Source: Escherichia coli (lineage in GTDB: Bacteria > Pseudomonadota > Gammaproteobacteria > Enterobacterales > Enterobacteriaceae). Taken from it: a stretch of 64,000 bases of DNA. The DNA lies in NCBI RefSeq assembly GCF_965641715.1, contig NZ_OZ282453.1; one strand, given 5' to 3'. The notes under the pieces were generated by a model that was not told the DNA's origin, ran no database searches, and saw nothing but the letters and a program-made list of their open reading frames with translations. How positions within the stretch are numbered: the stretch's first letter is position 1; each line of letters starts with the position of its first letter. This document shows positions 1 to 64,000 of the stretch, one piece after another. Position numbers and translations under genes: made by a program.

Positions 1-117
1 GGTGATGATATCTGGTATCAACGGCTCTGGCGGCAATTAACACCAGAGACAATGGAGGCCATCGTTGAACAGTCGCAACGTTTCCTGTTACCGCTGTTTC
101 GCTTTAATCAGTCATGA
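1..117 (+). CDS. recC: RecC (exodeoxyribonuclease V gamma subunit), C-terminal fragment truncated by window start
   Basis: Frame 1 translates to ...QSQRFLLPLFRFNQS* with stop TGA at 115-117; matches the RecC C-terminus and the expected position upstream of ptrA. Confidence 0.8.
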   Translation, partial: GDDIWYQRLWRQLTPETMEAIVEQSQRFLLPLFRFNQS

Positions 118-292
118 GTGCTGTATAAAAATTGCGCAATCTATCCGCTTACTTTATGATGCGCACCAGTCACGGACTGATGGTTATATAAACATAGGCT
201 GACTCGTGCAGCACAAGATTAAATTCTGGCAGATGATTTGCGTTAACCTGTTGAATCTGGCCAGAAAATAAAGTTGATTATGAGGTCCGTGA

Positions 293-3181
293 ATGCCCCG
301 CAGCACCTGGTTCAAAGCATTATTGTTGTTAGTTGCCCTTTGGGCACCCTTAAGTCAGGCAGAAACGGGATGGCAGCCGATTCAGGAAACCATCCGTAAA
401 AGTGATAAAGATAACCGCCAGTATCAGGCTATACGTCTGGATAACGGTATGGTGGTCTTGCTGGTTTCTGATCGGCAGGCAGTTAAATCGCTCTCGGCGC
501 TGGTGGTGCCCGTTGGGTCGCTGGAAGATCCCGAGGCGTACCAGGGGCTGGCACATTACCTTGAACATATGAGTCTGATGGGGTCGAAAAAGTACCCGCA
601 GGCTGACAGTCTGGCCGAATATCTCAAAATGCACGGTGGCAGCCACAATGCCAGCACGGCACCGTATCGCACGGCTTTCTATCTGGAAGTTGAGAACGAC
701 GCCTTGCCCGGTGCGGTAGACCGCCTGGCGGACGCTATTGCAGAACCCTTGCTCGACAAGAAATACGCCGAACGTGAGCGTAATGCGGTGAATGCCGAAT
801 TAACCATGGCGCGTACGCGTGACGGGATGCGCATGGCACAAGTCAGCGCAGAAACCATTAACCCGGCACACCCCGGTTCAAAGTTTTCTGGTGGTAACCT
901 CGAAACTTTAAGCGACAAACCTGGTAATCCGGTGCAGCAGGCGCTGAAAGATTTCCACGAGAAGTACTATTCCGCCAATCTGATGAAGGCGGTTATTTAC
1001 AGTAATAAACCGCTGCCGGAGTTGGCAAAAATGGCGGCGGACACCTTTGGTCGCGTGCCGAACAAAGAGAGCAAAAAACCGGAAATCACCGTGCCGGTAG
1101 TCACCGACGCGCAAAAGGGCATTATCATTCATTACGTCCCGGCGCTGCCGCGTAAAGTGTTGCGCGTTGAGTTTCGCATCGATAACAACTCAGCGAAGTT
1201 CCGCAGTAAAACGGATGAATTGATTACCTATCTGATTGGTAATCGCAGCCCAGGTACACTGTCTGACTGGCTGCAAAAGCAGGGATTAGTTGAGGGCATT
1301 AGCGCCAACTCCGATCCTATCGTCAACGGCAACAGCGGTGTATTAGCGATCTCTGCGTCTTTAACCGATAAAGGTCTGGCGAATCGCGATCAGGTTGTGG
1401 CGGCTATTTTTAGCTACCTCAATTTGTTACGTGAAAAAGGGATCGATAAACAATACTTCGATGAACTGGCTAATGTGCTGGATATCGACTTCCGTTATCC
1501 GTCAATCACCCGTGATATGGATTACGTCGAATGGCTGGCAGATACCATGATTCGCGTTCCGGTTGAGCATACGCTGGATGCAGTCAATATTGCCGATCGG
1601 TACGATGCTAAAGCAGTAAAAGAACGTCTGGCGATGATGACGCCGCAGAATGCGCGTATCTGGTATATCAGCCCGAAAGAGCCGCACAATAAAACGGCTT
1701 ATTTTGTCGATGCGCCGTATCAGGTCGATAAAATCAGCGAACAAACTTTCGCTGACTGGCAGCAAAAAGCTGCCAATATTGAGCTCTCCTTACCGGAGCT
1801 TAACCCCTATATTCCTGACGATTTCTCGCTGATTAAGTCAGAGAAGAAATATGACCATCCAGAGCTGATTGTTGATGAGTCGAATCTGCGCGTGGTGTAT
1901 GCGCCAAGCCGTTATTTTGCCAGCGAGCCCAAAGCTGATGTCAGCCTGATTTTGCGTAATCCGAAAGCCATGGACAGCGCCCGCAATCAGGTGATATTTG
2001 CGCTCAATGATTATCTCGCAGGGCTGGCGCTTGATCAGTTAAGCAACCAGGCGTCGGTTGGTGGCATAAGTTTTTCCACCAACGCTAACAACGGCCTTAT
2101 GGTTAATGCTAATGGTTACACCCAGCGTCTGCCGCAGCTGTTCCAGGCATTGCTCGAGGGGTACTTTAGCTATACCGCTACGGAAGATCAGCTTGAGCAG
2201 GCGAAGTCCTGGTATAACCAGATGATGGATTCCGCAGAAAAGGGTAAAGCGTTTGAGCAGGCGATTATGCCCGCGCAGATGCTCTCGCAAGTGCCGTACT
2301 TCTCGCGAGATGAACGGCGTAAAATTTTGCCCTCCATTACGTTGAAAGAGGTGCTGGCCTATCGCGACGCCTTAAAATCAGGGGCTCGACCAGAGTTTAT
2401 GGTTATCGGCAACATGACCGAGGCCCAGGCAACAACGCTGGCACGCGATGTGCAAAAACAGTTGGGCGCTGATGGTTCAGAGTGGTGTCGAAACAAAGAT
2501 GTAGTGGTCGATAAAAAACAATCCGTCATCTTTGAAAAAGCCGGTAACAGCACCGACTCCGCACTGGCAGCGGTATTTGTACCGACTGGCTACGATGAAT
2601 ACACCAGCTCAGCCTATAGCTCTCTGTTGGGGCAGATCGTACAGCCGTGGTTCTACAATCAGTTGCGTACCGAAGAACAGTTGGGCTATGCCGTGTTTGC
2701 GTTTCCAATGAGCGTGGGGCGTCAGTGGGGCATGGGCTTCCTTTTGCAAAGCAATGATAAACAGCCTTCATTCTTGTGGGAGCGTTACAAGGCGTTTTTC
2801 CCAACCGCAGAGGCAAAATTGCGGGCGATGAAGCCAGATGAGTTTGCGCAAATCCAGCAGGCGGTAATTACCCAGATGCTGCAGGCACCGCAAACGCTCG
2901 GCGAAGAAGCATCGAAGTTAAGTAAAGATTTCGATCGCGGCAATATGCGCTTCGATTCGCGTGATAAAATCGTGGCCCAGATAAAACTGCTGACGCCGCA
3001 AAAACTTGCTGATTTCTTCCATCAGGCGGTGGTCGAGCCGCAAGGCATGGCTATTCTGTCGCAGATTTCCGGCAGCCAGAACGGGAAAGCCGAATATGTG
3101 CATCCTGAAGGCTGGAAAGTGTGGGAGAACGTCAGCGCGTTGCAGCAAACAATGCCCCTGATGAGTGAAAAGAATGAGTGA
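293..3181 (+). CDS. ptrA: Protease III (pitrilysin), M16 zinc metallopeptidase, periplasmic
   Basis: 962 aa ORF with signal peptide and inverted zinc motif HYLEH (HxxEH); protein recognised as E. coli PtrA. Confidence 0.95.
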   Translation: MPRSTWFKALLLLVALWAPLSQAETGWQPIQETIRKSDKDNRQYQAIRLDNGMVVLLVSDRQAVKSLSALVVPVGSLEDPEAYQGLAHYLEHMSLMGSKKYPQADSLAEYLKMHGGSHNASTAPYRTAFYLEVENDALPGAVDRLADAIAEPLLDKKYAERERNAVNAELTMARTRDGMRMAQVSAETINPAHPGSKFSGGNLETLSDKPGNPVQQALKDFHEKYYSANLMKAVIYSNKPLPELAKMAADTFGRVPNKESKKPEITVPVVTDAQKGIIIHYVPALPRKVLRVEFRIDNNSAKFRSKTDELITYLIGNRSPGTLSDWLQKQGLVEGISANSDPIVNGNSGVLAISASLTDKGLANRDQVVAAIFSYLNLLREKGIDKQYFDELANVLDIDFRYPSITRDMDYVEWLADTMIRVPVEHTLDAVNIADRYDAKAVKERLAMMTPQNARIWYISPKEPHNKTAYFVDAPYQVDKISEQTFADWQQKAANIELSLPELNPYIPDDFSLIKSEKKYDHPELIVDESNLRVVYAPSRYFASEPKADVSLILRNPKAMDSARNQVIFALNDYLAGLALDQLSNQASVGGISFSTNANNGLMVNANGYTQRLPQLFQALLEGYFSYTATEDQLEQAKSWYNQMMDSAEKGKAFEQAIMPAQMLSQVPYFSRDERRKILPSITLKEVLAYRDALKSGARPEFMVIGNMTEAQATTLARDVQKQLGADGSEWCRNKDVVVDKKQSVIFEKAGNSTDSALAAVFVPTGYDEYTSSAYSSLLGQIVQPWFYNQLRTEEQLGYAVFAFPMSVGRQWGMGFLLQSNDKQPSFLWERYKAFFPTAEAKLRAMKPDEFAQIQQAVITQMLQAPQTLGEEASKLSKDFDRGNMRFDSRDKIVAQIKLLTPQKLADFFHQAVVEPQGMAILSQISGSQNGKAEYVHPEGWKVWENVSALQQTMPLMSEKNE

Positions 3182-6100
3182 TGTCGCCGAGACACTAGAT
3201 CCTTTGCGCTTGCCCTTACAGGGCGAGCGCCTGATTGAAGCCTCTGCCGGCACAGGCAAAACCTTTACGATTGCGGCGCTCTATTTGCGCCTGTTACTTG
3301 GACTAGGCGGTTCCGCCGCCTTTCCCCGCCCGCTGACCGTTGAAGAACTGCTGGTGGTCACCTTTACCGAGGCTGCCACGGCAGAATTGCGTGGTCGTAT
3401 CCGTAGCAATATCCATGAGTTGCGCATCGCCTGTCTGCGTGAAACCACCGACAATCCACTGTACGAACGTCTGCTGGAAGAGATCGACGATAAAGCGCAA
3501 GCCGCGAAGTGGTTGTTGTTAGCCGAACGGCAGATGGATGAAGCGGCAGTCTTTACTATTCACGGTTTTTGCCAGCGCATGCTCAACCTGAATGCCTTTG
3601 AATCCGGCATGCTGTTTGAGCAGCAGCTGATTGAAGATGAGTCTCTGCTACGTTACCAGGCCTGCGCCGATTTCTGGCGTCGCCACTGCTACCCGCTGCC
3701 GCGTGAAATAGCCCAGGTCGTCTTTGAAACCTGGAAAGGGCCGCAGGCGTTGCTGCGCGATATTAATCGTTATCTGCAAGGTGAAGCGCCGGTTATCAAA
3801 GCACCGCCGCCCGATGATGAAACGCTGGCTTCCCGTCACGCGCAAATTGTGGCGCGTATTGATACGGTAAAACAGCAGTGGCGCGACGCAGTGGGTGAAC
3901 TGGATGCGCTGATCGAATCTTCTGGTATTGATCGACGCAAGTTTAACCGTAGCAATCAGGCTAAATGGATCGACAAGATCAGCGCCTGGGCAGAAGAAGA
4001 GACAAACAGTTATCAGTTGCCGGAGTCGCTGGAAAAATTCTCCCAGCGTTTCTTAGAAGATCGCACGAAAGCCGGGGGGGAAACCCCGCGACATCCACTG
4101 TTTGAGGCGATCGATCAACTGCTTGCAGAACCATTGTCGATCCGCGATCTGGTGATCACCCGTGCATTGGCTGAGATCCGCGAAACAGTAGCGCGTGAAA
4201 AACGCCGCCGTGGCGAATTGGGTTTTGATGACATGTTAAGTCGGCTCGATTCCGCGCTGCGTAGCGAAAGCGGTGAGGTGTTGGCAGCGGCGATCCGTAC
4301 GCGATTCCCGGTGGCAATGATCGATGAATTTCAGGATACCGACCCCCAGCAGTACCGAATTTTTCGCCGTATCTGGCACCATCAGCCGGAAACCGCATTG
4401 TTGCTAATTGGCGACCCGAAGCAGGCCATATATGCATTCCGGGGTGCGGATATCTTCACTTATATGAAGGCGCGTAGCGAAGTTCACGCCCACTACACTT
4501 TAGACACCAACTGGCGTTCCGCACCAGGAATGGTGAACAGCGTGAACAAGCTTTTCAGACAGACTGATGACGCGTTCATGTTTCGCGAAATACCGTTTAT
4601 TCCAGTGAAATCAGCCGGGAAAAATCAGGCGTTACGTTTTGTCTTTAAAGGTGAAACGCAGCCTGCGATGAAAATGTGGCTGATGGAAGGCGAAAGCTGC
4701 GGCGTTGGCGATTATCAAAGTACCATGGCGCAGGTATGTGCTGCGCAAATCCGCGACTGGCTACAAGCCGGACAGCGGGGCGAAGCGTTGCTGATGAACG
4801 GCGACGACGCGCGTCCGGTGCGTGCTTCGGACATCAGTGTGCTGGTGCGCAGCCGCCAGGAGGCCGCCCAGGTGCGCGATGCCTTAACGTTGCTGGAAAT
4901 CCCTTCCGTTTACCTTTCGAACCGCGACAGTGTTTTTGAAACTCTGGAAGCGCAGGAAATGCTTTGGTTGTTGCAGGCGGTGATGACGCCCGAACGTGAG
5001 AACACCCTGCGCAGTGCGCTGGCAACGTCAATGATGGGGCTGAATGCGCTGGATATTGAAACGCTGAACAATGACGAACATGCGGGGGATGCGGTAGTTG
5101 AAGAGTTCGATGGTTATCGGCAAATCTGGCGCAAACGTGGCGTTATGCCGATGCTGCGGGCGCTGATGTCGGCGCGTAACATTGCAGAAAACTTGCTGGC
5201 AACGGCAGGCGGTGAGCGGCGTCTTACCGATATCTTGCATATCAGCGAACTGCTTCAAGAAGCCGGAACGCAGCTGGAAAGTGAACATGCGCTGGTACGC
5301 TGGTTATCGCAACATATCCTCGAGCCAGACAGTAATGCCTCCAGCCAACAAATGCGCCTCGAAAGTGATAAACATCTGGTACAGATTGTCACGATCCATA
5401 AATCAAAAGGGCTGGAATATCCGCTTGTCTGGTTGCCATTTATTACCAATTTCCGCGTCCAGGATCAGGCGTTTTATCACGATCGCCACTCGTTTGAGGC
5501 TGTTCTGGATCTTAACGCTGCGCCAGAAAGTGTCGATCTCGCGGAGGCCGAACGTCTGGCGGAAGATCTGCGTTTGCTTTACGTGGCGCTGACGCGTTCG
5601 GTTTGGCATTGTAGTCTCGGCGTTGCACCGCTGGTGCGCCGTCGTGGCGATAAAAAAGGTGACACCGACGTCCACCAAAGTGCGCTCGGGCGTTTGCTGC
5701 AAAAAGGGGAACCGCAAGATGCGGCAGGGCTTCGCACCTGTATTGAAGCGTTATGCGATGATGATATTGCCTGGCAAACGGCACAAACTGGTGATAACCA
5801 GCCCTGGCAGGTTAATGATGCTTTAACTGCAGAACTGAATGCGAGGACGCTACAACGATTGCCCGGCGATAACTGGCGTGTCACCAGCTACTCCGGCTTG
5901 CAGCAGCGTGGTCACGGTATCGCTCAGGATCTGATGCCACGGCTGGATGTTGATGCCGCAGGCGTGGTCAGCGTCGTTGAAGAACCGACGTTAACACCGC
6001 ATCAGTTCCCGCGCGGTGCGTCACCGGGGACATTCTTGCACAGTTTGTTTGAAGACCTCGATTTTACCCAGCCGGTTGACCCGAACTGGGTACAGGAAAA

Positions 6101-6716
6101 ACTGGAACTCGGCGGCTTTGAATCGCAGTGGGAACCGGTGTTGACCGAGTGGATCACGGCTGTCCTCCAGGCGCCGCTCAATGAAACGGGTGTTAGCCTG
6201 AGTCAGCTTTCCGACCGCGATAAACAGGTGGAGATGGAGTTTTATCTGCCGATTAGTGAACCGCTTATCGCCAGTCAGCTTGATACGTTAATCCGCCAGT
6301 TTGACCCGCTATCCGCAGGCTGCCCGCCGCTGGAGTTCATGCAGGTACGTGGCATGTTAAAAGGCTTTATCGACCTGGTGTTCCGCCACGAAGGGCGTTA
6401 TTACCTGCTTGACTATAAATCCAACTGGTTGGGTGAAGACAGTTCGGCTTACACCCAACAGGCTATGGCGGCGGCAATGCAGGCACACCGCTATGATCTG
6501 CAATATCAGCTTTATACCCTGGCGCTGCATCGTTATCTGCGCCATCGCATTGCTGATTACGACTATGAGCGCCACTTTGGCGGCGTTATTTATCTGTTCC
6601 TGCGTGGCGTTGATAAAGAACATCCGCAACAGGGGATTTACACAACCCGACCCAACGCCGGGTTGATTGCCCTGATGGATGAGATGTTTGCCGGTATGAC
6701 CCTGGAGGAGGCGTAA
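3174..6716 (+). CDS. recB: RecBCD helicase/nuclease subunit RecB
   Basis: ORF track 3165-6716; likely true start at [10 protein letters not shown] (3174); Walker A GTGKT; overlaps ptrA stop by 8 nt. Confidence 0.95.
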
Positions 6717-8542
6717 TGAAATTGCAAAAGCAATTACTGGAAGCTGTGGAGCACAAACAGCTACGCCCGCTGGATGTGCAATTTGCCCTGACCGTGGCGG
6801 GAGATGAACATCCTGCCGTCACCATCGCGGCGGCACTGTTAAGTCATGATGCCGGAGAGGGACACGTTTGTTTGCCGCTTTCACGACTGGAAAATAACGA
6901 GGCGTCGCATCCGCTGTTGGCGACCTGTGTCAGTGAAATCGGTGAGCTACAAAATTGGGAAGAATGCTTGTTGGCTTCTCAAGCGGTCAGCAGGGGAGAT
7001 GAACCCACGCCGATGATCCTCTGTGACGATCGTCTTTATTTGAATCGCATGTGGTGTAACGAGCGGACGGTAGCGCGCTTCTTCAATGAGGTGAATCATG
7101 CCATCGAGGTGGATGAAGCCTTGTTGGCGCAAACCCTGGATAAACTCTTTCCGACTGGCGATGAAATTAACTGGCAAAAAGTTGCGGCGGCAGTGGCGCT
7201 GACGCGGCGGATCTCGGTGATTTCCGGCGGCCCTGGCACCGGTAAAACGACCACCGTAGCGAAGTTGCTGGCAGCGTTAATTCAAATGGCAGACGGCGAA
7301 CGCTGCCGTATCCGTCTGGCTGCACCAACGGGTAAAGCTGCCGCGCGCTTAACCGAATCTCTCGGCAAGGCTTTGCGACAGTTACCGCTGACCGATGAAC
7401 AAAAGAAACGCATTCCGGAAGATGCCAGCACTTTGCACCGATTGCTGGGCGCGCAGCCGGGTAGCCAGCGTTTACGTCATCATGCCGGTAACCCGCTGCA
7501 TCTTGATGTGCTGGTGGTAGATGAAGCGTCAATGATCGATCTGCCTATGATGTCGAGACTGATCGACGCCTTGCCCGATCATGCGCGAGTGATCTTTCTC
7601 GGCGATCGTGATCAACTGGCCTCGGTTGAGGCTGGGGCTGTGCTGGGCGATATCTGCGCTTATGCCAACGCGGGCTTTACCGCCGAGCGTGCCAGGCAGC
7701 TAAGCCGCCTGACGGGGACTCACGTTCCGGCAGGAACTGGCACAGAAGCGGCATCTTTGCGCGACAGTCTCTGCCTGCTGCAAAAAAGCTATCGTTTCGG
7801 CAGCGATTCTGGCATTGGTCAGTTAGCTGCGGCGATCAACTGTGGTGATAAAACGGCAGTGAAAACCGTTTTTCAGCAGGATTTTACTGATATCGAAAAA
7901 CGACTTTTACAGAGCGGCGAAGATTATATTGCGATGCTTGAGGAAGCTCTTGCGGGTTACGGACGTTATCTGGATCTGCTGCAAGCGCGTGCCGAGCCGG
8001 ATTTAATCATTCAGGCGTTCAATGAGTACCAGCTTTTGTGCGCCCTGCGGGAAGGGCCATTTGGCGTGGCTGGACTGAATGAGCGAATTGAGCAGTTTAT
8101 GCAACAGAAGCGCAAAATTCATCGTAATCCGCACTCTCGTTGGTACGAAGGCCGACCGGTGATGATTGCCCGTAATGACAGCGCGCTTGGGTTGTTTAAT
8201 GGCGATATCGGTATTGCGCTGGATCGCGGGCAGGGGACGCGCGTCTGGTTTGCGATGCCGGACGGCAATATTAAGTCTGTGCAACCGAGTCGCTTGCCAG
8301 AGCACGAAACTACGTGGGCGATGACGGTACATAAATCGCAGGGATCGGAGTTCGACCATGCGGCGTTGATTTTACCGAGCCAACGCACGCCGGTAGTAAC
8401 GCGAGAGCTGGTATACACCGCGGTGACCCGCGCGCGTCGCCGTCTGTCGCTGTATGCCGATGAGCGTATATTAAGTGCGGCAATCGCCACTCGTACTGAG
8501 CGGCGCAGTGGTCTGGCGGCGTTGTTTAGTTCGCGGGAATAA
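6716..8542 (+). CDS. recD: RecBCD helicase subunit RecD
   Basis: 608 aa; Walker [11 protein letters not shown]; start ATG overlaps recB stop (TAATG). Confidence 0.95.
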
Positions 8543-8550
8543 ACGTAATT

Positions 8551-8591
8551 GCCGGATGCGACGCACGAGTGTTACGCCTGCCGCATCCGGC
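8551..8591. repeat. REP-like palindromic element between convergent recD and argA
   Basis: gccggatgcgacgc...cgcatccggc inverted repeat typical of enterobacterial REP units. Confidence 0.6.
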
Positions 8592-8603
8592 GATTTTCAT
8601 CGC

Positions 8604-9935
8604 TTACCCTAAATCCGCCATCAACACTTTGGATTTACGCTGGTAGTTGTACAACTGCTTTTTGCTCTCGGGCAGTAAATCAATATCCACCGGGGTAAAT
8701 CCACGTTCCTGGAACCAGTGAATACTGCGCGTGGTCAGCACAAACAATTTGCTTAAGCCGCTCTGCTTCGCCTGAGCGGCAATGCGTTCCAGCAGAACCT
8801 CGCCCCGTGATGAGCTGCGGTAATCCGGGTGAACTGCCACACAGGCCATTTCCCCAATCTTCTCTTCCGGGAACGGATAGAGCGCGGCGCAGGCAATAGT
8901 CGTGTTATCGCGCTGAATAATGGTGAATTTGTCGATTTCCATCTCCAGCTGCTCGCGAGAACGGCGTACCAGAATACCTTGCTGCTCCAGCGGGCGAATC
9001 AACTCCAGAATACCGCCGATATCGTTGATTGTTGCGCGACGAATCTGCTCGGCGCTTTCCATCACAATCTGCGTACCGATACCGTCGCGTGAGAACAACT
9101 CTTGCAACAGCGCGCCATCTTCCTGATAACTGATTAAATGACAGCGACGCACGCCGCTGCGGCAGGCTTTCACTGCGCCACGCAAAAAGCGCACCGTACC
9201 GGAGTTGTAATCGCCTTTCTCTTCCTGGGCTTCTACCCGCGCTTGCGCTTCGTTAGGGAAAAGTTCGGAGACAATATCACCGTCGTCATTAGTGACGCCC
9301 TGGGAAGAGCAAAAACCAATCATCTTTTCAGCTTTCAGTTTGATGGCCAGTTGAGTGGCAATCTCTTCCGAGGTCAGATTAAAGCTCTCGCCAGTGACTG
9401 AAACAGCGACCGGCCCCATTAGCACTATTGCACCGCTGTCCAGTTGACGATGGATCGCGTCTTCATCAATCCGCCGGATACGCCCGCTATGGCAGTAATC
9501 CACGCCGTCATCGACGCCCAGCGGCTGGGCAATAATAAAATTGCCACTGACGACGTTGATATGCGCGCCCTGTAGCGGCGTGTTATTGAGACTCATCGAC
9601 AGGCGAGCAGTAATATCCAGTTGCAATGTTCCCGCAGCCTGCTTCACCAGTTCCAGTGTTTTGGCGTCGGTCACACGTATATTCTTGTGATACAGCGGTT
9701 CGTGGTGATGCGCAGCCAGATTTGCGTCGATCTGCGGACGTGCGCCATAGACCACCACCAGACGGATGCCGAGGCTGTGCAACAACCCGATATCATTAAC
9801 GATACTGGAGAAATTCTCATGCTCAATGGCTTCACCGCCGAGCATGATGACAAACGTTTTTCCCCGGTGGGTATTGATATAGGGAACCGAATGGCGGAAT
9901 CCCTCGACCAGCTCGGTTTTACGTTCCTTTACCAC
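8604..9935 (-). CDS. argA: N-acetylglutamate synthase
   Basis: ORF track gives 8604-10001; protein matches ArgA from [12 protein letters not shown], implying a GTG start at 9935 (443 aa). Confidence 0.9.
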
Positions 9936-10166
9936 GGCACACCTCTTTGCATTATTATTCGAATTTATTGTATTTTTATTCTGTTTTTTCGCAGGGTGCA
10001 AGTGTAAATTTTATGCGAGAGCGACTTTTTTATCAGTAATGGCGTGAATATAAAAAGAATGTTTACCGTTTATTAGATGACAGATTATGCGTCTTTCGCT
10101 AAAGTTTCCGGTCAAATTAGTCGTTTACTTGTTACACAGCTTAGATTTCTTTTGCTCGGGAGAGGC

Positions 10167-11420
10167 ATGTCAGGATCCAACACTGCAATCAGCCGTCGTC
10201 GTTTACTGCAAGGCGCGGGTGCCATGTGGCTATTGAGCGTAAGTCAGGTCAGTCTGGCTGCGGTCAGCCAGGTCGTGGCGGTGCGCGTCTGGCCTGCGTC
10301 CAGCTACACCCGCGTGACGGTAGAATCAAATCGTCAGCTGAAATATAAGCAGTTCGCGTTGAGTAACCCGGAACGCGTGGTGGTGGATATCGAAGATGTA
10401 AACCTGAACTCGGTACTCAAGGGGATGGCGGCACAAATTCGTGCAGACGACCCGTTCATCAAGTCGGCGCGCGTCGGGCAATTTGACCCGCAAACCGTAC
10501 GGATGGTTTTTGAATTAAAGCAAAACGTAAAACCGCAGCTGTTTGCCCTTGCGCCGGTCGCCGGGTTTAAAGAGCGTCTGGTGATGGACCTCTATCCGGC
10601 CAATGCACAGGATATGCAGGACCCGCTGCTGGCGCTGCTGGAGGATTACAACAAAGGCGACCTCGAAAAGCAGGTGCCGCCAGCGCAAAGTGGTCCACAA
10701 CCAGGTAAAGCAGGGCGCGATCGTCCGATTGTCATTATGCTTGACCCTGGCCACGGTGGCGAAGACTCCGGTGCGGTGGGGAAATACAAAACGCGCGAAA
10801 AAGATGTGGTATTGCAAATAGCTCGCCGTTTGCGCTCTCTGATCGAGAAAGAGGGCAATATGAAGGTGTACATGACGCGCAATGAAGACATCTTCATTCC
10901 GTTGCAAGTGCGCGTAGCAAAAGCTCAGAAACAGCGTGCTGACCTGTTTGTCTCTATCCATGCCGACGCCTTTACCAGTCGCCAGCCGAGCGGTTCCTCG
11001 GTGTTTGCGCTCTCAACCAAAGGTGCAACCAGTACTGCGGCAAAATATCTGGCACAAACCCAGAACGCCTCCGACTTGATTGGTGGCGTGAGCAAAAGCG
11101 GTGACCGCTATGTCGACCACACCATGTTCGATATGGTGCAGTCGCTGACCATTGCTGACAGCCTTAAGTTTGGTAAAGCGGTGCTGAATAAGCTCGGTAA
11201 AATCAACAAGCTGCATAAAAATCAAGTTGAACAGGCCGGGTTTGCCGTACTAAAGGCACCAGATATTCCCTCCATTCTGGTCGAAACGGCGTTTATCAGT
11301 AACGTTGAGGAAGAGCGTAAACTGAAAACGGCGACCTTCCAGCAGGAAGTTGCGGAGTCTATTCTTGCGGGAATTAAAGCGTATTTTGCCGATGGGGCGA
11401 CCCTGGCGAGAAGGGGATGA
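10167..11420 (+). CDS. amiC: N-acetylmuramoyl-L-alanine amidase AmiC (Tat-exported)
   Basis: ORF track starts 10077; likely true start at [18 protein letters not shown] (twin-arginine signal) at 10167; amidase_3 catalytic domain. Confidence 0.9.
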
Positions 11421-11447
11421 TAAAAAGGCGCTGAATGGCGCTTTTTT
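11421..11447 (+). terminator. Intrinsic terminator after amiC
   Basis: aaaaaggcgc-tgaatg-gcgctttttt hairpin flanked by A and T runs immediately after amiC stop. Confidence 0.5.
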
Positions 11448-11454
11448 ATAGGAG

Positions 11455-11490
11455 ACCAGAAACAAAAAAACACCCGTTAGGGTGTTCAAT
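11455..11490 (-). terminator. Intrinsic terminator downstream of the tRNA-fMet operon
   Basis: On minus strand: aacaccc-taacg-ggtgtt followed by a T-run, directly 3' of the last tRNA copy. Confidence 0.5.
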
Positions 11491-11493
11491 AAT

Positions 11494-11570
<77 letters not shown>

Positions 11571-11603
11571 TCACCGTACTGCTTTTACTTCATCAAATTT
11601 GAT

Positions 11604-11680
<77 letters not shown>

Positions 11681-11713
11681 TCACCGTACTGCTTTACTTC
11701 ATCAAATTTTAAT

Positions 11714-11790
<77 letters not shown>

Positions 11791-11998
11791 TCCGTGGATG
11801 CGCACTATACTCCGCTCGCGTTTTCATGCAACCTTTTTTTTACCCCGATCACGGATCTGGCATGATTTTGAACAAAAACAAATCACTAAAGCCTATTTTT
11901 TGTGCAAAATTTGCGTCAGGGAGAGGCTGCTCATTTCATTAAACGCGGTGGTTTGTTATCTTCGTTGCGCCTTATTTTTTAACCTGAAGAAGAGAACA

Positions 11999-13096
11999 AT
12001 GAAAGGACGTTGGGTAAAGTACCTTCTTATGGGCACGGTTGTGGCAATGCTTGCCGCCTGCTCTTCCAAACCAACCGATCGCGGACAGCAATATAAAGAC
12101 GGGAAATTTACCCAGCCTTTCTCTCTGGTGAACCAGCCAGATGCCGTTGGCGCGCCGATTAACGCCGGTGATTTTGCCGAGCAAATTAACCATATCCGTA
12201 ATTCGTCACCGCGTCTGTATGGCAACCAGAGTAATGTTTATAACGCGGTGCAAGAGTGGCTGCGCGCAGGCGGTGATACCCGCAATATGCGTCAGTTCGG
12301 CATTGATGCCTGGCAGATGGAAGGTGCCGACAACTATGGTAACGTGCAGTTTACAGGCTATTACACGCCGGTAATTCAGGCGCGCCATACCCGCCAGGGC
12401 GAGTTCCAGTATCCTATTTACCGTATGCCGCCAAAACGTGGTCGTCTGCCGTCTCGTGCGGAGATCTACGCGGGGGCATTGAGTGATAAATATATTCTCG
12501 CTTACAGTAACTCCCTGATGGATAACTTCATTATGGATGTGCAGGGTAGTGGGTATATCGACTTTGGTGATGGCAGTCCGCTTAACTTTTTCAGCTATGC
12601 AGGGAAAAACGGTCATGCCTATCGCAGCATTGGTAAGGTGCTGATCGACCGTGGCGAAGTGAAAAAAGAAGATATGTCGATGCAGGCGATTCGTCACTGG
12701 GGCGAAACACACAGTGAAGCCGAGGTTCGCGAGCTGCTGGAACAGAACCCGTCTTTCGTCTTCTTTAAACCGCAATCTTTTGCACCGGTGAAAGGGGCAA
12801 GTGCGGTGCCGCTGGTTGGCCGTGCTTCTGTTGCCTCTGATCGTTCAATTATTCCGCCAGGTACAACCTTGCTGGCAGAAGTGCCGCTGCTGGATAATAA
12901 CGGCAAATTTAATGGTCAGTATGAACTGCGTCTGATGGTGGCACTGGATGTCGGTGGCGCAATCAAAGGCCAACACTTCGATATCTATCAAGGGATCGGG
13001 CCGGAAGCCGGACACCGCGCAGGTTGGTACAACCACTATGGACGGGTTTGGGTGCTGAAAACGGCTCCGGGCGCAGGTAACGTCTTTAGCGGCTGA
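11999..13096 (+). CDS. mltA: Membrane-bound lytic murein transglycosylase A (lipoprotein)
   Basis: ORF track starts 11717 and runs through the tRNA genes; true start at MKGRWVKYLLMGTVVAMLAACSS (lipobox) at 11999. Confidence 0.9.
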   Translation: MKGRWVKYLLMGTVVAMLAACSSKPTDRGQQYKDGKFTQPFSLVNQPDAVGAPINAGDFAEQINHIRNSSPRLYGNQSNVYNAVQEWLRAGGDTRNMRQFGIDAWQMEGADNYGNVQFTGYYTPVIQARHTRQGEFQYPIYRMPPKRGRLPSRAEIYAGALSDKYILAYSNSLMDNFIMDVQGSGYIDFGDGSPLNFFSYAGKNGHAYRSIGKVLIDRGEVKKEDMSMQAIRHWGETHSEAEVRELLEQNPSFVFFKPQSFAPVKGASAVPLVGRASVASDRSIIPPGTTLLAEVPLLDNNGKFNGQYELRLMVALDVGGAIKGQHFDIYQGIGPEAGHRAGWYNHYGRVWVLKTAPGAGNVFSG

Positions 13097-13124
13097 TGTG
13101 ATATTCTGTATGCCGTTTTTACGG

Positions 13125-13310
13125 ATATGACAGGGTGAGGGGTAACCTCACATCCTGATTATTGACTAAGTGCGCGTTGTTCATGCCGGATGCGGCGTGA
13201 ACGCCTTATCCGGCCTACAAATCATGCAAATCCAAAATATTGCAGGAGTTATGTAGGCCTGATAAGCGTAGCGCATCAGGCATTTATGCGTTTAGGGTGA
13301 GGGATAACCT
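13125..13310. repeat. BIME-like cluster of REP palindromes between mltA and tcdA
   Basis: gccggatgcggcgtgaacgccttatccggcctac and gtaggcctgataagcgtagcgcatcaggc REP units flanked by gtgaggggtaacctcac-type palindromes. Confidence 0.6.
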
Positions 13311-13334
13311 CGCCCTTTTTAATTCTGAGGTGCT

Positions 13335-14141
13335 ATGTCTGTGGTAATTAGTGATGCATGGCGTCAGCGTTTTGGTGGCACAGCGCGTCTGTATGGTGAA
13401 AAAGCGTTGCAACTGTTTGCTGACGCGCATATTTGTGTGGTTGGTATCGGTGGTGTCGGTTCCTGGGCGGCGGAAGCGCTGGCGCGCACGGGGATTGGCG
13501 CAATCACGCTTATCGATATGGATGATGTGTGCGTCACCAATACCAATCGGCAAATTCATGCCCTGCGCGATAACGTTGGGCTGGCAAAAGCGGAAGTCAT
13601 GGCGGAACGTATTCGCCAGATTAACCCGGAGTGCCGTGTAACGGTGGTGGATGATTTCGTGACGCCGGATAACGTAGCGCAGCATATGAGCGTGGGTTAT
13701 TCGTACGTGATTGATGCCATTGATAGTGTACGGCCCAAAGCGGCGCTGATTGCTTATTGTCGGCGCAATAAAATCCCGCTGGTCACGACCGGTGGCGCGG
13801 GTGGGCAGATTGACCCAACGCAGATTCAGGTTACCGATCTGGCGAAAACGATTCAGGACCCGCTGGCGGCGAAGTTGCGTGAGCGCCTGAAAAGCGATTT
13901 TGGCGTTGTGAAAAACAGTAAAGGTAAGCTCGGCGTCGATTGCGTGTTCTCTACTGAAGCGCTAGTGTATCCGCAGTCAGATGGTACGGTTTGTGCGATG
14001 AAAGCCACGGCGGAAGGGCCAAAGCGGATGGATTGTGCATCTGGATTTGGCGCGGCAACGATGGTGACCGCCACCTTTGGTTTTGTTGCGGTTTCTCATG
14101 CGCTGAAGAAGATGATGGCGAAAGCGGCGCGTCAGGGGTAA
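13335..14141 (+). CDS. tcdA: tRNA threonylcarbamoyladenosine dehydratase (ThiF/MoeB-like E1 fold)
   Basis: 268 aa with GIGGVGS nucleotide-binding motif; recognised as TcdA/CsdL. Confidence 0.9.
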   Translation: MSVVISDAWRQRFGGTARLYGEKALQLFADAHICVVGIGGVGSWAAEALARTGIGAITLIDMDDVCVTNTNRQIHALRDNVGLAKAEVMAERIRQINPECRVTVVDDFVTPDNVAQHMSVGYSYVIDAIDSVRPKAALIAYCRRNKIPLVTTGGAGGQIDPTQIQVTDLAKTIQDPLAAKLRERLKSDFGVVKNSKGKLGVDCVFSTEALVYPQSDGTVCAMKATAEGPKRMDCASGFGAATMVTATFGFVAVSHALKKMMAKAARQG

Positions 14142-14191
14142 ACAATCAGGTCGGATGCGACGCAAACGTCTTATCCGACCCGGTTCTGTGC

Positions 14192-14635
14192 TTAAACCTG
14201 CTTCGTCGCAGCGATAATCGCCTCGCTTAACGCATTTAACCCCTGGCTGCGTGAGGCGCTAAGTTGCGCACGCAATCCCAGCTCATCAAACAATGCCAGC
14301 GGCGACTGTGCCTGCAATTCGGCGGCGGTTTTCCCCTCAACGGCAGTCAACAGCACCGCCAGCAGGCCGCGCACTATACGTCCTTCGCTGTCGCCAAAGA
14401 AGTGCATTTTACCGTTTTCAGCCACGGTATATCCCAGCCAGACGCGGTTTTCGCATCCGGCAATCTCTTTAGCCTGCGCTTTTAACTCGTCTGGCAAAGC
14501 CGGAAGCTGTTTCCCCAGCATGATCAACTGGCGATATTTATCTTCCCATTGCGTCAACGGTGCGAAGGTATTGCGTAACGTTTCTGCGGTTACGGTTGTG
14601 CCGAACGGATGTCCGGCGAATTGCGGGTTCGTCAT
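14192..14635 (-). CDS. csdE: Sulfur acceptor protein CsdE (SufE-like)
   Basis: 147 aa SufE-family protein directly downstream of csdA, overlapping it by 1 nt. Confidence 0.9.
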
Positions 14636-15840
14636 TAATCCACCAATAATTCCAGCGCGCGGTCAACGGCATTCACCAGCGCATCCACATCACTCTTTGT
14701 ATTATATGGCGCAAAAGAGGCGCGCAGTGTGCCGGTTACGCCTAATTCTGCCAGTAGCGGCTGAGCGCAATGTTGCCCGGCCCGCAAGGCAATACCGTAC
14801 TCCGCCAGCAGCGTCACCATATCGCTGTGATGAACGCCAGCAAAATCAAAGGCCAGCAGGCTGGAATCTTGGCAGCGGAATGAACGAAAGCCTGGACGTT
14901 TCGCCAGCGCATCTTCCGCCAGCGTTGCTAAGCTACGGCTCCAGTTTTCGGCCTGGTTGATATCGTAATCTGCCAGCCATTCCAGCGCCGCGCTTAATCC
15001 TATGACACCAGCCACATTTGGCGTTCCTGCTTCCAGTTTCCACGGCGCAGATTGAGTCGTGAAGCCGTCAAAACTCACTTCGTGAATCATTTTGCCGCCA
15101 CCCAGCCAGGGCGACATCGCTTCCAGCAGTTCTGATTTGCCATACAGCACGCCGATACCCGTCGGGCCATACAGTTTGTGACCAGAGAAAGCATAGAAAT
15201 CGATATCCAGTTGTTGAACATCTGCGGGGAAATGCACCGCCCCCTGAGCACCATCAACCATCACCACCATCCCGGCTGAATGAGCAAAGGTAATCGCTCG
15301 TGCCAGATCCGGGCAACCGCCAGTCACGTTCGACATCTGACCCAACGCCAGAATCCGACTACGGGGAGTAATCAGTTTCGGCAACAAATCGACATCCGGC
15401 AGTCGTTGCGCATTAAGCGGCAATTTCACCACTTTGGCTCCAGTTTGTTGGGCGACCATCAGCCAGGGGACGAGGTTAGCGTGGTGTTCTGCCACGCTGA
15501 CAATAATCTCATCGCCCGGTTGCAGACGCGGACGCGCATAGCATTGTGCCACCATGTTGATGGATTCAGTGGTGCCGCGCGTCCAGACGATAGTTTTATC
15601 ATCCGGTGCATTCAGTAATTGCGCCACTTTCTCTCGTGCAGCTTCATAACTCGCGGTCAGGCGTTGGGCTTCGGCAAACTGGCTGCGATGGACGTTTCCG
15701 GCGCTCAGACTGTAAAACTGTCGGGTGGCTTCAACCACGGCTTCAGGTTTAAGCGCGGTCGCGGCGCTGTCGAGATAGACGCCCGCATCCTGTAGAGCGG
15801 GAAACTGGGCGCGAAACTGCGCGGGATTAAAAACGTTCAT
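14635..15840 (-). CDS. csdA: Cysteine desulfurase CsdA (PLP-dependent, class V aminotransferase fold)
   Basis: ORF track 14635-15876; likely true start at [13 protein letters not shown] (15840); [13 protein letters not shown]-lysine motif. Confidence 0.9.
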
Positions 15841-16028
15841 GGTACTCCTCGGCTTGATGCACCGATCGTGACGCAAAATTCACTTTGATACAAGGAGAGT
15901 GCTAACCATCAGAATTATCTGGATATCCTGGCGAAGCCGCGTCAGTAACATATGCTGAATAGTGTTAGGCGTTAATTTTAGCCTGTTAATCAATACTATT
16001 AAGATTTATTAATCGCTTTAAGGAGAAG

Positions 16029-16259
16029 ATGATGAAAAAGACTGCCGCAATTATTTCTGCCTGTATGCTGACTTTTGCCCTGAGCGCCTGTTCCGGTTCG
16101 AACTATGTGATGCACACCAATGACGGACGTACCATCGTCTCTGACGGCAAACCACAGACTGATAACGATACCGGTATGATTTCGTATAAAGACGCTAATG
16201 GCAACAAACAGCAGATCAACCGTACCGACGTGAAAGAGATGGTCGAACTGGATCAGTAA
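16029..16259 (+). CDS. ygdI: Small DUF903-family lipoprotein
   Basis: 76 aa with signal peptide and lipobox LSACSGS; position between csdA and gcvA. Confidence 0.8.
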
Positions 16260-16275
16260 TTCGCGATCGCAAGGT

Positions 16276-16481
16276 AAAAAAAAGCACCGCAATTAGGCGG
16301 TGCTACATTAATCACTATGGACAGACAGGGTAAATGTACAGGAAGTGAAAAAAGGTAGCTTTGCTACCATGGTCTGAATCGCAGACCAATTGCAAACACA
16401 ACAACACAACATCACAACCGTAAGCCAAAAGTTCACCAGAACACGCATTCCGACAAAACTTTTCGTTCCGGCTCAGGAAGT
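16276..16481 (-). ncRNA. gcvB: GcvB small regulatory RNA (Hfq-dependent, represses amino-acid/peptide transporters)
   Basis: Minus-strand sequence starts ACTTCCTGAGCCGGAACGAAAAG, contains the GU-rich TGTGATGTTGTGTTGTTGTGTT region, and ends in a GC hairpin plus U8; divergent from gcvA. Confidence 0.85.
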
Positions 16482-16609
16482 GCCGCCACTATAGGTATTT
16501 GCTGGTAGAAGCTCAACGGACAATTTATAATGGCTCAGATTAAAAAAACTAATAGGTTACACAGTGTGATCTAATTGTTAAATTCATTTAACATCAAAGT
16601 TTAAAAGCC

Positions 16610-17527
16610 ATGTCTAAACGATTACCACCGCTAAATGCCTTACGAGTTTTTGATGCCGCAGCACGCCATTTAAGTTTCACTCGCGCAGCAGAAGAGCTTT
16701 TTGTGACCCAGGCCGCAGTAAGTCATCAAATCAAGTCTCTTGAGGATTTTTTGGGGCTAAAACTGTTCCGCCGCCGTAATCGTTCACTCCTGCTGACCGA
16801 GGAAGGGCAAAGCTATTTCCTCGATATCAAAGAGATATTTTCGCAATTAACCGAAGCGACGCGTAAACTCCAGGCCCGTAGCGCCAAGGGGGCGTTGACG
16901 GTCAGTTTACTCCCCAGTTTCGCCATTCATTGGTTGGTTCCGCGACTTTCCAGCTTTAATTCAGCTTATCCGGGAATTGACGTTCGAATCCAGGCGGTTG
17001 ATCGTCAGGAAGATAAGCTGGCGGATGATGTTGATGTGGCGATATTTTATGGTCGGGGCAACTGGCCGGGGCTACGGGTGGAAAAACTGTACGCCGAATA
17101 TTTATTGCCGGTGTGTTCGCCGCTACTGCTGACTGGCGAAAAACCCTTGAAGACCCCGGAAGATCTGGCTAAACATACGTTATTACATGATGCGTCACGC
17201 CGTGACTGGCAGACATATACTCGTCAATTGGGGTTAAATCATATCAACGTTCAGCAAGGGCCAATTTTTAGCCATAGCGCCATGGTGCTGCAAGCGGCTA
17301 TTCACGGGCAGGGAGTGGCGCTGGCAAATAACGTGATGGCGCAATCTGAAATTGAAGCCGGACGTCTTGTTTGCCCGTTTAATGATGTTCTGGTCAGTAA
17401 AAACGCTTTTTATCTGGTTTGTCATGACAGCCAGGCAGAACTGGGTAAAATAGCCGCCTTTCGCCAATGGATCCTGGCGAAAGCCGCTGCTGAACAAGAA
17501 AAATTCCGCTTTCGTTATGAACAATAA
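16610..17527 (+). CDS. gcvA: LysR-family regulator of the glycine cleavage system
   Basis: 305 aa with N-terminal LysR HTH; recognised as GcvA. Confidence 0.95.
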   Translation: MSKRLPPLNALRVFDAAARHLSFTRAAEELFVTQAAVSHQIKSLEDFLGLKLFRRRNRSLLLTEEGQSYFLDIKEIFSQLTEATRKLQARSAKGALTVSLLPSFAIHWLVPRLSSFNSAYPGIDVRIQAVDRQEDKLADDVDVAIFYGRGNWPGLRVEKLYAEYLLPVCSPLLLTGEKPLKTPEDLAKHTLLHDASRRDWQTYTRQLGLNHINVQQGPIFSHSAMVLQAAIHGQGVALANNVMAQSEIEAGRLVCPFNDVLVSKNAFYLVCHDSQAELGKIAAFRQWILAKAAAEQEKFRFRYEQ

Positions 17528-17545
17528 TTTACGTAGGGTACGACC

Positions 17546-17941
17546 ATGACCAGCCGTTTTATGCTGATTTTCGCCGCCATTAGCGGCTTCATTTTTGTGG
17601 CACTGGGCGCTTTTGGCGCGCATGTGTTAAGTAAAACCATGGGGGCCGTTGAGATGGGCTGGATCCAGACCGGCCTCGAATACCAGGCGTTTCATACGCT
17701 GGCGATCTTAGGTCTGGCGGTGGCAATGCAGCGTCGCATCAGTATCTGGTTTTACTGGAGTAGCGTTTTCCTCGCGTTAGGCACGGTGCTGTTCAGCGGC
17801 AGCCTTTATTGCCTGGCACTGTCCCATCTGCGTTTGTGGGCGTTTGTCACTCCTGTTGGCGGCGTGAGCTTCCTTGCGGGCTGGGCGTTAATGTTAGTTG
17901 GTGCTATCCGTTTAAAGCGCAAGGGCGTAAGTCATGAATAA
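17546..17941 (+). CDS. ygdD: DUF423 inner membrane protein
   Basis: 131 aa, four predicted TM helices; overlaps rlmM start by 8 nt. Confidence 0.85.
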
Positions 17942-19034
17942 GGTTGTATTGCTGTGCCGTCCGGGCTTTGAAAAAGAGTGCGCCGCAGAAATTACCGATA
18001 AAGCCGGCCAGCGGGAAATTTTCGGTTTTGCCCGCGTGAAAGAGAATGCGGGTTATGTCATTTATGAATGTTATCAACCTGATGATGGCGATAAGTTAAT
18101 CCGTGAGCTGCCGTTCAGTTCATTAATTTTTGCCCGCCAGTGGTTTGTGGTGGGGGAACTCCTGCAGCATTTGCCACCAGAAGATCGTATTACCCCCATT
18201 GTCGGCATGTTACAGGGTGTAGTAGAGAAGGGCGGTGAACTGCGTGTTGAAGTTGCCGATACCAACGAAAGCAAAGAATTGCTGAAATTCTGCCGTAAAT
18301 TCACCGTGCCGCTACGCGCTGCCTTGCGCGATGCGGGGGTGCTGGCGAACTATGAAACGCCGAAGCGTCCGGTAGTGCATGTATTCTTCATTGCACCAGG
18401 CTGCTGCTATACCGGTTACTCATACAGCAACAATAATTCGCCGTTCTATATGGGCATTCCGCGCCTGAAATTTCCGGCAGATGCGCCGAGTCGTTCCACG
18501 CTCAAACTGGAAGAGGCATTTCATGTGTTTATTCCTGCGGATGAGTGGGATGAACGCCTGGCGAACGGGATGTGGGCGGTGGATTTAGGCGCTTGCCCTG
18601 GCGGCTGGACCTACCAACTGGTGAAGCGCAACATGTGGGTTTATTCCGTCGACAACGGCCCGATGGCGCAAAGTCTGATGGATACCGGACAGGTGACGTG
18701 GCTACGGGAAGACGGGTTCAAATTCCGTCCGACACGCAGCAATATCTCCTGGATGGTATGCGATATGGTTGAAAAACCGGCGAAAGTTGCGGCATTGATG
18801 GCGCAGTGGCTGGTTAATGGCTGGTGCCGTGAAACCATTTTCAACCTCAAACTGCCGATGAAAAAACGCTACGAAGAAGTGTCACACAATCTGGCGTATA
18901 TTCAGGCACAGCTTGATGAACATGGCATAAATGCTCAGATTCAGGCGCGGCAGTTGTATCACGATCGCGAAGAAGTGACGGTGCACGTCCGTCGTATATG
19001 GGCTGCGGTGGGTGGTCGTCGCGACGAGCGATAA
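17934..19034 (+). CDS. rlmM: 23S rRNA 2'-O-ribose C2498 methyltransferase
   Basis: 366 aa recognised as RlmM/YgdE. Confidence 0.9.
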
Positions 19035-19077
19035 CAGGCAAGGCCGGGGCGTCGTTTCCGGCCTGCTACCCTTTCCG

Positions 19078-19809
19078 TCAGGCTGTTACCAAAGAAGTTG
19101 CAACCTGGCGCTCATCAGAAATAATGTGCGTTACCTCATCCAGATGCCCGATGCGGGCTTCCCCTGAACGATTAAATTTACTTTTATCAATCAATAACAA
19201 CGATTGCGCGGCACGTTTTAATAGCATCGATTTGTAATCAGCGTTGATGGCATTGGAGTCCCACAGTGCGCCGCTGCTATCGATCCCTTCACAAGAAAAA
19301 ATAAACAGATCGATTTCCAGCGATTTAAGTTGGGAAATCAGCGAGGGATTGACGTAACAGCCATATTTGCGCTCAAGTGTGCCGCCGGAACTGATCAGTT
19401 GAATGCGTTCACGTTTACCGAGTTCATGGCAAATCGGATGGCTATTGGTGAAGACCTGAATGTTGATGTCAGGCAACTGGCGTGCCAGATACCAGCAAGT
19501 TGAACTGGCGTCTAAGGCTATCACCATCCCTTCTTCAATCCACGCGAGCGCCTCGCGCGCGATATCTGCTTTATGCGCATAATGGCTTTTCAGCCGGATG
19601 TGAAAGGGATCGCCACTGTCTTGATTTTGACGGTGGATATATTTAGCGCGTCCATGATTGCGCAGAATTTTACCCTGCGTCTGTAATTCATTGAGATCGC
19701 GACGAATGGTTTCTTTACTGACCTTTAGCTGTTCAGAGAGAGCTTCCGTGGTCAGGCTGGTATGGTTCAGCAGCAGGTCGACTATCGCTTGCTGGCGTGC
19801 CGCTTTCAT
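19078..19809 (-). CDS. fucR: DeoR-family activator of the L-fucose regulon
   Basis: ORF track 19078-19818; DeoR HTH and sugar-binding domain; likely start at MKAARQQAIVDLL. Confidence 0.9.
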   Translation of the reverse strand: MKAARQQAIVDLLLNHTSLTTEALSEQLKVSKETIRRDLNELQTQGKILRNHGRAKYIHRQNQDSGDPFHIRLKSHYAHKADIAREALAWIEEGMVIALDASSTCWYLARQLPDINIQVFTNSHPICHELGKRERIQLISSGGTLERKYGCYVNPSLISQLKSLEIDLFIFSCEGIDSSGALWDSNAINADYKSMLLKRAAQSLLLIDKSKFNRSGEARIGHLDEVTHIISDERQVATSLVTA

Positions 19810-19866
19810 ATTTTTCACCCCATCATTCGATAACCGCCCGCGTCATGCGGGCGTACCGGTATGAGA

Positions 19867-20289
19867 TTACGGTGTTACCCCTTTTTTTAAAAGAATATTC
19901 CCGTACTTCGCTCGTTCGCCTGTGATAACGATCGCAAAGGCTTTTTGCGCCCGTTCATAAAACGCAAAACGATTGATGCGGATGATGTCAGGACAGGGAG
20001 CTTGTAGTGAAAGCGCATTACGGTAACGTCGTTCTACTTCAGGATCGAGAGTGTCACCTTCTACCGCTGCCATCATCACCAGCGGCGGTGCATAACTGTC
20101 CAGCTCAAATAACGGGATAATCGCCTGGAGCAAGTCGCTCACCAACAGGCCATCAGCGCGGATCACCTGCGGTCCCATCGAATGGGCGGGAAAGTGAGCA
20201 TCGGAAAAAATAATTTCATCTCCATGTCCCATCTCTGCCAGCACTTTCAATAGTTCGGGAGAAATTAACGGCGAAATTGTTTTCAGCAT
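19867..20289 (-). CDS. fucU: L-fucose mutarotase
   Basis: 140 aa RbsD/FucU family. Confidence 0.9.
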
Positions 20290-20290
20290 T

Positions 20291-21709
20291 TCACACTTCC
20301 TCTATAAATTCAGGTTCAGTTTGCGGGTAGAAATAACGGTACTGATAATGAATCTGTGCGCGGGCTTCTTCCGGGCTGTTAAATTCCCCTACGCCATACC
20401 AACCGAACAGCGCAGCTCCTGCGACGGTCGTTTCGGCATCGTCGAGAACTTTTACCGGAATATCAAGCATATTGGCTTTAATCTGATTCCACAATGTGTT
20501 GCGACTTCCTCCGCCGACTAACAATAATTCAGAGGCTTTAAAGTGGCCGATTTTTTCCAGCATCTGTAGATTGCGCTGTAATTGCGCAGTTAACCCTTCC
20601 AGCGCCGCGCGATAGAAATGCCCCCGCGTGGTATTAAGCGTCACTCCTTGCCAGCCAGCGTTCTGACACGACAATAAATCACACTGCATTTTCACGCCAT
20701 CCGCGCCAGGCGCGATCAGACGAGCCTCTTCAATCAACATTTGCCAGGGTGTTTCAGCCGTCCAGAACAGTTTTCTCACCCATTCCAGCACGCCGGATGC
20801 CAGCCATTGCATACCTGGGTTATACAACCCTGCCTGGCTATCCAGTTCGCAGGTGGAACCGGCGTACTGACTTAACAGCGAAGTATCAACCTGGGCGCTG
20901 CGAACCATTAAAATTTCCCATGTACCGGAAGAGAGCACGGGTTCATTTTGTTCAGCACCAGCGCCAAAAAGGGCGAACTGGGTATCGTGACCTGCGGACA
21001 TCACCGGTATGCCAACGGGTAAGCCGAGCATTGCTGCGGCGCTGTTCTGTAGCGTACCAATCTGTTCACCCGCTTCCACCAGACGAGGGAAGAGTCGGCG
21101 TGGAATACCGGTGGCTTGTAAAATTTGCGGACTGAAATCGCGTTGCTGGATATCCAGCATCTGGCTGGTTCCGGCCATCGTGATATCAGTAGTGAATTCG
21201 CCGGTTAAACGGTGGTTAATCAGCGACGAAATAAAGAGCCAGGCGTGCGCGCGTTCCAGCAGTTGTGGATGATTTTCTTTCAACCACACCAACTTATATA
21301 ACGTATTGAAACTAAAGGGTCCGACGCCAGAAATAGCCTGCAACCGCTGTGCGGAGATCAACTGTTCAATATTGTCCATAACCGCTGCTGTTCGCGGACA
21401 TTTCCAGCTAATGATCGGATAGAGCAGATTGCCTTGCTTATCTACCAGAGCGCCATCCACACCAAAGGTGGTGACGGCGATACCGCGGATGTGGCATTCA
21501 GTCAGTTCACTATTGATTTGCCGACAGCAATCAGCAAAGCGTTGCAAAATGGCATCTAAAGACCACTGGTGCCAGGTGTTGTTTTCCATCGCGATATCGC
21601 TGGCATTAGGCGTTGAGGCGCGGGCAACAATTTTTCCCTGCCGATTAACCGCGATGGCCCTGACATTGGTCGCGCCACAGTCGAGTACCAGGATAACTTC
21701 TTGTTTCAT
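20291..21709 (-). CDS. fucK: L-fuculokinase (FGGY kinase)
   Basis: ORF track 20291-21739; likely start at [15 protein letters not shown]. Confidence 0.9.
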
Positions 21710-21726
21710 AATCGCTCCTGCAATAT

Positions 21727-21752
21727 AGCCGGATAACATTGCTTATCCGGCT
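21727..21752. repeat. Intercistronic palindrome (REP-like hairpin) between fucI and fucK
   Basis: agccggataa-cattgc-ttatccggct perfect 10-bp inverted repeat. Confidence 0.5.
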
Positions 21753-21817
21753 AACCACTCTTGCTTGTTCAGGCCCGGTAGCCGGAGCGACCGGGCATCA
21801 CATCAGGGAGTAATGTA

Positions 21818-23593
21818 TTAACGCTTGTACAACGGACCGTAGTTCTGGCAAGCGCGGTAATCCTGGCCTTCAATATCCATGCCGTGCGCAGCCCAGGCAG
21901 AAGGACGATACACTTTGGTCTCTTCAACGTTGTGCATACATACCGGGATACGCAGCATGGAGGCGAGAGTGATAAAGTCTGCGCCAACGTGGCCGATGGT
22001 CAGAACCCCATGGTTAGCGCCCCAGTTCGCCATTACCGAGTACACATCCGTAAACGGCCCTTTACCGGTGAGGCGCGGTGCAAACCAGGTGGTTGGCCAG
22101 GTTGAGTTGGTGCGTTTGTTGAGGATGTCATGCACATCCTTCGGCAATTCCACGCTCCAGCCTTCCGCGATTTGCAGTACCGGTCCCAGGCCTTTGATGA
22201 TGTTGACACGAGTCATGGTGAACGGGACGCCGCCTTCGGTAAGGAAGCGGGAAGAGTAACCGCCGCCACGGAAGTATTCGTGGATCGCCGGGCACCATTC
22301 GGTAGCGGCGAGGCAAGCGTCAGCCTCTTGCTGAGAGATTTCCCAGTGCGGCTTCATCGTCGGGTTACCTTCGCTGTCGCGTTGTTTACAGGAACCGTCC
22401 AGCGCAGCAGAACCTGAGTTGATCAAATGGATGATGCCGTGTTCTGCCAGTCCATCGAGTTTATGCCCCGTTACACGCTCAATTGCTTCTGGTGACCAGT
22501 AGGTACGCACATCGGCAAATACCTGAGCGGTGCCGGTGAGCTGGTGACCCATTAGCATTGCCACGCCGTTAAGACTGTCGTTTTCGGTCGCCACGACAAA
22601 GGGTTCGCGCACGCCATTCCAGTCAAATGAACTGTTAAGGATCGCTTCGGCGGTGTCGCCATTGGGATATTGATCGGTCCAGTGGCGTTGTCCCTGGAAG
22701 CCCGCAGCGATGGCGTTGTAGCCAAGTGATTCTTCCACGCGACCAATATCGGCCAGTTTGCTGTTGCCTTGCATCATGTCGCGGATACACATCGCCATCA
22801 GTAAACTTTCGCGCAGAACAGCGCGGCTTTGCTCGGCATTACGTTGATACTGTTTGTTATTTTCATCTTCGCCATAGCGGAAGTTTTTATCAGCCCAGGC
22901 CAGCGCCATTTCCAGTTCGGCTTCGTCGTAAATCTTCTGATCGATACGGCGACGCAGTTCGGTCATATCCACCGCCTGGACTTTCATTCCCAGCCAGGAT
23001 TCAAAGAAGTTGTGATCAACAATGGAACCGGCGATACCCATCGAAACGCCGCCCAGCGACAGATAGCTTTTACCTTTCATACTGGCGACGGCCAAACCGG
23101 CGCGGGCAAAGCGCAGCAGTTTTTCTTCAACATCGGCAGGAATCGATGTGTCATCGGCATCCTGAACGTCATGACCGTAAATGGAGAATGCCGGGATGCC
23201 TTTCTGGCTGTGAGCTGCCAGAGCCGCGGCCAGGTAAACAGCGCCGGGGCGTTCAGTGCCGTTAAAGCCCCAAATGGCTTTCGGGCGGGTTGGATCCATG
23301 TCGATGGTTTCACTGCCATAGCACCAGCAAGGCGTTACCGTAATGGTGAGGCCTACATTCTGACTGCTAAATTTTTCTTCGCAAGCCGCGGCTTCAGCCA
23401 TACCCGCGATACAGGTATCGGAAATGACACACTCGACGGCAGCTCCGCAGGCATGGCGCAGTTTCTCGGTCAGCAGTGCGGCCGTAGCTTTCGCCATATT
23501 CATTGTTTGTTCTTCAAGCGACTCACGAACACCCATGCGACGACCGTCAATAACCGGGCGGATACCAATTTTCGGTAAGCTGATTTTTTTCAT
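21818..23593 (-). CDS. fucI: L-fucose isomerase
   Basis: 591 aa recognised as FucI. Confidence 0.95.
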
Positions 23594-23625
23594 TACAGAT
23601 TCCTCACTTTATTCGGAAAATATGT

Positions 23626-24942
23626 TCAGTTAGTTGCCGTTTGAGAACGGAAACGGGCAAAGATAAAGATGACCGCGAAGCAGAGTGCGGGGATCAGTTC
23701 AGCAGTGGGGATGTTGCCCGCCGCGTCACTGACAAAACCCATGACCGGAGTGACAATACCGCCGCCAATGATGGTCATAACGATGAAGGACGAACCGTAT
23801 TTGGTGTCCTGGCCGAGATTCTTAATGCCCAGCGAGAAGATTGTTGGGTACTGAATCGACATAAAGGCGCTGCATAAAGTCAGGGCTATTAAGCCCACAT
23901 GACCGCCAGCGAAGGCTGAGATCAGGCACAGTGCCATAGCGATTAATGCGTAGGCGGCCAGGACTTTGTGTGGTGCGAAGCGACTGATGAGCCAGGTACC
24001 GGTGAAACGACCAATAAAGAAGCACACCATGGTTCCGGTTAAATAGTTAGCGGCAAAGCCTGCAGTCATACCTGGAATTTCTTCTACAGCGTAGCGAATC
24101 AAATAGCTCCAGCAGGCCGTTTGTGCGCCAACGTAGCAGAATTGCGCTAATACTGCCCAGCGCCAGTGGCGAATACGCGCCAGGCGAGAAAGCGATGCGG
24201 AGAACGATCCTTGTTTGGCGTCACTGTGATTATCACTCTGCAATGCCGGGAATTTCGTCAGCATGATCAGCAGGGCGACCAGTAACACGATAGCCACGAT
24301 GATCATATAAGGTGTCTGTACCGATAATACCAGGCTGTGTTTATACGCACTCAATTGCTCTGGAGACATTTTATCGAGAACGTCTTGCGATTGATGCGGC
24401 ACGTTAGACAAAATAAGACTTTGCCCAAAGACAACCGCGATAATTGCGCCAAATGAGTTAAATGTTTGCGCAAGATTTAAGCGGAAGTGACCACTGCTTT
24501 CCGGCCCTAATACCGTAACAAAAGGGTTTGCGGCAGTTTCCAGACAACCTAATCCGGCTGCAATAATAAATAGGCCAACTAAAAATAAGGTGTAGTTCAT
24601 TATTTCTGCGGCGGGCCAGAATAATGCAGCACCCAAGGCATATAAAAATAACCCGGTAATAATTCCTGCTTTATAACTGAGTTTTTTCATCAATATCCCA
24701 GCAGGGATTGGGATAATGAAATAACCAAAGTAAAAGGCCGATTGGATCAGGCCAGCCTGGAAATTTGTCAGTGTAAAAGCCTGCTGGAATTGAGGTAATA
24801 AAATGTCGTTAAGGTTATTGGCTACCGCCCAAAGAAAAAACAGTGAGCACAGCAGCGCGAATGGAATAATGTAACTTCTGCTTTGCCCTGCATCTTTATC
24901 TACCGCACGGTAACTCTGCGTTTGTATTGATGTGTTTCCCAT
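23626..24942 (-). CDS. fucP: L-fucose:H+ symporter (MFS)
   Basis: 438 aa, 12-TM MFS protein recognised as FucP. Confidence 0.95.
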   Translation of the reverse strand: MGNTSIQTQSYRAVDKDAGQSRSYIIPFALLCSLFFLWAVANNLNDILLPQFQQAFTLTNFQAGLIQSAFYFGYFIIPIPAGILMKKLSYKAGIITGLFLYALGAALFWPAAEIMNYTLFLVGLFIIAAGLGCLETAANPFVTVLGPESSGHFRLNLAQTFNSFGAIIAVVFGQSLILSNVPHQSQDVLDKMSPEQLSAYKHSLVLSVQTPYMIIVAIVLLVALLIMLTKFPALQSDNHSDAKQGSFSASLSRLARIRHWRWAVLAQFCYVGAQTACWSYLIRYAVEEIPGMTAGFAANYLTGTMVCFFIGRFTGTWLISRFAPHKVLAAYALIAMALCLISAFAGGHVGLIALTLCSAFMSIQYPTIFSLGIKNLGQDTKYGSSFIVMTIIGGGIVTPVMGFVSDAAGNIPTAELIPALCFAVIFIFARFRSQTATN

Positions 24943-25488
24943 AGCATCCTCTTAGGTTCAGAAGCTTAAGCACGTAATCGGTTATGTTTTCAAAAGTGCA
25001 AAACCAGCGAGTTCGGGCTTCATATCAGTGAATATTTGCCTGTCTGAAATGAACTCATGGATTCATTTTCAAATAAAAAACGCTCTGTAATATGACGGCG
25101 GTCACACTTATTAGCTGGAAGGTGACTTTATGTGACTACCATCACTTTAATAATCGAAATTTCATGCCCGTTTCAGAAAATAAATCATAAAAAACACAAA
25201 CCAGATGACCGTATTAATTGTTTATGCCGAAAACGGGCATTCCTGGCTTAGGTGAATAGAAAAATGACCGTTTTGATAAATATTTTTAAGAGCGGTCATT
25301 TTTAATGGGGTTATAAAAAGAGAACTTGCAGTTATTTACTGTGATTAGTTGAACCAGGTCACAAAATATAAGCTTGTGAATTTCTTTCTGGTTAATCAGG
25401 AAGAAGATGGTGGGTAATTAAACGGCTAATTCAATAGTGTGAAAGGAACAACATTATTGCCCTGTTTTGAATCAGAGAGAGGTAGCTA
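24943..25488. promoter_or_regulatory. Divergent fucPIKUR / fucAO control region
   Basis: 546-bp AT-rich intergenic region between divergent fucP and fucA starts; individual CRP/FucR sites not mapped here. Confidence 0.6.
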
Positions 25489-26136
25489 ATGGAACGAAAT
25501 AAACTTGCTCGTCAGATTATTGACACTTGCCTGGAAATGACCCGCCTGGGACTGAACCAGGGGACAGCGGGGAACGTCAGTGTACGTTATCAGGATGGGA
25601 TGCTGATTACGCCTACAGGCATTCCATATGAAAAACTGACGGAGTCGCATATTGTCTTTATTGATGGCAACGGTAAACATGAGGAAAGAAAGCTCCCCTC
25701 AAGCGAATGGCGTTTCCATATGGCGGCCTATCAAAGCAGACCGGATGCCAACGCGGTTGTTCACAATCATGCCGTTCATTGCACAGCAGTTTCCATTCTT
25801 AACCGACCGATCCCCGCTATTCACTACATGATTGCGGCGGCTGGCGGTAATTCTATTCCTTGCGCGCCTTATGCGACCTTTGGAACACGCGAACTTTCTG
25901 AACATGTTGCGCTGGCTCTCAAAAATCGTAAGGCAACTTTGTTACAACATCATGGGCTTATCGCTTGTGAGGTGAATCTGGAAAAAGCGTTATGGCTGGC
26001 GCATGAAGTTGAAGTGCTGGCGCAACTTTACCTGACGACCCTGGCGATTACGGACCCGGTGCCAGTGCTGAGCGATGAAGAGATTGCCGTAGTGCTGGAG
26101 AAATTCAAAACCTATGGGTTACGGATTGAAGAGTAA
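25489..26136 (+). CDS. fucA: L-fuculose-1-phosphate aldolase (class II)
   Basis: 215 aa recognised as FucA. Confidence 0.95.
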   Translation: MERNKLARQIIDTCLEMTRLGLNQGTAGNVSVRYQDGMLITPTGIPYEKLTESHIVFIDGNGKHEERKLPSSEWRFHMAAYQSRPDANAVVHNHAVHCTAVSILNRPIPAIHYMIAAAGGNSIPCAPYATFGTRELSEHVALALKNRKATLLQHHGLIACEVNLEKALWLAHEVEVLAQLYLTTLAITDPVPVLSDEEIAVVLEKFKTYGLRIEE

Positions 26137-26163
26137 TTTCGTAAAGCAACAAGGAGAAGGATG

Positions 26164-27312
26164 ATGGCTAACAGAATGATTCTGAACGAAACGGCATGGT
26201 TTGGTCGGGGTGCTGTTGGGGCTTTAACCGATGAGGTGAAACGTCGTGGTTATCAGAAGGCGCTGATCGTCACCGATAAAACGCTGGTGCAATGCGGCGT
26301 GGTGGCGAAAGTGACCGATAAGATGGATGCTGCAGGGCTGGCATGGGCGATTTATGACGGCGTAGTACCCAACCCAACAATTACTGTCGTCAAAGAAGGG
26401 CTCGGTGTATTCCAGAATAGCGGCGCGGATTACCTGATCGCTATTGGTGGTGGTTCTCCACAGGATACTTGTAAAGCGATTGGCATTATCAGCAACAACC
26501 CGGAGTTTGCCGATGTGCGTAGCCTGGAAGGACTTTCCCCGACCAATAAACCCAGTGTACCGATTCTGGCAATCCCCACCACAGCAGGCACTGCGGCAGA
26601 AGTGACCATTAACTACGTGATCACTGACGAAGAAAAACGGCGCAAGTTTGTTTGCGTTGATCCGCATGATATCCCGCAGGTGGCGTTTATTGACGCTGAC
26701 ATGATGGATGGTATGCCTCCAGCGCTGAAAGCTGCGACGGGTGTCGATGCGCTCACTCATGCTATTGAGGGGTATATTACCCGTGGCGCGTGGGCGCTAA
26801 CCGATGCACTGCACATTAAAGCGATTGAAATCATTGCTGGGGCGCTGCGAGGATCTGTTGCTGGTGATAAGGATGCCGGAGAAGAAATGGCGCTCGGGCA
26901 GTATGTTGCGGGTATGGGCTTCTCGAATGTTGGGTTAGGGTTGGTGCATGGTATGGCGCATCCACTGGGCGCGTTTTACAACACTCCACACGGTGTTGCG
27001 AACGCCATCCTGTTACCGCATGTCATGCTCTATAACGCTGACTTTACCGGTGAGAAGTACCGCGATATCGCGCGCGTTATGGGTGTGAAAGTGGAAGGTA
27101 TGAGCCTGGAAGAGGCGCGTAATGCCGCTGTTGAAGCGGTGTTTGCTCTCAACCGTGATGTCGGTATTCCGCCACATTTGCGTGATGTTGGTGTACGCAA
27201 GGAAGACATTCCGGCACTGGCTCAGGCGGCACTGGATGATGTTTGTACCGGTGGCAACCCGCGTGAAGCAACGCTTGAGGATATTGTAGAGCTTTACCAT
27301 ACCGCCTGGTAA
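26164..27312 (+). CDS. fucO: L-1,2-propanediol oxidoreductase (iron-dependent ADH)
   Basis: ORF begins MMANRM; second Met taken as start; Fe-ADH family. Confidence 0.9.
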   Translation: MANRMILNETAWFGRGAVGALTDEVKRRGYQKALIVTDKTLVQCGVVAKVTDKMDAAGLAWAIYDGVVPNPTITVVKEGLGVFQNSGADYLIAIGGGSPQDTCKAIGIISNNPEFADVRSLEGLSPTNKPSVPILAIPTTAGTAAEVTINYVITDEEKRRKFVCVDPHDIPQVAFIDADMMDGMPPALKAATGVDALTHAIEGYITRGAWALTDALHIKAIEIIAGALRGSVAGDKDAGEEMALGQYVAGMGFSNVGLGLVHGMAHPLGAFYNTPHGVANAILLPHVMLYNADFTGEKYRDIARVMGVKVEGMSLEEARNAAVEAVFALNRDVGIPPHLRDVGVRKEDIPALAQAALDDVCTGGNPREATLEDIVELYHTAW

Positions 27313-27324
27313 ATGCGCTGATGT

Positions 27325-27366
27325 GATAATGCCGGATACGACGTTTGCGGCGTATCCGGCTCGCCG
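27325..27366. repeat. REP element between fucO and xni
   Basis: gccggatacgacgtttgcggcgtatccggc palindrome. Confidence 0.6.
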
Positions 27367-28233
<867 letters not shown>

Positions 28234-29601
28234 TTAATCGCAGGCAACGATCTTCATTGCCAGGCCGCCGCGAGAGGTTTCGCGGTACTTGGCGTTCATA
28301 TCTTTACCTGTTTCGTACATGGTTTCGATAACTTTATCGAGGCAGACGCGCGGCTCGCTGGTACGGCGCAGCGCCATACGTGCGGCGTTCACCGCTTTTA
28401 CTGCCGCAATGGCGTTACGCTCGATGCATGGCACCTGTACCTGTCCGGCGACCGGGTCACACGTCAGACCGAGGTTGTGCTCCATGGCGATTTCCGCCGC
28501 GATGCACACCTGCGCCGGGCTTGCGCCTAATAGTTCTGCCAGACCAGCCGCCGCCATTGAGCACGCCACGCCAACTTCACCCTGGCAACCCACTTCAGCA
28601 CCAGAAATCGACGCGTTCATCTTATAAAGAGAACCAATGGCGCTGGCTACCAGCAGGTAACGAGCCAGTGAGTTAGCGTTCACTTCGCGGATAAACTTAT
28701 CGTAGTACGCCAGCACAGCCGGGATAATCCCGCACGCACCGTTAGTCGGCGCAGTCACCACGCGACCGCCAGCGGCGTTCTCTTCGTTCACTGCCAGTGC
28801 AAACATGTTGATCCAGTCAACAACCGCCATCGGGTCAGTGGTGGTTTTATCCTGGCTGACCAGCATCCGGCGTAGTGCCGCAGCACGGCGTGGAACGCGC
28901 AGTTTGCCAGGCAACACGCCTTCGGTAGAAATACCGCGCTCAATACCGCCGCGCATGACTTCCCAGACGTTCGCCAGGTGCTGTTCCAGCTCTTCTTTGC
29001 TGTGCAGCGCCAGCTCGTTTTTCATCATCAGGCCAGAGAGTGACAGCCCGGTTTCCTGACAATGTTTTTGCAGATCGGCTGCTGAACTGTACGGATAAGG
29101 AACTTCAACCGGTGCGCTATCCTGCTGGCCAAAATGCTCTTCATCAACGATAAAGCCACCGCCAATAGAGTAGTAAGTCTGACTGTAAACGACTTTATCA
29201 CCCGCCAGCGCGGTAATGCGCATACCGTTTTCATGCAGAGAAAGGTTGTCTGCATGGAAGTTCATGCACTGATCAACCGGGAACTCCACTTCATGCTGAC
29301 CGTTTGCCAGCATCAGGCGACCATGAGTATTCACATCCTGAATAAAACCAGGGATGGAATCGATATCCACGGTATCCGGCAGGTTACCCGCCAGGCCCAT
29401 AATAATGGCGATATCAGTGTGGTGGCCTTTACCAGTCAGAGAGAGCGAGCCGTACACGTCAACCACCACGCGGGTCACGTCTTTAAGCAGGTTACGGGCA
29501 ATCAGATCGTCGGTAAATTGTTTACCCGCTTTCATTGGTCCAACGGTATGAGAACTGGAAGGGCCAATGCCGATTTTGAAAATATCGAATACGCTAATCA
29601 T
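28234..29601 (-). CDS. sdaB: L-serine dehydratase 2 (Fe-S)
   Basis: 455 aa recognised as SdaB. Confidence 0.95.
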   Translation of the reverse strand: MISVFDIFKIGIGPSSSHTVGPMKAGKQFTDDLIARNLLKDVTRVVVDVYGSLSLTGKGHHTDIAIIMGLAGNLPDTVDIDSIPGFIQDVNTHGRLMLANGQHEVEFPVDQCMNFHADNLSLHENGMRITALAGDKVVYSQTYYSIGGGFIVDEEHFGQQDSAPVEVPYPYSSAADLQKHCQETGLSLSGLMMKNELALHSKEELEQHLANVWEVMRGGIERGISTEGVLPGKLRVPRRAAALRRMLVSQDKTTTDPMAVVDWINMFALAVNEENAAGGRVVTAPTNGACGIIPAVLAYYDKFIREVNANSLARYLLVASAIGSLYKMNASISGAEVGCQGEVGVACSMAAAGLAELLGASPAQVCIAAEIAMEHNLGLTCDPVAGQVQVPCIERNAIAAVKAVNAARMALRRTSEPRVCLDKVIETMYETGKDMNAKYRETSRGGLAMKIVACD

Positions 29602-29658
29602 AGGAAATACATCGCGTTAAAACGGAGGAAGCGCCGCCCGAAAGCGGCGCGAAAGGAC

Positions 29659-30948
29659 TTAGCTGAACAGAGAGTAGAAGATTGCGGAGATTGCAATCAG
29701 ACCCATCACGACAACGAATACGTTGCTGATGTGACCGCTGTACTTACGCATTGCCGGTACTTTCTGAATTGCGTACATCGGCATCAGGAACAGGATCATC
29801 GCGATGATTGGGCCGCCCAGGGTTTCAATCATACCCAGGATGCTCGGGTTCAGGGTGGCAACAATCCAGGTCGTTACCAGCATGAACAGCGCAGTGATAC
29901 GGTTCAGCTTGTTGATTTCAATAGACTTACCTTTACCACGCAGAGATTTAATCACCATACCGTTGAAGCCTTCACGTGCGCCCAGGTAGTGGCCGAGGAA
30001 GGATTTGGTGATAGCGATAATCGCGATAATCGGAGCCATCCACGCGATAACCGGTGCGTTAAAGTGGTTAGCCAGGTAAGACAGAATCGAGATGTTCTGC
30101 TCTTTAGCCGCAGCCAGGTCTGCCGGAGTCAGGCTCAGTACGCAGCTGAAGACGAAGAACATTACGGTCAGCACCATCATGATGTGTGCGAATGCCAGGA
30201 TCTTCGAGCATTTCTGTTCTGCCATATCGCCGTACTCTTCACGCTTCGCAACGGCGAAAGAAGAGATGATCGGAGAGTGGTTGAACGAGAACACCATTAC
30301 CGGAATTGCCAGCCACAGGGTCATCCACAGACCGTTTCCGGTTGCAGATGCAGTGTCCAGAGACAGCGTTTCCAGTGCTGCGCCGTTCCACTGCGGGATC
30401 AGGTACAGAGCCAGCAGCATCAGTACGCCAACAAACGGGAATACCAGAATACTCATCGCTTTAACGATCATCTGTTCACCAAAGCGAACGATGGTCATCA
30501 TACCCACGATCAGGATCAGCGACAGAATCGCACGCGGCGGTGGTGTCATACCCAGCTGGTGAGACATGAAGCTTTCAACTGTATTGGTGATTGCCACGCT
30601 ATAAACCAGCAGGATCGGGTAGATAGCGAAGAAGTAGAGCAGGGTAATCAGTTTACCTGCGCCAATACCAAAGTGTTCTTCTACAACCTCGGTAATGTCT
30701 TCGCCCGGGTTTTTACCAGACAGTACGAAGCGAGTCAGGCCGCGGTGAGCAAAAAACGTCATCGGGAACGCAAGGATAGCCATGATGATCAGCGGGATCA
30801 TACCGCCAACACCGGCGTTGATTGGCAGGAACAGCACGCCCGCGCCGATTGCCGTGCCGTAAAGGCCCAGCATCCACATGGTGTCTGTCTTGCGCCAGGC
30901 ACTACGAGAGTCTTTCGACGCAATCGTGCTGGTTTGAGTCGTTTCCAT
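29659..30948 (-). CDS. sdaC: Serine:H+ symporter
   Basis: 429 aa polytopic membrane protein recognised as SdaC. Confidence 0.95.
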
Positions 30949-31504
30949 CTATTTCTCCTGGAGGAATGCAAATAATTCAGCTTTTAGCCAGTTCAGCCCG
31001 GGAAGGTGCCTGACCGTAAAAATGAAATCTGTCTATCGGCGATGGCTTAATCATTTACCGCCGTAATAATTTGAGGGCGGAAAGATACACACAAGTTATG
31101 TATCTATCAGTGATCTTGATCCCAAATACAATAATCTACTTGGAAGATAGATTATCCCAACGCTTTACTCTGTAAATCAAAAGTAAAAGAGAATTTAAGG
31201 GCAATATTTGCCCATTAAACGACATCTGACTTCTTCCGGGGCGCGCAATATATGTAGGTTGAACTGAAAAAATCAATACTTTTAGTTAATCATGGCGATA
31301 ATTTCTTTTTCATAGCGATAAAATACGGTTTATGAAAATAGGGAAACGTTTGCGTTGCAATATAAATTGTATGACATATTAACTGTGATGATATTTGTCG
31401 CGTGAGGGTGGTAAGAAACATTCATATAACAAATGAAATGAGTTGATGAGTAAGTGACCAAAAACGAGAAAACCCGGCAACAAACGTCACCGGGGGAGGG
31501 GAGA

Positions 31505-32869
31505 TTACGTGCAGATTTCGTAGCAAGGGATGTAGGCTGAGCCTGGCAACTTCATACGATGCTGGGCAACAAAACCCTGTAGCAGGTCGTCCATACGACG
31601 CATAATCTCTTTATCGCCGTTGATTTTGTAAGGACCAAACTCTTCAATGGCGCGAATACCGACTTCTTTTACGTTACCCGCCACAATACCGGAGAACGCA
31701 CGGCGCAGGTCGGCAGCCAGCACTTCAACAGGTTGATCCGGGTAAAGCTTCAGATTAGCCATATTCTCGTGAGACGGCTCAAACGGCATTTGCAAATCTG
31801 GTGCAATGCGCATTGACCAGTTAAAGCTGTAAGCGTCACCAGTGTCGCGGCGATTTTCTTTCACCAGCGGCATCGATTTTTTCATCTGACGAGCGACTTC
31901 AGCGGCGTCATCAATGATGATGCGGTAATGGCGGCGCGCGTTTTCACCCAGCGTATGCACGACAAACTCGTCCAGTACGCGGAAGTAGTCGGCGCTCTCT
32001 TTCGGGCCGGTGAGGATCAATGGTAAAACCTGATCTTTGTTGGCCGGGTTCATTAAAATTCCCAGCAAATACAGCAACTCTTCTGCCGTACCCACACCGC
32101 CAGGGAAGATAATGATACCGTGAGCGATACGGACAAACGCTTCCAGACGTTTTTCGATATCTGGCATGATGATCAATTCGTTGACCAGCGGGTTAGGCGG
32201 TTCAGCGGCGATAATCGACGGCTCTGTCATACCAATAAAACGACTGTCTTTGTAACGCTGCTGCGCGTGTCCGACCGCAGCACCTTTCATCGGCGCTTCC
32301 ATCGCTCCCGGACCACAGCCGGTGCAGATATTCAGCTCACGCAGGCCCAGCTGGTTTCCGACGCGACGGGCATACAAATACTCATTTTCGTTAATTGAGT
32401 GACCGCCCCAGCAGACCACCATATTTGGCGCTTCACCCACATGCAGCGCGCGAGCGTTACGCAAGATGGAAAAGACCAGGTTAGTGATGTGGACGGAGTT
32501 GTCGAGATTCAGGTTGGGAAAACGAACGGTGTTATGGATTTGCCCGTAAACGAAGAGAATGTCTCGCAGAACCGCGAACAAGTTGGCCTGCAAAGCGCGA
32601 ATAATTCGCCCATCGACAAAAGCCTCTTCCGGGGGATTAATCAGTTCCAGCTTTACGCCGCGTTCACGGCGCAGGACGTTAATATCGAAATTTTCAAAAC
32701 GAGACAGCAATTCTTTGCTGTTATCGGTCAAACTACCGGAGTTCAGTACGGCAAGTGAACAGTTGCGAAACAATTGATAGAGGTCGCTGCTGGCGGTGCG
32801 TTTAAGCATATCCACTTCCAGCTGCGACAACATATCCATGGAGCCAAGCGGGCTAATATGTGTAATCAA
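31505..32869 (-). CDS. ppnN: Nucleotide 5'-monophosphate nucleosidase (LOG family)
   Basis: 454 aa recognised as PpnN/YgdH. Confidence 0.9.
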
Positions 32870-32980
32870 GAAAAACTCCTTATGGGACGAATATCGTCAT
32901 TCCCTTTGATTACAATAGCCCTGCCTGATGACCTTTCACAACCTTCTGCGTGAATCCAGCACGCAAAATTGAGAAAAAAT

Positions 32981-33829
32981 TTATTGCCGAACCAGTCTTG
33001 TGGTCGATGGGACAAAATCGCTATTACTGCGCCACGGGTTAATGTCCAGACCGCCACGACGGGTATAACGTGCGTAAACGCTCAATTTCTCTGGCTGGCA
33101 GAAGCGTAACAGGTCATTAAAGATGCGTTCCACGCACTGTTCGTGGAACTCGTTGTGATGACGGAATGAGACCAGGTAACGCAGCAGTTTTTCTCTGTCA
33201 ATTTGGCGTCCACGATACTGAATTTGGATCGAACCCCAATCTGGTTGATGGGTGATCAGGCAGTTTGATTTCAGCAGGTGGCTGACAAGCGTCTCTTCCA
33301 CTACTTTTTCACCACAGGTGGCATTCTCCAGATAGTCAGTAGTGAATTCATAGTTATCGATAGTGATATCCTGGTCATCAATGCAAGTGCCATTGAAATG
33401 ACCTATCGGCTGGCCTTCCAGTTCATCAAGACGATATAACGCCACGCTAACATTACCCTGAGCGCAAGTGCTTAAGTCGCGCTCCAGCGTCTGGCGCACC
33501 TCATCCCAGTTATTAAAACGCGTCTGGTTAAAACTGTTGAGATAGAGCTTAAAACTCTTCGACTCAATCAGATTTACGCTGGTGTAATCAAGTTCAACAT
33601 GACCGACAGCGACCTGCGGCAAACCTTTCGCATTCAGCCAGGAAAGTTCATACAGCGTCCAGATGTCCGCACCTTGAAAAGGCAGGTTATCCGCTTTCAG
33701 ACCCAGCGGATCGCGATTCAGGCTGCGTGGAACGCCTTGCAGTAGGCTGGCGTCATAGGTATCCCGGTAATCGGTTGATTTTCCAAGAGTCAGGCCCGCA
33801 AGTGCCTGATGGTTTGCATAAGAAGACAT
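32981..33829 (-). CDS. queF: NADPH-dependent 7-cyano-7-deazaguanine reductase
   Basis: 282 aa recognised as QueF/YqcD. Confidence 0.9.
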
Positions 33830-33896
33830 GTTTCACCGTCATAAACCAGATAAACTAAACGACAAGTGTATCTGGTTTAAGTGAAGAGAGAAATTA

Positions 33897-34442
33897 GTGG
33901 ACGATTTGACCGCACAAGCCCTGAAAGATTTTACTGCACGCTACTGCGATGCGTGGCATGAAGAGCATAAAAGCTGGCCGTTAAGTGAGGAACTGTACGG
34001 CGTTCCTTCACCGTGCATTATTTCAACTACTGAAGATGCCGTATACTGGCAACCCCAGCCGTTTACCGGGGAACAAAATGTAAACGCGGTTGAACGCGCT
34101 TTTGATATTGTGATACAACCCACAATTCATACCTTTTATACGACTCAGTTTGCCGGGGATATGCACGCGCAGTTTGGCGATATCAAACTGACATTGCTGC
34201 AAACCTGGAGTGAAGACGACTTCCGTCGGGTGCAGGAAAATCTGATTGGTCATCTGGTGACTCAGAAAAGGCTAAAACTGCCACCCACGCTATTTATCGC
34301 GACGCTGGAAGAAGAGTTAGAGGTCATCTCGGTGTGTAATCTCTCCGGTGAAGTGTGTAAAGAGACGCTGGGAACACGTAAACGGACGCATTTAGCCTCA
34401 AATCTTGCGGAATTCCTTAATCAACTTAAGCCTCTTCTGTAA
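33897..34442 (+). CDS. syd: SecY-interacting protein Syd
   Basis: 181 aa recognised as Syd. Confidence 0.9.
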
Positions 34443-34461
34443 TCCAAATACCCCATCTGGT

Positions 34462-34479
34462 TGTGAGAGATCTCTTACA
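34462..34479. promoter_or_regulatory. UvrY (GacA-type) response-regulator box upstream of csrB
   Basis: TGTGAGAGATCTCTTACA, an 18-bp near-perfect inverted repeat about 175-190 bp upstream of the csrB 5' end. Confidence 0.65.
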
Positions 34480-34652
34480 GACTCTGTAGGAGATCGCCAG
34501 GAAATAAGCGAATACTTAAAAAGATAAGAATCGTTATTTTCATTTAAAAACAACATGTTGCTTGTTAATTCCTAACTTTCATATGAAATTTTCCTTAAGG
34601 CATTGTCTGTAAGCGCCTTGTAAGACTTCGCGAAAAAGACGATTCTATCTTC

Positions 34653-35019
34653 GTCGACAGGGAGTCAGACAACGAAGTGAACATCAGGATGATGACACTT
34701 CTGAAGGACACACCAGGATGGTGTTTCAGGGAAAGGCTTCTGGATGAAGCGAAGAGGATGACGCAGGACGCGTTAAAGGACACCTCCAGGATGGAGAATG
34801 AGAACCGGTCAGGATGATTCGGTGGGTCAGGAAGGCCAGGGACACTTCAGGATGAAGTATCACATCGGGGTGGTGTGAGCAGGAAGCAATAGTTCAGGAT
34901 GAACGATTGGCCGCAAGGCCAGAGGAAAAGTTGTCAAGGATGAGCAGGGAGCAACAAATGTAGCTGGAATGCTGCGAAACGAACCGGGAGCACTGTGAAT
35001 ACAGTGCTCCCTTTTTTTA
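34653..35019 (+). ncRNA. csrB: CsrB small RNA (CsrA-sequestering RNA)
   Basis: Starts GTCGACAGGGAGTCAGACAACGAAGTGAAC; about 18 GGA-containing CAGGAUG-like motifs; ends in hairpin gggagcactg...cagtgctccc plus T7. Confidence 0.9.
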
Positions 35020-35063
35020 TTCCTGCTATCCTTCGCGGCAGTTTTTCTTATTGAGGTTGCTTT

Positions 35064-35393
35064 ATGACCACTCATGACCGCGTTCGTCTCCAGTTGCAGG
35101 CGCTTGAAGCGTTACTGCGTGAACATCAGCACTGGCGAAACGATGTACCCCAGCCGCATCAATTTAATAGTACCCAACCGTTCTTTATGGACACCATGGA
35201 ACCACTGGAGTGGTTGCAGTGGGTGCTGATCCCGCGAATGCACGATTTGTTAAATAACAACCAGCCGTTACCGGGCGCTTTTGCCGTTGCTCCCTATTAT
35301 GAAATGGCGCTGGCGACGGACCATCCGCAACGCGCGCTTATTCTGGCTGAGTTGGAAAAACTGGATGCTCTTTTTGCGGATGATGCGAGCTAA
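35064..35393 (+). CDS. yqcC: DUF446 family protein
   Basis: 109 aa; stop overlaps truC start. Confidence 0.85.
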   Translation: MTTHDRVRLQLQALEALLREHQHWRNDVPQPHQFNSTQPFFMDTMEPLEWLQWVLIPRMHDLLNNNQPLPGAFAVAPYYEMALATDHPQRALILAELEKLDALFADDAS

Positions 35394-36175
35394 TGCTGGA
35401 AATACTCTATCAGGATGAATGGCTGGTTGCGGTAAATAAACCCTCCGGCTGGCTGGTTCACCGCAGCTGGCTGGATCGCGACGAGAAAGTAGTGGTCATG
35501 CAAACCGTGCGTGACCAGATAGGACAGCATGTTTTTACTGCTCATCGTCTGGACCGACCCACTTCTGGTGTGTTGTTGATGGGATTATCCAGCGAGGCCG
35601 GACGGCTGCTGGCACAACAGTTTGAACAGCACCAAATCCAGAAACGTTACCATGCGATTGTGCGCGGCTGGTTGATGGAAGAAGCGGTGCTGGATTATCC
35701 ACTGGTGGAAGAACTGGACAAAATCGCTGATAAATTTGCCCGCGAAGATAAAGGCCCGCAGCCAGCAGTGACGCATTATCGCGGTCTGGCGACCGTAGAA
35801 ATGCCGGTAGCGACCGGACGTTACCCGACCACGCGCTACGGCCTGGTGGAACTGGAGCCGAAAACCGGACGCAAACATCAGCTTCGCCGACATCTTGCCC
35901 ATTTGCGTCATCCGATTATTGGCGATAGCAAACATGGCGATTTACGCCAGAATCGCAGCGGTGCTGAGCATTTTGGTCTTCAGCGGTTAATGCTGCATGC
36001 CAGTCAGTTGTCATTGACGCATCCTTTTACTGGCGAGCCGCTGACTATTCACGCGGGCCTGGACGACACCTGGATGCAGGCGTTATCACAATTTGGCTGG
36101 CGCGGTCTGCTTCCTGAAAATGAAAGGGTTGAGTTCAGTGCGCCATCAGGTCAGGATGGAGAGATAAGTTCCTAA
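35393..36175 (+). CDS. truC: tRNA pseudouridine(65) synthase
   Basis: 260 aa RluA-family pseudouridine synthase with HRLDRPTSG catalytic motif. Confidence 0.9.
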
Positions 36176-36192
36176 TCCAGGGAGAAAACGGT

Positions 36193-36642
36193 ATGGCGGA
36201 AATTGGTATTTTTGTCGGCACCATGTACGGAAATTCGCTGTTAGTGGCGGAAGAAGCAGAAGCAATTCTGACCGCACAGGGCCACAAAGCAACGGTATTT
36301 GAAGATCCTGAATTAAGCGACTGGCTGCCCTATCAGGATAAGTATGTTCTGGTGGTTACGTCCACGACCGGGCAGGGCGACCTTCCTGATAGCATTGTGC
36401 CGCTCTTTCAGGGAATCAAAGATAGTCTGGGCTTCCAGCCGAATCTGCGTTATGGCGTGATTGCGCTCGGCGACAGCAGTTATGTAAATTTCTGCAATGG
36501 CGGCAAACAGTTCGATGCCTTGTTGCAGGAACAGAGCGCTCAGCGGGTTGGCGAAATGCTGTTGATTGACGCCAGTGAGAACCCGGAACCGGAAACGGAA
36601 TCAAATCCGTGGGTCGAACAGTGGGGCACGCTGTTGTCCTGA
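36193..36642 (+). CDS. yqcA: Short-chain flavodoxin-like protein
   Basis: 149 aa flavodoxin fold. Confidence 0.85.
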
Positions 36643-37076
36643 TATGTTCAGCGAGCGGTAAATGTCGTTTTAGCGGTGCTGAATCGAATCTTTTCAGGCA
36701 AATGCCAGTAAAAACTGCTTCATAGCGCGGATTTTTACTGGCGTTTGCCTGGAGTCAAGCGATCCATTTCATACTCTTCTTTATTTCTTCGTTTTAACCC
36801 TTCCTTTCTTGTTCTTGTTTTCATTTCCGTGAAGTGGATTCCACCGTCCAGGGCTAATGCCAAAATCGGGCCTCATTGAACGCATTAATGTTGTGTTGTT
36901 GCACGGTGAGCCGCTATGGCGCGCTTTTTATACTGCTATTGCCAGATATAAACACGCGCCGTATTCGGCGAACGACCTATAAAAACGGCAAAAAACACCC
37001 TACGTCACCTCTGATTTCCTGGCGATGTCGCAGTCCAGAGTGAGCGTGGCTAACGCGAATTTTCAGGAGTGCAACA

Positions 37077-38429
37077 ATGAGTTCTTTAAGTCAGGCTGCG
37101 AGCCGTGTGGAAAAACGCACGAATGCTCGTTACTGGATAGTGGTGATGTTGTTTATCGTCACATCCTTCAACTACGGCGACCGCGCTACGCTTTCTATTG
37201 CCGGTTCGGAAATGGCCAAAGATATCGGCCTTGATCCCGTGGGAATGGGCTATGTGTTCTCTGCCTTCTCATGGGCTTATGTTATCGGGCAGATCCCTGG
37301 TGGTTGGTTGCTGGATCGTTTTGGTTCAAAACGCGTCTACTTCTGGTCGATCTTTATCTGGTCGATGTTTACCTTGCTGCAAGGCTTCGTCGATATCTTT
37401 AGTGGATTCGGCATTATCGTTGCCCTGTTTACTCTGCGCTTCCTGGTCGGGCTTGCTGAAGCGCCATCTTTCCCCGGCAACAGTCGCATTGTTGCGGCCT
37501 GGTTTCCGGCGCAGGAAAGGGGAACGGCGGTGTCGATTTTTAACTCCGCTCAATACTTCGCAACGGTGATCTTCGCGCCGATTATGGGCTGGCTGACGCA
37601 TGAAGTGGGCTGGTCACACGTCTTCTTCTTTATGGGCGGTCTGGGGATTGTCATCAGCTTTATCTGGTTGAAAGTCATCCACGAGCCAAATCAACATCCG
37701 GGGGTAAATCAGAAAGAGCTGGAGTACATCGCCGCGGGTGGCGCGCTGATCAATATGGATCAGCAAAACACCAAAGTTAAAGTGCCGTTCAGCGTGAAGT
37801 GGGGGCAGATCAAACAGCTGCTCGGATCACGGATGATGATCGGCGTTTATATCGGTCAGTACTGTATCAACGCCCTGACTTACTTCTTCATTACCTGGTT
37901 CCCGGTTTATCTGGTGCAGGCGCGCGGGATGTCGATTCTGAAAGCGGGCTTTGTGGCTTCCGTTCCGGCGGTTTGCGGTTTTATCGGCGGTGTGCTGGGT
38001 GGGATAATTTCCGACTGGCTGATGCGCCGCACGGGGTCGCTGAACATTGCGCGTAAAACACCGATCGTAATGGGCATGTTGCTGTCGATGGTGATGGTGT
38101 TCTGCAACTACGTCAACGTTGAGTGGATGATCATCGGCTTTATGGCGCTGGCCTTCTTCGGTAAGGGCATCGGGGCGCTGGGTTGGGCAGTAATGGCAGA
38201 TACCGCGCCAAAAGAGATCAGCGGTCTTTCCGGTGGCCTGTTCAACATGTTCGGTAACATTTCTGGCATCGTCACGCCAATCGCAATTGGTTATATCGTT
38301 GGCACGACTGGCTCGTTTAATGGGGCGCTGATTTATGTTGGTGTTCATGCCTTAATCGCGGTACTGAGCTACCTGGTGCTGGTGGGCGATATCAAGCGTA
38401 TCGAGCTGAAACCTGTCGCGGGGCAATAA
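37077..38429 (+). CDS. gudP: Glucarate/galactarate MFS transporter
   Basis: 450 aa MFS protein. Confidence 0.9.
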
Positions 38430-38430
38430 G

Positions 38431-39771
38431 ATGACGACACAATCCAGTCCTGTTATTACTGATATGAAAGTCATTCCGGTCGCCGGGCACGATAGCATGT
38501 TGCTTAATATTGGTGGGGCACATAACGCATATTTCACCCGCAATATTGTGGTACTCACCGATAACGCCGGGCATACCGGCATTGGTGAAGCGCCGGGCGG
38601 AGAGGTGATTTATCAGACGCTTGTCGAAGCTATTCCGATGGTGCTGGGCCAGGAAGTCGCGCGCCTGAATAAAGTGGTTCAGCAGGTGCATAAAGGTAAT
38701 CAAGCAGCCGATTTTGATACCTTCGGCAAAGGTGCCTGGACTTTTGAATTGCGCGTTAATGCCGTAGCGGCGCTGGAAGCCGCCTTGCTTGACCTGTTAG
38801 GTAAGGCGCTGAATGTTCCGGTCTGCGAACTGTTAGGGCCAGGCAAGCAACGCGAGGCTATTACCGTCCTCGGTTATCTGTTTTATATCGGTGATCGGAC
38901 CAAAACCGATCTTCCTTATCTGGAAAATACGCCGGGCAACCATGAGTGGTATCAGTTGCGGCATCAGAAAGCGATGAACAGCGAAGCCGTTGTGCGTCTG
39001 GCGGAAGCCTCACAGGATCGCTACGGCTTTAAAGATTTTAAACTTAAGGGCGGCGTGTTACCTGGCGAGCAAGAAATCGACACTGTTCGTGCATTGAAGA
39101 AACGCTTCCCGGATGCGCGGATTACCGTTGATCCCAACGGTGCATGGCTGCTTGATGAAGCCATTTCTCTGTGCAAAGGGCTGAATGATGTTCTTACCTA
39201 TGCCGAAGATCCATGCGGCGCAGAACAGGGCTTCTCCGGACGTGAAGTGATGGCGGAGTTTCGGCGGGCGACCGGCTTGCCCGTCGCGACTAATATGATC
39301 GCCACCAACTGGCGCGAAATGGGCCATGCGGTGATGCTCAATGCGGTAGATATTCCACTTGCCGATCCGCACTTCTGGACGCTTTCCGGTGCAGTCCGCG
39401 TGGCGCAGCTTTGCGACGACTGGGGGCTGACCTGGGGCTGCCATTCCAACAACCATTTCGATATCTCTCTGGCGATGTTTACCCATGTGGGCGCGGCGGC
39501 ACCGGGTAATCCTACCGCTATCGATACCCACTGGATTTGGCAGGAGGGCGACTGTCGCCTGACCAAAAATCCGCTGGAGATTAAAAACGGAAAAATTGCC
39601 GTTCCTGATGCGCCCGGTCTGGGCGTGGAACTGGACTGGGAACAGGTACAAAAGGCACATGAGGCCTATAAACGTCTGCCTGGCGGTGCGCGTAACGACG
39701 CAGGTCCGATGCAGTACCTGATCCCCGGCTGGACCTTTGACCGTAAACGTCCCGTTTTCGGCCGTCATTGA
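38431..39771 (+). CDS. gudX: Glucarate dehydratase-related protein (enolase superfamily)
   Basis: 446 aa, paralog of GudD. Confidence 0.9.
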
Positions 39772-39791
39772 TTCTGAAAAAGGACATAAAT

Positions 39792-41132
39792 ATGAGTTCT
39801 CAATTTACGACGCCTGTTGTTACTGAAATGCAGGTCATCCCGGTGGCGGGCCATGACAGTATGCTGATGAATCTGAGTGGTGCACACGCACCGTTCTTCA
39901 CGCGTAATATTGTGATTATCAAAGATAATTCTGGTCACACTGGCGTAGGGGAAATTCCCGGCGGCGAGAAAATCCGTAAAACGCTGGAAGATGCGATTCC
40001 GCTGGTAGTGGGTAAAACGCTGGGTGAATACAAAAACGTTCTGACGCTGGTGCGTAATACTTTTGCCGATCGTGATGCCGGCGGGCGCGGTTTGCAGACA
40101 TTTGATTTGCGTACCACTATTCATGTAGTTACCGGGATAGAAGCGGCAATGCTGGATCTGCTGGGGCAGCATCTGGGGGTTAACGTGGCATCGCTGCTGG
40201 GCGATGGTCAACAGCGTAGCGAAGTCGAAATGCTCGGTTATCTGTTCTTCGTCGGTAATCGCAAAGCCACACCGCTGCCGTATCAAAGCCAGCCGGATGA
40301 CTCATGCGACTGGTATCGCCTGCGTCATGAAGAAGCGATGACGCCGGATGCGGTGGTGCGCCTGGCGGAAGCGGCGTATGAAAAATATGGCTTCAACGAT
40401 TTCAAACTGAAAGGCGGTGTACTGGCCGGGGAAGAAGAGGCCGAGTCTATTGTGGCACTGGCGCAACGCTTCCCGCAGGCGCGTATTACGCTCGATCCTA
40501 ACGGTGCCTGGTCGCTGAACGAAGCGATTAAAATTGGTAAATACCTGAAAGGTTCGCTGGCTTATGCAGAAGATCCGTGTGGTGCGGAGCAAGGTTTCTC
40601 CGGGCGTGAAGTGATGGCAGAGTTCCGTCGCGCGACTGGCCTGCCGACTGCAACCAATATGATCGCCACCGACTGGCGGCAGATGGGCCATACGCTCTCG
40701 TTACAATCCGTTGATATCCCGCTGGCGGATCCGCATTTCTGGACGATGCAAGGTTCGGTACGTGTGGCGCAAATGTGCCATGAATTTGGCCTGACCTGGG
40801 GTTCACACTCTAACAACCACTTCGATATTTCCCTGGCGATGTTTACCCATGTTGCCGCCGCTGCACCGGGTAAAATTACTGCTATTGATACGCACTGGAT
40901 TTGGCAGGAAGGCAATCAGCGCCTGACCAAAGAACCGTTTGAGATCAAAGGCGGGCTGGTACAGGTGCCAGAAAAACCGGGGCTGGGTGTAGAAATCGAT
41001 ATGGATCAAGTGATGAAAGCCCATGAGCTGTATCAGAAACACGGGCTTGGCGCGCGTGACGATGCGATGGGAATGCAGTATCTGATTCCTGGCTGGACGT
41101 TCGATAACAAGCGCCCGTGCATGGTGCGTTAA
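39792..41132 (+). CDS. gudD: D-glucarate dehydratase (enolase superfamily)
   Basis: ORF track starts 39768; likely true start at [13 protein letters not shown] (39792). Confidence 0.9.
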
Positions 41133-41255
41133 GACAGAAAACCAAAACCGGCTCTATCTGGAGCCGGTTTGAGACTGATGCTAAACGCAAAATAGCCTGT
41201 TGTGCTATGTATCAGGTCTACATCATTTTTTAATTCATTGAATTTAATTGGTTTT

Positions 41256-41291
41256 GTAGGCCGGATAAGGCGTTAACGCCGCATCCGGCAT
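41256..41291. repeat. REP element between gudD and barA
   Basis: gtaggccggataaggcgttaacgccgcatccggcat palindrome. Confidence 0.6.
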
Positions 41292-41363
41292 AAACACAGG
41301 CACTTTGTCACCAATCTGAAACCAGCGTCATAAAAAGCCGATTGCTACTCGACAAGACGTCCG

Positions 41364-44120
41364 TTACCCGAGAATTTTGCTGGCTTCGCGCGCGACATTA
41401 TCCATCTCGTCCAACAGTTCCAGCAGCTCCGGCTCCAAATCTTCTTCTTTAGTACCGCTACGTAGCTGTTGTTCGATCAGTTGGCAGAGATTCTTCATAC
41501 GCGGCACACCGCTATAGCCGCAACTGCCATGCAGTTTATGAATCAAATCAACCAGGCCTTCCGGGTTTTCTCCAACCAGCTGTTCCTCAACTTTGTTGCG
41601 AACTTCAGGCAGGAAATCGAGTAACATTTGCAGCATATCGCGCGCTAAATCGGTTTTTCCTGCTGCCTGGCGTAGTGCCAGTTGCCAGTCGAGGGTCGCA
41701 TTCGGGTTCACCACAATTTCGTTGACTTCAGGCGTCACGACGCGAGACGAAATACCGCTGCCAGGCTTGTAGCGCAACAGCAAATTATGCAATCGCTCTT
41801 CTTCAATCGGTTTCGCCAGATAATCGCTCATCCCTGCGCCAAGCAGCTTCTCTTTTTGCCCGGCCATTGCATGCGCCGTTACCGCGATAACCGGCGTTTG
41901 TTGCTGATGGGGGAGCTGGTGGATGAGTTCGCAGGCCCGAATGCCATCCATGTCAGGCATTTGAATATCCATTAAGATCAAATCGAACGGCATCTGTTTC
42001 GCCCGTTCAACCGCCTGATGCCCGCTATCGCAAAGTTCCACATGTTGCACCATATCTTCCAGCAATGCGCCGATAAGTTTCAGGTTAGCGGGGTTGTCAT
42101 CAACCGCCATGACTGTCATTGCCAGCTTACTTTCATCGGTTACAGGCAAAAGCGTGTTTTGTTTGTGATGACAAAATTCCGTCAGGGCAGGCAACAGGCG
42201 CGTAGGTGTTAATGGTTTCAGCAGACACGCGCCGATACCATCTTGCTTAAGTTTTTCAGCATTGACTTGTGCATGGCAAGGAAGTGCCAGCATCAGGAAA
42301 TCGGTCATCGATACCGCTTTCGCTAATCGCTCATGTTGCATTGTTAGCGGCTCGCGGAAGGTCACCGCGATGCCTAACAACATCATGTCGTAATGCGCGG
42401 GAGGCAGCGCGGAGAACGTTGGGCTATAAACCACTTCCAGCGGCGTTTCACTTAAAATATCCAGCGTGCATTGCGCTGCTGCGGAGTTTGGTTCGACATA
42501 GGCCAGGCGTTTACCGGCGAGGCACTGGGTGGATGGCCCTTCAATAATAATGTTCGGGTTCAGATCGAGATTAATGTGGAACCAGAAAGTTGAACCGCGA
42601 TTCGGCTGGCTATGGAACGAAATATCGCCGCCCATTTCATTAACCAGTTTTTGTGTAATCACCAGCCCCAGCCCGGTGCCACCATGACGGCGGGAAATAC
42701 TGGCATCAGCCTGTCGGAAGGCCTGGAATAAGCGCGATTGATCGCGTTCAGGAATACCAATGCCGGTATCCCGAATCTGCACTTCAATCTGCACTTTGGT
42801 ATTACTCAGCGCACGTTTTTCTACCAGAATATCAATGTTGCCATTCTCGGTGAATTTAATTGCATTCCCCACCAGGTTAGTGATGATTTGCTGTAATCGC
42901 AGTGGGTCGCCGATCACGTTATCAGGCACGTCGCTCTTAATATTGAGCGTCAGTTCCAGACCTTTATCGTGAGAAGAATGTGCCAGCAGGGTAACGACTT
43001 CATCCAGCGTGCTGCGTAGTGGGAATGGAATACTTTCCAGAATCAGCTTACCTGCTTCCAGTTTCGAGAAGTCGAGAACATCATTAATAATTGCCAGCAA
43101 ATTATTTGCCGAACGTTCAATCGTATTCAGGTGATCGCGCTGCGTTGGTGTTAATTCTGTTTTCAGCGTCAGGCGGGTAAAGCCAATAACACCATTCAGT
43201 GGTGTACGCAGCTCGTGTGACATATTTGCCAGAAACTCGGATTTAATACGCGCCGCTTCCTGGGCGCGCTTTTTCGCCAGATCCAACTCAACGTTCTGAA
43301 TTTCCATCTGCTCCAGCGTTTCACGCAGATCGGACGTCGCCTGGTCGATATTGTGCTGCATCTCTTCGTGATAAGCAGCCAGCGACATTGCCATCGAGTT
43401 GATACCGTTTTTCAGCATATCCAGCTCGCCGAGCATAAATCCTTCCACCCGGCTGTCGAGTTGCCCGCGACGGATGCGGTCGACGGTATTCACCATGTTG
43501 CGAATCGGACCGGTTACATCGCGCATTAAGCGCCAGCCAAAAATAAGCGCAATACCGATACAAAACAGCATCATCACGCTGGAAATAAAGATCTCTTTAT
43601 ATTGCTGCAAGCGAACCGATTTAAGATCCAGCTCCAGCGCAATATATCCCAGCATATTTTGACTATTTTTGGCATCGCTACTGGGCGATTCGTCGGGGGA
43701 GTAACTCTCAGAAATAATCGGCGTGCGGAGGATCATAATATCGCCGTCACGAGTGACAGTGAGCTGGCGAGGAAACGGCACGTTGCTGCCGAGCTGCATA
43801 GATGAGGGATCAAGATGAAAATTGGAGGTGACAAAGAGTCGGTTATTTTCATCATAAACCGAAATCGCGCGAACAATATCGGAATGGCGACGATGCAGTA
43901 CGCTTATTAACTGACCGATAGATTCGCGATTTTGCAAGCTCATGCCATATTCAGTAGAAACTGCAAGCGGCTCAATAATGCTGGCACCGGCATCTTCCAG
44001 TTGACGCTGCAAGTCGTTATAGCGATGCACGACGAAAAAGATACTCAGCAATAAACCAATAAGGACGGTCGGTGCCAGGATCAGAATCATCATGCGTGCG
44101 CGCAGGCTGTAGTTGGTCAT
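41364..44120 (-). CDS. barA: Hybrid sensor histidine kinase BarA (HAMP-HisKA-HATPase-REC-HPt)
   Basis: 918 aa recognised as BarA. Confidence 0.95.
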
Positions 44121-44176
44121 GGAGTTCCGTTATGGGACAATTAAGGTCACACTGTTAAATTGAGAAAGTCTCGCCA

Positions 44177-45478
44177 ATGGCGCAATTCTACTCTGCAAAA
44201 CGACGCACGACGACGCGTCAGATCATAACCGTTTCAGTCAACGACCTCGACTCTTTTGGTCAGGGCGTGGCGCGACATAACGGCAAAACGCTATTTATCC
44301 CCGGATTATTGCCGCAGGAAAACGCGGAAGTTACTGTTACTGAAGATAAAAAACAGTATGCCCGCGCTAAAGTCGTACGCCGGTTAAGCGATAGCCCGGA
44401 ACGCGAAACGCCACGCTGTCCTCATTTTGGCGTATGCGGCGGCTGTCAGCAACAACACGCCAGCGTGGATTTACAGCAGCGAAGCAAAAGTGCGGCACTC
44501 GCCCGATTAATGAAACACGAAGTCTCTGAAGTGATCGCCGATGTTCCCTGGGGCTATCGCCGTCGCGCGCGTTTAAGTCTGAACTACTTACCGAAAACAC
44601 AGCAACTTCAGATGGGGTTTCGCAAAGCGGGCTCCAGTGACATTGTCGACGTTAAACAATGTCCCATTTTAGTGCCCCAACTTGAAGCATTGCTGCCCAA
44701 AGTCAGGGCATGCCTGGGCAGCTTACAAGCTATGCGCCATCTTGGTCATGTTGAACTGGTACAGGCAACCAGCGGCACGCTGATGATTTTGCGCCATACC
44801 GCACCGCTAAGTTCGGCAGATCGCGAAAAACTGGAACGCTTTTCGCATTCTGAAGGCCTGGATCTGTATCTCGCCCCCGATAGTGAGATACTCGAAACCG
44901 TCTCTGGTGAGATGCCCTGGTATGACTCAAACGGGTTGCGCTTAACTTTTAGCCCGCGCGATTTTATTCAGGTCAATGCGGGTGTGAACCAAAAAATGGT
45001 AGCGCGTGCGTTGGAATGGCTGGATGTGCAACCTGAAGATCGCGTACTGGATCTGTTCTGCGGTATGGGCAACTTTACACTGCCATTGGCGACACAAGCT
45101 GCCAGTGTGGTCGGTGTAGAAGGTGTTCCGGCGCTGGTGGAAAAAGGCCAGCAGAATGCGCGTCTTAATGGCTTACAGAATGTGACGTTTTATCACGAAA
45201 ATCTTGAAGAAGATGTCACAAAGCAGCCGTGGGCGAAAAACGGCTTCGATAAAGTGTTGCTGGACCCGGCGCGAGCAGGTGCCGCAGGTGTTATGCAGCA
45301 AATTATAAAACTGGAACCTATTCGTATAGTTTATGTATCCTGTAACCCTGCAACGCTGGCTCGGGATAGCGAAGCGTTATTAAAAGCAGGATATACCATT
45401 GCGCGACTGGCGATGCTGGATATGTTCCCACACACGGGACATCTGGAATCGATGGTACTTTTCTCGCGCGTTAAATAG
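44177..45478 (+). CDS. rlmD: 23S rRNA m5U1939 methyltransferase (TRAM and Fe-S cluster domains)
   Basis: 433 aa with [14 protein letters not shown] cluster motif. Confidence 0.9.
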
Positions 45479-45525
45479 TTGCGATTTGCCGATTTCGGCA
45501 GGTCTGGTCCCTAAAGGAGAGGACG

Positions 45526-47760
45526 ATGGTTGCGGTAAGAAGTGCACATATCAATAAGGCTGGTGAATTTGATCCGGAAAAATGGATCGCAAGTCTGGGT
45601 ATTACCAGCCAGAAGTCGTGTGAGTGCTTAGCCGAAACCTGGGCGTATTGTCTGCAACAGACGCAGGGGCATCCGGATGCCAGTCTGTTATTGTGGCGTG
45701 GTGTTGAGATGGTGGAGATCCTCTCGACATTAAGTATGGACATTGACACGCTGCGGGCGGCGCTGCTTTTCCCTCTGGCGGATGCCAACGTAGTCAGCGA
45801 AGATGTGCTGCGTGAGAGCGTCGGTAAGTCGGTCGTTAACCTTATTCACGGCGTGCGTGATATGGCGGCGATCCGCCAGCTGAAAGCGACGCACACTGAT
45901 TCTGTTTCCTCCGAACAGGTCGATAACGTTCGCCGGATGTTATTGGCGATGGTCGATGATTTTCGCTGCGTGGTCATCAAACTGGCGGAGCGTATTGCTC
46001 ATCTGCGTGAAGTAAAAGATGCGCCGGAAGATGAACGCGTACTGGCGGCAAAAGAGTGCACCAATATCTACGCGCCGTTGGCAAACCGTCTTGGGATTGG
46101 GCAACTGAAATGGGAGCTGGAAGATTACTGCTTCCGTTATCTCCACCCGACCGAATACAAACGCATCGCAAAACTGTTGCATGAACGCCGTCTCGACCGC
46201 GAACACTATATCGAAGAGTTTGTCGGCCATCTGCGCGCTGAGATGAAAGCTGAAGGCGTTAAAGCTGAAGTGTATGGTCGTCCGAAACACATCTACAGCA
46301 TCTGGCGCAAAATGCAGAAAAAGAACCTCGCCTTCGATGAGCTGTTTGATGTGCGTGCGGTACGTATTGTCGCCGAGCGTTTACAGGATTGTTATGCCGC
46401 ACTGGGGATAGTGCACACTCACTATCGCCACCTGCCGGATGAGTTTGATGATTACGTCGCTAACCCGAAACCAAACGGTTATCAGTCTATTCATACCGTG
46501 GTTCTGGGGCCGGGTGGAAAAACCGTTGAGATCCAAATCCGCACCAAACAGATGCATGAAGATGCAGAGTTGGGTGTTGCTGCGCACTGGAAATATAAAG
46601 AGGGCGCGGCAGCTGGCGGCGCACGTTCGGGACATGAAGACCGGATTGCCTGGCTGCGTAAACTGATTGCGTGGCAGGAAGAGATGGCTGATTCCGGCGA
46701 AATGCTCGACGAAGTACGCAGCCAGGTCTTTGACGACCGGGTGTACGTCTTTACGCCGAAAGGTGATGTCGTTGATTTGCCTGCGGGATCAACGCCGCTG
46801 GACTTCGCTTACCACATCCACAGTGATGTCGGGCACCGTTGCATCGGGGCAAAAATTGGCGGGCGCATTGTGCCGTTCACCTACCAGCTGCAGATGGGCG
46901 ACCAGATTGAAATTATCACCCAGAAACAGCCGAACCCCAGCCGTGACTGGTTAAACCCAAACCTCGGTTACGTCACAACCAGCCGTGGGCGTTCGAAAAT
47001 TCACGCCTGGTTCCGTAAACAGGACCGTGACAAAAACATTCTGGCTGGGCGGCAAATCCTTGACGACGAGCTGGAACATCTGGGGATCAGCCTGAAAGAA
47101 GCAGAAAAACATCTGCTGCCGCGTTACAACTTCAATGATGTCGACGAGTTGCTGGCGGCGATTGGTGGCGGGGATATCCGTCTCAATCAGATGGTGAACT
47201 TCCTGCAATCGCAATTTAATAAGCCGAGTGCCGAAGAGCAGGACGCCGCCGCGCTGAAACAGCTTCAGCAAAAAAGCTACACGCCGCAAAACCGCAGTAA
47301 AGATAACGGTCGTGTAGTGGTTGAAGGTGTTGGTAACCTGATGCACCACATCGCGCGCTGCTGCCAGCCGATTCCTGGAGATGAGATTGTCGGCTTCATT
47401 ACCCAGGGACGCGGTATTTCAGTACACCGCGCCGATTGCGAACAACTGGCGGAACTGCGCTCCCATGCGCCAGAACGCATTGTTGACGCGGTATGGGGTG
47501 AGAGCTACTCCGCCGGATATTCGCTGGTGGTCCGCGTGGTGGCTAATGATCGTAGTGGGTTGTTACGTGATATCACGACCATTCTCGCCAACGAGAAGGT
47601 GAACGTGCTTGGCGTTGCCAGCCGTAGCGACACCAAACAGCAACTGGCGACCATCGACATGACCATTGAGATTTACAACCTGCAAGTGCTGGGGCGCGTG
47701 CTGGGTAAACTCAACCAGGTGCCGGATGTTATCGACGCGCGTCGGTTGCACGGGAGTTAG
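45526..47760 (+). CDS. relA: GTP pyrophosphokinase, (p)ppGpp synthetase I
   Basis: 744 aa recognised as RelA. Confidence 0.95.
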   Translation: MVAVRSAHINKAGEFDPEKWIASLGITSQKSCECLAETWAYCLQQTQGHPDASLLLWRGVEMVEILSTLSMDIDTLRAALLFPLADANVVSEDVLRESVGKSVVNLIHGVRDMAAIRQLKATHTDSVSSEQVDNVRRMLLAMVDDFRCVVIKLAERIAHLREVKDAPEDERVLAAKECTNIYAPLANRLGIGQLKWELEDYCFRYLHPTEYKRIAKLLHERRLDREHYIEEFVGHLRAEMKAEGVKAEVYGRPKHIYSIWRKMQKKNLAFDELFDVRAVRIVAERLQDCYAALGIVHTHYRHLPDEFDDYVANPKPNGYQSIHTVVLGPGGKTVEIQIRTKQMHEDAELGVAAHWKYKEGAAAGGARSGHEDRIAWLRKLIAWQEEMADSGEMLDEVRSQVFDDRVYVFTPKGDVVDLPAGSTPLDFAYHIHSDVGHRCIGAKIGGRIVPFTYQLQMGDQIEIITQKQPNPSRDWLNPNLGYVTTSRGRSKIHAWFRKQDRDKNILAGRQILDDELEHLGISLKEAEKHLLPRYNFNDVDELLAAIGGGDIRLNQMVNFLQSQFNKPSAEEQDAAALKQLQQKSYTPQNRSKDNGRVVVEGVGNLMHHIARCCQPIPGDEIVGFITQGRGISVHRADCEQLAELRSHAPERIVDAVWGESYSAGYSLVVRVVANDRSGLLRDITTILANEKVNVLGVASRSDTKQQLATIDMTIEIYNLQVLGRVLGKLNQVPDVIDARRLHGS

Positions 47761-47774
47761 GCCGAAACTTGCTC

Positions 47775-47820
47775 GTATCTACAATGTAGATTGATATATA
47801 CTGTATCTACATATGATAGT
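47775..47820. promoter_or_regulatory. mazEF promoter/operator with alternating palindrome
   Basis: TCGTATCTACAATGTAGATTGATATATACTGTATCTACATATGATAG, overlapping palindromes upstream of the mazE start. Confidence 0.7.
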
Positions 47821-47837
47821 GGTTTGAGGAAAGGGTT

Positions 47838-48086
47838 ATGATCCACAGTAGCGTAAAGCGTTGGGGAAATTCACCGGCGGTGCGGATCCCGGCTACGTTA
47901 ATGCAGGCGCTCAATCTGAATATTGATGATGAAGTGAAGATTGACCTGGTGGATGGCAAATTAATTATTGAGCCAGTGCGTAAAGAGCCCGTATTTACGC
48001 TTGCTGAACTGGTCAACGACATCACGCCGGAAAACCTCCACGAGAATATCGACTGGGGAGAGCCGAAAGATAAGGAAGTCTGGTAA
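47838..48086 (+). CDS. mazE: Antitoxin MazE (AbrB/SpoVT fold)
   Basis: 82 aa; stop overlaps mazF start (TAATG). Confidence 0.95.
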
Positions 48087-48421
48087 TGGTAAGCCGATAC
48101 GTACCCGATATGGGCGATCTGATTTGGGTTGATTTTGACCCGACAAAAGGTAGCGAGCAAGCCGGACATCGTCCGGCTGTTGTCCTGAGTCCGTTCATGT
48201 ACAACAACAAAACAGGTATGTGTCTGTGTGTTCCTTGTACAACGCAATCAAAAGGATATCCGTTCGAAGTTGTTTTATCCGGTCAGGAACGTGATGGCGT
48301 AGCGTTAGCTGATCAGGTAAAAAGTATCGCCTGGCGGGCAAGAGGAGCAACGAAGAAAGGAACGGTTGCCCCAGAGGAATTACAACTCATTAAAGCCAAA
48401 ATTAACGTACTGATTGGGTAG
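48086..48421 (+). CDS. mazF: Toxin MazF, ACA-specific mRNA interferase
   Basis: 111 aa PemK/MazF fold. Confidence 0.95.
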   Translation: MVSRYVPDMGDLIWVDFDPTKGSEQAGHRPAVVLSPFMYNNKTGMCLCVPCTTQSKGYPFEVVLSGQERDGVALADQVKSIAWRARGATKKGTVAPEELQLIKAKINVLIG

Positions 48422-48492
48422 GTGTTACTAACTCACTTCTATTCTGGTCACAGGTTTCCACCTGACAGACCCGCAATTTTCAGGACATTCTA

Positions 48493-49284
48493 ATGAATCA
48501 AATCGACCGTTTGCTCACTATTATGCAGCGCCTGCGCGACCCGGAAAACGGCTGCCCGTGGGATAAAGAGCAGACATTTGCCACCATTGCGCCTTACACC
48601 CTTGAAGAAACCTACGAAGTGCTGGACGCCATCGCCCGTGAAGATTTTGACGATCTGCGCGGTGAACTGGGCGATCTGCTATTCCAGGTGGTGTTTTACG
48701 CGCAAATGGCTCAGGAAGAAGGGCGCTTTGACTTTAATGATATTTGCGCTGCTATTAGCGATAAATTAGAGCGTCGCCATCCGCATGTTTTTGCTGACAG
48801 TTCTGCCGAAAACAGTAGTGAAGTGCTTGCCCGTTGGGAGCAAATCAAAACCGAAGAGCGCGCGCAGAAAGCGCAGCATTCGGCGCTGGACGATATTCCT
48901 CGTAGTTTACCGGCTTTAATGCGGGCGCAAAAAATCCAGAAACGTTGCGCCAACGTTGGCTTCGACTGGACGACGCTTGGCCCAGTGGTTGATAAAGTCT
49001 ACGAAGAGATCGACGAGGTGATGTACGAGGCACGGCAGGCTGTTATCGACCAGGCTAAACTGGAGGAGGAAATGGGTGACCTGCTGTTTGCCACGGTCAA
49101 TCTGGCTCGTCATTTAGGGACAAAAGCGGAAATCGCATTGCAAAAAGCGAACGAAAAATTCGAGCGTCGTTTTCGCGAAGTGGAGCGTATTGTTGCCGCG
49201 CGTGGACTGGAAATGACAGGTGTTGACCTCGAAACAATGGAAGAAGTCTGGCAACAGGTAAAACGGCAGGAAATTGATCTCTAA
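48493..49284 (+). CDS. mazG: Nucleoside triphosphate pyrophosphohydrolase MazG
   Basis: 263 aa with tandem MazG domains. Confidence 0.9.
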   Translation: MNQIDRLLTIMQRLRDPENGCPWDKEQTFATIAPYTLEETYEVLDAIAREDFDDLRGELGDLLFQVVFYAQMAQEEGRFDFNDICAAISDKLERRHPHVFADSSAENSSEVLARWEQIKTEERAQKAQHSALDDIPRSLPALMRAQKIQKRCANVGFDWTTLGPVVDKVYEEIDEVMYEARQAVIDQAKLEEEMGDLLFATVNLARHLGTKAEIALQKANEKFERRFREVERIVAARGLEMTGVDLETMEEVWQQVKRQEIDL

Positions 49285-49496
49285 GGGAATTACGCGGTCA
49301 AGCGCCATTTGTGTCATTTTTTAAATGACAAGCGCTTGATTTGCGTCAAAAACATTTACCCCAAAGGGGCTATTTTCTCACTCCTGATTTCAATAGTGCG
49401 CTGGCGAAGAGGAGGGATAATGAAAGTTTGTGGCACAGGTCATGTTCGGGTATACTGCTTTCCCGTCCTGGTTATTCCATCGTCTTTTCAACCTAA

Positions 49497-51149
<1,653 letters not shown>

Positions 51150-51169
51150 GTAAAAAAGTTAGAACGGCA

Positions 51170-51200
51170 ACGCGTACCCAGGGTACGCGTTGTTTGTCTG
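51170..51200 (+). terminator. Hairpin between pyrG and eno (possible partial terminator)
   Basis: aacgcgta-cccaggg-tacgcgtt stem-loop followed by gtttgtctgg. Confidence 0.4.
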
Positions 51201-51221
51201 GAGTTTCAGTTTAACTAGTGA

Positions 51222-52535
<1,314 letters not shown>

Positions 52536-52554
52536 GACTGACTTTATCTGATTT

Positions 52555-52586
52555 AAAAATGCCAGCCTCCGGGCTGGCGTTTTTTA
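52555..52586. terminator. Bidirectional intrinsic terminator shared by eno (+) and the convergent TPM/LemA operon (-)
   Basis: aaaaat-gccagcc-tccg-ggctggc-gttttttat: GC stem flanked by an A-run and a T-run. Confidence 0.75.
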
Positions 52587-52594
52587 TGGTTGAG

Positions 52595-53488
52595 TTACCA
52601 GCGACCGGACGCGCCGCCACCGCCAGAAGAACCGCCCCCGCCGCTAAATCCGCCGCCACTTGAGCCTCCACCGGAAGAGGATGAAGAAGAACCTTTTCTT
52701 GAAGCTCTATCTTTACTGAGTTTTTTGTATTTGGCGCGTAGCTTTTTATTGACGATAAGCCAAAAAATAACCAGTGGTACGATCGCAAAAGGCGTTAACA
52801 TACCGCAGGCAACGATTAAATTGGTCCATGGTCCTGGCTCGGCAACATAGAGGAATACCATCCCGTAAATGGCGCCAGTGAGAGTGATCCAGGGTAAATT
52901 CGACGGATCGGTAAAAACAATAAAATATGAAAGTACCGCCAGCAATATAATTACAGCAAGCGATAATGGAATAGGGGGATTGATACTGTAATAATCCCCC
53001 CTGTCTTCCGGTAATTCACCATTCAACAGAAGCGCGCCGATATTTTCGCTTGCCAGTGTTAATCCACCCATCAGGTCGTCACTTTTGAAGGCAGGGATCA
53101 ATATATCCCTGATAATCTTCGCCGCTTGCAGGTCGGTTACCACCCCTTCCAGCCCGTAGCCAACCTCAATACGAACAGCATGATCCTCCCTGGCAACCAG
53201 AAGTAAAATACCATCGTTTCTCTGCTTATCTCCCAGTTTCCAGCTATCAAAAACCCTTGTAGCATATTGTTCAATGGAATCGTCTCCGGTGGACGGCACT
53301 ACTAATACAGCGACCTGCGCCCGTGTTTTATGTGTAATATCCTGCAGTTGCTGTGTCAGTGATTGTTGTTCAGACGTGCTTAACGTACCAGTAATATCGG
53401 TCACCTGTTGGCGCAGCTCCGGCACAGCAATTTGCTGGGCAAGCCCGGGAAGGCTCCACAAAGCAAGTAGAATAAAGATTAAGCGCAT
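52595..53488 (-). CDS. TPM-domain membrane protein, YgcG family, paralog 1 (promoter-distal)
   Basis: ORF track 52595-53500 begins at a non-ATG codon; likely ATG start at MRLIFILLALWSLPGLA (signal peptide); TPM fold motifs (LVVPSTGDDSIEQYATRVFDSWK, DGILLLVA, RIEVGYGLEG); C-terminal TM segments then Ser/Gly tail ...GGGSSGGGGASGRW. Confidence 0.8.
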   Translation of the reverse strand: MRLIFILLALWSLPGLAQQIAVPELRQQVTDITGTLSTSEQQSLTQQLQDITHKTRAQVAVLVVPSTGDDSIEQYATRVFDSWKLGDKQRNDGILLLVAREDHAVRIEVGYGLEGVVTDLQAAKIIRDILIPAFKSDDLMGGLTLASENIGALLLNGELPEDRGDYYSINPPIPLSLAVIILLAVLSYFIVFTDPSNLPWITLTGAIYGMVFLYVAEPGPWTNLIVACGMLTPFAIVPLVIFWLIVNKKLRAKYKKLSKDRASRKGSSSSSSGGGSSGGGFSGGGGSSGGGGASGRW

Positions 53489-53493
53489 TACGA

Positions 53494-54642
53494 TCACCAA
53501 CGGCCGGATGAACCGCCGCCTCCTGAAGAACCGCCACCACCGCGGAAAGAATTCCTCGACGAAGAGCGAGAATGAGCATTACGATTCCCCGTTTTCCTGT
53601 TGCTTTTTTCTCCTGACCCCAGCTTAAGATTGCCAGTAAATTTGGCCACAATGATCAGCAGAACGATGCCAGCAATGGTTATTGGGCCGATAAAATGATC
53701 AATTAACCCAATAATTGTTGAGATGAATGCAATATCTTTATTACTGGCGAACACCAGGCACCATCCCACAATAATTATCAGCATCACGACAAACAATGAA
53801 TTTCGTCCTGATTCACGAACCTGCGGAGTCTTCTTTTGTTTTTTCACTTTAGCGTTTTTATTTTTTGGGGCCAGCATCATAGGAAATACGCGGCACAAAT
53901 TAAAAACTACCGCGAGACGCTGCTTGCAGGTTGTTGCTAACAATAAACTAAAACAAACGACCGATACCCGCCGAATGATGACATCGTCCTGAAAGGAGAA
54001 AAACCAGACCATAGGGGTAATCATCGATATCATCCATATGCCACGCCGTGGGCGGCTGGCAAATCGCCAGAGGACAACGATGGCAACGATCATCAGCAGT
54101 GTCCAGGCAAGACATGGCAGCGAACGTTGCGGATTAGCAAACAGATGATTGGCTAAAGCATCCAAAGGGCTAAGGTTCGCTTTGATATGGGTAAACTGTG
54201 CGATGCTTTCAATTCCGCCCGTTAATCCAGCAAAGAGATTGTTTTTTTCGAATTCTGGCTGCATATGGTAACGAACAATTTGCGCAGCTTGTTCCGGCGG
54301 CAACATCTCTTCCAGTCCATGTCCAATCTTCATTGACGCCAGCCCTTCCGGCCATACGACGAGAATTAAGATACCTTCGCCATATCGCTTCTCTCCAACG
54401 GGTTTCCAGTGATATACCCCGTATCTCTGCGAGGCTGCAAGTTTAATGTTTTTGCCCCCTGTGGTCGGCGTAACCAACACGGCCACCTGGAAGTGGTTTT
54501 GCTGCTCGAGAGTCTGTAATTGTTGAGTTAAAGCAGTTTGTTCTTCTGTCGTTAATGTCCCGGTTAAGTCAGTCACTGAAGGCAATCGTTCAGCGAATAC
54601 CTGAAAACCGCATAGCATCAGAAGTAAGAGAAAAATACGCAT
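53494..54642 (-). CDS. TPM-domain membrane protein, divergent paralog 2 with long polytopic C-terminal region
   Basis: 382 aa; signal peptide; TPM-like N-terminal domain; several hydrophobic segments; tail ...RGGGGSSGGGGSSGRW; 5-nt gap to paralog 1 start. Confidence 0.75.
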   Translation of the reverse strand: MRIFLLLLMLCGFQVFAERLPSVTDLTGTLTTEEQTALTQQLQTLEQQNHFQVAVLVTPTTGGKNIKLAASQRYGVYHWKPVGEKRYGEGILILVVWPEGLASMKIGHGLEEMLPPEQAAQIVRYHMQPEFEKNNLFAGLTGGIESIAQFTHIKANLSPLDALANHLFANPQRSLPCLAWTLLMIVAIVVLWRFASRPRRGIWMISMITPMVWFFSFQDDVIIRRVSVVCFSLLLATTCKQRLAVVFNLCRVFPMMLAPKNKNAKVKKQKKTPQVRESGRNSLFVVMLIIIVGWCLVFASNKDIAFISTIIGLIDHFIGPITIAGIVLLIIVAKFTGNLKLGSGEKSNRKTGNRNAHSRSSSRNSFRGGGGSSGGGGSSGRW

Positions 54643-54656
54643 ATCAATTCCTTTTG

Positions 54657-55550
54657 TTACCAGCGCCCGGAAGCGCCACCGCCACCAGATGAACCGCCAC
54701 CACCGCTGAAATTGTCATTGTTGAATGAAGAGGATGACGATGATGAATAGTGGGAGGAAGAATTGCTTCTTGTATGGCGTGATGGCTGGTTGACATCACG
54801 CATCAAATCCCGAACTTTTTTGCCGAAGGGGGTAAAAGCGATGGCGACAGCCAGGAACGGTGTGGCGAAGCAGAGTAATGTTGCGAGTACTCCCCAGCTT
54901 CCGCTGAAGCCTGCTATAGGTAAAACAAAGGCCAGTACAATAGCTGCGAAGCAAATTACTCCCAGCGTTTTGATATATCCTCTGGCAGAAATAAACGTCA
55001 GTACTATCGCCCAGACTAACAATGCCCACCAACCGCTAAAGGGCAAAGGGTGATCGGTCGGTGTTATCGTTGCTAAATTATTCCCCGTAAGACGACTTTC
55101 AATATCGCTGATCCCCTTTTGTAAACCGCCAGCCAGGTCGCCTTTTTTAAATGCAGGAATAATACTGTTGCGAATAATTTTCCCGGACTGTGCATCCGTA
55201 ATAATACCTTCCAGCCCGTAACCGATTTCAATACGCACGGTATGATCCTGCCAGGCGACTAACAGTAGAACGCCATCATCACGGTCTTTATCACCCGGTT
55301 TCCAGCTATCGAATACCCGCGTTGCGTACTGCTCGATGGTTTCATCGCCTGTTGTATCAACCACTAACACGACCAACTGTGCGTGGTTTTTTTGCGTCAG
55401 GGCTTTAATCTGGTTGGTCAGGGTGTTTACTTCGCTGTTTGTTAATGTGCCGGTTAAGTCATTCACATACTTGGGGGATTCAGGTACTGGAATTTGTGTG
55501 GCAAACACAGATGAACAGAAGAAAGCCATAAGGAAGATAAAATTTCGCAT
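54657..55550 (-). CDS. TPM-domain membrane protein, YgcG family, paralog 3
   Basis: ORF track 54657-55580; likely start at MRNFIFLMAFFCSSVFA (55550); shares IEQYATRVFDSWK and RIEIGYGLEG blocks with paralog 1; tail ...SGGGGSSGGGGASGRW. Confidence 0.8.
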   Translation of the reverse strand: MRNFIFLMAFFCSSVFATQIPVPESPKYVNDLTGTLTNSEVNTLTNQIKALTQKNHAQLVVLVVDTTGDETIEQYATRVFDSWKPGDKDRDDGVLLLVAWQDHTVRIEIGYGLEGIITDAQSGKIIRNSIIPAFKKGDLAGGLQKGISDIESRLTGNNLATITPTDHPLPFSGWWALLVWAIVLTFISARGYIKTLGVICFAAIVLAFVLPIAGFSGSWGVLATLLCFATPFLAVAIAFTPFGKKVRDLMRDVNQPSRHTRSNSSSHYSSSSSSSFNNDNFSGGGGSSGGGGASGRW

Positions 55551-55563
55551 AGAACTTCCCCGC

Positions 55564-56184
55564 TTAATGAGCATTAGCATTCTGGCTAAAATCTATTGTT
55601 GGGGCTTTACTTACTGCGGCGACATCATCCGGTAAATAATTTTTCTTTGGCGTGTAATCCATGACCTTTGCGGTTAATACAGCGGGGAATTTGCGGATAG
55701 TGACATTATATTGTTCAATGGCTTTAATATATCTTCCTCGCGCAACGGCAATTCTATTTTCACTTCCTTCGAGCTGTACCATTAAGTTTTGATAGAGCTC
55801 TTGAGCCTTTAACTCAGGGTAACGCTCACTAATTATCGTTAACTGACCGAGAGTGCGAGTCACCTGCGCCTGGGCCTGTTGCCAGGCTTGTAATTTTTGT
55901 GCATCTCCGGGAGCTTGCTGAAGATCGCTGCTGGCGCGATTAGCCTGGCTACGAGCCAATGTTACGGCTTCCAAAACGTCTTTTTCATGGTTGGAATAAC
56001 CTTTAATACTGGCGACAAGATTAGGAATAAGATCGGCGCGACGTTGATATTGATTTAATACCTCAGACCAGGAGGCGTTAACCTGCTCATCATAGGTTTG
56101 AATATCGTTATATCCACAGCCTGATAAATTGAAAATAAATATAATTACGATGAATATCCTGAGCATGTTTAAATCCTTTTTCAT
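55564..56184 (-). CDS. lemA: LemA-family lipoprotein
   Basis: 206 aa; lipobox NLSGC; LemA blocks QRRADLIPNLV, ERYPELKA, GSENRIAVARGRY; stop lies 13 nt upstream of TPM paralog 3 start. Confidence 0.8.
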   Translation of the reverse strand: MKKDLNMLRIFIVIIFIFNLSGCGYNDIQTYDEQVNASWSEVLNQYQRRADLIPNLVASIKGYSNHEKDVLEAVTLARSQANRASSDLQQAPGDAQKLQAWQQAQAQVTRTLGQLTIISERYPELKAQELYQNLMVQLEGSENRIAVARGRYIKAIEQYNVTIRKFPAVLTAKVMDYTPKKNYLPDDVAAVSKAPTIDFSQNANAH

Positions 56185-56338
56185 TAATTCCTTAAAACAT
56201 AATACGCCGCTTCATTTTATTCTTTATGATCTAATGCACTTTTTGCCTTAAACCTGCCTGTAACAGAATGTTAATAAGACATGATTGTTGCGGCAGGATC
56301 TGCAATAATTAACAATTATCCACTTCACAGAGAATGCT

Positions 56339-57010
56339 ATGCAGTACCCGATTAACGAGATGTTCCAGACCCTGCAAGGTGAGGGTTACTTTACCGGCGT
56401 CCCCGCCATTTTTATTCGTTTACAGGGATGCCCGGTTGGCTGTGCCTGGTGCGACACCAAACACACCTGGGAAAAGCTTGAGGATCGGGAAGTCTCCCTT
56501 TTCAGCATTCTGGCGAAGACCAAAGAGAGTGATAAGTGGGGGGCGGCGAGCAGTGAAGACTTGTTGGCTGTCATTAGTCGCCAGGGATACACCGCGCGGC
56601 ATGTGGTGATTACGGGTGGTGAGCCTTGCATTCATGATTTGCTACCACTGACTGATCTGCTCGAAAAGAACGGTTTTAGCTGCCAGATCGAGACCAGTGG
56701 TACTCATGAGGTACGCTGTACACCGAATACCTGGGTTACCGTATCGCCAAAGCTGAACATGCGCGGCGGCTATGAAGTGTTGTCACAGGCACTGGAGCGA
56801 GCCAACGAAATCAAGCACCCAGTGGGACGCGTACGTGATATTGAAGCACTGGATGAACTTTTGGCGACGCTGACCGATGATAAACCGCGAGTCATTGCAC
56901 TGCAGCCGATTAGCCAAAAGGATGATGCCACACGTTTGTGCATTGAAACCTGCATTGCGCGTAATTGGCGTTTGTCGATGCAAACCCATAAATATTTAAA
57001 TATTGCCTGA
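56339..57010 (+). CDS. queE: 7-carboxy-7-deazaguanine synthase (radical SAM)
   Basis: 223 aa with CPVGCAWC cluster motif; recognised as QueE/YgcF. Confidence 0.9.
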   Translation: MQYPINEMFQTLQGEGYFTGVPAIFIRLQGCPVGCAWCDTKHTWEKLEDREVSLFSILAKTKESDKWGAASSEDLLAVISRQGYTARHVVITGGEPCIHDLLPLTDLLEKNGFSCQIETSGTHEVRCTPNTWVTVSPKLNMRGGYEVLSQALERANEIKHPVGRVRDIEALDELLATLTDDKPRVIALQPISQKDDATRLCIETCIARNWRLSMQTHKYLNIA

Positions 57011-57149
57011 TTAAACATTTATAAGCGTTATAAATGGGTGGAACCTGTGAAGACTTCTACTCATTTATATTCTTTGTCGTCTCTGAAAAACATCCATTTT
57101 GCCCATCCTGAACTAATCATTATCATTCTCTACAAATTCTGTGGCGTTA

Positions 57150-57348
57150 ATTTTTCGTTGGAGTGAAAATTATTGCGGTAAAGTTTGGTAGATTTTAGTT
57201 TGTATAGAGTTATTTTAAATATTTACCTTTTTAATCAATGGGTTAAGTGCTCTTTAACATAATGGATGTGTTGTTTGTGTGATACTGTAAAGTTGGTAGA
57301 TTGTGACTGGCTTAAAAAATCATTAATTAATAATAGGTTATGTTTAGA
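57150..57348 (+). promoter_or_regulatory. CRISPR leader (AT-rich, promoter and integration-host-factor region)
   Basis: AT-rich stretch ending ...tggtagattgtgactggcttaaaaaatcattaattaataataggttatgtttaga immediately 5' of the first repeat. Confidence 0.65.
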
Positions 57349-58353
57349 GAGTTCCCCGCGCCAGCGGGGATAAACCGGGCGACCGGCAGGCGGCCTATGC
57401 GTTTTTCACGAGTTCCCCGCGCCAGCGGGGATAAACCGGGGCATTAGAATAACTTAAATGGAAAAAGAAAGAGTTCCCCGCGCCAGCGGGGATAAACCGG
57501 CCTTATCTCTGCTTGGATTCTCTGCTGATGTGAGTTCCCCGCGCCAGCGGGGATAAACCGCGGCGCACACGTTGTATTTGTGCTGCCTATGCGAGTTCCC
57601 CGCGCCAGCGGGGATAAACCGCCCACCAGCGCGTTTTTTGCCGGGGCCATAGTGAGTTCCCCGCGCCAGCGGGGATAAACCGGCAATGCTCGTACGCCGT
57701 CTCACTCCGCGTGAGAGTTCCCCGCGCCAGCGGGGATAAACCGCGGGGGCGCGGGGTGTGGACGCATTCACAGCAGAGTTCCCCGCGCCAGCGGGGATAA
57801 ACCGTATATGCAGTGCTGACAGACCGGGGGGCGCAAGAGTTCCCCGCGCCAGCGGGGATAAACCGGCAACGCAGGAACCGCAGGCGGTTCGTCATCTGAG
57901 TTCCCCGCGCCAGCGGGGATAAACCGCTTGCCGCGCCAGGGTATTTTTGTGTGGTCGTGAGTTCCCCGCGCCAGCGGGGATAAACCGTCCGCAACAACTC
58001 AGAGAACCAGACACCAAGCGAGTTCCCCGCGCCAGCGGGGATAAACCGTTTCGCCGCCGGGAAAATTTATATTAACGTTGGAGTTCCCCGCGCCAGCGGG
58101 GATAAACCGCGAAGCACGTCGGGGACCGTAAGGCGTTTGAAGAGTTCCCCGCGCCAGCGGGGATAAACCGCAATCCACGCCGAAGCGCTGGAAATGGAAA
58201 AAGAGTTCCCCGCGCCAGCGGGGATAAACCGTTTACCTGCTCGGTGATATCGTCCTGCAAATCGAGTTCCCCGCGCCAGCGGGGATAAACCGGGTACAAA
58301 AGAGGCCCCATTCTGGCAGGGCTCAAGTTCCCCGCGCCAGCGGGGATAAACCA
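57349..58353 (+). CRISPR. Type I-E CRISPR array: 17 repeats of 29 bp, 16 spacers of 32 bp
   Basis: Repeat GAGTTCCCCGCGCCAGCGGGGATAAACCG with exact 61-bp period from 57349; terminal repeat degenerate (AAGTTCCCCGCGCCAGCGGGGATAAACCA, 58325-58353); leader at the 57349 end sets + orientation. Confidence 0.97.
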
Positions 58354-58824
58354 CCATATAACCCATTATCTCTTTCTCAAGTTTTTATATTAGCAGTACT
58401 CGTAATAAGCAACATATCCACGTAACACCTCATGTTCAGAATAGCTCGCCATATATGAGAAGTTCACAATTATCGATACAAAAAATTAAATTTAATCAAA
58501 GTGTTATTTGTATGATGCTTAAACCGTTAAGAAATTTTCATATATTATTTTTTTTAATGTTGAATTAATGTCTATTAATTTTTTCTTCAGGATAATAGTT
58601 TGTTTTTTAAGCTTGTTATTCATTGATTAAGTAATAAATCAGAAAAATTGTCTTTGTTTTGAGGCTAATGAGTGGTTTTACATAACCGCCTCTATACGCT
58701 GTTGATGAATAGTTCTTATGAATAAAGATATCCAGTTCATACTTTAAGTGAAAATTGATAAAGTGCGATTCGTATTGTCTTTTATTCTAAAGACATCGAG
58801 TGTAGTTAATATTCCTTGTAAAAA

Positions 58825-58884
58825 CAGGGATAAACCGAACTAGTTAAAGTTTTTATTATGTTCCCCGCGTCAGCGGGGATAACC
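58825..58884 (+). CRISPR. Degenerate CRISPR repeat remnant (decayed second mini-array)
   Basis: cagggataaaccg (58825-58837), 22-nt spacer-like gap, then gttccccgcgtcagcggggataacc (58860-58884); preceded by a second AT-rich leader-like stretch. Confidence 0.6.
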
Positions 58885-58931
58885 ATTCAGGTATGTTCAG
58901 GCCGGGCTGTTTCCCGCCCGGCCTTCCTCAC

Positions 58932-60410
58932 TTACGCATTCGACCAGCTCTGGATCGAATCCGCATTTCCCAATTCCCCATGCATCACTTCATACGATTT
59001 TTTCAGAATCACATCAGTATGTTTGGTTAGGTCTTTGAAAATGCCTTTATTCATCGCGTCGTAGCGTTTGGCATTGCTCTCAATCGGTATAAAGATATCT
59101 TTCACGCGAACCATTTTATCGACAGCCGTTGCGTAATCCGGGTATAGCCCCAGACCTACCGCTGTATTAATCGCTGCCCCCAGACTTGCACAACCGTTAA
59201 TGGCGTTACGTCGTGCCGGAAGGTTGAACACGTCGGCAAAAATCTGCATAAACAGATCGCTGTTCGAACCGCCGCCAGTAATGATTACATGCTTCGCAAA
59301 GTGATTCATTTCATTACACATATTGTCGTAATTGTTCTTCAGCGTCAGCGCCACGCTTTCCAGTATCGAACGATATATCCATGCGTAATCCATGCTGGAA
59401 TCAAAGCCGATCATAATCCCGCGTTTGTACGGTTCCCACGGATTGGTCAGCCAGTCCAGCACCGTCATCAGCCCATTACAGCCAGGTGGCACACTAGAGG
59501 CTTTCTTGTTGAGTAAATCTTCCGGTGAAAGATCCTGCGCCCTGGCATCCTGAATTAACGACTCGCCTAACATGTCGCGCAGCCAGCTCACCGTCCACAT
59601 GCCTTTGCGAATACCGTAACCTTCATACAGCAATGTTTGCGGAATAGAAGACATAATCGGCCAGTACGCCACCGGATCTTTCGGCAGTGCTTTGCCGTTC
59701 ATCATCAATGCGATGTAAGTGCCAAGAGAAATTACCGCAGTTTCATCATCCAGTAATCCGGCCCCCAGAGCTTCTACCGGTTTATCACTGGTGGTACAAA
59801 CAACCGGCAGCCCTGCCGGGAAATGTGTCGCCAGCGCGGCTTGTGGTGTGATCTGTCCAAGAACAGTGCCTGGCATTTGCACATCAAACAGCATATGACG
59901 GGGGATATTAAACTTCTCCATGACTGCGGCATCTTCACTCCATGCCCAGCTCTTATAATCCACCGGCCACTGACCAAAATAGTTGGCGATATTGTCTTTA
60001 AACTCGCCGGTTAAGCGATGCGTCAGATAACCCGAAAAAGAGGTGACATAGGCCACGTCAGGATTAGTGTGTTCGTAGGGACGCGTTACGCGTGCATCCT
60101 GCCAGCTAATCAATGGCGCAGCTGGCGTGCCATCGGCTTTCAATAACGCACGGCAGCAACGGATGGATCCCAGACCAATAACGACAATATCTTCTTTATT
60201 CCCGGCAAACTGACTCATCAAATCGTGACCGGCAAAACATAATGATGCCCATAAATCGTCGTCAGGATGTTCTGCGGTATCGGCATCTGGCGTGTGCATC
60301 GGCTGCAATAAACCTTTGCCTTCGCAAACCACGTTACCTTCCAGATCGTACATCACCACTTTTGTGCTCTGACTTCCGCCATCAATCCCTATGATGTATT
60401 TCTTCGACAT
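58932..60410 (-). CDS. ygcE: FGGY-family carbohydrate kinase, substrate unknown
   Basis: 492 aa with FGGY N- and C-terminal domains (GIDGGSQSTK start). Confidence 0.85.
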   Translation of the reverse strand: MSKKYIIGIDGGSQSTKVVMYDLEGNVVCEGKGLLQPMHTPDADTAEHPDDDLWASLCFAGHDLMSQFAGNKEDIVVIGLGSIRCCRALLKADGTPAAPLISWQDARVTRPYEHTNPDVAYVTSFSGYLTHRLTGEFKDNIANYFGQWPVDYKSWAWSEDAAVMEKFNIPRHMLFDVQMPGTVLGQITPQAALATHFPAGLPVVCTTSDKPVEALGAGLLDDETAVISLGTYIALMMNGKALPKDPVAYWPIMSSIPQTLLYEGYGIRKGMWTVSWLRDMLGESLIQDARAQDLSPEDLLNKKASSVPPGCNGLMTVLDWLTNPWEPYKRGIMIGFDSSMDYAWIYRSILESVALTLKNNYDNMCNEMNHFAKHVIITGGGSNSDLFMQIFADVFNLPARRNAINGCASLGAAINTAVGLGLYPDYATAVDKMVRVKDIFIPIESNAKRYDAMNKGIFKDLTKHTDVILKKSYEVMHGELGNADSIQSWSNA

Positions 60411-60436
60411 GATTTTTCTCCTGTAATTTTCCTGGC

Positions 60437-61714
60437 TTACTTGCTGCTAGCCATTGCGGGGGCGCTATCAGCAGTACGAATTTTTTGGAACAGCAAAAAG
60501 GTAAAGACAATCACCATGGCAAGCGCCGCCATGCCCATCAGCCACATATTGCGGTAGGCTTCTGCTGCGGGCAGGGTGTCTTGCCAGTGGCCGATAATGG
60601 GGTAAACGAAGACATCCGGCAGGAATCCAATCACCGAGCAAATACCTACCGTGGTGCCCATAATGTAAGACGGTGTTCTCGCTTCGCCAGGGCAGGCCCA
60701 GTACAGCCCGCGTGAGGCGTAACAGGTGAATCCCAGCAGTAAAATCAGGCCAATCCCCATCGCGACCGATTGCGGGTTAGAGTTCGTGACGAGCAGGGCA
60801 GTTAACGCCAGCAGGCCGAGTACGGAAAGGATTTGGATCACGCGGGTAGGGGATTTCACTTTGCTGTAGGTGGTGATTATGCCGCCAAGTGGGCCGCACA
60901 GCGCGCGGAAGATTTTGTTGATCACAATCCCCATGTAGCTCGCCGCCACCAGCGACATGCCGTACATTTCGGTCAGATAGTTGGTGGAGTAACTCAGAAT
61001 GGCGTAGATGGTGAAGACACCAAAAATCACCATGCTGCAATACCAGGTGGTACTGATACGCAAAACGGCCAGGATATCGCTAAGCTGGAATGACTGTTTT
61101 TCTTCGTTATTGGCACTGCGCTGGTTGTTGTTATCGCTAACAAAAAACCAGCACAGAATCCCCAACAAGATGTAAACCACACTATAGATGATAATGACCG
61201 TTTTCAGGCTGGTGCTGTCATCCGGTGCAAAGCGAGAAAAGACCCACATGGTAAACACTGCCAGCGACATTACACCGACGCCGCGCAGCCCTTCCATCCA
61301 GCCCATAATTTTCCCTTGCTCGCTATGATCGCCAAGCAACGAGGCGGCTTTAATCGACACCGACCACAGCATTAAAATCGTTGTTATCGCAAAGGCGACC
61401 TGAATACAGAGCATTACCCACAGCGGTGGATACGTTGCCATTAACAGACCCAGTAATCCGGTAATGATCATCGCGGAAGTAATCATTTTGCGGTGTGAAA
61501 ATTTATCGGCAATAACGCCGCTGGGGGCATAAAGAATAATAGCTGCAATACCAAAGGTACTCATTATTAAACCTATCTCGGTATTGCTGAATCCCATAAA
61601 TTTCGCCATGGGAATTTGATAAATATAACGTAAATAAGCCAGGTCGAAACTAACGCCGCCGCTAAAACTAATTATCGCGAGGGTTATCCAACGGCGATAT
61701 GAGTTGTGTTGCAT
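60437..61714 (-). CDS. yqcE: MFS transporter, substrate unknown
   Basis: 425 aa, 12 predicted TM helices. Confidence 0.85.
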   Translation of the reverse strand: MQHNSYRRWITLAIISFSGGVSFDLAYLRYIYQIPMAKFMGFSNTEIGLIMSTFGIAAIILYAPSGVIADKFSHRKMITSAMIITGLLGLLMATYPPLWVMLCIQVAFAITTILMLWSVSIKAASLLGDHSEQGKIMGWMEGLRGVGVMSLAVFTMWVFSRFAPDDSTSLKTVIIIYSVVYILLGILCWFFVSDNNNQRSANNEEKQSFQLSDILAVLRISTTWYCSMVIFGVFTIYAILSYSTNYLTEMYGMSLVAASYMGIVINKIFRALCGPLGGIITTYSKVKSPTRVIQILSVLGLLALTALLVTNSNPQSVAMGIGLILLLGFTCYASRGLYWACPGEARTPSYIMGTTVGICSVIGFLPDVFVYPIIGHWQDTLPAAEAYRNMWLMGMAALAMVIVFTFLLFQKIRTADSAPAMASSK

Positions 61715-61960
61715 ATCGTATTCCCATTTGTAATAGACAAAAAAAAGAGAAAAGTAAGCCGCCCTTTCAGGTGGATTACTTTTCTCAGGTCTCTAGTAAT
61801 TGAAATAATAAATAACATGGAAAGCAGAGGTGTTGTGTGAGAGTAATCACGCTTCTGCTTTTTAAAACTATTTGATAATGCGAATATCACACTGTGATTA
61901 CGATCACATTAGCAGTTATGTCCTTATGCTACAAATTATCTCCAGTTACCAGAGATAATG

Positions 61961-62009
61961 AGAAAGGTAACTTCCCTCTCGCGGGGGAAGTTACCTTTCT
62001 TTTTTTTTG
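61961..62009 (+). terminator. Terminator-like hairpin plus T9 in the ygcW 5' leader (candidate attenuator)
   Basis: agaaaggtaacttccc-tctcgcgg-gggaagttacctttct (16-bp perfect stem) followed by ttttttttt; ends 24 nt upstream of the ygcW ATG. Confidence 0.6.
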
Positions 62010-62032
62010 CCTTACGGAAATTGGAGCTAACT

Positions 62033-62818
62033 ATGTCAATCGAATCTCTCAATACGTTCTCAATGGATTTTTTCTCCCTGAAAGGTAAAACCGCAATTGT
62101 TACCGGCGGGAATAGCGGTTTAGGCCAGGCATTTGCCATGGCGTTGGCCAAAGCAGGCGCAAATGTCTTTATTCCAAGTTTTGTCAAAGATAACGGCGAA
62201 ACAAAGGAAATGATTGAAAAACAGGGTGTTGAGGTGGACTTCATGCAGGTGGATATCACCGCAGAAGGCGCGCCGCAGAAGATAATCGCCGCCTGTTGCG
62301 AACGTTTCGGTACCGTCGATATTCTGGTTAACAATGCCGGTATTTGTAAGCTGAATAAGGTGCTGGACTTCGGTCGTGCCGACTGGGACCCGATGATTGA
62401 TGTGAACCTGACCGCCGCATTCGAGTTAAGCTATGAAGCGGCAAAAATTATGATCCCGCAGAAAAGCGGTAAAATCATTAATATCTGTTCATTATTCTCT
62501 TACTTAGGTGGACAATGGTCACCTGCATATTCTGCCACTAAACATGCTCTTGCCGGATTCACCAAAGCTTATTGTGATGAACTAGGTCAATATAATATTC
62601 AGGTAAATGGTATTGCCCCTGGCTATTATGCAACAGATATTACGCTGGCGACACGCAGTAATCCAGAAACCAATCAGCGCGTTCTTGATCATATTCCAGC
62701 AAACCGTTGGGGCGATACTCAGGATTTAATGGGCGCAGCCGTATTCCTCGCAAGTCAGGCATCGAATTATGTCAACGGGCATTTATTAGTGGTCGATGGC
62801 GGTTATTTAGTGCGCTAA
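62033..62818 (+). CDS. ygcW: Short-chain dehydrogenase/reductase (KduD/FabG-like)
   Basis: ORF track starts 61958; likely true start MSIESLNTFSMDFF at 62033 with GGAG RBS; TGGNSGLG Rossmann motif and YxxxK. Confidence 0.85.
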   Translation: MSIESLNTFSMDFFSLKGKTAIVTGGNSGLGQAFAMALAKAGANVFIPSFVKDNGETKEMIEKQGVEVDFMQVDITAEGAPQKIIAACCERFGTVDILVNNAGICKLNKVLDFGRADWDPMIDVNLTAAFELSYEAAKIMIPQKSGKIINICSLFSYLGGQWSPAYSATKHALAGFTKAYCDELGQYNIQVNGIAPGYYATDITLATRSNPETNQRVLDHIPANRWGDTQDLMGAAVFLASQASNYVNGHLLVVDGGYLVR

Positions 62819-62887
62819 TCCATAACGGTGGTTTCTGTTTTCTCTTATTAATGATTATTCCATTTTTATTATCAGGAAGGAATTACT

Positions 62888-64000
62888 ATGTCTTTATCTC
62901 GCGCAGCGATTGTCGACCAGCTAAAGGAAATTGTTGGTGCAGATCGCGTAATTACCGATGAAACAGTATTAAAGAAGAACAGTATTGACCGTTTTCGTAA
63001 ATTTCCGGATATTCATGGCATTTATACTTTGCCGATTCCGGCAGCGGTCGTAAAACTCGGTTCCACAGAGCAAGTATCCCGTGTGCTGAATTTTATGAAT
63101 GCGCACAAAATTAACGGTGTGCCGCGTACCGGTGCTTCCGCCACCGAAGGTGGGCTGGAAACTGTTGTAGAAAACTCGGTGGTGCTCGACGGTTCCGCCA
63201 TGAATCAAATCATTAATATTGATATTGAGAATATGCAGGCGACGGCGCAATGTGGCGTTCCGCTGGAGGTGCTGGAAAACGCGTTGCGTGAAAAAGGTTA
63301 CACCACGGGGCATTCTCCGCAGTCAAAGCCGCTGGCGCAGATGGGCGGCCTGGTAGCAACTCGCAGTATCGGGCAGTTCTCCACACTCTACGGCGCAATC
63401 GAAGATATGGTCGTTGGTCTGGAGGCAGTGTTGGCAGATGGCACCGTCACACGCATTAAAAACGTGCCACGCCGCGCGGCTGGCCCGGACATTCGTCACA
63501 TCATCATCGGCAACGAAGGTGCATTGTGCTATATCACTGAAGTAACAGTGAAAATCTTTAAATTCACCCCGGAAAACAACCTCTTCTACGGCTATATCCT
63601 GGAAGACATGAAAACCGGCTTCAACATCCTGCGTGAAATCATGGTGGAAGGGTATCGTCCGTCGATCGCTCGTTTGTATGACGCTGAAGATGGCACCCAA
63701 CACTTCACCCATTTTGCCGACGGAAAATGCGTGCTGATCTTTATGGCTGAAGGTAACCCTCGCATTGCGAAGGCGACGGGCGAAGGGATTGCGGAAATCG
63801 TTGCCCGCTACCCGCAATGCCAACGCGTGGACAGCAAGCTGATCGAAACTTGGTTTAACAACCTGAACTGGGGACCGGATAAAGTGGCTGCCGAACGTGT
63901 GCAGATCCTCAAAACCGGCAACATGGGCTTTACTACCGAAGTGTCCGGCTGCTGGAGCTGTATCCACGAAATCTACGAAAGCGTTATTAACCGTATTCGT
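62888..64000 (+). CDS. ygcU: FAD-linked oxidoreductase (GlcD / FAD-binding type 4 family), 3'-truncated by window end
   Basis: Open frame from ATG 62888 (MSLSRAAIVDQLKEIVGADRVITDE...) to the window edge; absent from the ORF track because no stop lies inside the window. Confidence 0.8.
   Translation, partial: MSLSRAAIVDQLKEIVGADRVITDETVLKKNSIDRFRKFPDIHGIYTLPIPAAVVKLGSTEQVSRVLNFMNAHKINGVPRTGASATEGGLETVVENSVVLDGSAMNQIINIDIENMQATAQCGVPLEVLENALREKGYTTGHSPQSKPLAQMGGLVATRSIGQFSTLYGAIEDMVVGLEAVLADGTVTRIKNVPRRAAGPDIRHIIIGNEGALCYITEVTVKIFKFTPENNLFYGYILEDMKTGFNILREIMVEGYRPSIARLYDAEDGTQHFTHFADGKCVLIFMAEGNPRIAKATGEGIAEIVARYPQCQRVDSKLIETWFNNLNWGPDKVAAERVQILKTGNMGFTTEVSGCWSCIHEIYESVINRIR

Follow-up and report, generated by a model that had tools for sequence, protein, structure and literature searches.

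The window, i.e., the whole 64,000-nucleotide stretch of DNA that was analysed, is part of an E. coli chromosome and has the gene order recC'-ptrA-recB-recD-argA ... ygcU. Its closest RefSeq genome, NZ_CP178597.1, is 99.6% identical and is annotated with the same coordinates for ptrA, recB, and recD, and all of the 47 complete genes mapped from it (47/47) are intact ORFs in the window. The first gene of the operon, ptrA (293..3181, + strand; ORF and RefSeq mapping), encodes the 962-aa pitrilysin, or protease III, and ends with the TGA at 3179-3181. It is followed on the same strand by recB (3174..6716; RefSeq, PDB, and N-terminomics), which runs from the ATG at 3174 to the TAA at 6714-6716 and encodes 1180 aa, and by recD (6716..8542; ORF and RefSeq mapping), which encodes 608 aa and whose N-terminus matches PDB 1w36_D from residue 1. 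The order recC, ptrA-recB-recD, and a divergent argA, together with the orthologous proteins, identifies the region as the E. coli ptrA-recB-recD operon, and this region was found in 5425 of 5426 complete E. coli genomes. A gap of 175 nt separates ptrA from recC upstream. The ptrA-recB-recD mRNA is described as one polycistronic transcript and recC as part of a separate operon; PtrA is a periplasmic protease and not a subunit of RecBCD (eLife 2025, PMC12342828). Since PtrA is no subunit and recC stands apart, only the recB-to-recD junction joins two RecBCD subunits.

The first-pass annotation had suspected that the recB start of the ORF track, 3165, lies three codons too early, and curated sequences, RefSeq, start-site data, and a comparison of 80 species agree that it does. 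The recB frame reads GTG(3165) AAA AGA ATG(3174) AGT GAT ..., and the codon at 3165 is a GTG and not the ATG it had been taken for. The extension GTG-AAA-AGA (3165..3173, + strand), which directly follows an in-frame TGA at 3162-3164 and holds an A-rich stretch, is spurious. If RecB began at GTG 3165 it would carry three extra residues, M-K-R. This codon is the first start codon past the in-frame stop and occurs in Escherichia and many Citrobacter, but no SD lies ahead of it, it is missing in 61 of the 80 species (a GTG at -9 is found in only 19/80), and in 53/80 Enterobacteriaceae there is no in-frame start codon at all upstream of the recB ATG, which is itself kept in 80/80. The curated RecB sequences all start at ATG 3174, as seen for UniProt P08394 and for PDB 1w36_B, which aligns to this codon from residue 1. 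In the TRAINSPOTTER data, recB is listed with the database-annotated ATG start, supported by Ribo-RET and INRI-seq peaks at the same ATG, and the N-terminal peptide of RecB covers residues 2-19, beginning with Ser2 of the ATG-initiated protein (TRAINSPOTTER Table S1, row 645). The 60-nt context given in that row is identical to window 3144-3203. GTG 3165 as the main recB start is ruled out by the peptide, Ribo-RET, INRI-seq, and conservation, leaving it a negligible probability, and recB begins at ATG 3174.

With this start, recB begins 8 nt within the 3' end of ptrA, as had been noted, the count running from the A of ATG 3174 through the final base of the TGA (3181). The overlap, ATGAGTGA (3174..3181, + strand; sequence and RefSeq mapping), is of the -8 class, ATGNNTGA. 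The SD of recB is weak, consisting of a GAG at 3163-3165 with a duplex energy of -2.5 kcal/mol, and an SD core is present in 17/80 species; the internal SD that is typical of, though not obligatory for, spatially coupled pairs is thus effectively lacking for recB. The 60 nt around the junction are identical in 5216/5426 complete E. coli genomes, and the overlap is kept in 78/80 Enterobacteriaceae, by 4 nt in 46, by 8 nt in 29, by 1 nt in two, and by 20 nt in one. The location of the recB ribosome-binding site within ptrA has been described by the authors of a recent study as "suggesting" coupling (eLife 2025, PMC12342828).

At the second junction the recD ATG (6716-6718) overlaps the recB stop TAA (6714-6716) by the one nucleotide they have in common, giving the TAATG already pointed out in the first-pass annotation (6714..6718, + strand, -1 class; sequence and RefSeq mapping). 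Here an internal SD is present. The sequence GGAGGAGG (6704..6711, + strand) lies within the last recB codons (Leu-Glu-Glu-Ala), and its duplex energy with the anti-SD, -12.1 kcal/mol, is the strongest among the 33 junctions in the window. The SD core of recD is found in 80/80 species, where the GGAG at -12..-9 is near-invariant (1.7-1.9 bits) amid variable RecB-tail sequence, and the median SD energy across species is -10.0 kcal/mol for recD vs -3.2 kcal/mol for recB. In E. coli the 60 nt around this junction are identical in 4819/5426 genomes. The overlap is kept in 80/80 Enterobacteriaceae, in 71 of them by 4 nt and in nine by 1 nt; across species, the usual form of the ptrA/recB and recB/recD overlaps is ATGA. 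Among distant RecD loci (42-60% identity) recB and recD overlap in five of the six where recB is next to recD (by 1, 1, 8, 1, and 4 nt); in one distant locus the called recB-recD gap is 190 nt, and in one, located in a reduced genome, no recB was called.

The TAATG does recur, as had been claimed, at yqcC/truC (35064..35393 / 35393..36175) and mazE/mazF (47838..48086 / 48086..48421). The former, at 35391..35395 (+ strand), is placed at a start from which RluA/RluC homology begins at TruC residues 2-4, and the latter, at 48084..48088 (+ strand), at a start from which MazF matches PDB chains from residue 1. Three further overlaps in the window had been overlooked, i.e., a TAATG at csdA/csdE (14633..14637, - strand), where the csdE N-terminus is backed by N-terminomics (TRAINSPOTTER Table S1, rows 642-643), a second 8-nt overlap, ATGAATAA, at ygdD/rlmM (17934..17941, + strand; rlmM start in TRAINSPOTTER row 640), and a 4-nt overlap GTGA between two TPM-domain genes (53494..53497, - strand; RefSeq mapping). 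The shortest gaps among the 33 co-directional pairs in the window are -8, -8, -4, -1, -1, -1, -1, +1, and +1, with the next only at +17; a -4/-1/-8 pattern of this kind is canonical for prokaryotes. The pentamer TAATG alone is unremarkable, with 161 copies observed in the window vs 136 +/- 10 expected; its exact placing at verified gene boundaries is not due to chance. A TG follows six of the 47 gene stops in the window vs approximately 3.2 expected, and this enrichment is not significant. The mazE/mazF, csdA/csdE, and yqcC/truC pairs resemble recB/recD in their TAATG -1 overlap and differ in belonging to unrelated operons. TAATG as a common element tying recB/recD, mazEF, and yqcC/truC together was rejected given its 161 copies and the unrelated operons; it recurs because -1 overlaps of this class are common.

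Both ptrA/recB and recB/recD belong to the -4/-1/-8 class, defined by NTGA, TAATG/TGATG, or NTGNNTGA. These are the three enriched spacings, and coupling has been found to collapse beyond a gap of about 20 nt (Huber et al. / J Bacteriol 2025). The E. coli pairs tested for coupling are all -4 overlaps, with none of the -8 or -1 type, and four out of five native 4-nt-overlap pairs were strictly coupled, bioBF being the uncoupled one (Huber et al. 2019 and 2023 / J Bacteriol 2025). Removal of the SD lowered reinitiation by 60-90% or more in tested overlap pairs (Huber et al.). In E. coli, subunits of heteromeric complexes are also overrepresented 4.5-fold among the -4/-1/-8 pairs (Huber et al. 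/ J Bacteriol 2025). The proposal that the junctions are consistent with translational coupling of the RecBCD subunits is a fair one, as -8 and -1 overlaps fall within a class for which coupling by termination-reinitiation has been demonstrated experimentally, the overlaps are conserved, and the same has been suggested in print for ptrA/recB (eLife 2025); the word subunits does not apply to PtrA.

The junctions are best read as translationally coupled, probably by termination-reinitiation, and we consider it likely that the window holds the normal, conserved ptrA-recB-recD architecture with such coupling at both junctions. A ribosome that ends ptrA at UGA 3179-3181 would be only a few nucleotides away from the recB AUG, where a share of such ribosomes would reinitiate. 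As recB has an A-rich stretch and almost no SD, its output would be low and would track the translation of ptrA. A ribosome that ends recB at UAA 6714-6716 would find itself directly on the recD AUG, and the strong SD GGAGGAGG, 4-11 nt upstream, may keep it there, so that RecD would be made roughly in step with RecB. Consensus scans, which are weak evidence, gave no promoter-like sites near either junction (three in 8.7 kb vs 6.6 expected) and no convincing terminator-like site at ptrA/recB or recB/recD; a promoter or terminator inside the operon close to the junctions was rejected, as nothing rose above chance.

The same recD SD would permit fresh initiation, and independent initiation could take place at both recB and recD, given the strength of this SD and the detection of the recB start by INRI-seq. 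This cell-free assay works on short synthetic RNAs, by which operons are fragmented, and its support for the recB start implies that the recB AUG can be found without translation of ptrA, at least in vitro. The overlaps might then have no function in expression and be the outcome of genome compaction and the drift of starts and stops, with free 30S subunits starting anew on recB and on recD, whatever happens on the gene upstream. The bioBF pair, where initiation is de novo in spite of an overlap, would be a precedent, and separated genes are tolerated in some lineages (loci L019, L077, L083, and L087); the exceptions to overlap include a 413-nt spacer in Intestinirhabdus alba and gaps of +2 and +16 nt. 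The commonness of the pentamer TAATG points in the same direction, as does the lack of a significant excess of TG after the gene stops of the window. However, the overlaps persist in 78/80 and 80/80 species while shifting among the -8, -4, and -1 forms, and therefore look like upkeep of a tight spacing and not like drift. In the window, moreover, no gap falls between +1 and +17 and the negative ones are all -8, -4, or -1, strict coupling was seen in 13 of the 14 overlapping pairs examined (Huber et al.), and the recB SD is too weak for efficient independent initiation. We thus regard such independence as unlikely. Coupling might also work through RNA unfolding, where ribosomes on the upstream gene open a fold that masks the start of the next one, after which a fresh 30S subunit initiates at it. 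This is one of two accepted general models of coupling (Huber et al. / J Bacteriol 2025), and the SD/AUG region of recD can be folded into a modest hairpin. It is nevertheless an improbable mechanism here, since no stable inhibitory structure was found over the SD or start of recB or recD when predicted folds were compared with shuffled sequences (z of -1.43 and +0.89 for recB, and +0.32 and -0.32 for recD), and coupling in the native pairs tested is strictly local and needs no more of the upstream gene than its final 15 nt (Huber et al. / J Bacteriol 2025). A special RNA structure at the two junctions was rejected on the same predicted folding. The literature searched contained no premature-stop test of ptrA/recB or recB/recD coupling, and the supplements of Mori 2021 and Burkhardt 2017 no entries for PtrA, RecB, or RecD.

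Termination-reinitiation at the ptrA/recB junction would also bear on the control of RecB by Hfq. The ptrA 5' UTR of K-12 has a 36-nt Hfq-binding site, the counterpart of which is located at 243..278 (+ strand), with three mismatches to the published K-12 sequence. Deletion of this site in K-12 doubles the amount of RecB per mRNA, from 7.9 to 16.3 proteins. The site is 2.9 kb upstream of recB, and the doubling is what a relay through coupling predicts; Hfq also binds within the recB coding sequence, so the effect need not run via translation of ptrA. A dependence of recB on ptrA was hinted at, without demonstration, in the eLife 2025 paper (PMC12342828). In other bacteria it is recC that sits tightly ahead of recB, as in the distant locus L086, where the recC/recB gap is +1 nt. 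We tentatively suggest, as a conjecture with somewhat less than an even chance of being right, that ptrA, on its insertion between recC and recB in the enterobacterial ancestor, took over the tight upstream slot of recC, that ribosomes terminating on ptrA have from then on provided most of the translation of the SD-less recB, and that this gives Hfq a route to the RecB copy number. If so, the output of a DNA-repair enzyme would be subordinate to the translation of an unrelated periplasmic protease, and coupling to ptrA would be the physical route by which an Hfq site 2.9 kb away sets the copy number of RecB.

There are fewer than 10 molecules of RecBCD per cell, and over-expression can reduce DNA repair (eLife 2025, PMC12342828). 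For this reason it is a real question what keeps both RecB and RecD scarce and matched to one another. The comparative data add a little to it, as they show a conserved strong SD for recD, a near-absent one for recB, and overlaps that are kept in Enterobacteriaceae though their form changes. This pattern, read from sequence comparison, fits a tight coupling from recB to recD and a weak, upstream-dependent initiation at recB, and is not new in kind. For annotation hygiene it can be noted that recB comes out three codons too long in an ORF track that takes the earliest start codon past a stop, and that both peptide data and ribosome start-site data speak for the curated start. Beyond annotation the significance is small, and the biology is of modest interest.

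Both overlaps were reportedly described already in 1986, in the recB and recD sequence papers of Finch et al. in Nucleic Acids Research. The overlap and the idea of coupling in ptrA-recB-recD are already published, and both overlaps fall into the -8/-4/-1 class, which is ubiquitous, and are no special feature of the recBD locus. The junction finding of the first-pass annotation is thus correct but ordinary, being of a long-known and, in bacteria, very common kind. The operons from 1982 that are cited as precedents for recB (in PMC12342828) likewise have starts and stops that overlap or abut within one polycistronic mRNA; there, genetic work showed that the downstream gene needs its upstream neighbour to be translated, while here we infer it. 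The coupled -4/-1/-8 pairs (Huber et al. 2019, 2023; J Bacteriol 2025) are similar in having ATGNNTGA (-8), TAATG (-1), and an internal SD as for recD, and RecB and RecD form one heteromeric complex, a category that is enriched among such pairs. The E. coli measurements were made on -4 pairs only, while the pairs described here are -8 and -1; ptrA/recB also differs from the class in that its first gene encodes a periplasmic protease and its second a cytoplasmic subunit of a helicase-nuclease, not two subunits, and in a recB that has no real SD. The closest relative is the ptrA-recB-recD operon of E. coli K-12 (b2821-b2820-b2819), which has the same genes, order, starts, and stops and is identical in the 60 nt at each junction. 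Nothing substantial differs between the two, apart from ordinary strain polymorphisms such as the mismatches in the Hfq site.

The window is E. coli chromosome, and 5425 of the 5426 complete E. coli genomes contain a match to positions 2900-8700, with identities of 95-99.6%. NZ_CP178597.1 is the closest genome; its equivalent of the window has the gene order recC (3' end)-ptrA-recB-recD-argA-amiC ... ygcU, and all 47 complete annotated genes carried over from it are intact ORFs in the window. The same genome has, in the stretch from the second TPM gene to the LemA gene (window 54642-55564), a truncated TPM-domain pseudogene. Rfam matches above the gathering score identify the sRNAs CsrB (34662-35021, +), GcvB (16276-16481, -), and ES036 (13218-13260, +), as well as three tRNA genes (11497-11790, -) annotated as tRNA-Met in the closest genome. 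Between queE and ygcE (57349-58354, +), where the type I-E 'CRISPR2' array of E. coli is located, lies a CRISPR array with GAGTTCCCCGCGCCAGCGGGGATAAACCG as its 29-nt repeat, in 17 copies with a period of 61 nt and spacers of 32 nt; there is a degenerate copy near 58858-58887. The array is probably the reason why the window is longer in this region than the closest genome, by about 800 nt. The ORFs at 57444-58366 (-) were rejected as genes, since their recurring VYPRWRGEL, GLSPLARGT, and RFIPAGAGNS are translated CRISPR repeats.

The ptrA ORF (293-3181, +) ends with TGA at 3179-3181, and the recB ATG at 3174 lies inside its 3' end, giving an 8-nt overlap, ATGAGTGA. The recB stop codon TAA (6714-6716) shares one nucleotide with the recD ATG (6716-6718, +), forming a TAATG junction like those of yqcC/truC (35391-35395, +) and mazE/mazF (48084-48088, +). 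The ORFs and the RefSeq gene mapping agree with every coordinate that the first-pass annotation gave. Absent from its list were a fourth TAATG junction with a 1-nt overlap, csdA/csdE (14633-14637, -), the 8-nt overlap ATGAATAA of ygdD/rlmM (17934-17941, +), which is of the same class as ptrA/recB, and, where two TPM-domain genes meet, a 4-nt overlap GTGA (53494-53497, -). Both fucK/fucU (TGAAATG, 20289-20291, -) and gudP/gudX (TAAGATG, 38429-38431, +) are separated by 1 nt, which is inside the range reported to permit reinitiation.

The recB frame reads TGA (3162), GTG (3165), AAA, AGA, ATG (3174), AGT, GAT, GTC, and so on. The ORF track opens each ORF at whichever ATG, GTG or TTG comes first behind a stop, and for this reason it begins recB at 3165. 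The first-pass annotation held this to be probably three codons too early, and four independent lines, RefSeq, PDB, start-site data, and comparative data, show that the start is ATG 3174; the codon at 3165, which it had described as an ATG, is a GTG. RefSeq places the recB start at 3174, and all PDB RecB chains (1w36_B and others) have the N-terminus of the ATG 3174 product. Row 645 of TRAINSPOTTER Table S1 (NAR 2026, PMC13245402) lists recB (b2820) with the database-annotated ATG start and the support 'Ribo-RET, INRI', and the N-terminomics in the same row gives a peptide of residues 2-19 of the 1180-aa protein. Window 3144-3203 has exactly the 60-nt recB context that the table gives. Thus both the curated N-terminus and the start-site data, the checks that had been proposed, point to the same codon. 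Among 80 Enterobacteriaceae species with RecB 68-98% identical, the ATG is kept in all 80, while the GTG at -9 is found in only 19. The preceding in-frame stop lies 3-12 nt upstream of the ATG in 64 species, and 53 species lack any in-frame start codon in the interval from this stop to the ATG. The annotated starts of rlmM and csdE are also supported in TRAINSPOTTER Table S1 (PMC13245402), and the PDB sequences of RecD and MazF match from residue 1.

The 60 nt around the ptrA/recB and recB/recD junctions are identical in 5216 and 4819, respectively, of the 5426 E. coli genomes. In the 80 species the tight overlap is conserved, but the exact junction sequence is not. ptrA and recB overlap in 78 species (46 by 4 nt, ATGA; 29 by 8 nt; two by 1 nt; one by 20 nt), the exceptions being one locus (L077) with a +2 gap and Intestinirhabdus alba, where a GC-rich spacer of 413 nt intervenes. 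This spacer (L019, 3588-4000) is the one large interruption of ptrA/recB in the 80 species and represents a natural uncoupling case; recB of I. alba has two additional in-frame upstream start candidates. recB and recD overlap in all 80, by 4 nt in 71 (65 ATGA, 6 GTGA) and by 1 nt in nine (5 TAATG, 4 TGATG), so the E. coli form TAATG is a minority form. More distant RecD homologues (42-60% identity) were found by a search of protein representatives, and the encoding contigs were then examined. Six of these loci retain recB; in five of them recB and recD as called overlap, by 1, 1, 8, 1, and 4 nt, and the sixth (L087) has a 190-nt gap. Where ptrA is missing, recC lies directly 5' of recB, tightly so in one locus (L086, +1 nt), which fits the published view that ptrA is an insertion into an ancestral recC-recB-recD order (eLife 2025, PMC12342828). 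In a genome of about 1 Mb (L084, 1593-5000), 3.4 kb without a called gene precede a RecD homologue (45% identical) at the place expected for recB, and may represent a decayed recB.

The pentamer TAATG is on its own not beyond chance: the window has 161 copies, and shuffled sequence has 136 +/- 10. TG comes directly after 6 of the 47 stop codons, where about 3.2 would be expected. The ptrA stop is among these six and reads TGATG (3179-3183, +); as its ATG (3181-3183) lies in a different frame from recB, the motif alone is no marker of a start. The meaningful pattern is the gap distribution. The shortest gaps among 33 co-directional neighbor pairs are -8, -8, -4, -1, -1, -1, -1, +1, and +1, the next being +17, and this matches the genome-wide prokaryote pattern, in which three spacings, -4, -1, and -8, are strongly enriched. 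Seven of the 33 pairs overlap, and the corresponding fraction is about 15% in most groups (Huber et al.). ptrA/recB is a textbook case of the -8 class, and recB/recD of the -1 class.

The ribosome-binding signals of the two junctions contrast sharply. The recD Shine-Dalgarno (SD) sequence GGAGGAGG (6704-6711) is made by the Leu-Glu-Glu-Ala codons at the recB end, and its predicted anti-SD pairing of -12.1 kcal/mol is the strongest of 33 junctions in the window. Its core is present in 80/80 species, with GGAG at -12 to -9 nearly invariant (1.7-1.9 bits) in an otherwise variable RecB tail. recB has only a GAG at 3163-3165, whose predicted -2.5 kcal/mol ranks with the weakest values in the window, and an A-rich stretch directly 5' of its ATG; the SD core is found in 17 of the 80 species, and the median predicted energies are -3.2 kcal/mol for recB and -10.0 kcal/mol for recD. 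Predicted folding of the RNA is unremarkable at both junctions (z-scores -1.43 to +0.89), and a consensus scan detected no promoter-like site near either.

On the observed anatomy, start codons, and conservation, we infer that translational coupling by termination-reinitiation at ptrA/recB and recB/recD is the best-supported reading. Strict coupling was found in four of five native E. coli pairs with 4-nt overlaps, and SD removal reduced reinitiation by 60-90% or abolished it (Huber et al.). [quoted passage not shown] The first-pass proposal of coupled translation is supported by precedent and conservation, but its wording, coupling of the RecBCD subunits, was too strong; PtrA is a periplasmic protease, and recC lies upstream in a separate operon, which leaves recB/recD as the only junction between two subunits. 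Indirect support for ptrA/recB coupling comes from Hfq, which binds just 5' of the ptrA ribosome-binding site, where a 36-nt deletion doubled RecB per mRNA from 7.9 to 16.3, equal to the delta-hfq level (El Karoui laboratory, eLife 2025, PMC12342828). The homologous region in the window (243-278, +) has 3 mismatches to K-12 among its 36 positions. As this control acts where ptrA begins, 2.9 kb away from recB, the outcome is what a relay through coupling would predict; Hfq also binds within the recB coding sequence, however, and its effect need not pass through ptrA translation. On the side of caution, the E. coli pairs assayed for coupling had only -4 overlaps, and bioBF among them was uncoupled (Huber et al.); the searchable literature yielded no premature-stop experiment for ptrA/recB or recB/recD. 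INRI-seq uses short synthetic RNAs in which operons are broken up, so its support for the recB start indicates that, in vitro at least, ribosomes are able to locate this AUG when ptrA is not being translated, and the recD SD could support independent initiation.

Both overlaps were reportedly noted already in the 1986 sequence papers, and the overlap finding is correct, ordinary, and already known. Coupling between ptrA and recB has also been suggested in print, from the location of the recB ribosome-binding site within ptrA (eLife 2025, PMC12342828). The only mildly new angle is that this coupling may carry Hfq control from the ptrA leader to RecB. The locus is the same as that of the K-12 ptrA-recB-recD operon, and its junction sequences are identical to those of K-12.

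Follow-up and report, generated by a model that had tools for sequence, protein, structure and literature searches.

The window analyzed here is a stretch of Escherichia coli DNA 64,000 nt long, and its positions 16276-16609, singled out in an initial annotation made from the sequence alone, comprise an RNA gene (16276-16481) and the entire gcvB-gcvA intergenic control region. When the whole window was searched against Rfam 15 at gathering thresholds, six hits were returned; the one to GcvB (RF00022) covers 16276..16481 of the minus strand and, at 197 bits (E = 3.7e-46), far exceeds the family's gathering score of 42. The match spans positions 1-204 of the 204 in the model and is not truncated. 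The genes and control elements of the locus are as follows.

16276..16481, minus strand: gcvB, a 206-nt small regulatory RNA gene, with +1 at 16481 and the 3' end at 16276 (RF00022 and K-12 b4443)
16482..16609, no strand: gcvB-gcvA intergenic control region, 128 bp, 66% A+T (from the sequence)
16488..16516, minus strand: predicted gcvB promoter, sigma-70-like (promoter scan)
16539..16553, no strand: dyad ATTA-N7-TAAT, candidate GcvA (LysR-type) site (read from the sequence; centre at about -65 from gcvB +1)
16610..17527, plus strand: gcvA, LysR-type regulator, 305-aa ORF (same protein as K-12 GcvA; matching genomes annotate the gene as gcvA)

Comparison with the K-12 reference (MG1655, NC_000913.3), in which gcvB (b4443) is annotated as an ncRNA of 206 nt at 2942696..2942901, revealed that 205 of the 206 bases are shared. 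The neighbors of the gene are also the same as in K-12: gcvA is divergent and starts 128 bp from the gcvB +1 on the opposite strand, and gcvB converges on ygdI, whose protein is identical to that of K-12. The likeness to K-12 GcvB further includes orientation, the seed regions R1, R2, and R3, and the terminators t1 and t2 described below; the two loci differ by A28G within the RNA (16454) and by two intergenic substitutions, at 16562 and 16605. Of 5,426 complete E. coli genomes, 5,425 carry the 501-nt region containing gcvB, where it overlaps genes annotated as gcvA and ygdI. Based on the full-length Rfam match, the near-identity with K-12, the shared neighbors, and conservation across Enterobacterales (see below), the locus is almost certainly the orthologue of E. 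coli gcvB, which encodes a trans-acting, Hfq-dependent small RNA, and none of the observations speaks against this reading. The gene has thus been described before, and its setting here is the canonical one.

The initial annotation had called a roughly 206-nt minus-strand RNA upstream of and divergent from gcvA and had named a covariance-model search with the Rfam GcvB family and an alignment to K-12 gcvB as the ways to check it; both agree with the call in length, strand, and placement. Its further claim, that protein-only annotation would miss the gene, also held, as the K-12 record annotates gcvB and, among the records examined, the PGAP-annotated RefSeq records NZ_AP018488.1 and NZ_CP033250.1 carry no feature at the gcvB locus. 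GcvB is among the best-studied bacterial small RNAs, and the importance of the locus beyond its correct annotation is small; nevertheless, the RefSeq E. coli records examined that carry PGAP annotation leave gcvB out, so that default or protein-only annotation overlooks a global regulator.

The predicted gcvB promoter consists of a -35 element TTGAGC, a 17-bp spacer, and a -10 element TATAGT (9 of 12 matches), and the -10 element ends 7 nt before the gcvB +1. A footprint of 93 distinct gcvB-gcvA spacers revealed that the region from about -72 to -1 relative to the gcvB +1 is conserved, with both hexamers inside conserved blocks, and that the gcvA-proximal half of the spacer is much less conserved. 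The ATTA-N7-TAAT dyad also lies inside a block that is at least 95% conserved. The recognition site of LysR-type regulators is usually near -65, and we infer that this dyad, at about -65, is the putative GcvA recognition site. Both intergenic substitutions that distinguish the window from K-12 fall between the candidate dyad and gcvA, where the footprint is weakly conserved. The arrangement resembles that of OxyS and oxyR, where an Hfq-dependent, multi-target small RNA is likewise divergent from a LysR-type regulator and the two share one control region; the two systems differ in regulon and have no known sequence relationship. A GcvA binding region has been reported upstream of gcvB (PMC1557403), and published work shows that GcvA, with glycine, activates gcvB transcription and that GcvA and GcvR together repress it (PMC1557403; PMC9299463).

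The anatomy of the RNA, numbered from its 5' end, can be laid out in the window as follows.

16423..16473, minus strand: stem-loop 1 (SL1), RNA 9-59 (Rfam consensus structure; compensatory changes in the apical helices)
16393..16419, minus strand: R1, the G/U-rich seed linker, RNA 63-89 (G/U content; invariance of RNA 79-90)
16370..16388, minus strand: stem-loop 2 (SL2), RNA 94-112 (Rfam consensus; also in the minimum free energy (MFE) fold)
16348..16368, minus strand: SL3 (RNA 114-128) followed by U6, the internal Rho-independent terminator t1 (terminator scan and PMC1557403)
16338..16347, minus strand: core of the R2 stretch, RNA 135-144, CACUUCCUGU (upper-case consensus in the Rfam model)
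16305..16337, minus strand: stem-loop 4 (SL4), RNA 145-177, with the R3 seed and the second SroC site in its loop (Rfam consensus; identical to K-12)
16320-16326, minus strand: R3 and second SroC site, about RNA 156-162 (positions from PMC9299463 and PMC4474525)
16276..16304, minus strand: terminator t2, hairpin RNA 178-199 and U8 tail (terminator scan; Rfam consensus)

The GU-rich R1 region of the initial annotation is readily recognized: RNA 71-89 (16393-16411) is a run of 19 nt made up of G and U only, and the 24-nt windows starting at RNA 63-66 are 96% G/U. In the Rfam consensus, R1 is an unpaired linker between SL1 and SL2, and its mean unpaired probability is only 0.58 in single-sequence folding. 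The terminator scan detected t1 as GGTAGCAAAGCTACC followed by TTTTTT at 16368..16354, so that the hairpin with its U6 ends near RNA 134. At the end of the gene, the intrinsic terminator that had been noted from the sequence was found as an 8-bp stem with 6 G-C pairs (16304..16283) and a 6-nt loop, running into eight terminal U residues at RNA 199-206 (T7 in the scan output). Thus, the two features on which the initial annotation had been staked, a covariance-model hit and the terminator hairpin, are both present. The two predicted Rho-independent terminators would be expected to give rise to RNAs of ~130 nt and 206 nt. In Hfq-dependent small RNAs, the U tail serves as an Hfq-binding element, and, by analogy, the 3' end formed at t2 probably binds Hfq. 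The MFE of the whole RNA, -60.5 kcal/mol, was lower than that of all 200 dinucleotide shuffles (z = -3.3).

To place the locus among its relatives, homologues were collected by an exact-pattern scan with the R2 core in one genome per species, which yielded at least 120 loci. This set reached only Enterobacterales, with Vibrio and Pasteurella GcvB outside the sample, and the loci listed range from Escherichia to Yersinia, Serratia, Proteus, Providencia, Photorhabdus, Xenorhabdus, and Edwardsiella. Among the matches listed, 98 loci have enough DNA upstream for the position of gcvA to be assessed, and in 97 of these gcvA is divergent and upstream, usually at a distance of 115-131 bp from the predicted gcvB start. 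The sole exception, L069:3688-3724 on contig CAMLQK010000002.1, comes from a metagenome-assembled genome (MAG) labelled Candidatus Saccharibacteria, is without an upstream gcvA, and is either a chance 37-bp match or part of a mis-binned contig.

From the matches listed, the window and 85 non-redundant homologues were aligned with MAFFT (86 sequences in total), and the consensus pairs of the Rfam model were projected onto this alignment as the structure for covariation. Overall, 85.2% of cells are paired, compared with 34-50% when the partners are slid by 1-3 columns. Changes on both sides occur in 16 pairs, and the observed covariation was reached by 0 of 500 column shuffles; because the sequences are related, this count is not a probability, and it is the slid controls that carry the argument. 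The apical helices of SL1 show compensatory changes among the 86 Enterobacterales sequences, and the t2 stem is paired in 96% of cases. Pairing of helix 5 is only 66%, with many cells classed as "other," because MAFFT sets SL2 and the apical part of SL1 of distant genera out of register; the conclusion does not hinge on these columns. Covariation in the alignment thus supports the predicted secondary structure. With respect to the seed regions, RNA 79-90 in R1 is invariant in the 86 sequences and was absent from the search pattern. RNA 132-172 (R2/R3) is also invariant in the alignment and identical to K-12, a stretch that is partly fixed by the search pattern; because the R2 pattern was used to fetch the homologues, the invariance of R2 is partly circular and is not independent evidence. 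Overall, GcvB of Salmonella and other enterobacteria (e.g. Yersinia pestis, PMC1557403) shares with the window the divergent gcvA, the two Rho-independent terminators, the invariant G/U-rich R1 and R2 core, and the helix layout with compensatory changes but differs in the sequences of the apical part of SL1 and of SL2; in the more distant genera, the R1 linker is missing the 6 nt with which it begins in E. coli, and SL2 is in a shifted register.

These elements can be set beside the published account of GcvB. The t1 and t2 terminators and their products of 130 nt and 206 nt have been described, the GcvB RNAs are untranslated, and repression of oppA and dppA requires the 206-nt form (PMC1557403). 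Three seed regions are known: most targets are bound through the G/U-rich R1, few through R2 despite its high conservation, and lrp, phoP, and others are regulated through R3 in SL4 (PMC9299463). GcvB is itself the target of SroC, which derives from the gltI 3' UTR and pairs with GcvB at two short sites, on the 5' side of SL1 (G14 and G18) and in the SL4 loop (G156, G160, and C162); protection was seen at G14, G18, and G156, the pairing was verified with compensatory mutants at G14 and G160, and it triggers decay of GcvB by RNase E (PMC4474525).

Applied to the window, this mechanism would run as follows. When glycine is abundant, GcvA would activate gcvB from the shared intergenic region, and GcvA together with GcvR would otherwise repress it. 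Transcription would end at t1, giving an RNA of about 130 nt, or at t2, giving the active 206-nt form. The single-stranded R1 and, less so, R2 and R3 would then pair with C/A-rich sequences close to the ribosome-binding sites of many target mRNAs for amino acid and peptide transport and metabolism (dppA, oppA, gltI, cycA, lrp, and others), and this seed pairing would block their translation. The SroC sponge would pair with SL1 and R3 and lead to decay of GcvB by RNase E. As far as can be read from the DNA, every sequence element needed for the published mechanism is intact here. From K-12 gene order, the window presumably also contains sdaC, argA, relA, eno, csdA, and fucP. A search for GcvB targets in the window revealed that none of these genes is named in the regulon paper (PMC9299463).

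We considered whether the locus could be read in other ways. An ORF of 46 codons lies inside gcvB.

16308..16448, minus strand: 46-codon ORF with its AUG at RNA 34 (ORF list)

If this ORF were translated into a small protein, GcvB would be a dual-function RNA and small mRNA, and an ATG is indeed present at the same place in 41 of the 86 homologues. However, the ATG is missing in the other 45, and where it is kept, the ORF varies from 9 to 61 codons, so that there is no conserved reading frame. Further, the AUG is within the stem and loop of SL1 and has no obvious Shine-Dalgarno sequence, and GcvB has been reported to be untranslated (PMC1557403). The lack of conservation of the ORF among the 86 sequences agrees computationally with that report, and we rejected the dual-function reading, the likelihood of which we regard as negligible. 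Scarcely any weight can likewise be given to the view that the region is merely a regulatory spacer and terminator serving the gcvA promoter and ygdI rather than an independent RNA gene. The t2 hairpin does lie 16 bp past the ygdI stop codon, and the intergenic DNA serves gcvA too, but a spacer leaves unexplained the full-length RF00022 match, the four covarying helices, the invariant seeds, and the predicted promoter that gcvB has of its own. Moreover, the terminator scan found no plus-strand terminator for ygdI. A third reading concerns the one base of gcvB that differs from K-12.

16454, minus strand: A28G, RNA position 28 being G instead of A (comparison with K-12 gcvB)

Position 28 pairs with position 47 in SL1, and the pair is G·U here compared with A-U in K-12. 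Position 16454 is also the sole mismatch over 1,601 bp to the closest O157:H7 genome. That gcvB is functionally altered in this strain, with A28G changing the stability, processing, or SroC sensitivity of the RNA, has several points in its favor. The exact 206-nt sequence with G28 is rare, occurring in 2 of 5,425 complete E. coli genomes (ECCHD184 and HZ13), and one SroC site resides in SL1 (PMC4474525). In ViennaRNA predictions, replacing A28 with G28 raises the MFE from -62.1 to -60.5 kcal/mol, a cost of about 1.6, and the ensemble energy from -66.6 to -64.3 kcal/mol, and the predicted pairing probability of 28:47 falls from 0.98 to 0.08. Based on these models, G28 may have a slight effect on RNA stability. 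However, G·U is a standard pair, and the 28:47 pair covaries freely between species: in the 86-sequence alignment, the combinations across genera are UA (24), AU (6), GU (4), UG (2), and CG (1), and G28·U47 is natural in three other genera. The notion that A28G falls at a functional site was rejected because position 28 coincides neither with the SroC positions reported in the literature (G14/G18 and G156/G160) nor with any of R1, R2, and R3. With G28, R1, R2, and both SroC sites are predicted to be as accessible as with A28. Equally, G28 is neither unique nor an artefact, given its presence in ECCHD184 and HZ13 and the G28·U47 pair in the three genera.

The flanks of the allele bear on the same matter. 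G28 is on K-12-like flanks in the two matching genomes and on O157-like flanks in the window, so that at least two backgrounds carry it. This implies that the mutation recurred or was moved by recombination, and it resembles the behavior of a tolerated polymorphism. We therefore consider a functional alteration of gcvB by A28G very unlikely. The more specific proposal, that G28 recurs under selection and loosens the upper SL1 helix at its base, also commands very little credence; if it were true, G28 might alter GcvB turnover or the invasion of SL1 by SroC and thereby shift the expression of amino acid transporters. Overall, A28G is most likely a minor natural variant that is functionally neutral or nearly so.

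Several other observations concern the surroundings of gcvB in the window. A 24-kb query comprising positions 5000-29000 matched each E. coli genome at a median of 35 separate places, which points to a short dispersed repeat (REP, IS, or tRNA) within it. The same query reached only about 99.2% identity to the nearest of the 5,426 complete E. coli genomes, indicating that the source strain is absent from that collection. At 11494-11790 on the minus strand, there are three tandem tRNA-Met genes (anticodon CAT) with a 110-bp period and identical Rfam tRNA model scores, which we take, from K-12 gene order, to be probably the metZWV initiator-tRNA cluster. A short Rfam match to the ES036 (CssrF) small RNA at 13218-13260 on the plus strand (46.5 bits; gathering score, 37.6) falls in the gap between a long plus-strand ORF ending at 13096 and the following ORF (13335), and it may represent a terminator-like element instead of a genuine small RNA. 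Finally, the window contains a full-length CsrB small RNA at 34662-35021 on the plus strand (RF00018, 384 bits; gathering score, 71), likewise a well-known regulatory RNA that would be missed by protein-only annotation.

Follow-up and report, generated by a model that had tools for sequence, protein, structure and literature searches.

Background

The malEFG operon is the paradigm for what a repeat between two genes of one transcript can do to its expression: once the transcript has been cut by an endonuclease, PNPase and RNase II are halted at the REP hairpin that separates malE from malF. More generally, REPs have been reported to make upstream mRNA more stable, to serve as terminators and to aid Rho-dependent termination (PMC3333891, PMC2817692). 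Among 34 E. coli gene pairs with a stabilised 5' gene, the stabilised segment ends at a stable hairpin in 26 (76%) (PMC5927463). A second described system is Rho-dependent attenuation at BIMEs (Espeli et al. 2001, as cited in PMC3333891 and PMC2817692).

A canonical REP is an extragenic, imperfect palindrome of 20-40 nt with an inner stem and a small apical loop. Its outer stem is GCCGGAT...ATCCGGC (or GCCTGAT), it carries a GTAG tag 5' of the stem, and it occurs in many dispersed copies. Two opposite REPs with a short linker form a BIME, and in the BIME-1 (RIP) type the linker contains an IHF site, WATCAANNNNTTR. The insertion sequence IS1397 is reported to be REP-specific in its insertion (PMC1525189, PMC3333891).

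This work will focus on the gap between fucI and fucK in the fucose operon of E. coli. We lean, with a little more belief than doubt, towards the reading that this gap holds a decayed REP/BIME whose two hairpins act as a 3' barrier of the malE-malF type and give about 3:1 mRNA on its two sides.

Results and discussion

The gap and its two hairpins

The window, as we call the whole 64,000-nucleotide stretch of Escherichia coli DNA analysed here, carries the fucPIKUR operon on its minus strand. The gene for L-fucose isomerase, fucI (CDS 21818-23593, minus strand), is the upstream and more abundant mRNA segment, and the gene for L-fuculokinase, fucK (CDS 20291-21709, minus strand), is the downstream segment, with about 3-fold less abundant mRNA. 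The intercistronic gap of 108 nt (21710-21817, minus strand) is defined by the open reading frames and the K-12 annotation and is transcribed within the fucPIKUR mRNA. It extends exactly from the fucI stop to the fucK start, as an earlier note on this DNA had it. The gap is identical at 108 of 108 positions to MG1655 2937360-2937467, and a 401-nt query spanning the site matched 5,424 of 5,426 complete E. coli genomes at 95-100% identity. For the RNA of the entire gap the folding energy is -46.4 kcal/mol (z = -4.0 to -4.6).

Within the gap lies a perfect 11+6+11 palindrome (21726-21753, minus strand). Its arms are TAGCCGGATAA (21726-21736) and TTATCCGGCTA (21743-21753), and the 6-nt spacer between them is CATTGC (loop 21737-21742). 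The earlier note quoted this sequence correctly as a perfect inverted repeat but gave it 10 bp where there are 11. Since the operon is on the minus strand, the palindrome in the mRNA is 5'-UAGCCGGAUAAGCAAUGUUAUCCGGCUA-3', which divides into UAGCCGGAUAA-GCAAUG-UUAUCCGGCUA. The palindrome is far beyond chance. We calculate that 108 nt should hold about 3e-4 perfect inverted repeats of 11 bp whose loop is at most 10 nt, and in the window the pattern GCCGGATAA-N(0-30)-TTATCCGGC has one occurrence, where 100 shuffles gave an expectation of 0.00. The RNA hairpin has a folding energy of -16.7 to -17.5 kcal/mol (z = -4.8 to -6.4), a stability that none of 200 shuffles reached. The value of -16.7 kcal/mol is inside the canonical REP range of -11.5 to -19.5.

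The earlier note had missed a second hairpin, which we call hairpin 1. It sits 19 nt upstream of the palindrome on the mRNA (21773-21796, minus strand), has the form GCCCGGUCGC-UCCG-GCUACCGGGC and folds at -18.2 kcal/mol. The 19-nt linker between the two hairpins, CUGAACAAGCAAGAGUGGU (21754-21772, minus strand), is A-rich and is unpaired or weakly paired in the MFE structure.

The other end of the palindrome is 6 nt upstream of the fucK Shine-Dalgarno AGGAG (21715-21719, minus strand; fucK ATG at 21707-21709, minus strand). With a hairpin this near, and with an in-frame ATG inside its loop (21737-21739, minus strand) that yields an older, longer fucK ORF of 482 aa, one could argue that the element is translational, either insulating or tuning the fucK ribosome-binding site or offering an alternative start. 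We give this argument very little credence. The predicted unpaired probability from the Shine-Dalgarno to the AUG is 0.41, against 0.42 with an arm shuffled and 0.40 with the palindrome deleted. The loop ATG is without a Shine-Dalgarno and is destroyed in 32 E. coli genomes (loop GCAAUA) and in E. albertii (GCCAUA), so the annotated 472-aa fucK start at 21709 is the real one; this start and its Shine-Dalgarno are kept in all orthologues examined. An effect on translation alone would also not explain an mRNA step that reaches unchanged into fucU. Insulation of the ribosome-binding site was rejected as a candidate in its own right, the partition-function accessibility of Shine-Dalgarno and AUG being the same with or without the hairpin.

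A leaky intrinsic terminator, at which RNA polymerase would stop in some rounds of transcription, is another idea. The hairpin is stable, contains GC and is in the right place, there is a threefold mRNA step, and other genera have a true hairpin with a T-run in this gap. An intrinsic terminator has an immediate U-tract after its hairpin, and here the sequence after the stem is UAUAUUGCAGG (tail UAUAUUGC), with no U-tract, while hairpin 1 is followed by CUGAACAAG. A scan for consensus promoters and terminators made no call in the gap on either strand. Without a U-tract the palindrome is not an intrinsic terminator; the partial termination that the earlier note had raised as a possibility is not supported in the intrinsic sense, and Rho-independent stopping here strikes us as highly improbable.

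Comparison with other genera

The fucK neighbourhoods of 45 species-representative genomes were collected and the fucI-fucK gap was extracted from each. In about 25 genomes of Citrobacter, Klebsiella, Salmonella and Raoultella planticola the gap consists of two canonical inverted REPs, a BIME, of which GCCCGGTGGCGCAAGCTTACCGGGCCTAC ... GTAGGCCGGATAAGCGCAGCGCCATCCGGC is an example. A MAFFT alignment puts hairpin 1 of E. coli on the left REP GCCCGGTGGCGCAAGCTTACCGGGCCTAC and the palindrome on the right REP GTAGGCCGGATAAGCGCAGCGCCATCCGGC, with which it aligns column for column in 23 orthologous gaps. Compared with these orthologues, the E. coli copy has a REP head shorter by 5-10 nt. A change of its 3' arm from CCATCCGGC to TTATCCGGC makes the two arms perfectly complementary. 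E. whittamii has no palindrome at all; its gap is 54 nt long and holds the left hairpin only.

We built a covariance model, R1, solely from 17 of the orthologous right-hand REPs. Its top matches in the E. coli window are at 13253-13281 (33.4 bits), 13185-13218 (32.0) and 41256-41289 (30.4), with E ~1e-5, and the fourth-best match is the fuc palindrome in mRNA orientation (16.2 bits, E = 0.12). The model ranks canonical E. coli REPs first and the palindrome fourth, which shows the orthologues to be true REPs and the element of E. coli to be a degenerate copy. The left-hand REP type is likewise a dispersed repeat: in 80 metagenome loci it has 92 matches, only 1 of them at fucI-fucK, and 53 of the 92 GCCCGGT-type matches are then followed by an inverted GTAGGCCGGAT REP within 70 nt. 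Pairing of this kind is the norm for these REP types. The 7.4-kb orthologous loci contain no extra copies of the left-hand REP.

The orthologous REPs, the R1 scores and an IS1397 insertion in the canonical register, discussed below, lead us to call the palindrome a decayed, symmetrised REP and not an element made for this operon. By its alignment it is the right-hand REP of a relic BIME, with hairpin 1 as the decayed left-hand REP, of GCCCGGT type, of the same BIME. The ancestor of Escherichia, Citrobacter, Klebsiella and Salmonella would then have carried a BIME between fucI and fucK, and in Escherichia the right-hand REP would have lost its inner stem and its GTAG tag to become a perfect 11-bp palindrome of about canonical REP stability.

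It is important to be clear about how far the fuc palindrome is still a REP. Like REPs and BIMEs, it is extragenic and intercistronic, transcribed inside an operon, and 28 nt in size, with a stem GCCGGAUAA/UUAUCCGGC that includes the outer stem GCCGGAU...AUCCGGC and the GGAUAAG arm. An opposite second palindrome is found about 20 nt away (21773-21796 against 21726-21753, with the 19-nt linker), the hairpin energy is in the REP range, and descent is indicated by positional homology with the canonical REPs of the sister genera. Unlike REPs, the fuc palindrome is perfect, an 11-bp stem with a 6-nt loop and without the internal mismatch and inner stem. Its tag region is GGUUAGCC where the canonical one is GUAGGCC, so that the tag reads GUUAG. 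It scores about half the bits of a canonical REP, and it is single-copy, the 40-nt version being found at a median of 1 place per genome in 5,424 genomes. The left partner differs as well: its GCCCGGT type, frequent in Klebsiella and Citrobacter, is seen nowhere else in this window. The palindrome thus departs from the class in its GTAG tag, inner stem and copy number and agrees with it in ancestry, BIME arrangement and recognition by IS1397. We file it as a decayed REP that, by analogy, probably still works like one.

Binding of IHF, Pol I and gyrase to REPs and BIMEs has been reported, and a perfect 11-6-11 palindrome resembles a dimer operator. The element could on these grounds be a site in the DNA, bound by gyrase, IHF, Pol I, TnpA-REP or a regulator such as FucR, or a barrier to supercoiling. 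We find this hardly plausible. Read directly on both strands, the linker CTGAACAAGCAAGAGTGGT does not contain the IHF motif WATCAANNNNTTR, which also sets the pair apart from BIME-1. Gyrase binding is described for BIME-2 arrays, not for single pairs. The GTAG tag of canonical REPs is broken, which argues, as far as sequence can, against binding or cleavage activity of TnpA-REP (RAYT). We rejected an operator role, there being no GCCGGATAA-like motif in the fucA-fucP control region (24943-25488).

An Rfam scan by E-value of 19000-26500 found no family in the gap, the supplementary files of RepRanger do not list the fucI-fucK locus, and our literature searches found no paper tying fucI or fucK to a REP or BIME. 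The NC_000913.3 annotation has no repeat feature in the gap and none at the canonical tcdA-mltA BIME either, so the missing annotation is uninformative.

Some other observations on repeats and assemblies belong here. The BIME just mentioned, canonical with two inverted REPs and a long linker, is at 13183-13281 between tcdA and mltA, and a single canonical REP is at 41256-41289. The 12-mer ATATTGCAGGAG is common to the tcdA-mltA BIME linker (13236-13247) and, as its reverse complement, to 21713-21724, directly after the palindrome and running into the fucK Shine-Dalgarno. This could be chance, or it could be a remnant of a BIME linker joined at the CAGGAG microhomology. A hairpin GCCGGATAC-gacgtttgcggc-GTATCCGGC at 27331-27360, 19 nt past the fucO stop, is REP-like in its outer stem and scores just 10-11 bits with the REP model. 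Among the collected loci, one labelled Serratia marcescens (L008) has REPs of the Citrobacter/Klebsiella type and 84% FucK identity, which is odd for Serratia. Another, from Agrococcus sp. HG114 (L044, a 382-bp contig with coverage 0.9), matches E. coli fucK at 99% identity, and this actinobacterial assembly is almost certainly contaminated there.

Insertion of IS1397 in the palindrome

E. coli BH100 (NZ_CP025251.1, L047:2570-4001) has an annotated IS1397 of 1,432 bp within the palindrome, between fucI and fucK, and is the only genome with a split site among the 5,424. The 4-bp target-site duplication is TAAC (21734-21737), with the junctions ...GGATAAC[TGAACTG...CAGTTCA]TAACATTGC... We checked the target geometry of IS1397 directly on genomes at four further sites: downstream of yhjD, near rrf, between znuB and ruvB, and downstream of mobB. 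Each lies in the apical loop of a canonical REP with the form GTAGGCCGGATAAGAyGCG[TSD]GCrTCGCATCCGGC. In 4 of 4 canonical REPs, and in the fuc palindrome as well, exactly 14 nt lie between the end of the duplication and the end of the ATCCGGC arm. Judging from this shared register, and with the specificity itself taken from the literature, the IS1397 transposase treated the fuc palindrome as a REP. The BH100 insertion is a natural disruption of the palindrome, and it could have polarity on fucK-U-R.

In several other E. coli strains (L053, L054, L056 and L057) the same IS1397 copy occupies a REP, with a frameshifted transposase of the IS110 family beside it and a 5S rRNA gene just downstream. 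This looks like an insertion cluster in REPs that the strains share, probably by clonal descent.

Conservation within Escherichia

The alleles of a 40-nt segment were compared in 5,424 genomes. The reference loop GCAAUG is found in 4,910, and 514 have one mismatch: ACAAUG in 477, GCAAUA in 32, and another single mismatch in 5. The stem is therefore invariant in at least 5,419 of the 5,424 genomes, and at most 5 could differ in the 22 stem positions or the flanks. The conservation across E. coli that the earlier note had proposed as a check is thus borne out. E. albertii (loop GCCAUA) and another Escherichia species (loop ACAAUG) show loop differences only. In one divergent lineage of E. coli the upstream 62 nt of the gap carry 7 changes, and the stretch from the linker to the start codon carries none. 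Variable positions number 3 of 6 in the loop against 0 of 22 in the stem (simple hypergeometric p ~0.006). From the alignments this pattern agrees with constraint on the stem; the stem could instead be fixed through low divergence or loop-specific mutability.

It can be argued that the palindrome is a neutral relic, a decayed REP without a selected role. The mRNA step would then come from hairpin 1, from Rho acting on an untranslated gap of 108 nt, or from faster decay of a less translated fucK-fucU segment. Repeats do pile up in this gap in other genera (REP pairs, a single REP and an ERIC-like element in L010 and L042), which suggests a permissive site, and E. whittamii does without the palindrome. 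The score from the covariance model is weak, at 16 bits against 30-33, the RNA-seq is at gene resolution only, and most protective structures lie inside the downstream ORF, at a mean of about 107 nt in (PMC5927463). Against neutrality, neither the 5,424 genomes nor the two further Escherichia species have a common variant at the 22 stem positions, whereas the loop varies at 3 of its 6; stability at the level of a REP has been kept despite the loss of the inner stem; and every genus retains some strong hairpin here. Neutrality is the main rival of our reading, and we consider it less likely than not.

The mRNA step and a possible mechanism

The expression data come from Kim et al. 2019 (PMC6410053, Table S2), who grew MG1655 in M9-fucose and give RPKM for three replicates. 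The values are 9,957, 10,783 and 12,930 for fucP (mean 11,223) and 10,507, 13,627 and 13,529 for fucI (mean 12,555), a fucI/fucP ratio of 1.12 (PMC6410053). For fucK they are 3,281, 4,645 and 4,920 (mean 4,282; fucK/fucI = 0.34, 0.31-0.36) and for fucU 3,257, 4,884 and 4,769 (mean 4,303; fucU/fucK = 1.00) (PMC6410053). There is about a threefold mRNA step from fucI to fucK and none at fucP-fucI or fucK-fucU, at per-gene resolution, so that the step could arise at hairpin 1, inside fucK, or via a lower ribosome load on fucK-U.

A second dataset gives the same picture. In EHEC EDL933 in bovine gut contents, the log2FC against M9-glucose in four conditions is 3.6, 4.4, 2.6 and 5.1 for fucP, 4.1, 4.5, 2.9 and 5.4 for fucI, and 2.5, 2.4, not differentially expressed and 3.3 for fucK (PMC6199705). 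The difference between fucI and fucK is 1.6-2.1, a step of about 3-4 fold. Basal fucI and fucK levels are just ~1.4 fold apart, so baseline differences do not explain it. The earlier note had proposed differential expression of fucP/fucI versus fucK/fucU/fucR, with a step in RNA-seq coverage across the gap as the check. A step between fucP/fucI and fucK/fucU is seen, at gene resolution only, in the RPKM of MG1655 (PMC6410053), and the same step recurs in EDL933. The Term-seq tables of Adams et al. 2021 have no 3' end in the gap, but the fuc operon was uninduced there; in Dar & Sorek 2018 fucPIKUR appears solely in the operon list, and fuc was off under the conditions used.

The structure, the descent from a REP, the fixed stem throughout the species and the threefold step at gene level are shown here; from them we infer both that the hairpin causes the step and the route by which it would do so, an exonuclease barrier or attenuation. 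On the barrier reading, the fucPIKUR mRNA would be cleaved, or released by Rho, downstream of the hairpins, and 3'-to-5' exonucleases would halt at the hairpin as they do at the malE-malF REPs. Because they halt there, fucP-fucI would outlive fucK-fucU, and the steady-state mRNA would be about 3:1. The barrier may possibly be combined with Rho-dependent release in the untranslated gap.

The likeness to malE-malF is close. In both, an intercistronic REP hairpin follows the more abundant 5' segment of a sugar-utilisation operon, with a several-fold excess upstream; at fucI-fucK the boundary hairpins are stable (-16.7 and -18.2 kcal/mol) and fucK/fucI is 0.34. The two differ in that half-lives, 3' ends and the effects of deletions have been measured for malEFG, whereas fucI-fucK is known from gene-level steady-state RNA-seq and has a decayed REP. 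Compared with the Rho-dependent attenuation at BIMEs of Espeli et al. 2001, as the citing papers (PMC3333891, PMC2817692) present it, the fuc gap is similar in its REP pair, its untranslated intercistronic stretch and its reduced downstream transcript, and dissimilar in having no marked region of C over G. The C/G ratio in the gap is at most 1.3, so there is no marked C-rich, G-poor region resembling a rut site, a property that is not diagnostic. We infer that a REP-type 3' exonuclease barrier or attenuator is the most likely role, and by analogy with these systems the hairpin probably helps to yield more FucP and FucI than FucK and FucU.

Fucose-grown cells accumulate and export fuculose, for which the authors blame insufficient fucK expression plus ATP depletion (PMC6410053). 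If the hairpin sets a ratio of about 3:1 between fucPI and fucKU, it would explain the excess of isomerase over kinase and the fuculose spill on fucose. This would bear on studies of gut colonisation and on the engineering of strains for 2'-fucosyllactose, fuculose or 1,2-propanediol. It would also mean that a REP too decayed for repeat catalogues can still act as an intercistronic regulator. The understanding of how REPs work is unchanged by the fuc element.

Different structured elements at the boundary

All 43 of the 43 enterobacterial fucI-fucK gaps are strongly structured (z -1.3 to -7.7), and they are not structured by the same sequence. About ten genera or species have a GC hairpin with a T-run just upstream of the fucK Shine-Dalgarno instead of REPs. 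They include Enterobacter sp., Raoultella terrigena, Kluyvera, Kosakonia and Symbiopectobacterium, and a terminator was called in two of the loci (L021 and L041). These attenuators resemble terminators and share with the E. coli hairpins the same position and strong GC hairpins; they differ in having a T-run, for example GCCCTTTCATCGCGAAAGGGC TTTTTTTG, which the E. coli hairpins are without. Citrobacter amalonaticus (L010:2817-3000) and Citrobacter sp. MGH106 (L042:2882-3000) carry a different structured repeat of about 120-180 nt, ending ...TGCAACGTGAAATATGACGGGTATGACGGG, which we take to resemble an ERIC/IRU element.

A hairpin after fucI is universal, and its sequence is not. This would be expected under selection for a boundary element, and also if the site tolerates repeats. 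We can tentatively go further and suppose that the boundary has undergone functional turnover. An ancestral terminator-like attenuator, retained in Kosakonia, Kluyvera, Enterobacter and Raoultella terrigena, would have been replaced in other lineages by REP pairs or an ERIC-like element, and in Escherichia the REP would have been remodelled into a perfect palindrome and fixed throughout the species because its stem sets the FucI:FucK ratio. We offer this as a conjecture that is more doubtful than not. If it is true, a selfish repeat has been domesticated as an element that sets stoichiometry, with consequences such as fuculose overflow. If the hairpin does set the mRNA ratio, a terminator-like hairpin, a REP pair, an ERIC-like repeat and a decayed REP at one junction would make a compact case of the substitution of structured elements.

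The fucU-fucR gap

The earlier note had treated fucK, fucU and fucR as one class. On fucose, the RPKM of fucR is 246, 281 and 340 (mean 289), and fucR/fucU is 0.068 (PMC6410053). This further 15-fold drop is larger than that at fucI-fucK. It falls at another hairpin, the one between fucU and fucR, so that fucR does not share an expression class with fucK/fucU. The interpretation in that note is, overall, partly supported. The fucU-fucR hairpin is CGCCCGC-AUGAC-GCGGGCG (19835-19853, minus strand; -15.6 kcal/mol), with a weak U tail GUUAUCG, and the fucU-to-fucR drop of MG1655 on fucose coincides with it. As a point of attenuation it is stronger than the gap between fucI and fucK.

On glucose the RPKM climbs along the operon, from 1.3 for fucP through 3.0 for fucI, 4.1 for fucK and 19 for fucU to 27 for fucR (fucK, fucU and fucR at 19078-21709). 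This climb implies constitutive internal promoter activity upstream of fucU and fucR, and the internal promoter is probably located inside fucK.

Follow-up and report, generated by a model that had tools for sequence, protein, structure and literature searches.

Between ppnN and sdaC, two minus-strand genes of Escherichia coli, lies a long stretch of AT-rich DNA that is left without annotation in the RefSeq records of both O157 and K-12. Reading from the letters alone, the first-pass annotation proposed that it might be a long regulated leader, a set of binding sites for nucleoid proteins, or an unannotated small RNA. The question raised by this locus is which of these functions, if any, the spacer serves. 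The sdaCB operon encodes serine import and deamination and influences how serine is used, whether cells survive when glucose runs out, and the entry of colicin V. We analyzed the spacer within a stretch of 64,000 nucleotides of E. coli DNA (the window, to which all positions refer unless they are marked as K-12). We conclude that the spacer is very probably a multi-input region through which sdaCB is controlled both transcriptionally and posttranscriptionally. Its biology is already known and it contains no hidden RNA or protein gene; the outcome of the analysis is a base-level map that joins scattered reports.

Extent, composition, and conservation of the spacer

The open reading frame (ORF) list and the RefSeq annotation agree on a spacer of 556 bp at 30949-31504 with no gene inside, as first described: the stop codon of ppnN occupies 31505-31507 and sdaC starts at 30948. 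The gene sdaB (28234-29601) lies on the same strand as ppnN and sdaC. The AT-richness originally noted is also real, with a G+C content of 0.379; the whole window has 0.506, and the spacers of the surrounding 40 kb taken together have 0.433. Over the core at 31250-31450 the G+C content is 0.30 (range, 0.28 to 0.32). Describing the spacer as rich in A/T tracts was an overstatement, as the whole spacer holds four runs of A or T of at least five bases. Its length, which had been called unusual, does rank second among the 31 spacers of the 40 kb (median, 70 bp), of which the remaining long ones contain CsrB, GcvB, or the divergent fucA/fucP promoters. In E. coli, however, it is normal for a regulated operon to be preceded by a long AT-rich spacer, and this one belongs to the upper tail of the length distribution and is no anomaly.

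The spacer had further been described as running from the ppnN terminator to sdaC. The gap is real, but the terminator lies inside it. The terminator scan identified a stem of nine pairs, six of them G-C, with a hairpin energy of -14.9 kcal/mol, and Term-seq places the primary 3' end of ygdH/ppnN at K-12 2927709, which corresponds to window position 31468 (PMC7815308 supplement). In the same supplement, the next 3' end is found at K-12 2928350, inside sdaC. Termination is not complete, and a ppnN-sdaC read-through transcript beginning at K-12 2926271 is listed in the SMRT-Cappable-seq table (PMC6131387). Two further 3' ends were observed in passing. The one at K-12 2928350 (window 30827) lies 121 nt inside the sdaC coding sequence. 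The other, at K-12 2929551 (window 29626), lies 25 nt before sdaB and follows a G+C-rich hairpin; it fits the SMRT-Cappable-seq transcripts that cover sdaC alone and suggests that transcription partly terminates between the two genes.

Compared with its K-12 counterpart (2927673-2928228), the spacer has three single-nucleotide polymorphisms and no indels, and K-12 data can therefore be transferred to it base for base (k = 2928229 + 30948 - w, where w is the window position). An 851-bp query across the spacer was 100% identical to O157:H7 and further strains, and it found a copy of at least 95% identity in 5,420 of 5,426 complete E. coli genomes. For comparison beyond the species, one genome per species was scanned, which yielded 80 loci with close relatives of SdaC. 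In 76 of these loci, all from Enterobacteriaceae species, ppnN lies directly upstream of sdaC, and the spacer measures 436 to 648 bp (median, 504), indicating that a long spacer is a conserved property of the locus. Conservation is distributed unevenly along it. The terminator and the YieP region are poorly conserved, with 0.1 to 0.3 of species identical to E. coli, and conservation is intermediate from the PurR box to approximately 31150. At approximately 31145-31055 it reaches the level of the flanking coding sequences (0.8 to 0.87), the most conserved block being the CRP site together with the -10 element, and it is high again over the ribosome-binding region. The features discussed below are collected in Table 1.

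Table 1. Features of the ppnN-sdaC spacer and its flanking genes (window positions)
Feature	Position	Strand	Remarks
ppnN coding sequence	31505-32869	-	Upstream gene of the spacer; ORF list and RefSeq; stop codon TAA
ppnN intrinsic terminator	31460-31494	-	Stem-loop 31494-31473, then T run 31472-31460
YieP site 1, ATTTGTTATATGAAT	31420-31434	-	Sequence from PMC8282354, located in the window
YieP site 2, ATATGTCATACAATT	31365-31379	-	Under IPOD-HR and ChIP-exo peak; located in the window
PurR operator, ACGCAAACGTTTCCCT	31340-31355	-	16-bp box; reverse complement of AGGGAAACGTTTGCGT
Direct repeat, TTATCGCYATGA	31290-31321	-	Two copies, 20 bp apart; repeat search, family D1
Distal sigma-70-type promoter	31247-31276	-	TTGATT, 18-bp spacer, TATATT, G+C-rich discriminator; promoter scan
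26-bp perfect palindrome, TTTAATGGGCAAATATTGCCCTTAAA	31194-31219	-	Followed by T-rich tract; read from the sequence
Conserved block, AAGTAGATTATTGTA	31127-31141	-	Just upstream of the CRP site; nearly invariant, 76 loci
CRP site, TGGGATCAAGATCACT	31109-31124	-	Centre 31116.5, -41.5 from the start
-10 hexamer, TATCTT	31082-31087	-	Proximal class II CRP-dependent promoter
Main sdaC start site	31075	-	SMRT-Cappable-seq, K-12 2928102
sdaC 5' UTR	30949-31075	-	127 nt, no conserved structure
Shine-Dalgarno region, CCAGGAGAAATA	30950-30961	-	ArcZ pairing site, -13 to -2
sdaC coding sequence	29659-30948	-	Downstream gene of the spacer; ORF list and RefSeq

Proximal and distal promoters of sdaC

Promoter prediction, one of the checks suggested at the outset, found two candidates in the spacer, a proximal class II CRP promoter and a distal promoter of the sigma-70 type. 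The proximal CRP site, TGGGATCAAGATCACT, agrees with TGTGA-N6-TCACA at four or more of the five positions in each half; the pattern TGNGA-N6-TCAC occurs six times in the window versus 1.96 expected. Both half-sites stay the same across genera, the six bases at the centre differ, and an invariant AATGTATCTTTCC follows; on this comparative evidence, the pattern is the signature of protein-binding DNA. The window strain and K-12 differ by one base in a half-site (TGGGA versus TGAGA). Binding in vivo has been documented by a CRP ChIP-seq peak at sdaC in enterotoxigenic E. coli (ETEC) H10407, with the site given as AGTGATCTTGATCTCA (PMC4287617), which is the reverse complement of the window sequence but for one base. 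In addition, sdaC has been described as "previously shown to be regulated by Crp" (PMC10882989).

The -10 hexamer, which has A-11 and T-7, occupies positions -12 to -7; a usable -35 element is lacking. Among the 63 species in which the anchors could be located automatically, the hexamer reads TATCTT in 55, and it lies equally far from the CRP site in every one of the 63. From this geometry across Enterobacteriaceae we had predicted a start at 31075, with leaders of 105 to 132 nt in other genera. SMRT-Cappable-seq reports that the operons b2796 and b2796|b2797|b2798 begin at K-12 2928102 (PMC6131387, Supplementary Data 2), which is exactly the predicted base. The starts of queF, ppnN, and xni lie 21 to 37 nt before their start codons in NC_000913.3, which indicates that the same coordinate system applies. 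This is a single start-site data set, whose size selection would leave out short transcripts. The mapped start, the TATCTT hexamer, and the CRP site at -41.5 together define a class II CRP-dependent promoter at 31075. We infer that this is the main, CRP-activated promoter of the operon, which would explain the catabolite sensitivity of sdaCB.

Like the class II promoters galP1 and pmelR, the proximal promoter carries a CRP box at -41.5 in place of a -35 element, together with A-11 and T-7; CRP is bound in vivo and the operon has been reported to be CRP regulated. It departs from that class in having an imperfect half-site (TGGGA or TGAGA), a CRP-like sequence that overlaps 15 bp downstream, at least three more regulators that bind far upstream, and an additional, weak promoter 165 bp away on the upstream side. 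We also noted an inverted repeat, GATAGATACA / TGTATCTTTC, at 31080-31108 (approximately -33 to -5), which takes the form GATACATT...AATGTATC in other genera. It overlaps the second "CRP site" that the ETEC study predicted, and a repressor might use it as an operator. PMC12003319 contained nothing on the sdaC promoter. Elsewhere in the window, further matches to the CRP box occur at 19922-19936, 25131-25145, and 61836-61908, and at least two of these are ETEC CRP ChIP-seq sites (fucU/fucR region and ygcW/yqcE).

The distal promoter has a predicted start at approximately 31240, which would give a leader of approximately 292 nt. Selection in starving colonies of a cya strain yielded an ATT insertion at K-12 2927928, or window 31249 (PMC8546631 supplement), which falls within the distal -10 element. 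Both this insertion and an insertion of a single A increase sdaC expression and permit growth on serine (PMC10882989); as read from the sequence, both would change TATATT to TATAAT. The SMRT-Cappable-seq table lists no start near 31240 (PMC6131387). These data suggest that the distal promoter is normally weak and becomes important once cAMP-CRP is absent, and that an improved distal -10 element would help cya mutants because the main promoter is CRP dependent. The promoter annotated from cya suppressor mutations is a separate site, 165 bp upstream of the class II promoter.

Downstream of the distal promoter is a perfect palindrome, found in Escherichia only, whose hairpin has an energy of -10.9 kcal/mol. 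It may be either a DNA operator or an RNA hairpin of the distal leader; Term-seq records no 3' end at this site, and the palindrome with its T tract does not register in the terminator scan. At the corresponding position, most non-Escherichia genera (L006-L082) carry a different conserved block, CGTTAATGGTAGCCTTCGCGCCCGTAAATTC. A reading of this block as a mini-ORF, M-(V/I/L)-A-F-A-P, was considered and rejected: third codon positions are equally conserved and there is no Shine-Dalgarno sequence, making a conserved DNA block the simpler interpretation.

Regulator sites far upstream of the main start

The suggestion that the spacer holds binding sites for nucleoid or global regulators has been borne out, as binding of CRP, PurR, and YieP is documented and an Lrp site is annotated. 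The two YieP sites are known from IPOD-HR, DNA pull-down, gel shift, ChIP-exo, and reporter assays, as well as from the effect of a yieP deletion and from lacZ assays with scrambled sites (PMC8282354). Site 1 is not conserved outside Escherichia.

The PurR operator is a palindromic 16-bp box that agrees with ACGNAAACGTTTGCNT at 13 of the 14 specified positions. It is not a new discovery, as its reverse complement is given for sdaC-sdaB in the 2011 PurR ChIP-chip table, with a log2 enrichment of 2.08 in the presence and 0.83 in the absence of adenine (PMC3159470). In the accessible text of that article, we found no mention of a PurR-dependent change of sdaCB expression in a purR mutant. As in the PurR operators of purC, glyA, and gcvT, the box is 16 bp long, it is bound in vivo, and adenine raises the signal. 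In contrast to those operators, which sit over the -35 and -10 elements, the sdaC box lies approximately 273 bp upstream of the main start and approximately 107 bp upstream of the distal-promoter start. Three Buttiauxella loci (L069, L072, and L073) are without a PurR-like box and carry AATGTTACCGGTA at the corresponding place upstream of sdaC. This sequence resembles an operator for GntR, a LacI-family protein, and hints at a change of regulator in the genus.

The distance of the PurR-like box is conserved. Measured from the predicted sdaC start, 45 of the 63 species have it at -272 to -274 and 48 have it at -268 to -279, and its distance to the centre of the CRP site is 231 to 232 bp, or approximately 22 helical turns. 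The approximately 230 bp between the two sites have accumulated many substitutions but essentially no indels across species. The length of the leader, by contrast, is free to vary, as is that of the DNA on the far side of the PurR box. This comparison suggests a constraint on spacing, such as would be imposed by looping, wrapping, or a phased array of sites. It is possible, although we regard it as doubtful, that the upstream 280 bp act as one phased nucleoprotein unit through a PurR complex or a PurR roadblock. If so, PurR might join Lrp, CRP, or YieP in a loop or wrapped complex that would couple purine status to serine catabolism; alternatively, PurR might form a roadblock against ppnN read-through and distal-promoter transcription. 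A precedent for a PurR roadblock is purB. We found no published description of a looping, wrapping, or roadblock mechanism for sdaCB. The PurR and YieP sites, 273 to 352 bp upstream of the start, are far away for simple activation or repression, and this is an observation that speaks against a control region of the kind we propose. That such distant sites are held at a conserved distance poses a small question of promoter architecture.

Between the PurR box and the distal promoter lies the direct repeat, the first copy of which is partly conserved as TTTATC. Closer to the main promoter, the conserved block AAGTAGATTATTGTA may be an Lrp site or a contact for the alpha-CTD. It is the sole match to the Lrp consensus in the spacer (12 of 15 positions), in a scan that has no statistical power here (83 matches versus 82.7 expected). 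An Lrp site is annotated here in EcoCyc, as cited in PMC8282354. The spacer resembles the multi-site Lrp-controlled regions of ilvIH and gltBDF in its long AT-rich upstream DNA, in its annotated Lrp site, and in having conserved blocks at fixed spacing over more than 200 bp.

The sdaC leader and alternative readings of the spacer

With the start at 31075, the main sdaC leader is 127 nt long and not approximately 550 nt, so that of the proposed long regulated leader the regulation stands and the length does not. The known regulation acts through the small RNA ArcZ, which base-pairs with positions -13 to -2, at the ribosome-binding site, and thereby represses sdaC (Papenfort 2009, summarised in PMC11331407); PMC7213987 and PMC5222698 support this repression. 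Using RNAduplex, we found complementarity between the K-12 ArcZ seed, UUUCCCUGG, and CCAGGAGAAA, which covers -12 to -3 and is interrupted by one bulge. The only strongly conserved sequence of the leader, TTCCTCCAGGAGA, is located at the ribosome-binding site. In relation to Hfq-dependent control by small RNAs (ArcZ with sdaC, tpx, and STM3216), sdaC shows no difference, being itself a published and validated case.

Nothing in the leader resembled a structured regulatory RNA. RNAalifold on 64 leaders gave -0.65 kcal/mol with six trivial pairs, and the folding stability of a 151-nt stretch (the leader with 24 flanking nucleotides) was not significant (z, +0.90). Rfam searches of 30949-31504 returned no match at gathering thresholds or at E-values up to 10. 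The Term-seq table has no entry from K-12 2927709 until 2928350, and hence no premature 3' end in the leader. Start and 3'-end data thus essentially amount to a short sdaC 5' UTR and no independent transcript, the outcome that the first-pass annotation had named as evidence against its proposal.

These observations are consistent with the following model. Transcripts of ppnN stop at the intrinsic terminator, with some read-through. The next approximately 390 bp of AT-rich DNA are mostly untranscribed and hold the two YieP sites, the PurR operator, the presumably weak distal promoter, the Escherichia palindrome, and the conserved blocks, probably including Lrp sites. Transcription starts at 31075 from the class II CRP promoter (CRP at -41.5, TATCTT, and no -35 element), which would be the main source of sdaCB mRNA. 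YieP, PurR, and Lrp would modulate sdaCB from upstream sites, and ArcZ covers the Shine-Dalgarno sequence of the 127-nt leader and thereby lowers translation. Published experiments stand behind the ppnN 3' end, the start site, the occupancy by CRP, PurR, and YieP, the effect of the -10 insertions, and the repression by ArcZ.

The alternative that survives best holds that the main sdaC 5' region is a longer leader, of approximately 290 nt from the distal promoter or approximately 550 nt by read-through, equipped with an RNA switch or attenuator. We consider this unlikely. A decent distal promoter is present, mutations in its -10 element raise sdaC expression, and the read-through transcript from ppnN exists; however, the mapped start is at 31075 and none is found near 31240. 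The distal leader would open with the -10.9 kcal/mol hairpin followed by the T-rich tract, but the hairpin is confined to Escherichia, no Rfam family matches, and Term-seq finds no 3' end in the spacer past the ppnN terminator. Folding of the 314-nt distal leader gave a z-score of about -1.6 (-1.61), which is not significant, as 9 of 100 shuffled sequences folded equally well. The best-conserved sequence of such a leader would be the CRP site and the -10 element, a signal in DNA rather than in RNA.

An independent small RNA is very improbable. The candidate would be 45 to 65 nt long and extend from approximately 31240 to approximately 31180, that is, from the distal promoter to the palindrome and T tract. 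A promoter-like site, a hairpin, and a U-rich tract do follow one another in order, and other long spacers of the window hold CsrB and GcvB. Against this, the U tract is interrupted, no Rfam family is matched, and the search for an RNA of 50 to 300 nt with its own promoter and intrinsic terminator found the ppnN terminator as the sole terminator-like site in the spacer. The 3'-end gap described above spans the candidate, and its hairpin (31219-31194) is Escherichia specific and thus not conserved across genera. The small RNA proposed at the outset is not upheld by these data.

A small protein or leader peptide, either a 29-amino-acid (aa) ORF (ATG at 31225, MSFNGQILPLNSLLLLIYRVKRWDNLSSK) or a 25-aa ORF (ATG at 31054), has slightly poorer prospects still. 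The former has four consecutive Leu codons, reminiscent of leader peptides, and a GGAAGAAG stretch upstream, and the latter lies inside the mapped leader. However, the 29-aa ORF is cut short by a stop at its third codon in one Escherichia locus (L005) and is absent elsewhere, and the ATG at 31054 is missing in all genera but Escherichia. Neither ORF shows a codon-position pattern of conservation. The Leu run coincides with the T-rich tract and comes after the hairpin rather than before it; classical attenuation therefore does not fit. More generally, the longest ORFs of the spacer encode 25 to 46 aa, none is conserved past Escherichia in the 76 loci, and searches of all spacer ORFs of at least 25 aa on both strands against Pfam and NCBIfam returned no match, in agreement with the original statement that the spacer has no convincing ORF.

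That the spacer is horizontally acquired or H-NS-silenced filler of no specific function, as the low G+C content of its core might suggest, is ruled out for practical purposes by the synteny of the spacer and its flanking genes in 76 Enterobacteriaceae species, the constant spacing of the conserved blocks (-273 for the PurR-like box and -41.5 for the CRP site), the documented binding of specific regulators, and the near-universal presence of the sequence in complete E. coli genomes.

The Rfam search of the window gave clear matches in two other long spacers, to CsrB at 34662-35021 (plus strand) and to GcvB at 16276-16481 (minus strand). CsrB is unannotated in the O157 RefSeq record used for comparison. 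Rfam matches were also obtained for ES036 (13218-13260) and three tRNA genes (11497-11790).

Follow-up and report, generated by a model that had tools for sequence, protein, structure and literature searches.

A K-12-like csrB locus, its UvrY box and the sensor kinase gene barA in a 64-kb window of Escherichia coli DNA

In this study we analysed a 64-kb window (the whole stretch of E. coli DNA under examination, 64,000 nucleotides) and conclude from sequence comparison that the syd-yqcC intergenic region within it almost certainly carries the native E. coli csrB gene, which should be the functional equivalent of its K-12 counterpart. Together with an upstream UvrY box and the sensor kinase gene barA, csrB represents a set of textbook parts of the Csr circuit in what are essentially their K-12 versions, and in this sense the components described here are already known. 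The sole lead beyond the textbook, and a mildly non-trivial one, is a lineage polymorphism at an IHF-like site in the spacer downstream of the box. The practical gain is mostly the correct annotation of csrB, which is annotated in K-12 MG1655 and in none of the RefSeq assemblies listed; the PGAP annotation of the matching RefSeq E. coli assemblies listed offers syd and yqcC, or 'none', in place of a csrB label, so that an Rfam scan is needed to label the gene.

Such a scan, run over the 64-kb window at the gathering threshold, returned a full-length match to RF00018 (CsrB/RsmB; model positions 1-356 of 356) at 34662-35021 on the plus strand, scoring 384 bits against a gathering score of 71 (E = 1e-111), with no non-canonical pairs flagged. 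Alignment with K-12 csrB (b4408, 369 nt) places the gene at 34653-35021 (+), with 366 of 369 bases identical. The upstream ORF stops at 34442 and the downstream ORF starts at 35064; Pfam identifies these as Syd and YqcC/DUF446, and K-12 csrB likewise lies between syd and yqcC, in an intergenic region that is 621 bp long in both genomes and differs between them by seven substitutions. On a larger scale, positions 1-52,676 of the window are collinear with K-12 MG1655 2,959,176 to 2,906,502 in reverse orientation, at 98.7% identity. Megablast found the interval 34400-35100, annotated with syd and yqcC, in 5425 of 5426 complete E. coli genomes, and at least eight E. coli records among the matches listed are 100% identical to it. 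The full-length RF00018 match and the synteny with b4408 bear out the original prediction that this locus is csrB, and near-identity to the characterised K-12 RNA (PMC7652899, PMC5027483) suggests that its product would likewise bind and sequester CsrA.

Upstream of the gene, the 18-bp inverted repeat TGTGAGAGATCTCTTACA occurs as an exact match at 34462-34479. The repeat is self-complementary at eight of its nine pairs and is the only site in the window within three mismatches of this sequence (0.03 expected by chance). Measured from the K-12 csrB start (34653) it spans -191 to -174, in agreement with an earlier placing of about 175-190 bp upstream, and its centre bases, 34470/34471, correspond to -183/-182. 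In E. coli, UvrY-P has been footprinted with DNase I and mapped by ChIP-exo on an identical sequence with its centre at -183/-182 (Zere et al. 2015, PMC4682653), and this binding to the K-12 csrB box is BarA-dependent (PMC4682653). As both sequence and position equal those of the footprinted site, the earlier identification of a UvrY box is sustained, and we infer that TGTGAGAGATCTCTTACA is the UvrY-P (SirA/GacA-type) binding site of csrB. The box is invariant in seven E. coli alleles and, among the matches listed, in 30 Enterobacteriaceae loci. Of these 30, 29 have the box centre at -186 to -180 relative to the predicted start of csrB; Edwardsiella, at -171/-170, is the exception. Five bp downstream of the inverted repeat, at 34485-34493 (+), the sequence reads TGTAGGAGA, a half-site-like motif that has been reported as an extra element at this distance from the box for both E. 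coli and Salmonella csrB (PMC4682653). This element is kept as TGTRRGAGATCG across the Enterobacteriaceae in a promoter alignment of 30 loci among the matches listed, and in 41 of 89 loci, again among the matches listed, a forward TGTRAG lies 22-23 bp past the start of the box.

From the K-12 start position and cross-genus conservation we derived a putative weak sigma-70 promoter at 34618-34646 (+), composed of a -35 element TTGTAA (34618-34623), a 17-bp spacer and a -10 element GATTCT (34641-34646). A consensus scan of 34400-35100 returned no sigma-70 promoter at the scanner's threshold, which fits an activator-dependent promoter. The best-conserved blocks of this region in 30 Enterobacteriaceae promoters among the matches listed are CTTGTAAGAC, GATTCTAT and GTCGACA. 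Two direct copies of the half-site TGTAAG, 11 bp apart, are located at 34608-34613 (-45 to -40) and 34619-34624 (-34 to -29), the second overlapping the putative -35 element; both copies, together with the -35 and -10 elements, fall within the region from -56 to +25 in which ChIP-exo detected a downstream UvrY cross-link and in which the inverted repeat is not preserved (PMC4682653). When we asked whether such promoter-proximal half-sites are common to box-controlled sRNA promoters in general, TGTAAG showed a positional peak at +146 and +157 from the box start. Since this peak is present in only 24 of 89 loci among the matches listed, and since the Enterobacteriaceae alignment shows conservation of the TGTAAG at -35, the promoter-proximal motif may simply be the -35 element.

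In the spacer between box and promoter, a consensus scan identifies an IHF-like site at 34548-34563 with one core mismatch per strand, and four SNPs relative to K-12 (34550, 34554, 34561 and 34572) lie within 23 bp. On both strands the K-12 spacer agrees perfectly with the IHF consensus WATCAANNNNTTR, in two overlapping matches (AATCAAAATGTTG and AATCAACATTTTG), whereas the window allele reads AAACAACATGTTG on the plus strand and AAGCAACATGTTG on the minus strand, each with a single core mismatch to WATCAANNNNTTR. At least five spacer haplotypes occur in E. coli, over an invariant UvrY box. The 90-bp allele of the window is a minority form, carried by 390 of 5425 complete genomes of the species (about 7%), O157:H7 among them, against 2871 of 5418 (about 53%) for the K-12 allele. 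In a seven-strain alignment a SNP hot-spot is apparent at the IHF-like site, to which we attach no P value, as the strains had been chosen for being divergent in the same 90-bp stretch. Natural variation clusters at this site and not in the box or the GGA motifs, which invites an allele-swap study.

According to PMC4682653, the DNA upstream of csrB has a putative IHF site that separates the two regions of UvrY cross-linking, and loss of IHF lowers CsrB about 10-fold in K-12. Set beside the rarity of the window allele and the K-12 allele's perfect consensus on both strands, this lends some substance to the idea that the window spacer weakens or re-registers IHF binding, such that csrB activation would be quantitatively unlike that of K-12 (less IHF-dependent, or lower); with the perfect matches absent, IHF dependence could differ in degree. 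We nonetheless regard such an effect as rather unlikely. The window keeps the bases of the element that are invariant in 30 Enterobacteriaceae promoters among the matches listed (the core CA and one T of TTR), and within that set several genera show AACA in place of ATCA at this position, for which reasons the change is probably tolerated. Single mismatches to the consensus are, moreover, generally tolerated by IHF. A broader proposal, which we put forward only as speculation and consider doubtful, is that spacer polymorphism may alter IHF-mediated looping and thereby create heritable differences between lineages in the conversion of the BarA-UvrY signal to CsrB; if true, the set-point of CsrA activity would vary between E. 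coli lineages. Our preferred reading, which no observation contradicts, is still that of a csrB locus equivalent to that of K-12.

The sensor kinase gene barA occupies 41364-44120, exactly the coordinates originally given for it, to which we add that the gene is on the minus strand. The 918-aa product matches K-12 BarA at every residue; it is the tripartite hybrid sensor kinase responsible for UvrY phosphorylation and contains all six expected Pfam domains in the order sCache_4, HAMP, HisKA, HATPase_c, Response_reg and Hpt, which confirms its assignment as the sensor gene; its neighbours, rlmD and gudD, are syntenic with K-12. A gap of 6.3 kb separates barA from csrB, with the same spacing in K-12, and the two genes are convergent and not co-transcribed. 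In both genomes the same six genes lie between them (yqcC, truC, yqcA, gudP, gudX and gudD). Synteny with K-12 indicates that uvrY, csrA, csrC and csrD are absent from the 64-kb window; with these components encoded elsewhere, the co-location of barA and csrB implies no cis relationship. The statement that the window holds both the input and the output of the circuit is thus accurate in that both genes are present, but their pairing is merely the K-12 gene order, and UvrY, the protein that binds the box, is encoded outside the window. We conclude that the co-location is inherited gene order and not a functional unit.

In favour of a selected functional cluster, in which the sensor and output RNA genes are kept together, barA lies 1.7 to 9.5 kb downstream of csrB in five other species, in addition to the 6.3 kb of the window and K-12. 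Our linkage comparison, which is indicative only because its at least 120 loci reach unevenly downstream (lengths of 1.4 to 15 kb, many short on that side), places barA downstream of csrB, among the matches listed, by 1.7 kb in E. albertii (without the gud genes), 4.0 kb in Enterobacter sp. Ag1 and Cedecea neteri, 7.3 kb in Enterobacter asburiae and 9.5 kb in Pantoea stewartii. Against selection for proximity, however, the 7.4 to 10.9 kb on the downstream side of csrB showed no barA in Dickeya, two Rahnella species, Hafnia, Pseudocitrobacter and Pantoea sp. AS-PWVM4; the Vibrio, Photobacterium and Shewanella box loci yielded no close BarA orthologue, and three of them gave hybrid-kinase matches of only 30-40% identity (all among the matches listed). 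Furthermore, the six intervening genes are unrelated, the content between barA and csrB varies, the two genes are convergent and not co-transcribed, and the signal is relayed in trans by UvrY, whose gene is distant in K-12. Finally, the six genes of the Csr circuit form 15 pairs, so that finding one pair within 64 kb is not improbable (a rough estimate is ~0.3). A selected cluster is accordingly a reading to which we give very little credence, and inherited gene order is retained.

The RNA itself displays the features expected of a CsrA sponge. Its 369 nt carry 22 GGA motifs, 21 of them within the Rfam match, so that the earlier count of about 18 was too low; K-12 csrB has the same length and the same number, and 22 is also the published figure for CsrB (PMC7652899). 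Across the window, stretches of 369 nt contain on average 4.7 GGA (sd 2.5), and outside csrB the count reaches 14 at most. In dinucleotide-shuffled csrB the bare trinucleotide averages 15.2 (z = 2.7; 33 of 5000 shuffles reach 22), a weak and conservative comparison because the motifs themselves set the composition of the gene, and for this reason longer motifs and the genomic background were used to assess enrichment. On this basis AGGA occurs 14 times against 4.9 expected, CAGGA nine times against 1.3, AGGATG eight times against 0.4 and CAGGATG six times against ~0.1, with none of 5000 shuffles attaining the csrB counts of AGGA, CAGGA, GGATG, AGGATG or CAGGATG.

The minimum free energy of the predicted fold is -119.9 kcal/mol, with a z-score of -4.46 relative to dinucleotide shuffles. 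In this fold nine GGA motifs sit wholly in hairpin loops (1.6 expected at random; none of 10,000 permutations reach nine) and 17 are wholly unpaired, with a mean unpaired probability of 0.81 for GGA bases and 0.35 for other bases. The Rfam consensus structure distributes 21 motifs over hairpin loops (11), single-stranded linkers (8) and stems (2), with GGA-bearing loops in 11 of its 12 hairpins; the remaining hairpin is the terminator, which contains one of the two stem motifs, site 22, also taken as non-functional in PMC5027483. About 90% of the motifs are therefore predicted to be single-stranded and half to lie in hairpin loops. The expectation that most would be found in hairpin loops is accordingly in need of correction: about half are in loops proper, and most of the others lie in linkers (19 of 21 in one or the other). 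We looked for the two outcomes that would speak against the original prediction, motifs unenriched relative to shuffled sequence or outside predicted loops, and observed neither. That the stretch is a chance purine-rich or coding segment with no structured sRNA could appeal to the moderate significance of bare GGA, but is effectively ruled out by the covariance-model match (E = 1e-111), the fold z-score of -4.46 and the enrichment of longer motifs (six CAGGATG against 0.11 expected, with 0 of 5000 shuffles having as many), and is further opposed by an intrinsic terminator and by the shortness of the overlapping ORFs (71 aa at most).

Three substitutions, C52A, A307U and G340A, distinguish the RNA from K-12 csrB. 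The first turns CAGGA into AAGGA and keeps the GGA, the second falls between GGA sites 20 and 21, and the third converts a G.U pair of the K-12 terminator stem into A-U, giving the window the stronger stem. A terminator scan places this intrinsic terminator at 34986-35018 (+), with an 11-bp GC-rich stem (GGGAGCACTGT / ACAGTGCTCCC), a 4-nt loop and a T7 run. Directly 5' of it, at 34977-34985 (+), lies the unstructured segment containing the RNase E 'necessary cleavage site' described for CsrB along with its protection by GGA sites 20 and 21 (PMC5027483). Mapped from the numbering of that study, A327 and A331 correspond to 34979 and 34983; the segment is identical to that of K-12, and the protecting sites 20 (34948) and 21 (34966) are intact.

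Taken with published work, these features are consistent with the following scheme, in which protein binding, activation, sequestration and decay are drawn from the literature and the sequence identities, positions, motif counts, predicted structure and synteny come from the present analysis. BarA, whose gene lies 6.3 kb away on the other strand, would autophosphorylate and hand its phosphate to UvrY, encoded elsewhere; UvrY-P would bind the 18-bp repeat centred at -183/-182, and IHF would bend the spacer, bringing UvrY-P to the weak sigma-70 promoter and leading to transcription of csrB. The resulting 369-nt RNA would offer about 20 single-stranded GGA motifs, half in short hairpin loops, which would bind CsrA dimers and keep CsrA off its mRNA targets.

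Several other features of the window were recorded. Next to gcvA, as in K-12, is the sRNA gene for GcvB at 16276-16481 (-) (RF00022, 197 bits); three tandem tRNA genes at 11497-11790 (-) correspond to K-12 metZ, metW and metV (initiator tRNA-Met), and a match to the sRNA ES036 (CssrF; RF02751) is present at 13218-13260 (+), with 46.5 bits against a gathering score of 37.6. A block at 52595-56184 (-) that is absent from K-12 adjoins eno, in place of K-12 ygcG/yqcG, and encodes three TPM-domain proteins (301, 382 and 307 aa) and a LemA-family protein (206 aa). In the queE-ygcE interval, at 57349-58353, there is a type I-E-style CRISPR array of 17 repeats of GAGTTCCCCGCGCCAGCGGGGATAAACCG with a 61-bp period; the region is only about 90% alignable to K-12, and its spacer content therefore differs. 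Of 5425 E. coli genomes, 584 have a match covering at least 80% of the segment 52400-58900, within which both the TPM/LemA block and the array lie.

To place the UvrY box in a wider taxonomic context, 100,044 species genomes were scanned for the core TGTRAGAGATCTCTYACA, giving at least 120 loci which, among the matches listed, come from Enterobacterales, Vibrionaceae, Shewanella, Halomonadaceae, Alcanivorax and Kangiellaceae. In loci of Vibrio, Photobacterium and Shewanella among the matches listed, GGA-dense regions follow an exact copy of TGTRAGAGATCTCTYACA. With GGA-dense defined as at least 18 motifs in 300 nt (a density reached by 0.9% of background windows, whose mean is 3.5), such a region flanks the box on one side in 90 of 125 occurrences in other Gammaproteobacteria among the matches listed, and the distance from box centre to first GGA has a median of 185 nt (interquartile range 175-198). 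The survey reproduces the known architecture of GacA/UvrY box and sponge RNA, and adds nothing new to it.

Some individual loci from this survey deserve mention. Four Photobacterium loci (L034, L069, L080 and L110) and one of Shewanella atlantica (L076) have a pair of UvrY-type boxes on a single contig, separated by 500-1640 bp; the spacing is 500-790 bp in four of the five, and a GGA-dense stretch follows each box in most. These loci look like tandemly duplicated csrB-like genes, consistent with csrB duplications published for Vibrio (PMC6262261), and in several Vibrio genomes the box is found at two or three separate loci. Two Photobacterium ORFs (L081 8182-9627 and L121 2413-3162) within ~1 kb of a UvrY-type box share 31-40% identity with the BarA kinase core, and are probably other hybrid sensor kinases. 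An exact box on a contig labelled as an uncultured Porphyromonadaceae (Bacteroidota) MAG (L051 14541-14558) has no more than 11 GGA in its vicinity; the match may be due to chance or to mis-binning of the contig.

Among known systems, the GacS/GacA-RsmX/Y/Z pathway of Pseudomonas and the VarS/VarA-CsrB/C/D pathway of Vibrio share the overall logic of the locus, in which a hybrid kinase acts through a FixJ-type regulator and a palindromic box (TGTAAG-N6-CTTACA type) on a GGA-rich sponge RNA. They differ in the sequences and sizes of their sRNAs, in having several paralogues and in having no barA orthologue nearby. Within E. coli, CsrC (RF00084, clan CL00106) is another GGA-rich sponge for CsrA that UvrY activates, and it too has an upstream inverted repeat, at a comparable distance; it is, however, shorter, with fewer GGA motifs, a weaker palindrome (TGTGAGACATTGCCGATA), no IHF requirement and a location elsewhere on the chromosome, and the RNA of the window matches CsrB and not CsrC in Rfam. 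Closer still is csrB of Salmonella enterica, which has the same 18-bp repeat (there the SirA site, centred at -182/-181), together with the TGTAGGAGA element and a putative IHF site between box and promoter (PMC4682653). The Salmonella spacer sequence diverges, and the matches listed include no Salmonella locus.

The closest counterpart is csrB of E. coli K-12 MG1655, the gene reportedly described by Liu et al. in 1997. The window shares with it the locus, the length of the intergenic region and of the RNA, the number of GGA motifs, the TGTAGGAGA element, the RNase E site, an identical box at -183/-182 and an identical BarA encoded in the same relative place. The difference between the two amounts to seven substitutions, three in the RNA and four in the spacer at the IHF-like site.

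Follow-up and report, generated by a model that had tools for sequence, protein, structure and literature searches.

The adjacent gudX and gudD genes of Escherichia coli: probably ancient, separately conserved paralogs of the enolase superfamily

Two adjacent genes of equal length, whose products share long identical peptide blocks, raise the question whether they stem from a fairly recent tandem duplication or have long been separate. Here we examine such a pair, gudX and gudD, in a window of 64,000 nucleotides from Escherichia coli (contig NZ_OZ282453.1 of assembly GCF_965641715.1). A preliminary description took the pair for a tandem duplication with one copy (gudX) of weak or altered activity and a DNA similarity high enough to create a recombination-prone repeat. 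According to our results it is very probable that GudX is an ancient, separately conserved paralog, that GudD is a bona fide dehydratase and that the pair is no substrate for recombination. The segment is read here as the distal two-thirds of the gudP-gudX-gudD operon, which would serve uptake and dehydration of D-glucarate. The locus contains the following features:

37077 to 38429, + strand: gudP, MFS galactarate/glucarate/glycerate transporter, 450-aa ORF, first gene of the operon
38431 to 39771, + strand: gudX, 446-aa ORF, glucarate dehydratase-related protein (GlucDRP)
39772 to 39791, + strand: gudX-gudD spacer of 20 nt with a Shine-Dalgarno-like AAGGA, read from the sequence
39792 to 41132, + strand: gudD, 446 aa from ATG, D-glucarate dehydratase, TIGR03247 equivalog
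41145 to 41170, no strand assigned: GC-rich terminator-like hairpin between the convergent gudD and barA, 13 nt past the stop of gudD

The first gene is K-12 b2789 (two residues differ from K-12) and scores 538.6 bits in a profile search with TIGR00893 (cut-off 395). A single nucleotide separates the gudP stop from the ATG of gudX. All three genes lie on one strand with spacers of 1 nt and 20 nt, in the same order as in K-12; of 5426 complete E. coli genomes, 5425 have gudPXD, and the gene order recurs in about 40 species from three orders. Gene order and short spacers thus point to a gudPXD-type operon. In the ORF list gudD begins at an in-frame TTG further upstream (39768), but the AAGGA 8 nt upstream and the length of the K-12 gene indicate ATG 39792 as the probable start. 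A promoter scan found no consensus sigma-70 site on the + strand upstream of gudP. The hairpin downstream of gudD, which a pattern scan scored on the - strand (10 pairs, of which 6 are G-C), is only suggestive, since terminator-like sites are no more numerous in the region than in shuffled sequence.

Both genes are textbook knowledge for E. coli; crystal structures exist for the two proteins, and their paralogy is annotated everywhere. The gudX of the window is the same gene as K-12 gudX (b2788, ygcY; GlucDRP; PDB 4IL0 and 4GYP chain C, to both of which the protein is nearly identical), with 97.5% nucleotide identity, 441 of 446 residues shared and the same place between gudP and gudD. The five substitutions between the two GudX proteins (window residue first, K-12 residue last: T2A, E58D, E66D, L164V and K379Q) all lie outside the catalytic and clade-signature positions. 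GudD is identical to the K-12 protein (b2787, GlucD; PDB 1EC7 and others), and the 23 nucleotide differences between the two genes (98.3% DNA identity) are all synonymous.

That the two genes code for enolase-superfamily paralogs of about 446 aa in tandem, as had been proposed, is borne out: two adjacent ORFs on the + strand, both of exactly 446 aa, are supported by Pfam matches and by annotation. GudX matches MR_MLE_C (PF13378, 173.5 bits) and MR_MLE_N (PF02746, 35.4 bits). For GudD the C-terminal domain is found (PF13378, 163.9 bits), while the N-domain is not reported at E <= 0.001; GudD aligns with GudX over the full length, and both proteins are assigned to the two-domain fold of the MR/MLE type. 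The NCBIfam equivalog model for glucarate dehydratase (TIGR03247, curated whole-protein cut-off 828.7 bits) separates the two: GudD scores 898.7 bits and GudX 749 bits. In keeping with the lower score, GudX goes in RefSeq under 'enolase C-terminal domain-like protein' or under 'glucarate dehydratase family protein'.

Membership of the GlucD subgroup was judged by a KxK motif at the end of strand beta-2, the metal ligands Asp (beta-3), Glu (beta-4) and Asn (beta-5), and a dyad of Asp (beta-6) and His (beta-7). Subgroup residues in 1BQG are K211, K213, N295 and D319 (PMC4570537). Both proteins of the window carry the complete set, GudD as K205/K207, D235, E260, N289, D313 and H339, and GudX as K204/K206, D234, E259, N288, D312 and H338. 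We regard GudD as the bona fide D-glucarate dehydratase of this subgroup, whose reaction, abstraction of the proton alpha to a carboxylate and elimination of water, gives 5-dehydro-4-deoxy-D-glucarate.

How similar the copies are depends on the level at which they are compared. At the protein level identity is 63-64% (BLASTP: 283/448 identities, 63%, 591 bits, E = 0.0) and the long identical blocks are real: a block of 25 residues quoted earlier occurs in both proteins, inside a run of 28. A second quoted pattern, HFWT..VRVAQ, is likewise present in both, although its two parts are spaced by four residues and not by two. The shared stretches are located as follows:

39199 to 39282, + strand: 28-aa identical block, GudX copy, aa 257-284, containing Glu259 and Glu265
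40563 to 40646, + strand: 28-aa identical block, GudD copy, aa 258-285
39469 to 39488, + strand: longest exact shared DNA word, 20 nt, CTGGCGATGTTTACCCATGT, with its partner at 40833-40852

The supposed high DNA similarity did not survive the check: codon-aligned identity is 64.9%, with 42% at third positions. Even in the 28-aa block the DNA of the two copies is only 81% identical and 16 of 27 degenerate codons differ; we therefore reject gene conversion as the origin of the identical blocks in the window. In none of the 40-codon windows of gudX and gudD are shared codons clearly in excess. The identical blocks would thus be active-site barrel strands kept by selection on the protein, and would record neither a recent duplication nor gene conversion.

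As a recombination-prone repeat we would regard an exact stretch of at least about 25 nt together with high overall identity. RecA-dependent recombination in E. coli has a minimal processing segment of roughly 25 nt, and mismatch repair blocks recombination at divergences far below that found here (65% identity). No exact word shared by the two genes exceeds 20 nt (the maximum is the same in K-12), and for this reason the claim of a recombination-prone repeat fails for the window. At megablast sensitivity no cross-hit between gudX and gudD was found among the 5426 complete E. coli genomes, each with one place for the pair, and the gudX-gudD junction is intact in 5402 of them (99.6%). Two E. 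coli deletions that were examined show 3-nt microhomology or removal of gudP as well, neither involving X/D homology. Because the identical blocks seem to reflect selection at the protein level, homologous recombination in this genome probably finds no substrate of note in the pair.

In relatives of E. coli the picture is less uniform, and rearrangements do occur, though rarely. In the conserved block some relatives carry exact X-D words of 40-59 nt, and Pantoea stewartii has a gudX::gudD hybrid, the product of an unequal crossover, with the switch point right after this block; the hybrid joins the cap and first barrel strands of X to a C-terminal half of D type. Consequently, X-D recombination is not impossible on evolutionary time scales. 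The longest run, 19 consecutive identical codons (59 nt) in an Enterobacter species (L023), is unlikely by chance and makes micro gene conversion in relatives a possibility; other long shared runs are not clearly significant given a codon bias of 0.55-0.63.

The age of the split was approached through silent sites and trees. Synonymous sites are saturated between gudX and gudD (pS 0.70, dS about 2), and identical residues use the same codon in 47.7% of cases, where codon usage predicts 43.7%. Single-copy enzymes of Pseudomonas, Bacillus and Bradyrhizobium are closer to GudD (73-77% identity) than its neighbour GudX is (63-64%). In outgroup-rooted neighbour-joining trees of corrected p-distances the X clade is monophyletic in 85 of 100 bootstraps, and in none of the 100 does GudX join the local GudD; GudX forms a clade of its own outside all GudD-type enzymes, a position to be read with the reservation that this method could pull a fast-evolving GudX artificially towards the root. 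A recent tandem duplication should show low synonymous divergence and two copies that are each other's closest relatives, and these data point to neither. The split is thus probably ancient: the GudX clade would have separated before GudD-type enzymes radiated across Proteobacteria and Firmicutes, and would since have been kept beside gudD in Enterobacterales, Orbales and Pasteurellales.

Adjacency, equal length, 63% identity, identical blocks of up to 28 aa, the hybrid of P. stewartii and the words of up to 59 nt in relatives might all be cited for a fairly recent duplication that left a recombination-prone repeat and a gudX copy weakened under subfunctionalisation. Given saturated silent sites, the absence of the local-duplication topology from all bootstraps, a 20-nt longest word at 65% identity and an almost universally intact locus, we nevertheless consider this explanation highly improbable, the more so as gudX and gudD have equal dN/dS. 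Since the copies are saturated at silent sites, the reading as a recent duplicate and recombination hazard should not be carried forward.

Selection on gudX is as strong as on its neighbour, and subfunctionalisation, taken apart from a recent origin, is conceivable. Compared with Citrobacter and Enterobacter, dN/dS is 0.017-0.04 for both genes, so gudX is not decaying but under purifying selection equal to that on gudD. E. coli GudX shares 84-86% of its residues with GudX of Erwinia or Pantoea, intact gudX is found in over 99% of E. coli genomes, and 264 columns of the X clade are at least 95% conserved. It might be argued that GudX, redundant and only weakly active, serves as a back-up glucarate dehydratase and is heading for loss: it scores below the equivalog cut-off, it differs from K-12 by five residues and GudD by none, and intact gudX has been lost in P. 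stewartii and some E. coli strains. A weak glucarate dehydratase activity of GlucDRP was reportedly described by Hubbard et al. in 1998. Yet a dN/dS of 0.02-0.04 over Enterobacterales, the same as for gudD, and the conservation just described make such a fate very unlikely.

Every catalytic position examined is kept in GudX (GudD numbering): K205, K207, D235, N237, E260, E266, N289, D313, H339, N341, D366, H368, Y150, H32, T103 and R422. The suggestion that GudX is altered relative to a canonical glucarate dehydratase nonetheless holds, in that it falls short of the equivalog score and has clade-specific changes in a capping loop, as seen when 44 GudX-type and 78 GudD-type sequences are compared. 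The loop lies at:

38689 to 38769, + strand: GudX capping-domain loop, aa 87-113, with changes fixed in the GudX clade

In GudD numbering the loop changes are R88H, a 2-aa GN insertion, R94F, Q102W, D105E, the loss of two residues after R107, H111N and T114A; D294N and S338C lie next to catalytic positions. The resulting clade signature (GudX numbering: W103, E106, N110, A113, N293, A321 and C337, together with two inserted residues at 89-90 and two missing ones after R108) is complete in the GudX of the window, which places the protein in the GudX/GlucDRP clade. W103, E106, N110, N293 and A321 are present in 100% of the 44 X-type sequences, A113 in 98% and C337 in 95%, and each signature residue occurs in at most 1 of the 78 D-type sequences. 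GudX combines the full acid/base and metal-binding machinery with a remodelled loop that caps the substrate.

The loop signature is also found in PDB 4il0 and 3n6h. The protein of 3N6H, 3N6J and 3PFR, deposited as 'mandelate racemase/muconate lactonizing protein', carries the GudX signatures and matches window GudX with 791 bits, against only 648 bits for E. coli GudD, though it is more divergent from window GudX than enterobacterial orthologs are. Its source is presumably one of the Pasteurellaceae, and 3PFR was, as we take it, deposited with D-glucarate bound. Single-copy GlucD enzymes (Pseudomonas putida PDB 1BQG; Bacillus, Bradyrhizobium and others) have the GudD subgroup and catalytic residues and are 73-77% identical to window GudD but about 65% to GudX; they are without the remodelling of the cap loop and without an X-type neighbour.

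What GudX does is a fair, if modest, question in enolase-superfamily enzymology: in three bacterial orders a seemingly redundant paralog is as well conserved as the characterised enzyme encoded beside it. The discovery value of the locus itself is small. A literature search returned no usable literature on the biochemistry of GlucDRP or gudX. Most likely, we infer, GudX works in the pathway of GudD, either as a subunit of a mixed oligomer or as a dehydratase or epimerase with shifted acid-sugar specificity. We tentatively suggest that it is no spare dehydratase and acts with GudD as a modifier within a heterotetramer or else on another acid sugar. If true, glucarate dehydratase in enterobacteria is the product of two genes, and the label 'related protein', in use for 25 years, hides a distinct function.

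The surroundings of the two gene types bear on both forms of this proposal. A D-type gene lies within 6 kb of 41 of the 44 X-type genes, while D-type genes stand alone at 36 loci. Together with the spacers of 1 nt and 20 nt, the persistence of X beside D in three orders and PDB 4gyp, which holds chains of both GlucDRP and E. coli GlucD, this would suit a GudX that is chiefly a partner subunit, with a mixed GudX/GudD tetramer as the physiological enzyme whose activity, stability or specificity GudX tunes. A complex in a crystal is, however, no proof of a physiological one, a purely structural role needs no full conservation of catalytic residues, and GudD has homo-oligomer entries such as 1ec7. 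GudD is active alone. Basal X-type genes without a D-type neighbour, in Paludibacterium and in Halomonas (next to kdgD), argue against an obligate partnership with GudD, and a role chiefly as partner subunit is in our view conceivable but rather doubtful.

To the same degree we hesitate over the other proposal, that GudX is an independent enzyme, acting on a different aldaric or acid-sugar stereoisomer or as an epimerase, whose product enters the same downstream pathway and whose gene simply shares a transcript with gudD. In Halomonas the lone X-type gene directly follows kdgD (5-dehydro-4-deoxyglucarate dehydratase, 391.6 bits against a cut-off of 373.95), with no D-type gene within 6 kb. This arrangement, the full catalytic set under strong purifying selection, the clustering of clade changes in the specificity-setting capping loops and next to H339 and N289, and the score below the equivalog cut-off all speak for a separate activity. 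The nearly universal adjacency to gudD (41/44) fits it less well, as does D-glucarate in the X-clade structure 3PFR, a ligand that we presume, the comparison covering the sequence family only. A phenotype from another genus was also considered. A Tn-seq study of Dickeya solani counts gudX among the genes needed for fitness on galactarate (PMC10202176). There gudP-gudX-gudD-garL-garR-garK lie on one strand with garD separate (PMC10202176 supplement), and because of this gene order polarity on the downstream garLRK explains the phenotype; we therefore rejected it as functional evidence for gudX.

Concrete handles for experiments are offered by the natural X::D hybrid of P. stewartii and by the fixed cap-loop differences. 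The protein collection also holds GudX-like proteins of 583-690 aa, four of which were rejected as genuine long forms: P0002 and P0003, both singletons, read through into the frame of gudD, and P0001 and P0011 contain internal duplications. Each of the four comes from one contig and presumably reflects an error of sequencing or assembly. P0008, on the other hand, is a real in-frame fusion allele that arose via 3-nt microhomology at non-homologous positions.

The gudX and gudD genes lie next to each other on the + strand, following gudP:

37077-38429, + strand: gudP, MFS transporter, open reading frame directly upstream of gudX
38431-39771, + strand: gudX, open reading frame of 446 aa
39792-41132, + strand: gudD, 446 aa from its ATG start

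The gudP stop codon and the gudX ATG are separated by 1 nt. The listed gudD open reading frame (39768-41132) opens at an in-frame TTG, upstream of the biologically supported start at ATG 39792, which is preferred because an AAGGA Shine-Dalgarno sequence sits 8 nt upstream of it. Using megablast, the 4.4-kb gud stretch is found in 5425 of 5426 complete E. coli genomes, where it is annotated as gudP, gudX and gudD followed by convergent barA. The K-12 MG1655 counterparts are b2789 (gudP), b2788 (gudX, 'glucarate dehydratase-related protein') and b2787 (gudD, 'D-glucarate dehydratase'); the gene names given in the preliminary description match both sources. Relative to K-12, gudD is 98.3% identical in DNA without amino-acid differences, whereas gudX is 97.5% identical with 5 amino-acid differences; the window thus derives from an E. 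coli strain that is not K-12. Only 12 of the 5426 genomes reach 99% identity with window 37000-41400 (99.4% at best) and most match at 95-99%, so the gud allele is an uncommon one; several of the 12 come from water or wild animals. The convergent gudD/barA spacer holds a REP-like palindrome (GCCGGATAAGGCGTTAACGCCGCATCCGGC) at about 41257-41295, downstream of a hairpin at 41145-41170.

At the protein level the two genes are clearly tandem paralogs, as had been described: both products count 446 aa and align with 283/448 identities (63%, far from a low-identity outcome) and 78% positives (BLASTP, 591 bits, E = 0.0). The peptide quoted as shared occurs in both proteins within an identical run of 28 aa (39199-39282 in gudX, 40563-40646 in gudD), besides which there are 7 further identical runs of 8-16 aa. 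In the second quoted pattern HFWT and VRVAQ are indeed present, though separated by four residues and not two. The high DNA similarity that had been claimed is not found: codon-aligned identity is 64.9% (71%, 82% and 42% for codon positions 1, 2 and 3), silent sites are saturated (Nei-Gojobori pS 0.70, dS about 2; dN 0.30) and the longest exact word shared by both genes measures 20 nt (39469-39488 and 40833-40852), equal in length to that in K-12. Of the identical residues, 266 have degenerate codons, and 47.7% of these use the same codon in both genes, against 43.7% predicted from codon usage alone; even the 28-aa block has different codons at 16 of its 27 degenerate positions (DNA 81% identical). 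As no part of the gudX-gudD alignment has a clear excess of shared codons, the identical peptides are kept by protein-level selection; recent copying or gene conversion as their source is ruled out by this codon comparison.

We scanned one genome per species, which yielded 80 loci, and classified every GlucD-like open reading frame in them. The order gudP-gudX-gudD occurs in about 40 species of Enterobacterales (Citrobacter, Enterobacter, Pantoea, Erwinia, Dickeya, Pectobacterium, Serratia, Rahnella, Budvicia and others), Orbales and Pasteurellales, while 36 of the 80 loci carry GudD-type genes only, nearly always as a single copy (Pseudomonas, Bradyrhizobium, Variovorax, Bacillus, Paenibacillus, Acinetobacter and others). 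The window GudD is 73-77% identical to these distant single-copy enzymes against only 63-64% to its neighbour GudX, which itself shares 64-66% identity with each GudD-type protein regardless of taxon. Placed apart from all D-type sequences by neighbour joining, the X clade is also monophyletic in 85 of 100 bootstraps of rooted trees with more distant family members added as outgroups. A topology with duplication within the enterobacterial/pasteurellalean lineage was recovered in 0 of 100 bootstraps, with the remark that these are distance trees, in which a once fast-evolving GudX might be pulled rootward by long-branch attraction. Judged from these sequences, the split is older than the divergence of the three gammaproteobacterial orders, whether or not such attraction acts. 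Both the saturated silent sites and the tree topology thus speak against the earlier picture of a tandem duplication with high DNA similarity.

The pair had further been called a recombination-prone repeat, which is wrong for this genome. In E. coli, exchange by RecA depends on perfect identity over about 25 nt or longer; at divergence far below 35%, mismatch repair already suppresses it strongly. A query joining the 3' half of gudX to the 5' half of gudD finds one megablast place per genome, and the junction is intact (query covered at least 80%) in 5402 of 5426 complete E. coli genomes, consistent with a 20-nt word that falls short of the needs of recombination. Neither of the two disrupted E. 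coli alleles examined is homology-driven. The first (protein P0008; L082 3001-4752, GCA_966552115.1) is an in-frame fusion of 583 aa joining gudX nt 1-686 to gudD from about nt 274. The deletion behind it, of about 0.95 kb, used a 3-nt microhomology (TGC), with the junction at non-homologous positions; the fusion is present on 24 contigs. The second, in PSJ-12 (NZ_AP027622.1, L083 3443-4397), one of the 24 complete genomes that lack an intact junction, is a deletion from the gudP start into gudD that left nothing of gudX, only a minor part of gudP, and gudD without its 5' part; both remnants are annotated as pseudogenes.

Elsewhere exchange between the copies did take place. Pantoea stewartii subsp. 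stewartii (L031 6001-7335) carries, in place of the pair, a single gudX::gudD hybrid after gudP, of which the N-terminal about 285 residues are X-type and the remainder D-type. The switch lies between X-specific Val285 and D-specific Asp294, inside ATNMIAT and immediately past the 28-aa block; the flanks are collinear with those of other Pantoea, and some 1.35 kb has been lost. Four NCBI accessions carry the identical protein, among them strain DC283 and a 4.6-Mb chromosome, and we conclude that the hybrid is a genuine unequal-crossover product. Over 40 species the median length of the longest exact X-D word is 24.5 nt, with the highest value in an Enterobacter locus (L023: 59 nt, 19 consecutive identical codons, inside the 28-aa block); a second Enterobacter (L008) has 49 nt (15 consecutive identical codons) inside the conserved block. 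Both words sit at codons 257-276 of gudX and gudD and may, from their sequence, represent short gene-conversion tracts. Nothing comparable is seen in E. coli, where the window reaches 20 nt and an identical-codon run of 6. The idea of recombination between the copies therefore fails for the window, yet has some ground over evolutionary time.

Checking the catalytic residues in both copies, we find every listed GlucD active-site residue kept in GudX (GudD numbering): H32, T103, Y150, K205, K207, D235, N237, E260, E266, N289, D313, H339, N341, D366, H368 and R422. Beyond the subgroup-defining positions, this list is what we take to be the active site following GlucD structure papers. The defining positions are KxK at beta-2, Asn at beta-5 and Asp at beta-6 (PMC4570537). 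There are 19 alignment columns fixed differently between the X and D clades, and their positions form clusters.

Clade-fixed differences between X-type and D-type proteins (clade comparison)
Capping-domain loop around T103 (GudD numbering): R88H, 2-aa insertion, R94F, Q102W, D105E, 2-aa deletion after R107, H111N, T114A
'20s' loop adjoining H32: L28I, S29G, P34A
Beside catalytic/metal-binding residues: T286V and D294N flanking N289, S338C adjoining H339, G418P near R422
Other columns: G78A, I110V, Q140K, S322A

Capping loops set substrate specificity in the enolase superfamily, and the clustering of changes in these loops suggests a change in how the substrate is handled, with the chemistry left intact. 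This agrees with the score of GudX against the glucarate dehydratase equivalog TIGR03247, which at 749 bits falls below the curated cut-off of 828.7 (GudD 898.7 bits, above it). Solved structures are available for E. coli GudX (4il0) and for an X-clade homolog in which the X signature is present (3n6h/3n6j/3pfr).

In comparisons with Citrobacter, Enterobacter, Kosakonia and Pseudescherichia, gudX has a dN/dS of 0.017-0.040 and gudD one of 0.023-0.039, and the X clade has 264 alignment columns with at least 95% conservation. With values equal in range to gudD and such conservation, GudX is not decaying, and a decaying spare copy is an unlikely description of it. Between E. coli and Erwinia or Pantoea, GudX is 84-86% and GudD 85-88% identical; in farther relatives (Pasteurellales, Budvicia, Serratia) this becomes 72-78% against 82%, so that GudX evolves somewhat faster at greater distances. 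A locus labelled Escherichia coli strain SCPM-O-B-8794 (L027) encodes GudX and GudD proteins 99% identical to those of the window at a dS of about 0.4, far above usual within-E. coli divergence, and is probably a cryptic Escherichia lineage held as a separate GTDB species.

The system as such is already known, and the remaining interest concerns only the role of the tightly conserved paralog GudX, for which no primary paper on function was found in the literature searched. GudX is reported to have only weak glucarate dehydratase activity. GudX might, tentatively, be a partner subunit of GudD: of 44 X-type genes, 41 have a D-type gene no more than 6 kb away, which in 40 cases the X-type gene immediately precedes, D-type genes are commonly alone, and PDB entry 4gyp holds chains of both proteins together. 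GudD itself converts D-glucarate to 5-dehydro-4-deoxy-D-glucarate (PMC3877842). Set against this dependence are the kept catalytic residues and two basal X-type genes without a D-type gene nearby, one in Halomonas eurihalina directly after kdgD, encoding 5-dehydro-4-deoxyglucarate dehydratase (L041 4866-7338), the other in Paludibacterium yongneupense, where it follows gudP and two genes for glycerate kinase (L029 566-7335). These argue for catalytic competence of its own, and an enzyme with its own substrate is a similarly doubtful possibility; we therefore rate both readings about equal. The importance of gudX reported from Tn-seq of Dickeya growing on galactarate is uninformative, because in Dickeya the operon runs on into garL-garR-garK and insertions would be polar on these genes.

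In the database, the 90% protein cluster of the window GudX mixes GudP transporter sequences with GudX sequences, which looks like a clustering artefact and not a genome feature. The window also holds the small RNA CsrB (Rfam RF00018, 384 bits) at 34662-35021 (+) between syd and yqcC, which accounts for the strong purine skew at 34500-35000 in the composition profile. Further matches are the sRNAs GcvB at 16276-16481 (-, 197 bits) and ES036 at 13218-13260 (+, 46.5 bits); at 11494-11790 (-) lie three tRNA-Met (CAT) genes in tandem, spaced 110 nt apart.

Follow-up and report, generated by a model that had tools for sequence, protein, structure and literature searches.

The window, a stretch of 64,000 nucleotides, was identified as E. 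coli chromosome, with positions 1-52676 colinear with K-12 2959176-2906502 at 98.7% identity. Between relA and mazG it carries the antitoxin gene mazE and the toxin gene mazF, together with an operator/promoter region upstream of mazE (Table 1). The relA stop codon (47758-47760) was found 77 nt upstream of mazE, in agreement with the predicted placement of mazEF downstream of relA, and mazG starts 71 nt after mazF. The order rlmD-relA-mazE-mazF-mazG-pyrG-eno is annotated identically in RefSeq E. coli genomes. Gene integrity, gene overlap, identity of the proteins and operator to K-12, palindrome geometry, position and cassette boundaries were all computed from the nucleotide sequence.

Table 1. 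Features of the mazEF locus and of other variable parts of the window
Feature	Position	Strand	Basis
relA, 744 aa, upstream neighbour	45526-47760	+	ORF; Pfam HD_4, RelA_SpoT, TGS, ACT; RefSeq homologous loci
mazEF-specific cassette, 698 bp	47761-48458	+	comparison with the empty relA-mazG junction of TC_EC10
mazEF operator/promoter ('cab' core), 48 bp	47772-47819	+	exact match to published oligonucleotide
MazE-dimer site c	47775-47793	+	placed via the cab oligonucleotide of Zorzini et al. 2015
MazE-dimer site a	47791-47804	+	placed via the cab oligonucleotide of Zorzini et al. 2015
MazE-dimer site b	47796-47814	+	placed via the cab oligonucleotide of Zorzini et al. 2015
Putative Shine-Dalgarno-like GAGGA	47826-47830	+	read from sequence; 7 nt to mazE ATG
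mazE, antitoxin, 82 aa, ATG start	47838-48086	+	ORF, Pfam, NCBIfam, K-12 identity, PDB
mazF, ACA-specific endoribonuclease toxin, 111 aa, ATG start	48086-48421	+	ORF, Pfam, NCBIfam, K-12 identity, PDB
aMEF position (K-12 ameF, b4844)	about 48126 to 47727	minus	coordinates transferred from K-12 annotation
mazG, nucleoside triphosphate pyrophosphohydrolase, downstream neighbour	48493-49284	+	ORF; Pfam MazG E 2.3e-39; RefSeq
Three tandem TPM-domain genes	52595-53500, 53494-54642, 54657-55580	minus	window versus K-12 comparison
LemA-family gene	55564-56184	minus	window versus K-12 comparison
CRISPR array	57349-58354, plus degenerate repeat near 58858		E. coli type I-E repeat GAGTTCCCCGCGCCAGCGGGGATAAACCG

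The antitoxin gene lies directly 5' of the toxin gene and overlaps it, which is the layout of a type II toxin-antitoxin (TA) operon. Base 48086 is common to the mazE stop codon (TAA, 48084-48086) and the mazF start codon (ATG, 48086-48088), so that the one-nucleotide overlap of the original prediction (TAATG) was borne out. Inspection of the mazE and mazF frames in the sequence and in the ORF list revealed no frameshift and no internal stop, and both ORFs, for which such lesions had been named as the possible refutation, are intact. The span first reported for the module ran from the first base of site c (47775) to the very end of the stop codon of mazF (48421).

MazE matched the Pfam family MazE_antitoxin (PF04014, E 3.5e-14, residues 6-51) and MazF matched PemK_toxin (PF02452, E 5.9e-24, residues 10-109), and both passed NCBIfam equivalog models (NF007312, 196.2 bits, cutoff 113, and NF007386 'endoribonuclease MazF', 227.4 bits, cutoff 120, respectively). 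In the PDB, full-length matches of MazE were found in 1mvf_D, 1ub4_C and 2mrn, and MazF matched 3nfc, 5ck9 (a series) and 1ub4, the last of these being the MazE-MazF complex; structures of these very sequences have thus been solved already. Pairwise comparison with the K-12 proteins, which had been proposed as a check, found MazE and MazF to be 100% identical to their K-12 counterparts and hence free of substitutions. MazE has the N-terminal swapped-hairpin DNA-binding domain of AbrB/SpoVT type (PF04014, NF007312, PDB) and the C-terminal toxin-neutralising tail (residues 1-82 are identical to K-12 and match the 1ub4 chain over its full length), and MazF has the PemK-like toxin domain over its entire length. 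Residues E24, R29 and T52 of MazF, read in the translation, are all present and identical to K-12; E. coli MazF needs them for catalysis and substrate binding, the parts played by R29 and T52 being known from the MazF structural literature. An E24A mutant of MazF is inactive (PMC5888573).

The Pfam and NCBIfam assignments, the identity to K-12 and the RefSeq annotation of homologous loci all upheld the view of the locus as a known type II TA system. It is nearly certain that it represents the canonical chromosomal mazEF (chpA) module of E. coli, intact and with K-12-identical proteins and operator; no result spoke against this identification, and the annotation of the module in the window can be regarded as certified. 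The mazEF module is the most studied chromosomal type II TA system and was the first chromosomal TA system ever described. As a module it is already known and nothing about it is new; the differences are a few silent or flanking SNPs.

Operator, promoter region and antisense RNA

The mazEF operator was described by Zorzini et al. 2015 as a 47-bp element in which MazE dimers occupy three sites (c, a and b), and for which oligonucleotide sequences were given (PMC4333400). The 48-nt core of the published 'cab' oligonucleotide occurs exactly upstream of mazE in the window, and the same 48 nt are also identical to K-12. Within this core, ATCTACA (47777-47783) pairs with TGTAGAT (47785-47791), and ATGTAGAT (47784-47791) pairs with ATCTACAT (47805-47812). 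These two inverted repeats overlap, and the middle arm can therefore pair with either the upstream or the downstream arm, a geometry that corresponds to the 'alternating palindrome' of Marianovsky et al. 2001, as that work is cited in PMC4333400 and PMC5888573. The operator also contains two directly repeated copies of GTATCTACA (47775 and 47803) as well as the palindrome ATATAT (47794-47799). The characteristic overlapping palindromes expected 5' of mazE were thus found, and with a sequence identical to that of the experimentally characterised cab operator the module has the palindromic operator in the promoter region, predicted to be bound by the antitoxin, that is typical of type II TA operons.

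The whole 64-kb window was scanned for three-arm configurations (7-nt arms, gaps of at most 20 nt), with first-order Markov sequences of the same length as the null. Two loci were found in the window versus a mean of 0.22 in the random sequences, and such configurations are thus rare by chance. The second locus (61966) was rejected as unrelated to the mazEF operator: it belongs to an ordinary intrinsic terminator at 61940-62010, in which a strong GC-rich hairpin (AGAAAGGTAACTTCCC...GGGAAGTTACCTTTCT) is followed by a T-run.

A promoter scan returned TTGATA-18-GATAGT (47791-47820) and ATGATA-18-TATGAT (47813-47842), both of which are consensus matches only. The first is reported because a SNP at 47820 (T; C in K-12) turns the -10-like hexamer GATAGC of K-12 into GATAGT. 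A second SNP flanking the operator lies at 47768 (C; T in K-12), and the two, being located downstream and upstream, respectively, leave sites c, a and b untouched. Four further SNPs relative to K-12 were found in mazF (48163, 48175, 48193 and 48364), all of them synonymous, which is consistent with purifying selection, and the mazF-mazG spacer differs by three SNPs and an indel of 1 bp. Nikolic et al. 2018 gave the number of ACA sites as two for mazE and nine for mazF, and reported that MazF cleaves its own mRNA (PMC5888573). Our counts for K-12 were likewise 2 and 9, and those for the window were 2 and 8, the one ACA fewer in mazF being due to the synonymous SNP at 48364, which destroys a site.

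The position of the antisense RNA aMEF, a feature absent from the original prediction, begins opposite the 5' part of mazF, takes in the whole of mazE and the operator, and extends over the final 34 nt of relA. According to Van Gundy et al. 2022, aMEF is transcribed from a weak, non-canonical promoter, stimulates mazEF expression and is not detected by Northern blot in wild-type cells (PMC8749433). Three SNPs relative to K-12 (at -37, -49 and -67) fall within the 75 bp that lie upstream of the start of aMEF. An Rfam search of 45000-50000, at E values up to 1, gave no structured-RNA match; aMEF itself is not an Rfam family. Also antisense to mazE/mazF, and overlapping aMEF, is a TTG-initiated ORF of 146 aa (47807-48247, minus strand), a mechanically listed candidate only. 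Elsewhere in the window, Rfam matches at the gathering threshold (11497-11790, 13218-13260, 16276-16481 and 34662-35021) represented three tandem tRNA genes (the metZ-metW-metV position in K-12), the ES036 sRNA, GcvB and CsrB, at the positions expected from K-12.

For this strain, enzymatic activity, binding to DNA, proteolysis and the antisense RNA are inferred from the identity of the module to that of K-12. By this reasoning, the MazF dimer would act as an endoribonuclease cutting single-stranded RNA at ACA, its own mRNA included, as do the K-12 proteins (PMC5888573). The MazE dimer would combine its N-terminal AbrB/SpoVT-type DNA-binding domain with a disordered acidic C-terminal tail, which would wrap MazF dimers into an inactive MazF2-MazE2-MazF2 complex, one MazE dimer thereby neutralising two MazF dimers. 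MazE, enhanced by MazF, would bind the adjacent sites c, a and b and so repress transcription, while aMEF reportedly stimulates mazEF expression. Lon and ClpAP break MazE down (PMC5888573, PMC8749433), and a fall in MazE synthesis would be expected to free MazF. The operator-flanking SNPs, the SNPs upstream of aMEF and the lost ACA site could each slightly alter this regulation. A lesser reading, judged to be improbable, is that the changes particular to the strain (the GATAGT hexamer, the three aMEF-promoter changes and the lost ACA site) would shift the autoregulatory set-point of the module.

An accessory cassette between relA and mazG

In E. coli TC_EC10, mazG directly follows relA over a 95-bp spacer, and mazEF is missing. 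Alignment of this empty allele with the occupied allele of the window showed that identity stops at the relA stop codon (47760) and resumes at 48459, 34 bp before the mazG ATG. The two alleles thus share their flanks, namely relA through its stop codon and the 34 bp that precede mazG, whereas TC_EC10 has 61 unrelated bp instead of the 698-bp cassette. These 61 bp include a hairpin with a 12-bp stem (GCTGGATATGGC-GTCA-GCCGTATCCAGC). The two E. coli alleles are accordingly related by replacement rather than by simple insertion. Neither flanking direct repeats nor a recombinase were seen at the cassette edges in the allele alignments. The GC content of the cassette is 46%, versus 54% for relA and 51% for mazG.

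The hairpin of the empty junction of TC_EC10 (L003 2448-2542) comes immediately behind the stop codon of relA, and for the 95-nt spacer a fold of -33 kcal/mol was predicted. It may represent a terminator or attenuator of relA, or a repeat element.

The distribution of the two alleles was determined by megablast against 5426 complete E. coli genomes, using the interval from the relA stop to the mazG start as query and requiring a coverage of at least 80%. The cassette was carried by 4415 genomes (~81%) and the mazEF-less junction, at the same coverage, by 1007 (~19%), the two together accounting for 5422 of the 5426 genomes. The polymorphism as such has been published: for UTI89-type strains, Fraikin et al. 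2020 stated that 'relA-mazG ... form undisturbed bicistronic operons' (PMC7167474). The module is hence better framed as an accessory cassette, missing in about one fifth of complete E. coli genomes, than as an invariant component of a stringent-response operon of relA and mazG. Its exact boundaries could be of use for studying the gain and loss of chromosomal TA cassettes.

The locus had also been listed because TA modules may anchor defence or stress islands, an expectation that did not hold here. The cassette stands alone between core genes, MazE, MazF and MazG gave no match to PADLOC defence-system models, and no defence genes adjoin it. No clustering of defence or mobile-element genes was found at the locus, where nothing but the 698-bp cassette is variable. 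The closest defence-related feature is the CRISPR array, ~9 kb away and past mazG, pyrG, eno and queE. The nearest other variable features are a TPM/LemA gene cluster (52.6-56.2 kb) and the same CRISPR array (57.3-58.4 kb), with core genes intervening.

The TPM/LemA cluster occupies a segment downstream of eno at which the window departs from K-12 (52595-56184, minus strand). Each of its TPM-domain genes ends in a Gly/Ser-rich tail (...GGGGSSGGGGxSGRW). K-12 has only ygcG and yqcG at this position, and the full four-gene cluster was present in ~1102 of the 5426 complete E. coli genomes. The CRISPR array, located between queE (56339-57010) and ygcE (58932-60410), comprises 17 repeats with a 61-nt period and 16 spacers, and no cas genes adjoin it within the window. 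The corresponding stretch of K-12 gave a fragmentary match at ~90% identity only. When the spacers were searched against phage records, every match was due to the repeats and fell in a record with CRISPR arrays of its own.

Roles of the cassette and its relation to relA and mazG

The physiological role of mazEF is disputed (PMC7167474), and growth arrest, cell death, phage exclusion and selfish maintenance are all candidates. There is roughly an even chance that the cassette is mainly a selfish/addictive element, or else a module for abortive infection against phages, which landed between two cistrons at a permissive site and lies next to relA only incidentally. The presence/absence polymorphism with exact boundaries and the low GC content of the cassette both speak for this interpretation, as does the occurrence of parDE at the relA-mazG junction of Salmonella (PMC7167474). 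Related mazEF modules were moreover found by blastn on 142 plasmids of a plasmid collection, mostly conjugative and from Klebsiella, Providencia and Proteus, at ~65-70% DNA identity over roughly half of the cassette. The cassette of the window itself, however, was not found in phage records, and no true plasmid of the collection carried it at more than 70% identity; an apparent plasmid-borne copy (NZ_OL790696.1, 98.7% identity) was discarded, this 4.8-Mb E. coli record evidently being a misfiled chromosome. Mobility would also have to be explained in spite of cassette edges at which neither repeats nor a recombinase were seen. As for a role against phages, deletion of mazEF raises P1 infection loads (PMC7167474), but the evidence for phage defence consists of few reports only, and the negative PADLOC result and the lack of adjoining defence genes count against it.

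According to the original prediction, relA-mazEF-mazG also links (p)ppGpp metabolism to an mRNA interferase. The adjacency on which this was built is real, whereas coupling as an established fact did not stand. In its full form, the idea is that the three loci act as one functionally integrated stringent-response unit, in which ppGpp made by RelA would stop mazEF transcription, MazE would decay, MazF would bring about programmed cell death and MazG would restrain the process. The gene order and the short gaps (77 nt and 71 nt) would allow co-transcription, mazEF has been reported to be in an operon with relA (PMC7167474), and the Engelberg-Kulka/Glaser model is set out in PMC1626106. Set against this are the 1007 genomes in which relA is followed by mazG without mazEF: since the cassette is polymorphic, coupling is a contested inference and not an established one, and the existence of such natural alleles without mazEF speaks against a functional need for the adjacency. 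The sharp edges of the cassette and its GC content below that of both neighbours are likewise as expected of an insertion. In addition, the data on ppGpp dependence are contradictory, and a review argues that mazEF was inserted irrespective of what the genes on either side do (PMC7167474). Functional integration of this kind is consequently considered unlikely.

The relA-mazG junction might alternatively be a site-specific hotspot at which small TA cassettes are exchanged, by a mechanism left unspecified. This is suggested by the character of the alleles as replacements (698 versus 61 bp), with sharp breakpoints and no visible flanking repeats, and by the Salmonella parDE already mentioned; the mechanism of TA integration is called unelucidated in the field (PMC7167474). 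Such a hotspot is nevertheless judged to be improbable. That the module has decayed or lost its activity, as a pseudogene or a toxin-dead allele, has a negligible probability and is refuted at the sequence level, given that both frames are intact, that the proteins do not differ from the experimentally active K-12 alleles, that E24, R29 and T52 of MazF are retained and that the four mazF SNPs are all synonymous, while no evidence in its support was found.

Comparison with known systems

The closest counterpart of the module is mazEF of K-12 (chpA; b2783/b2782), which shares with it both proteins, the 48-bp operator core, the TAATG overlap and the neighbours relA and mazG, and from which it differs by the SNPs and the spacer indel given above. 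The E. coli chromosome has a paralogous module, chpBIK (chpB; ChpS/ChpBK), which is likewise a member of the MazE/MazF-PemI/PemK superfamily and whose operon is arranged in the same way. Assignment of the locus to chpB was rejected, with scores of 34.6 bits against a cutoff of 101 for ChpS and 55.2 bits against a cutoff of 129 for ChpB. Among plasmid systems, mazEF has been described as 'a homolog of R100 pem system' (PMC7167474). The pemIK module of R100, kis-kid (parD of R1) and the mazEF modules of Klebsiella, Providencia and Proteus plasmids share with the module of the window a PemK-like fold of the toxin and an operon that begins with the antitoxin gene, but they are plasmid-maintenance modules in a genomic context unlike that of the cassette between relA and mazG.
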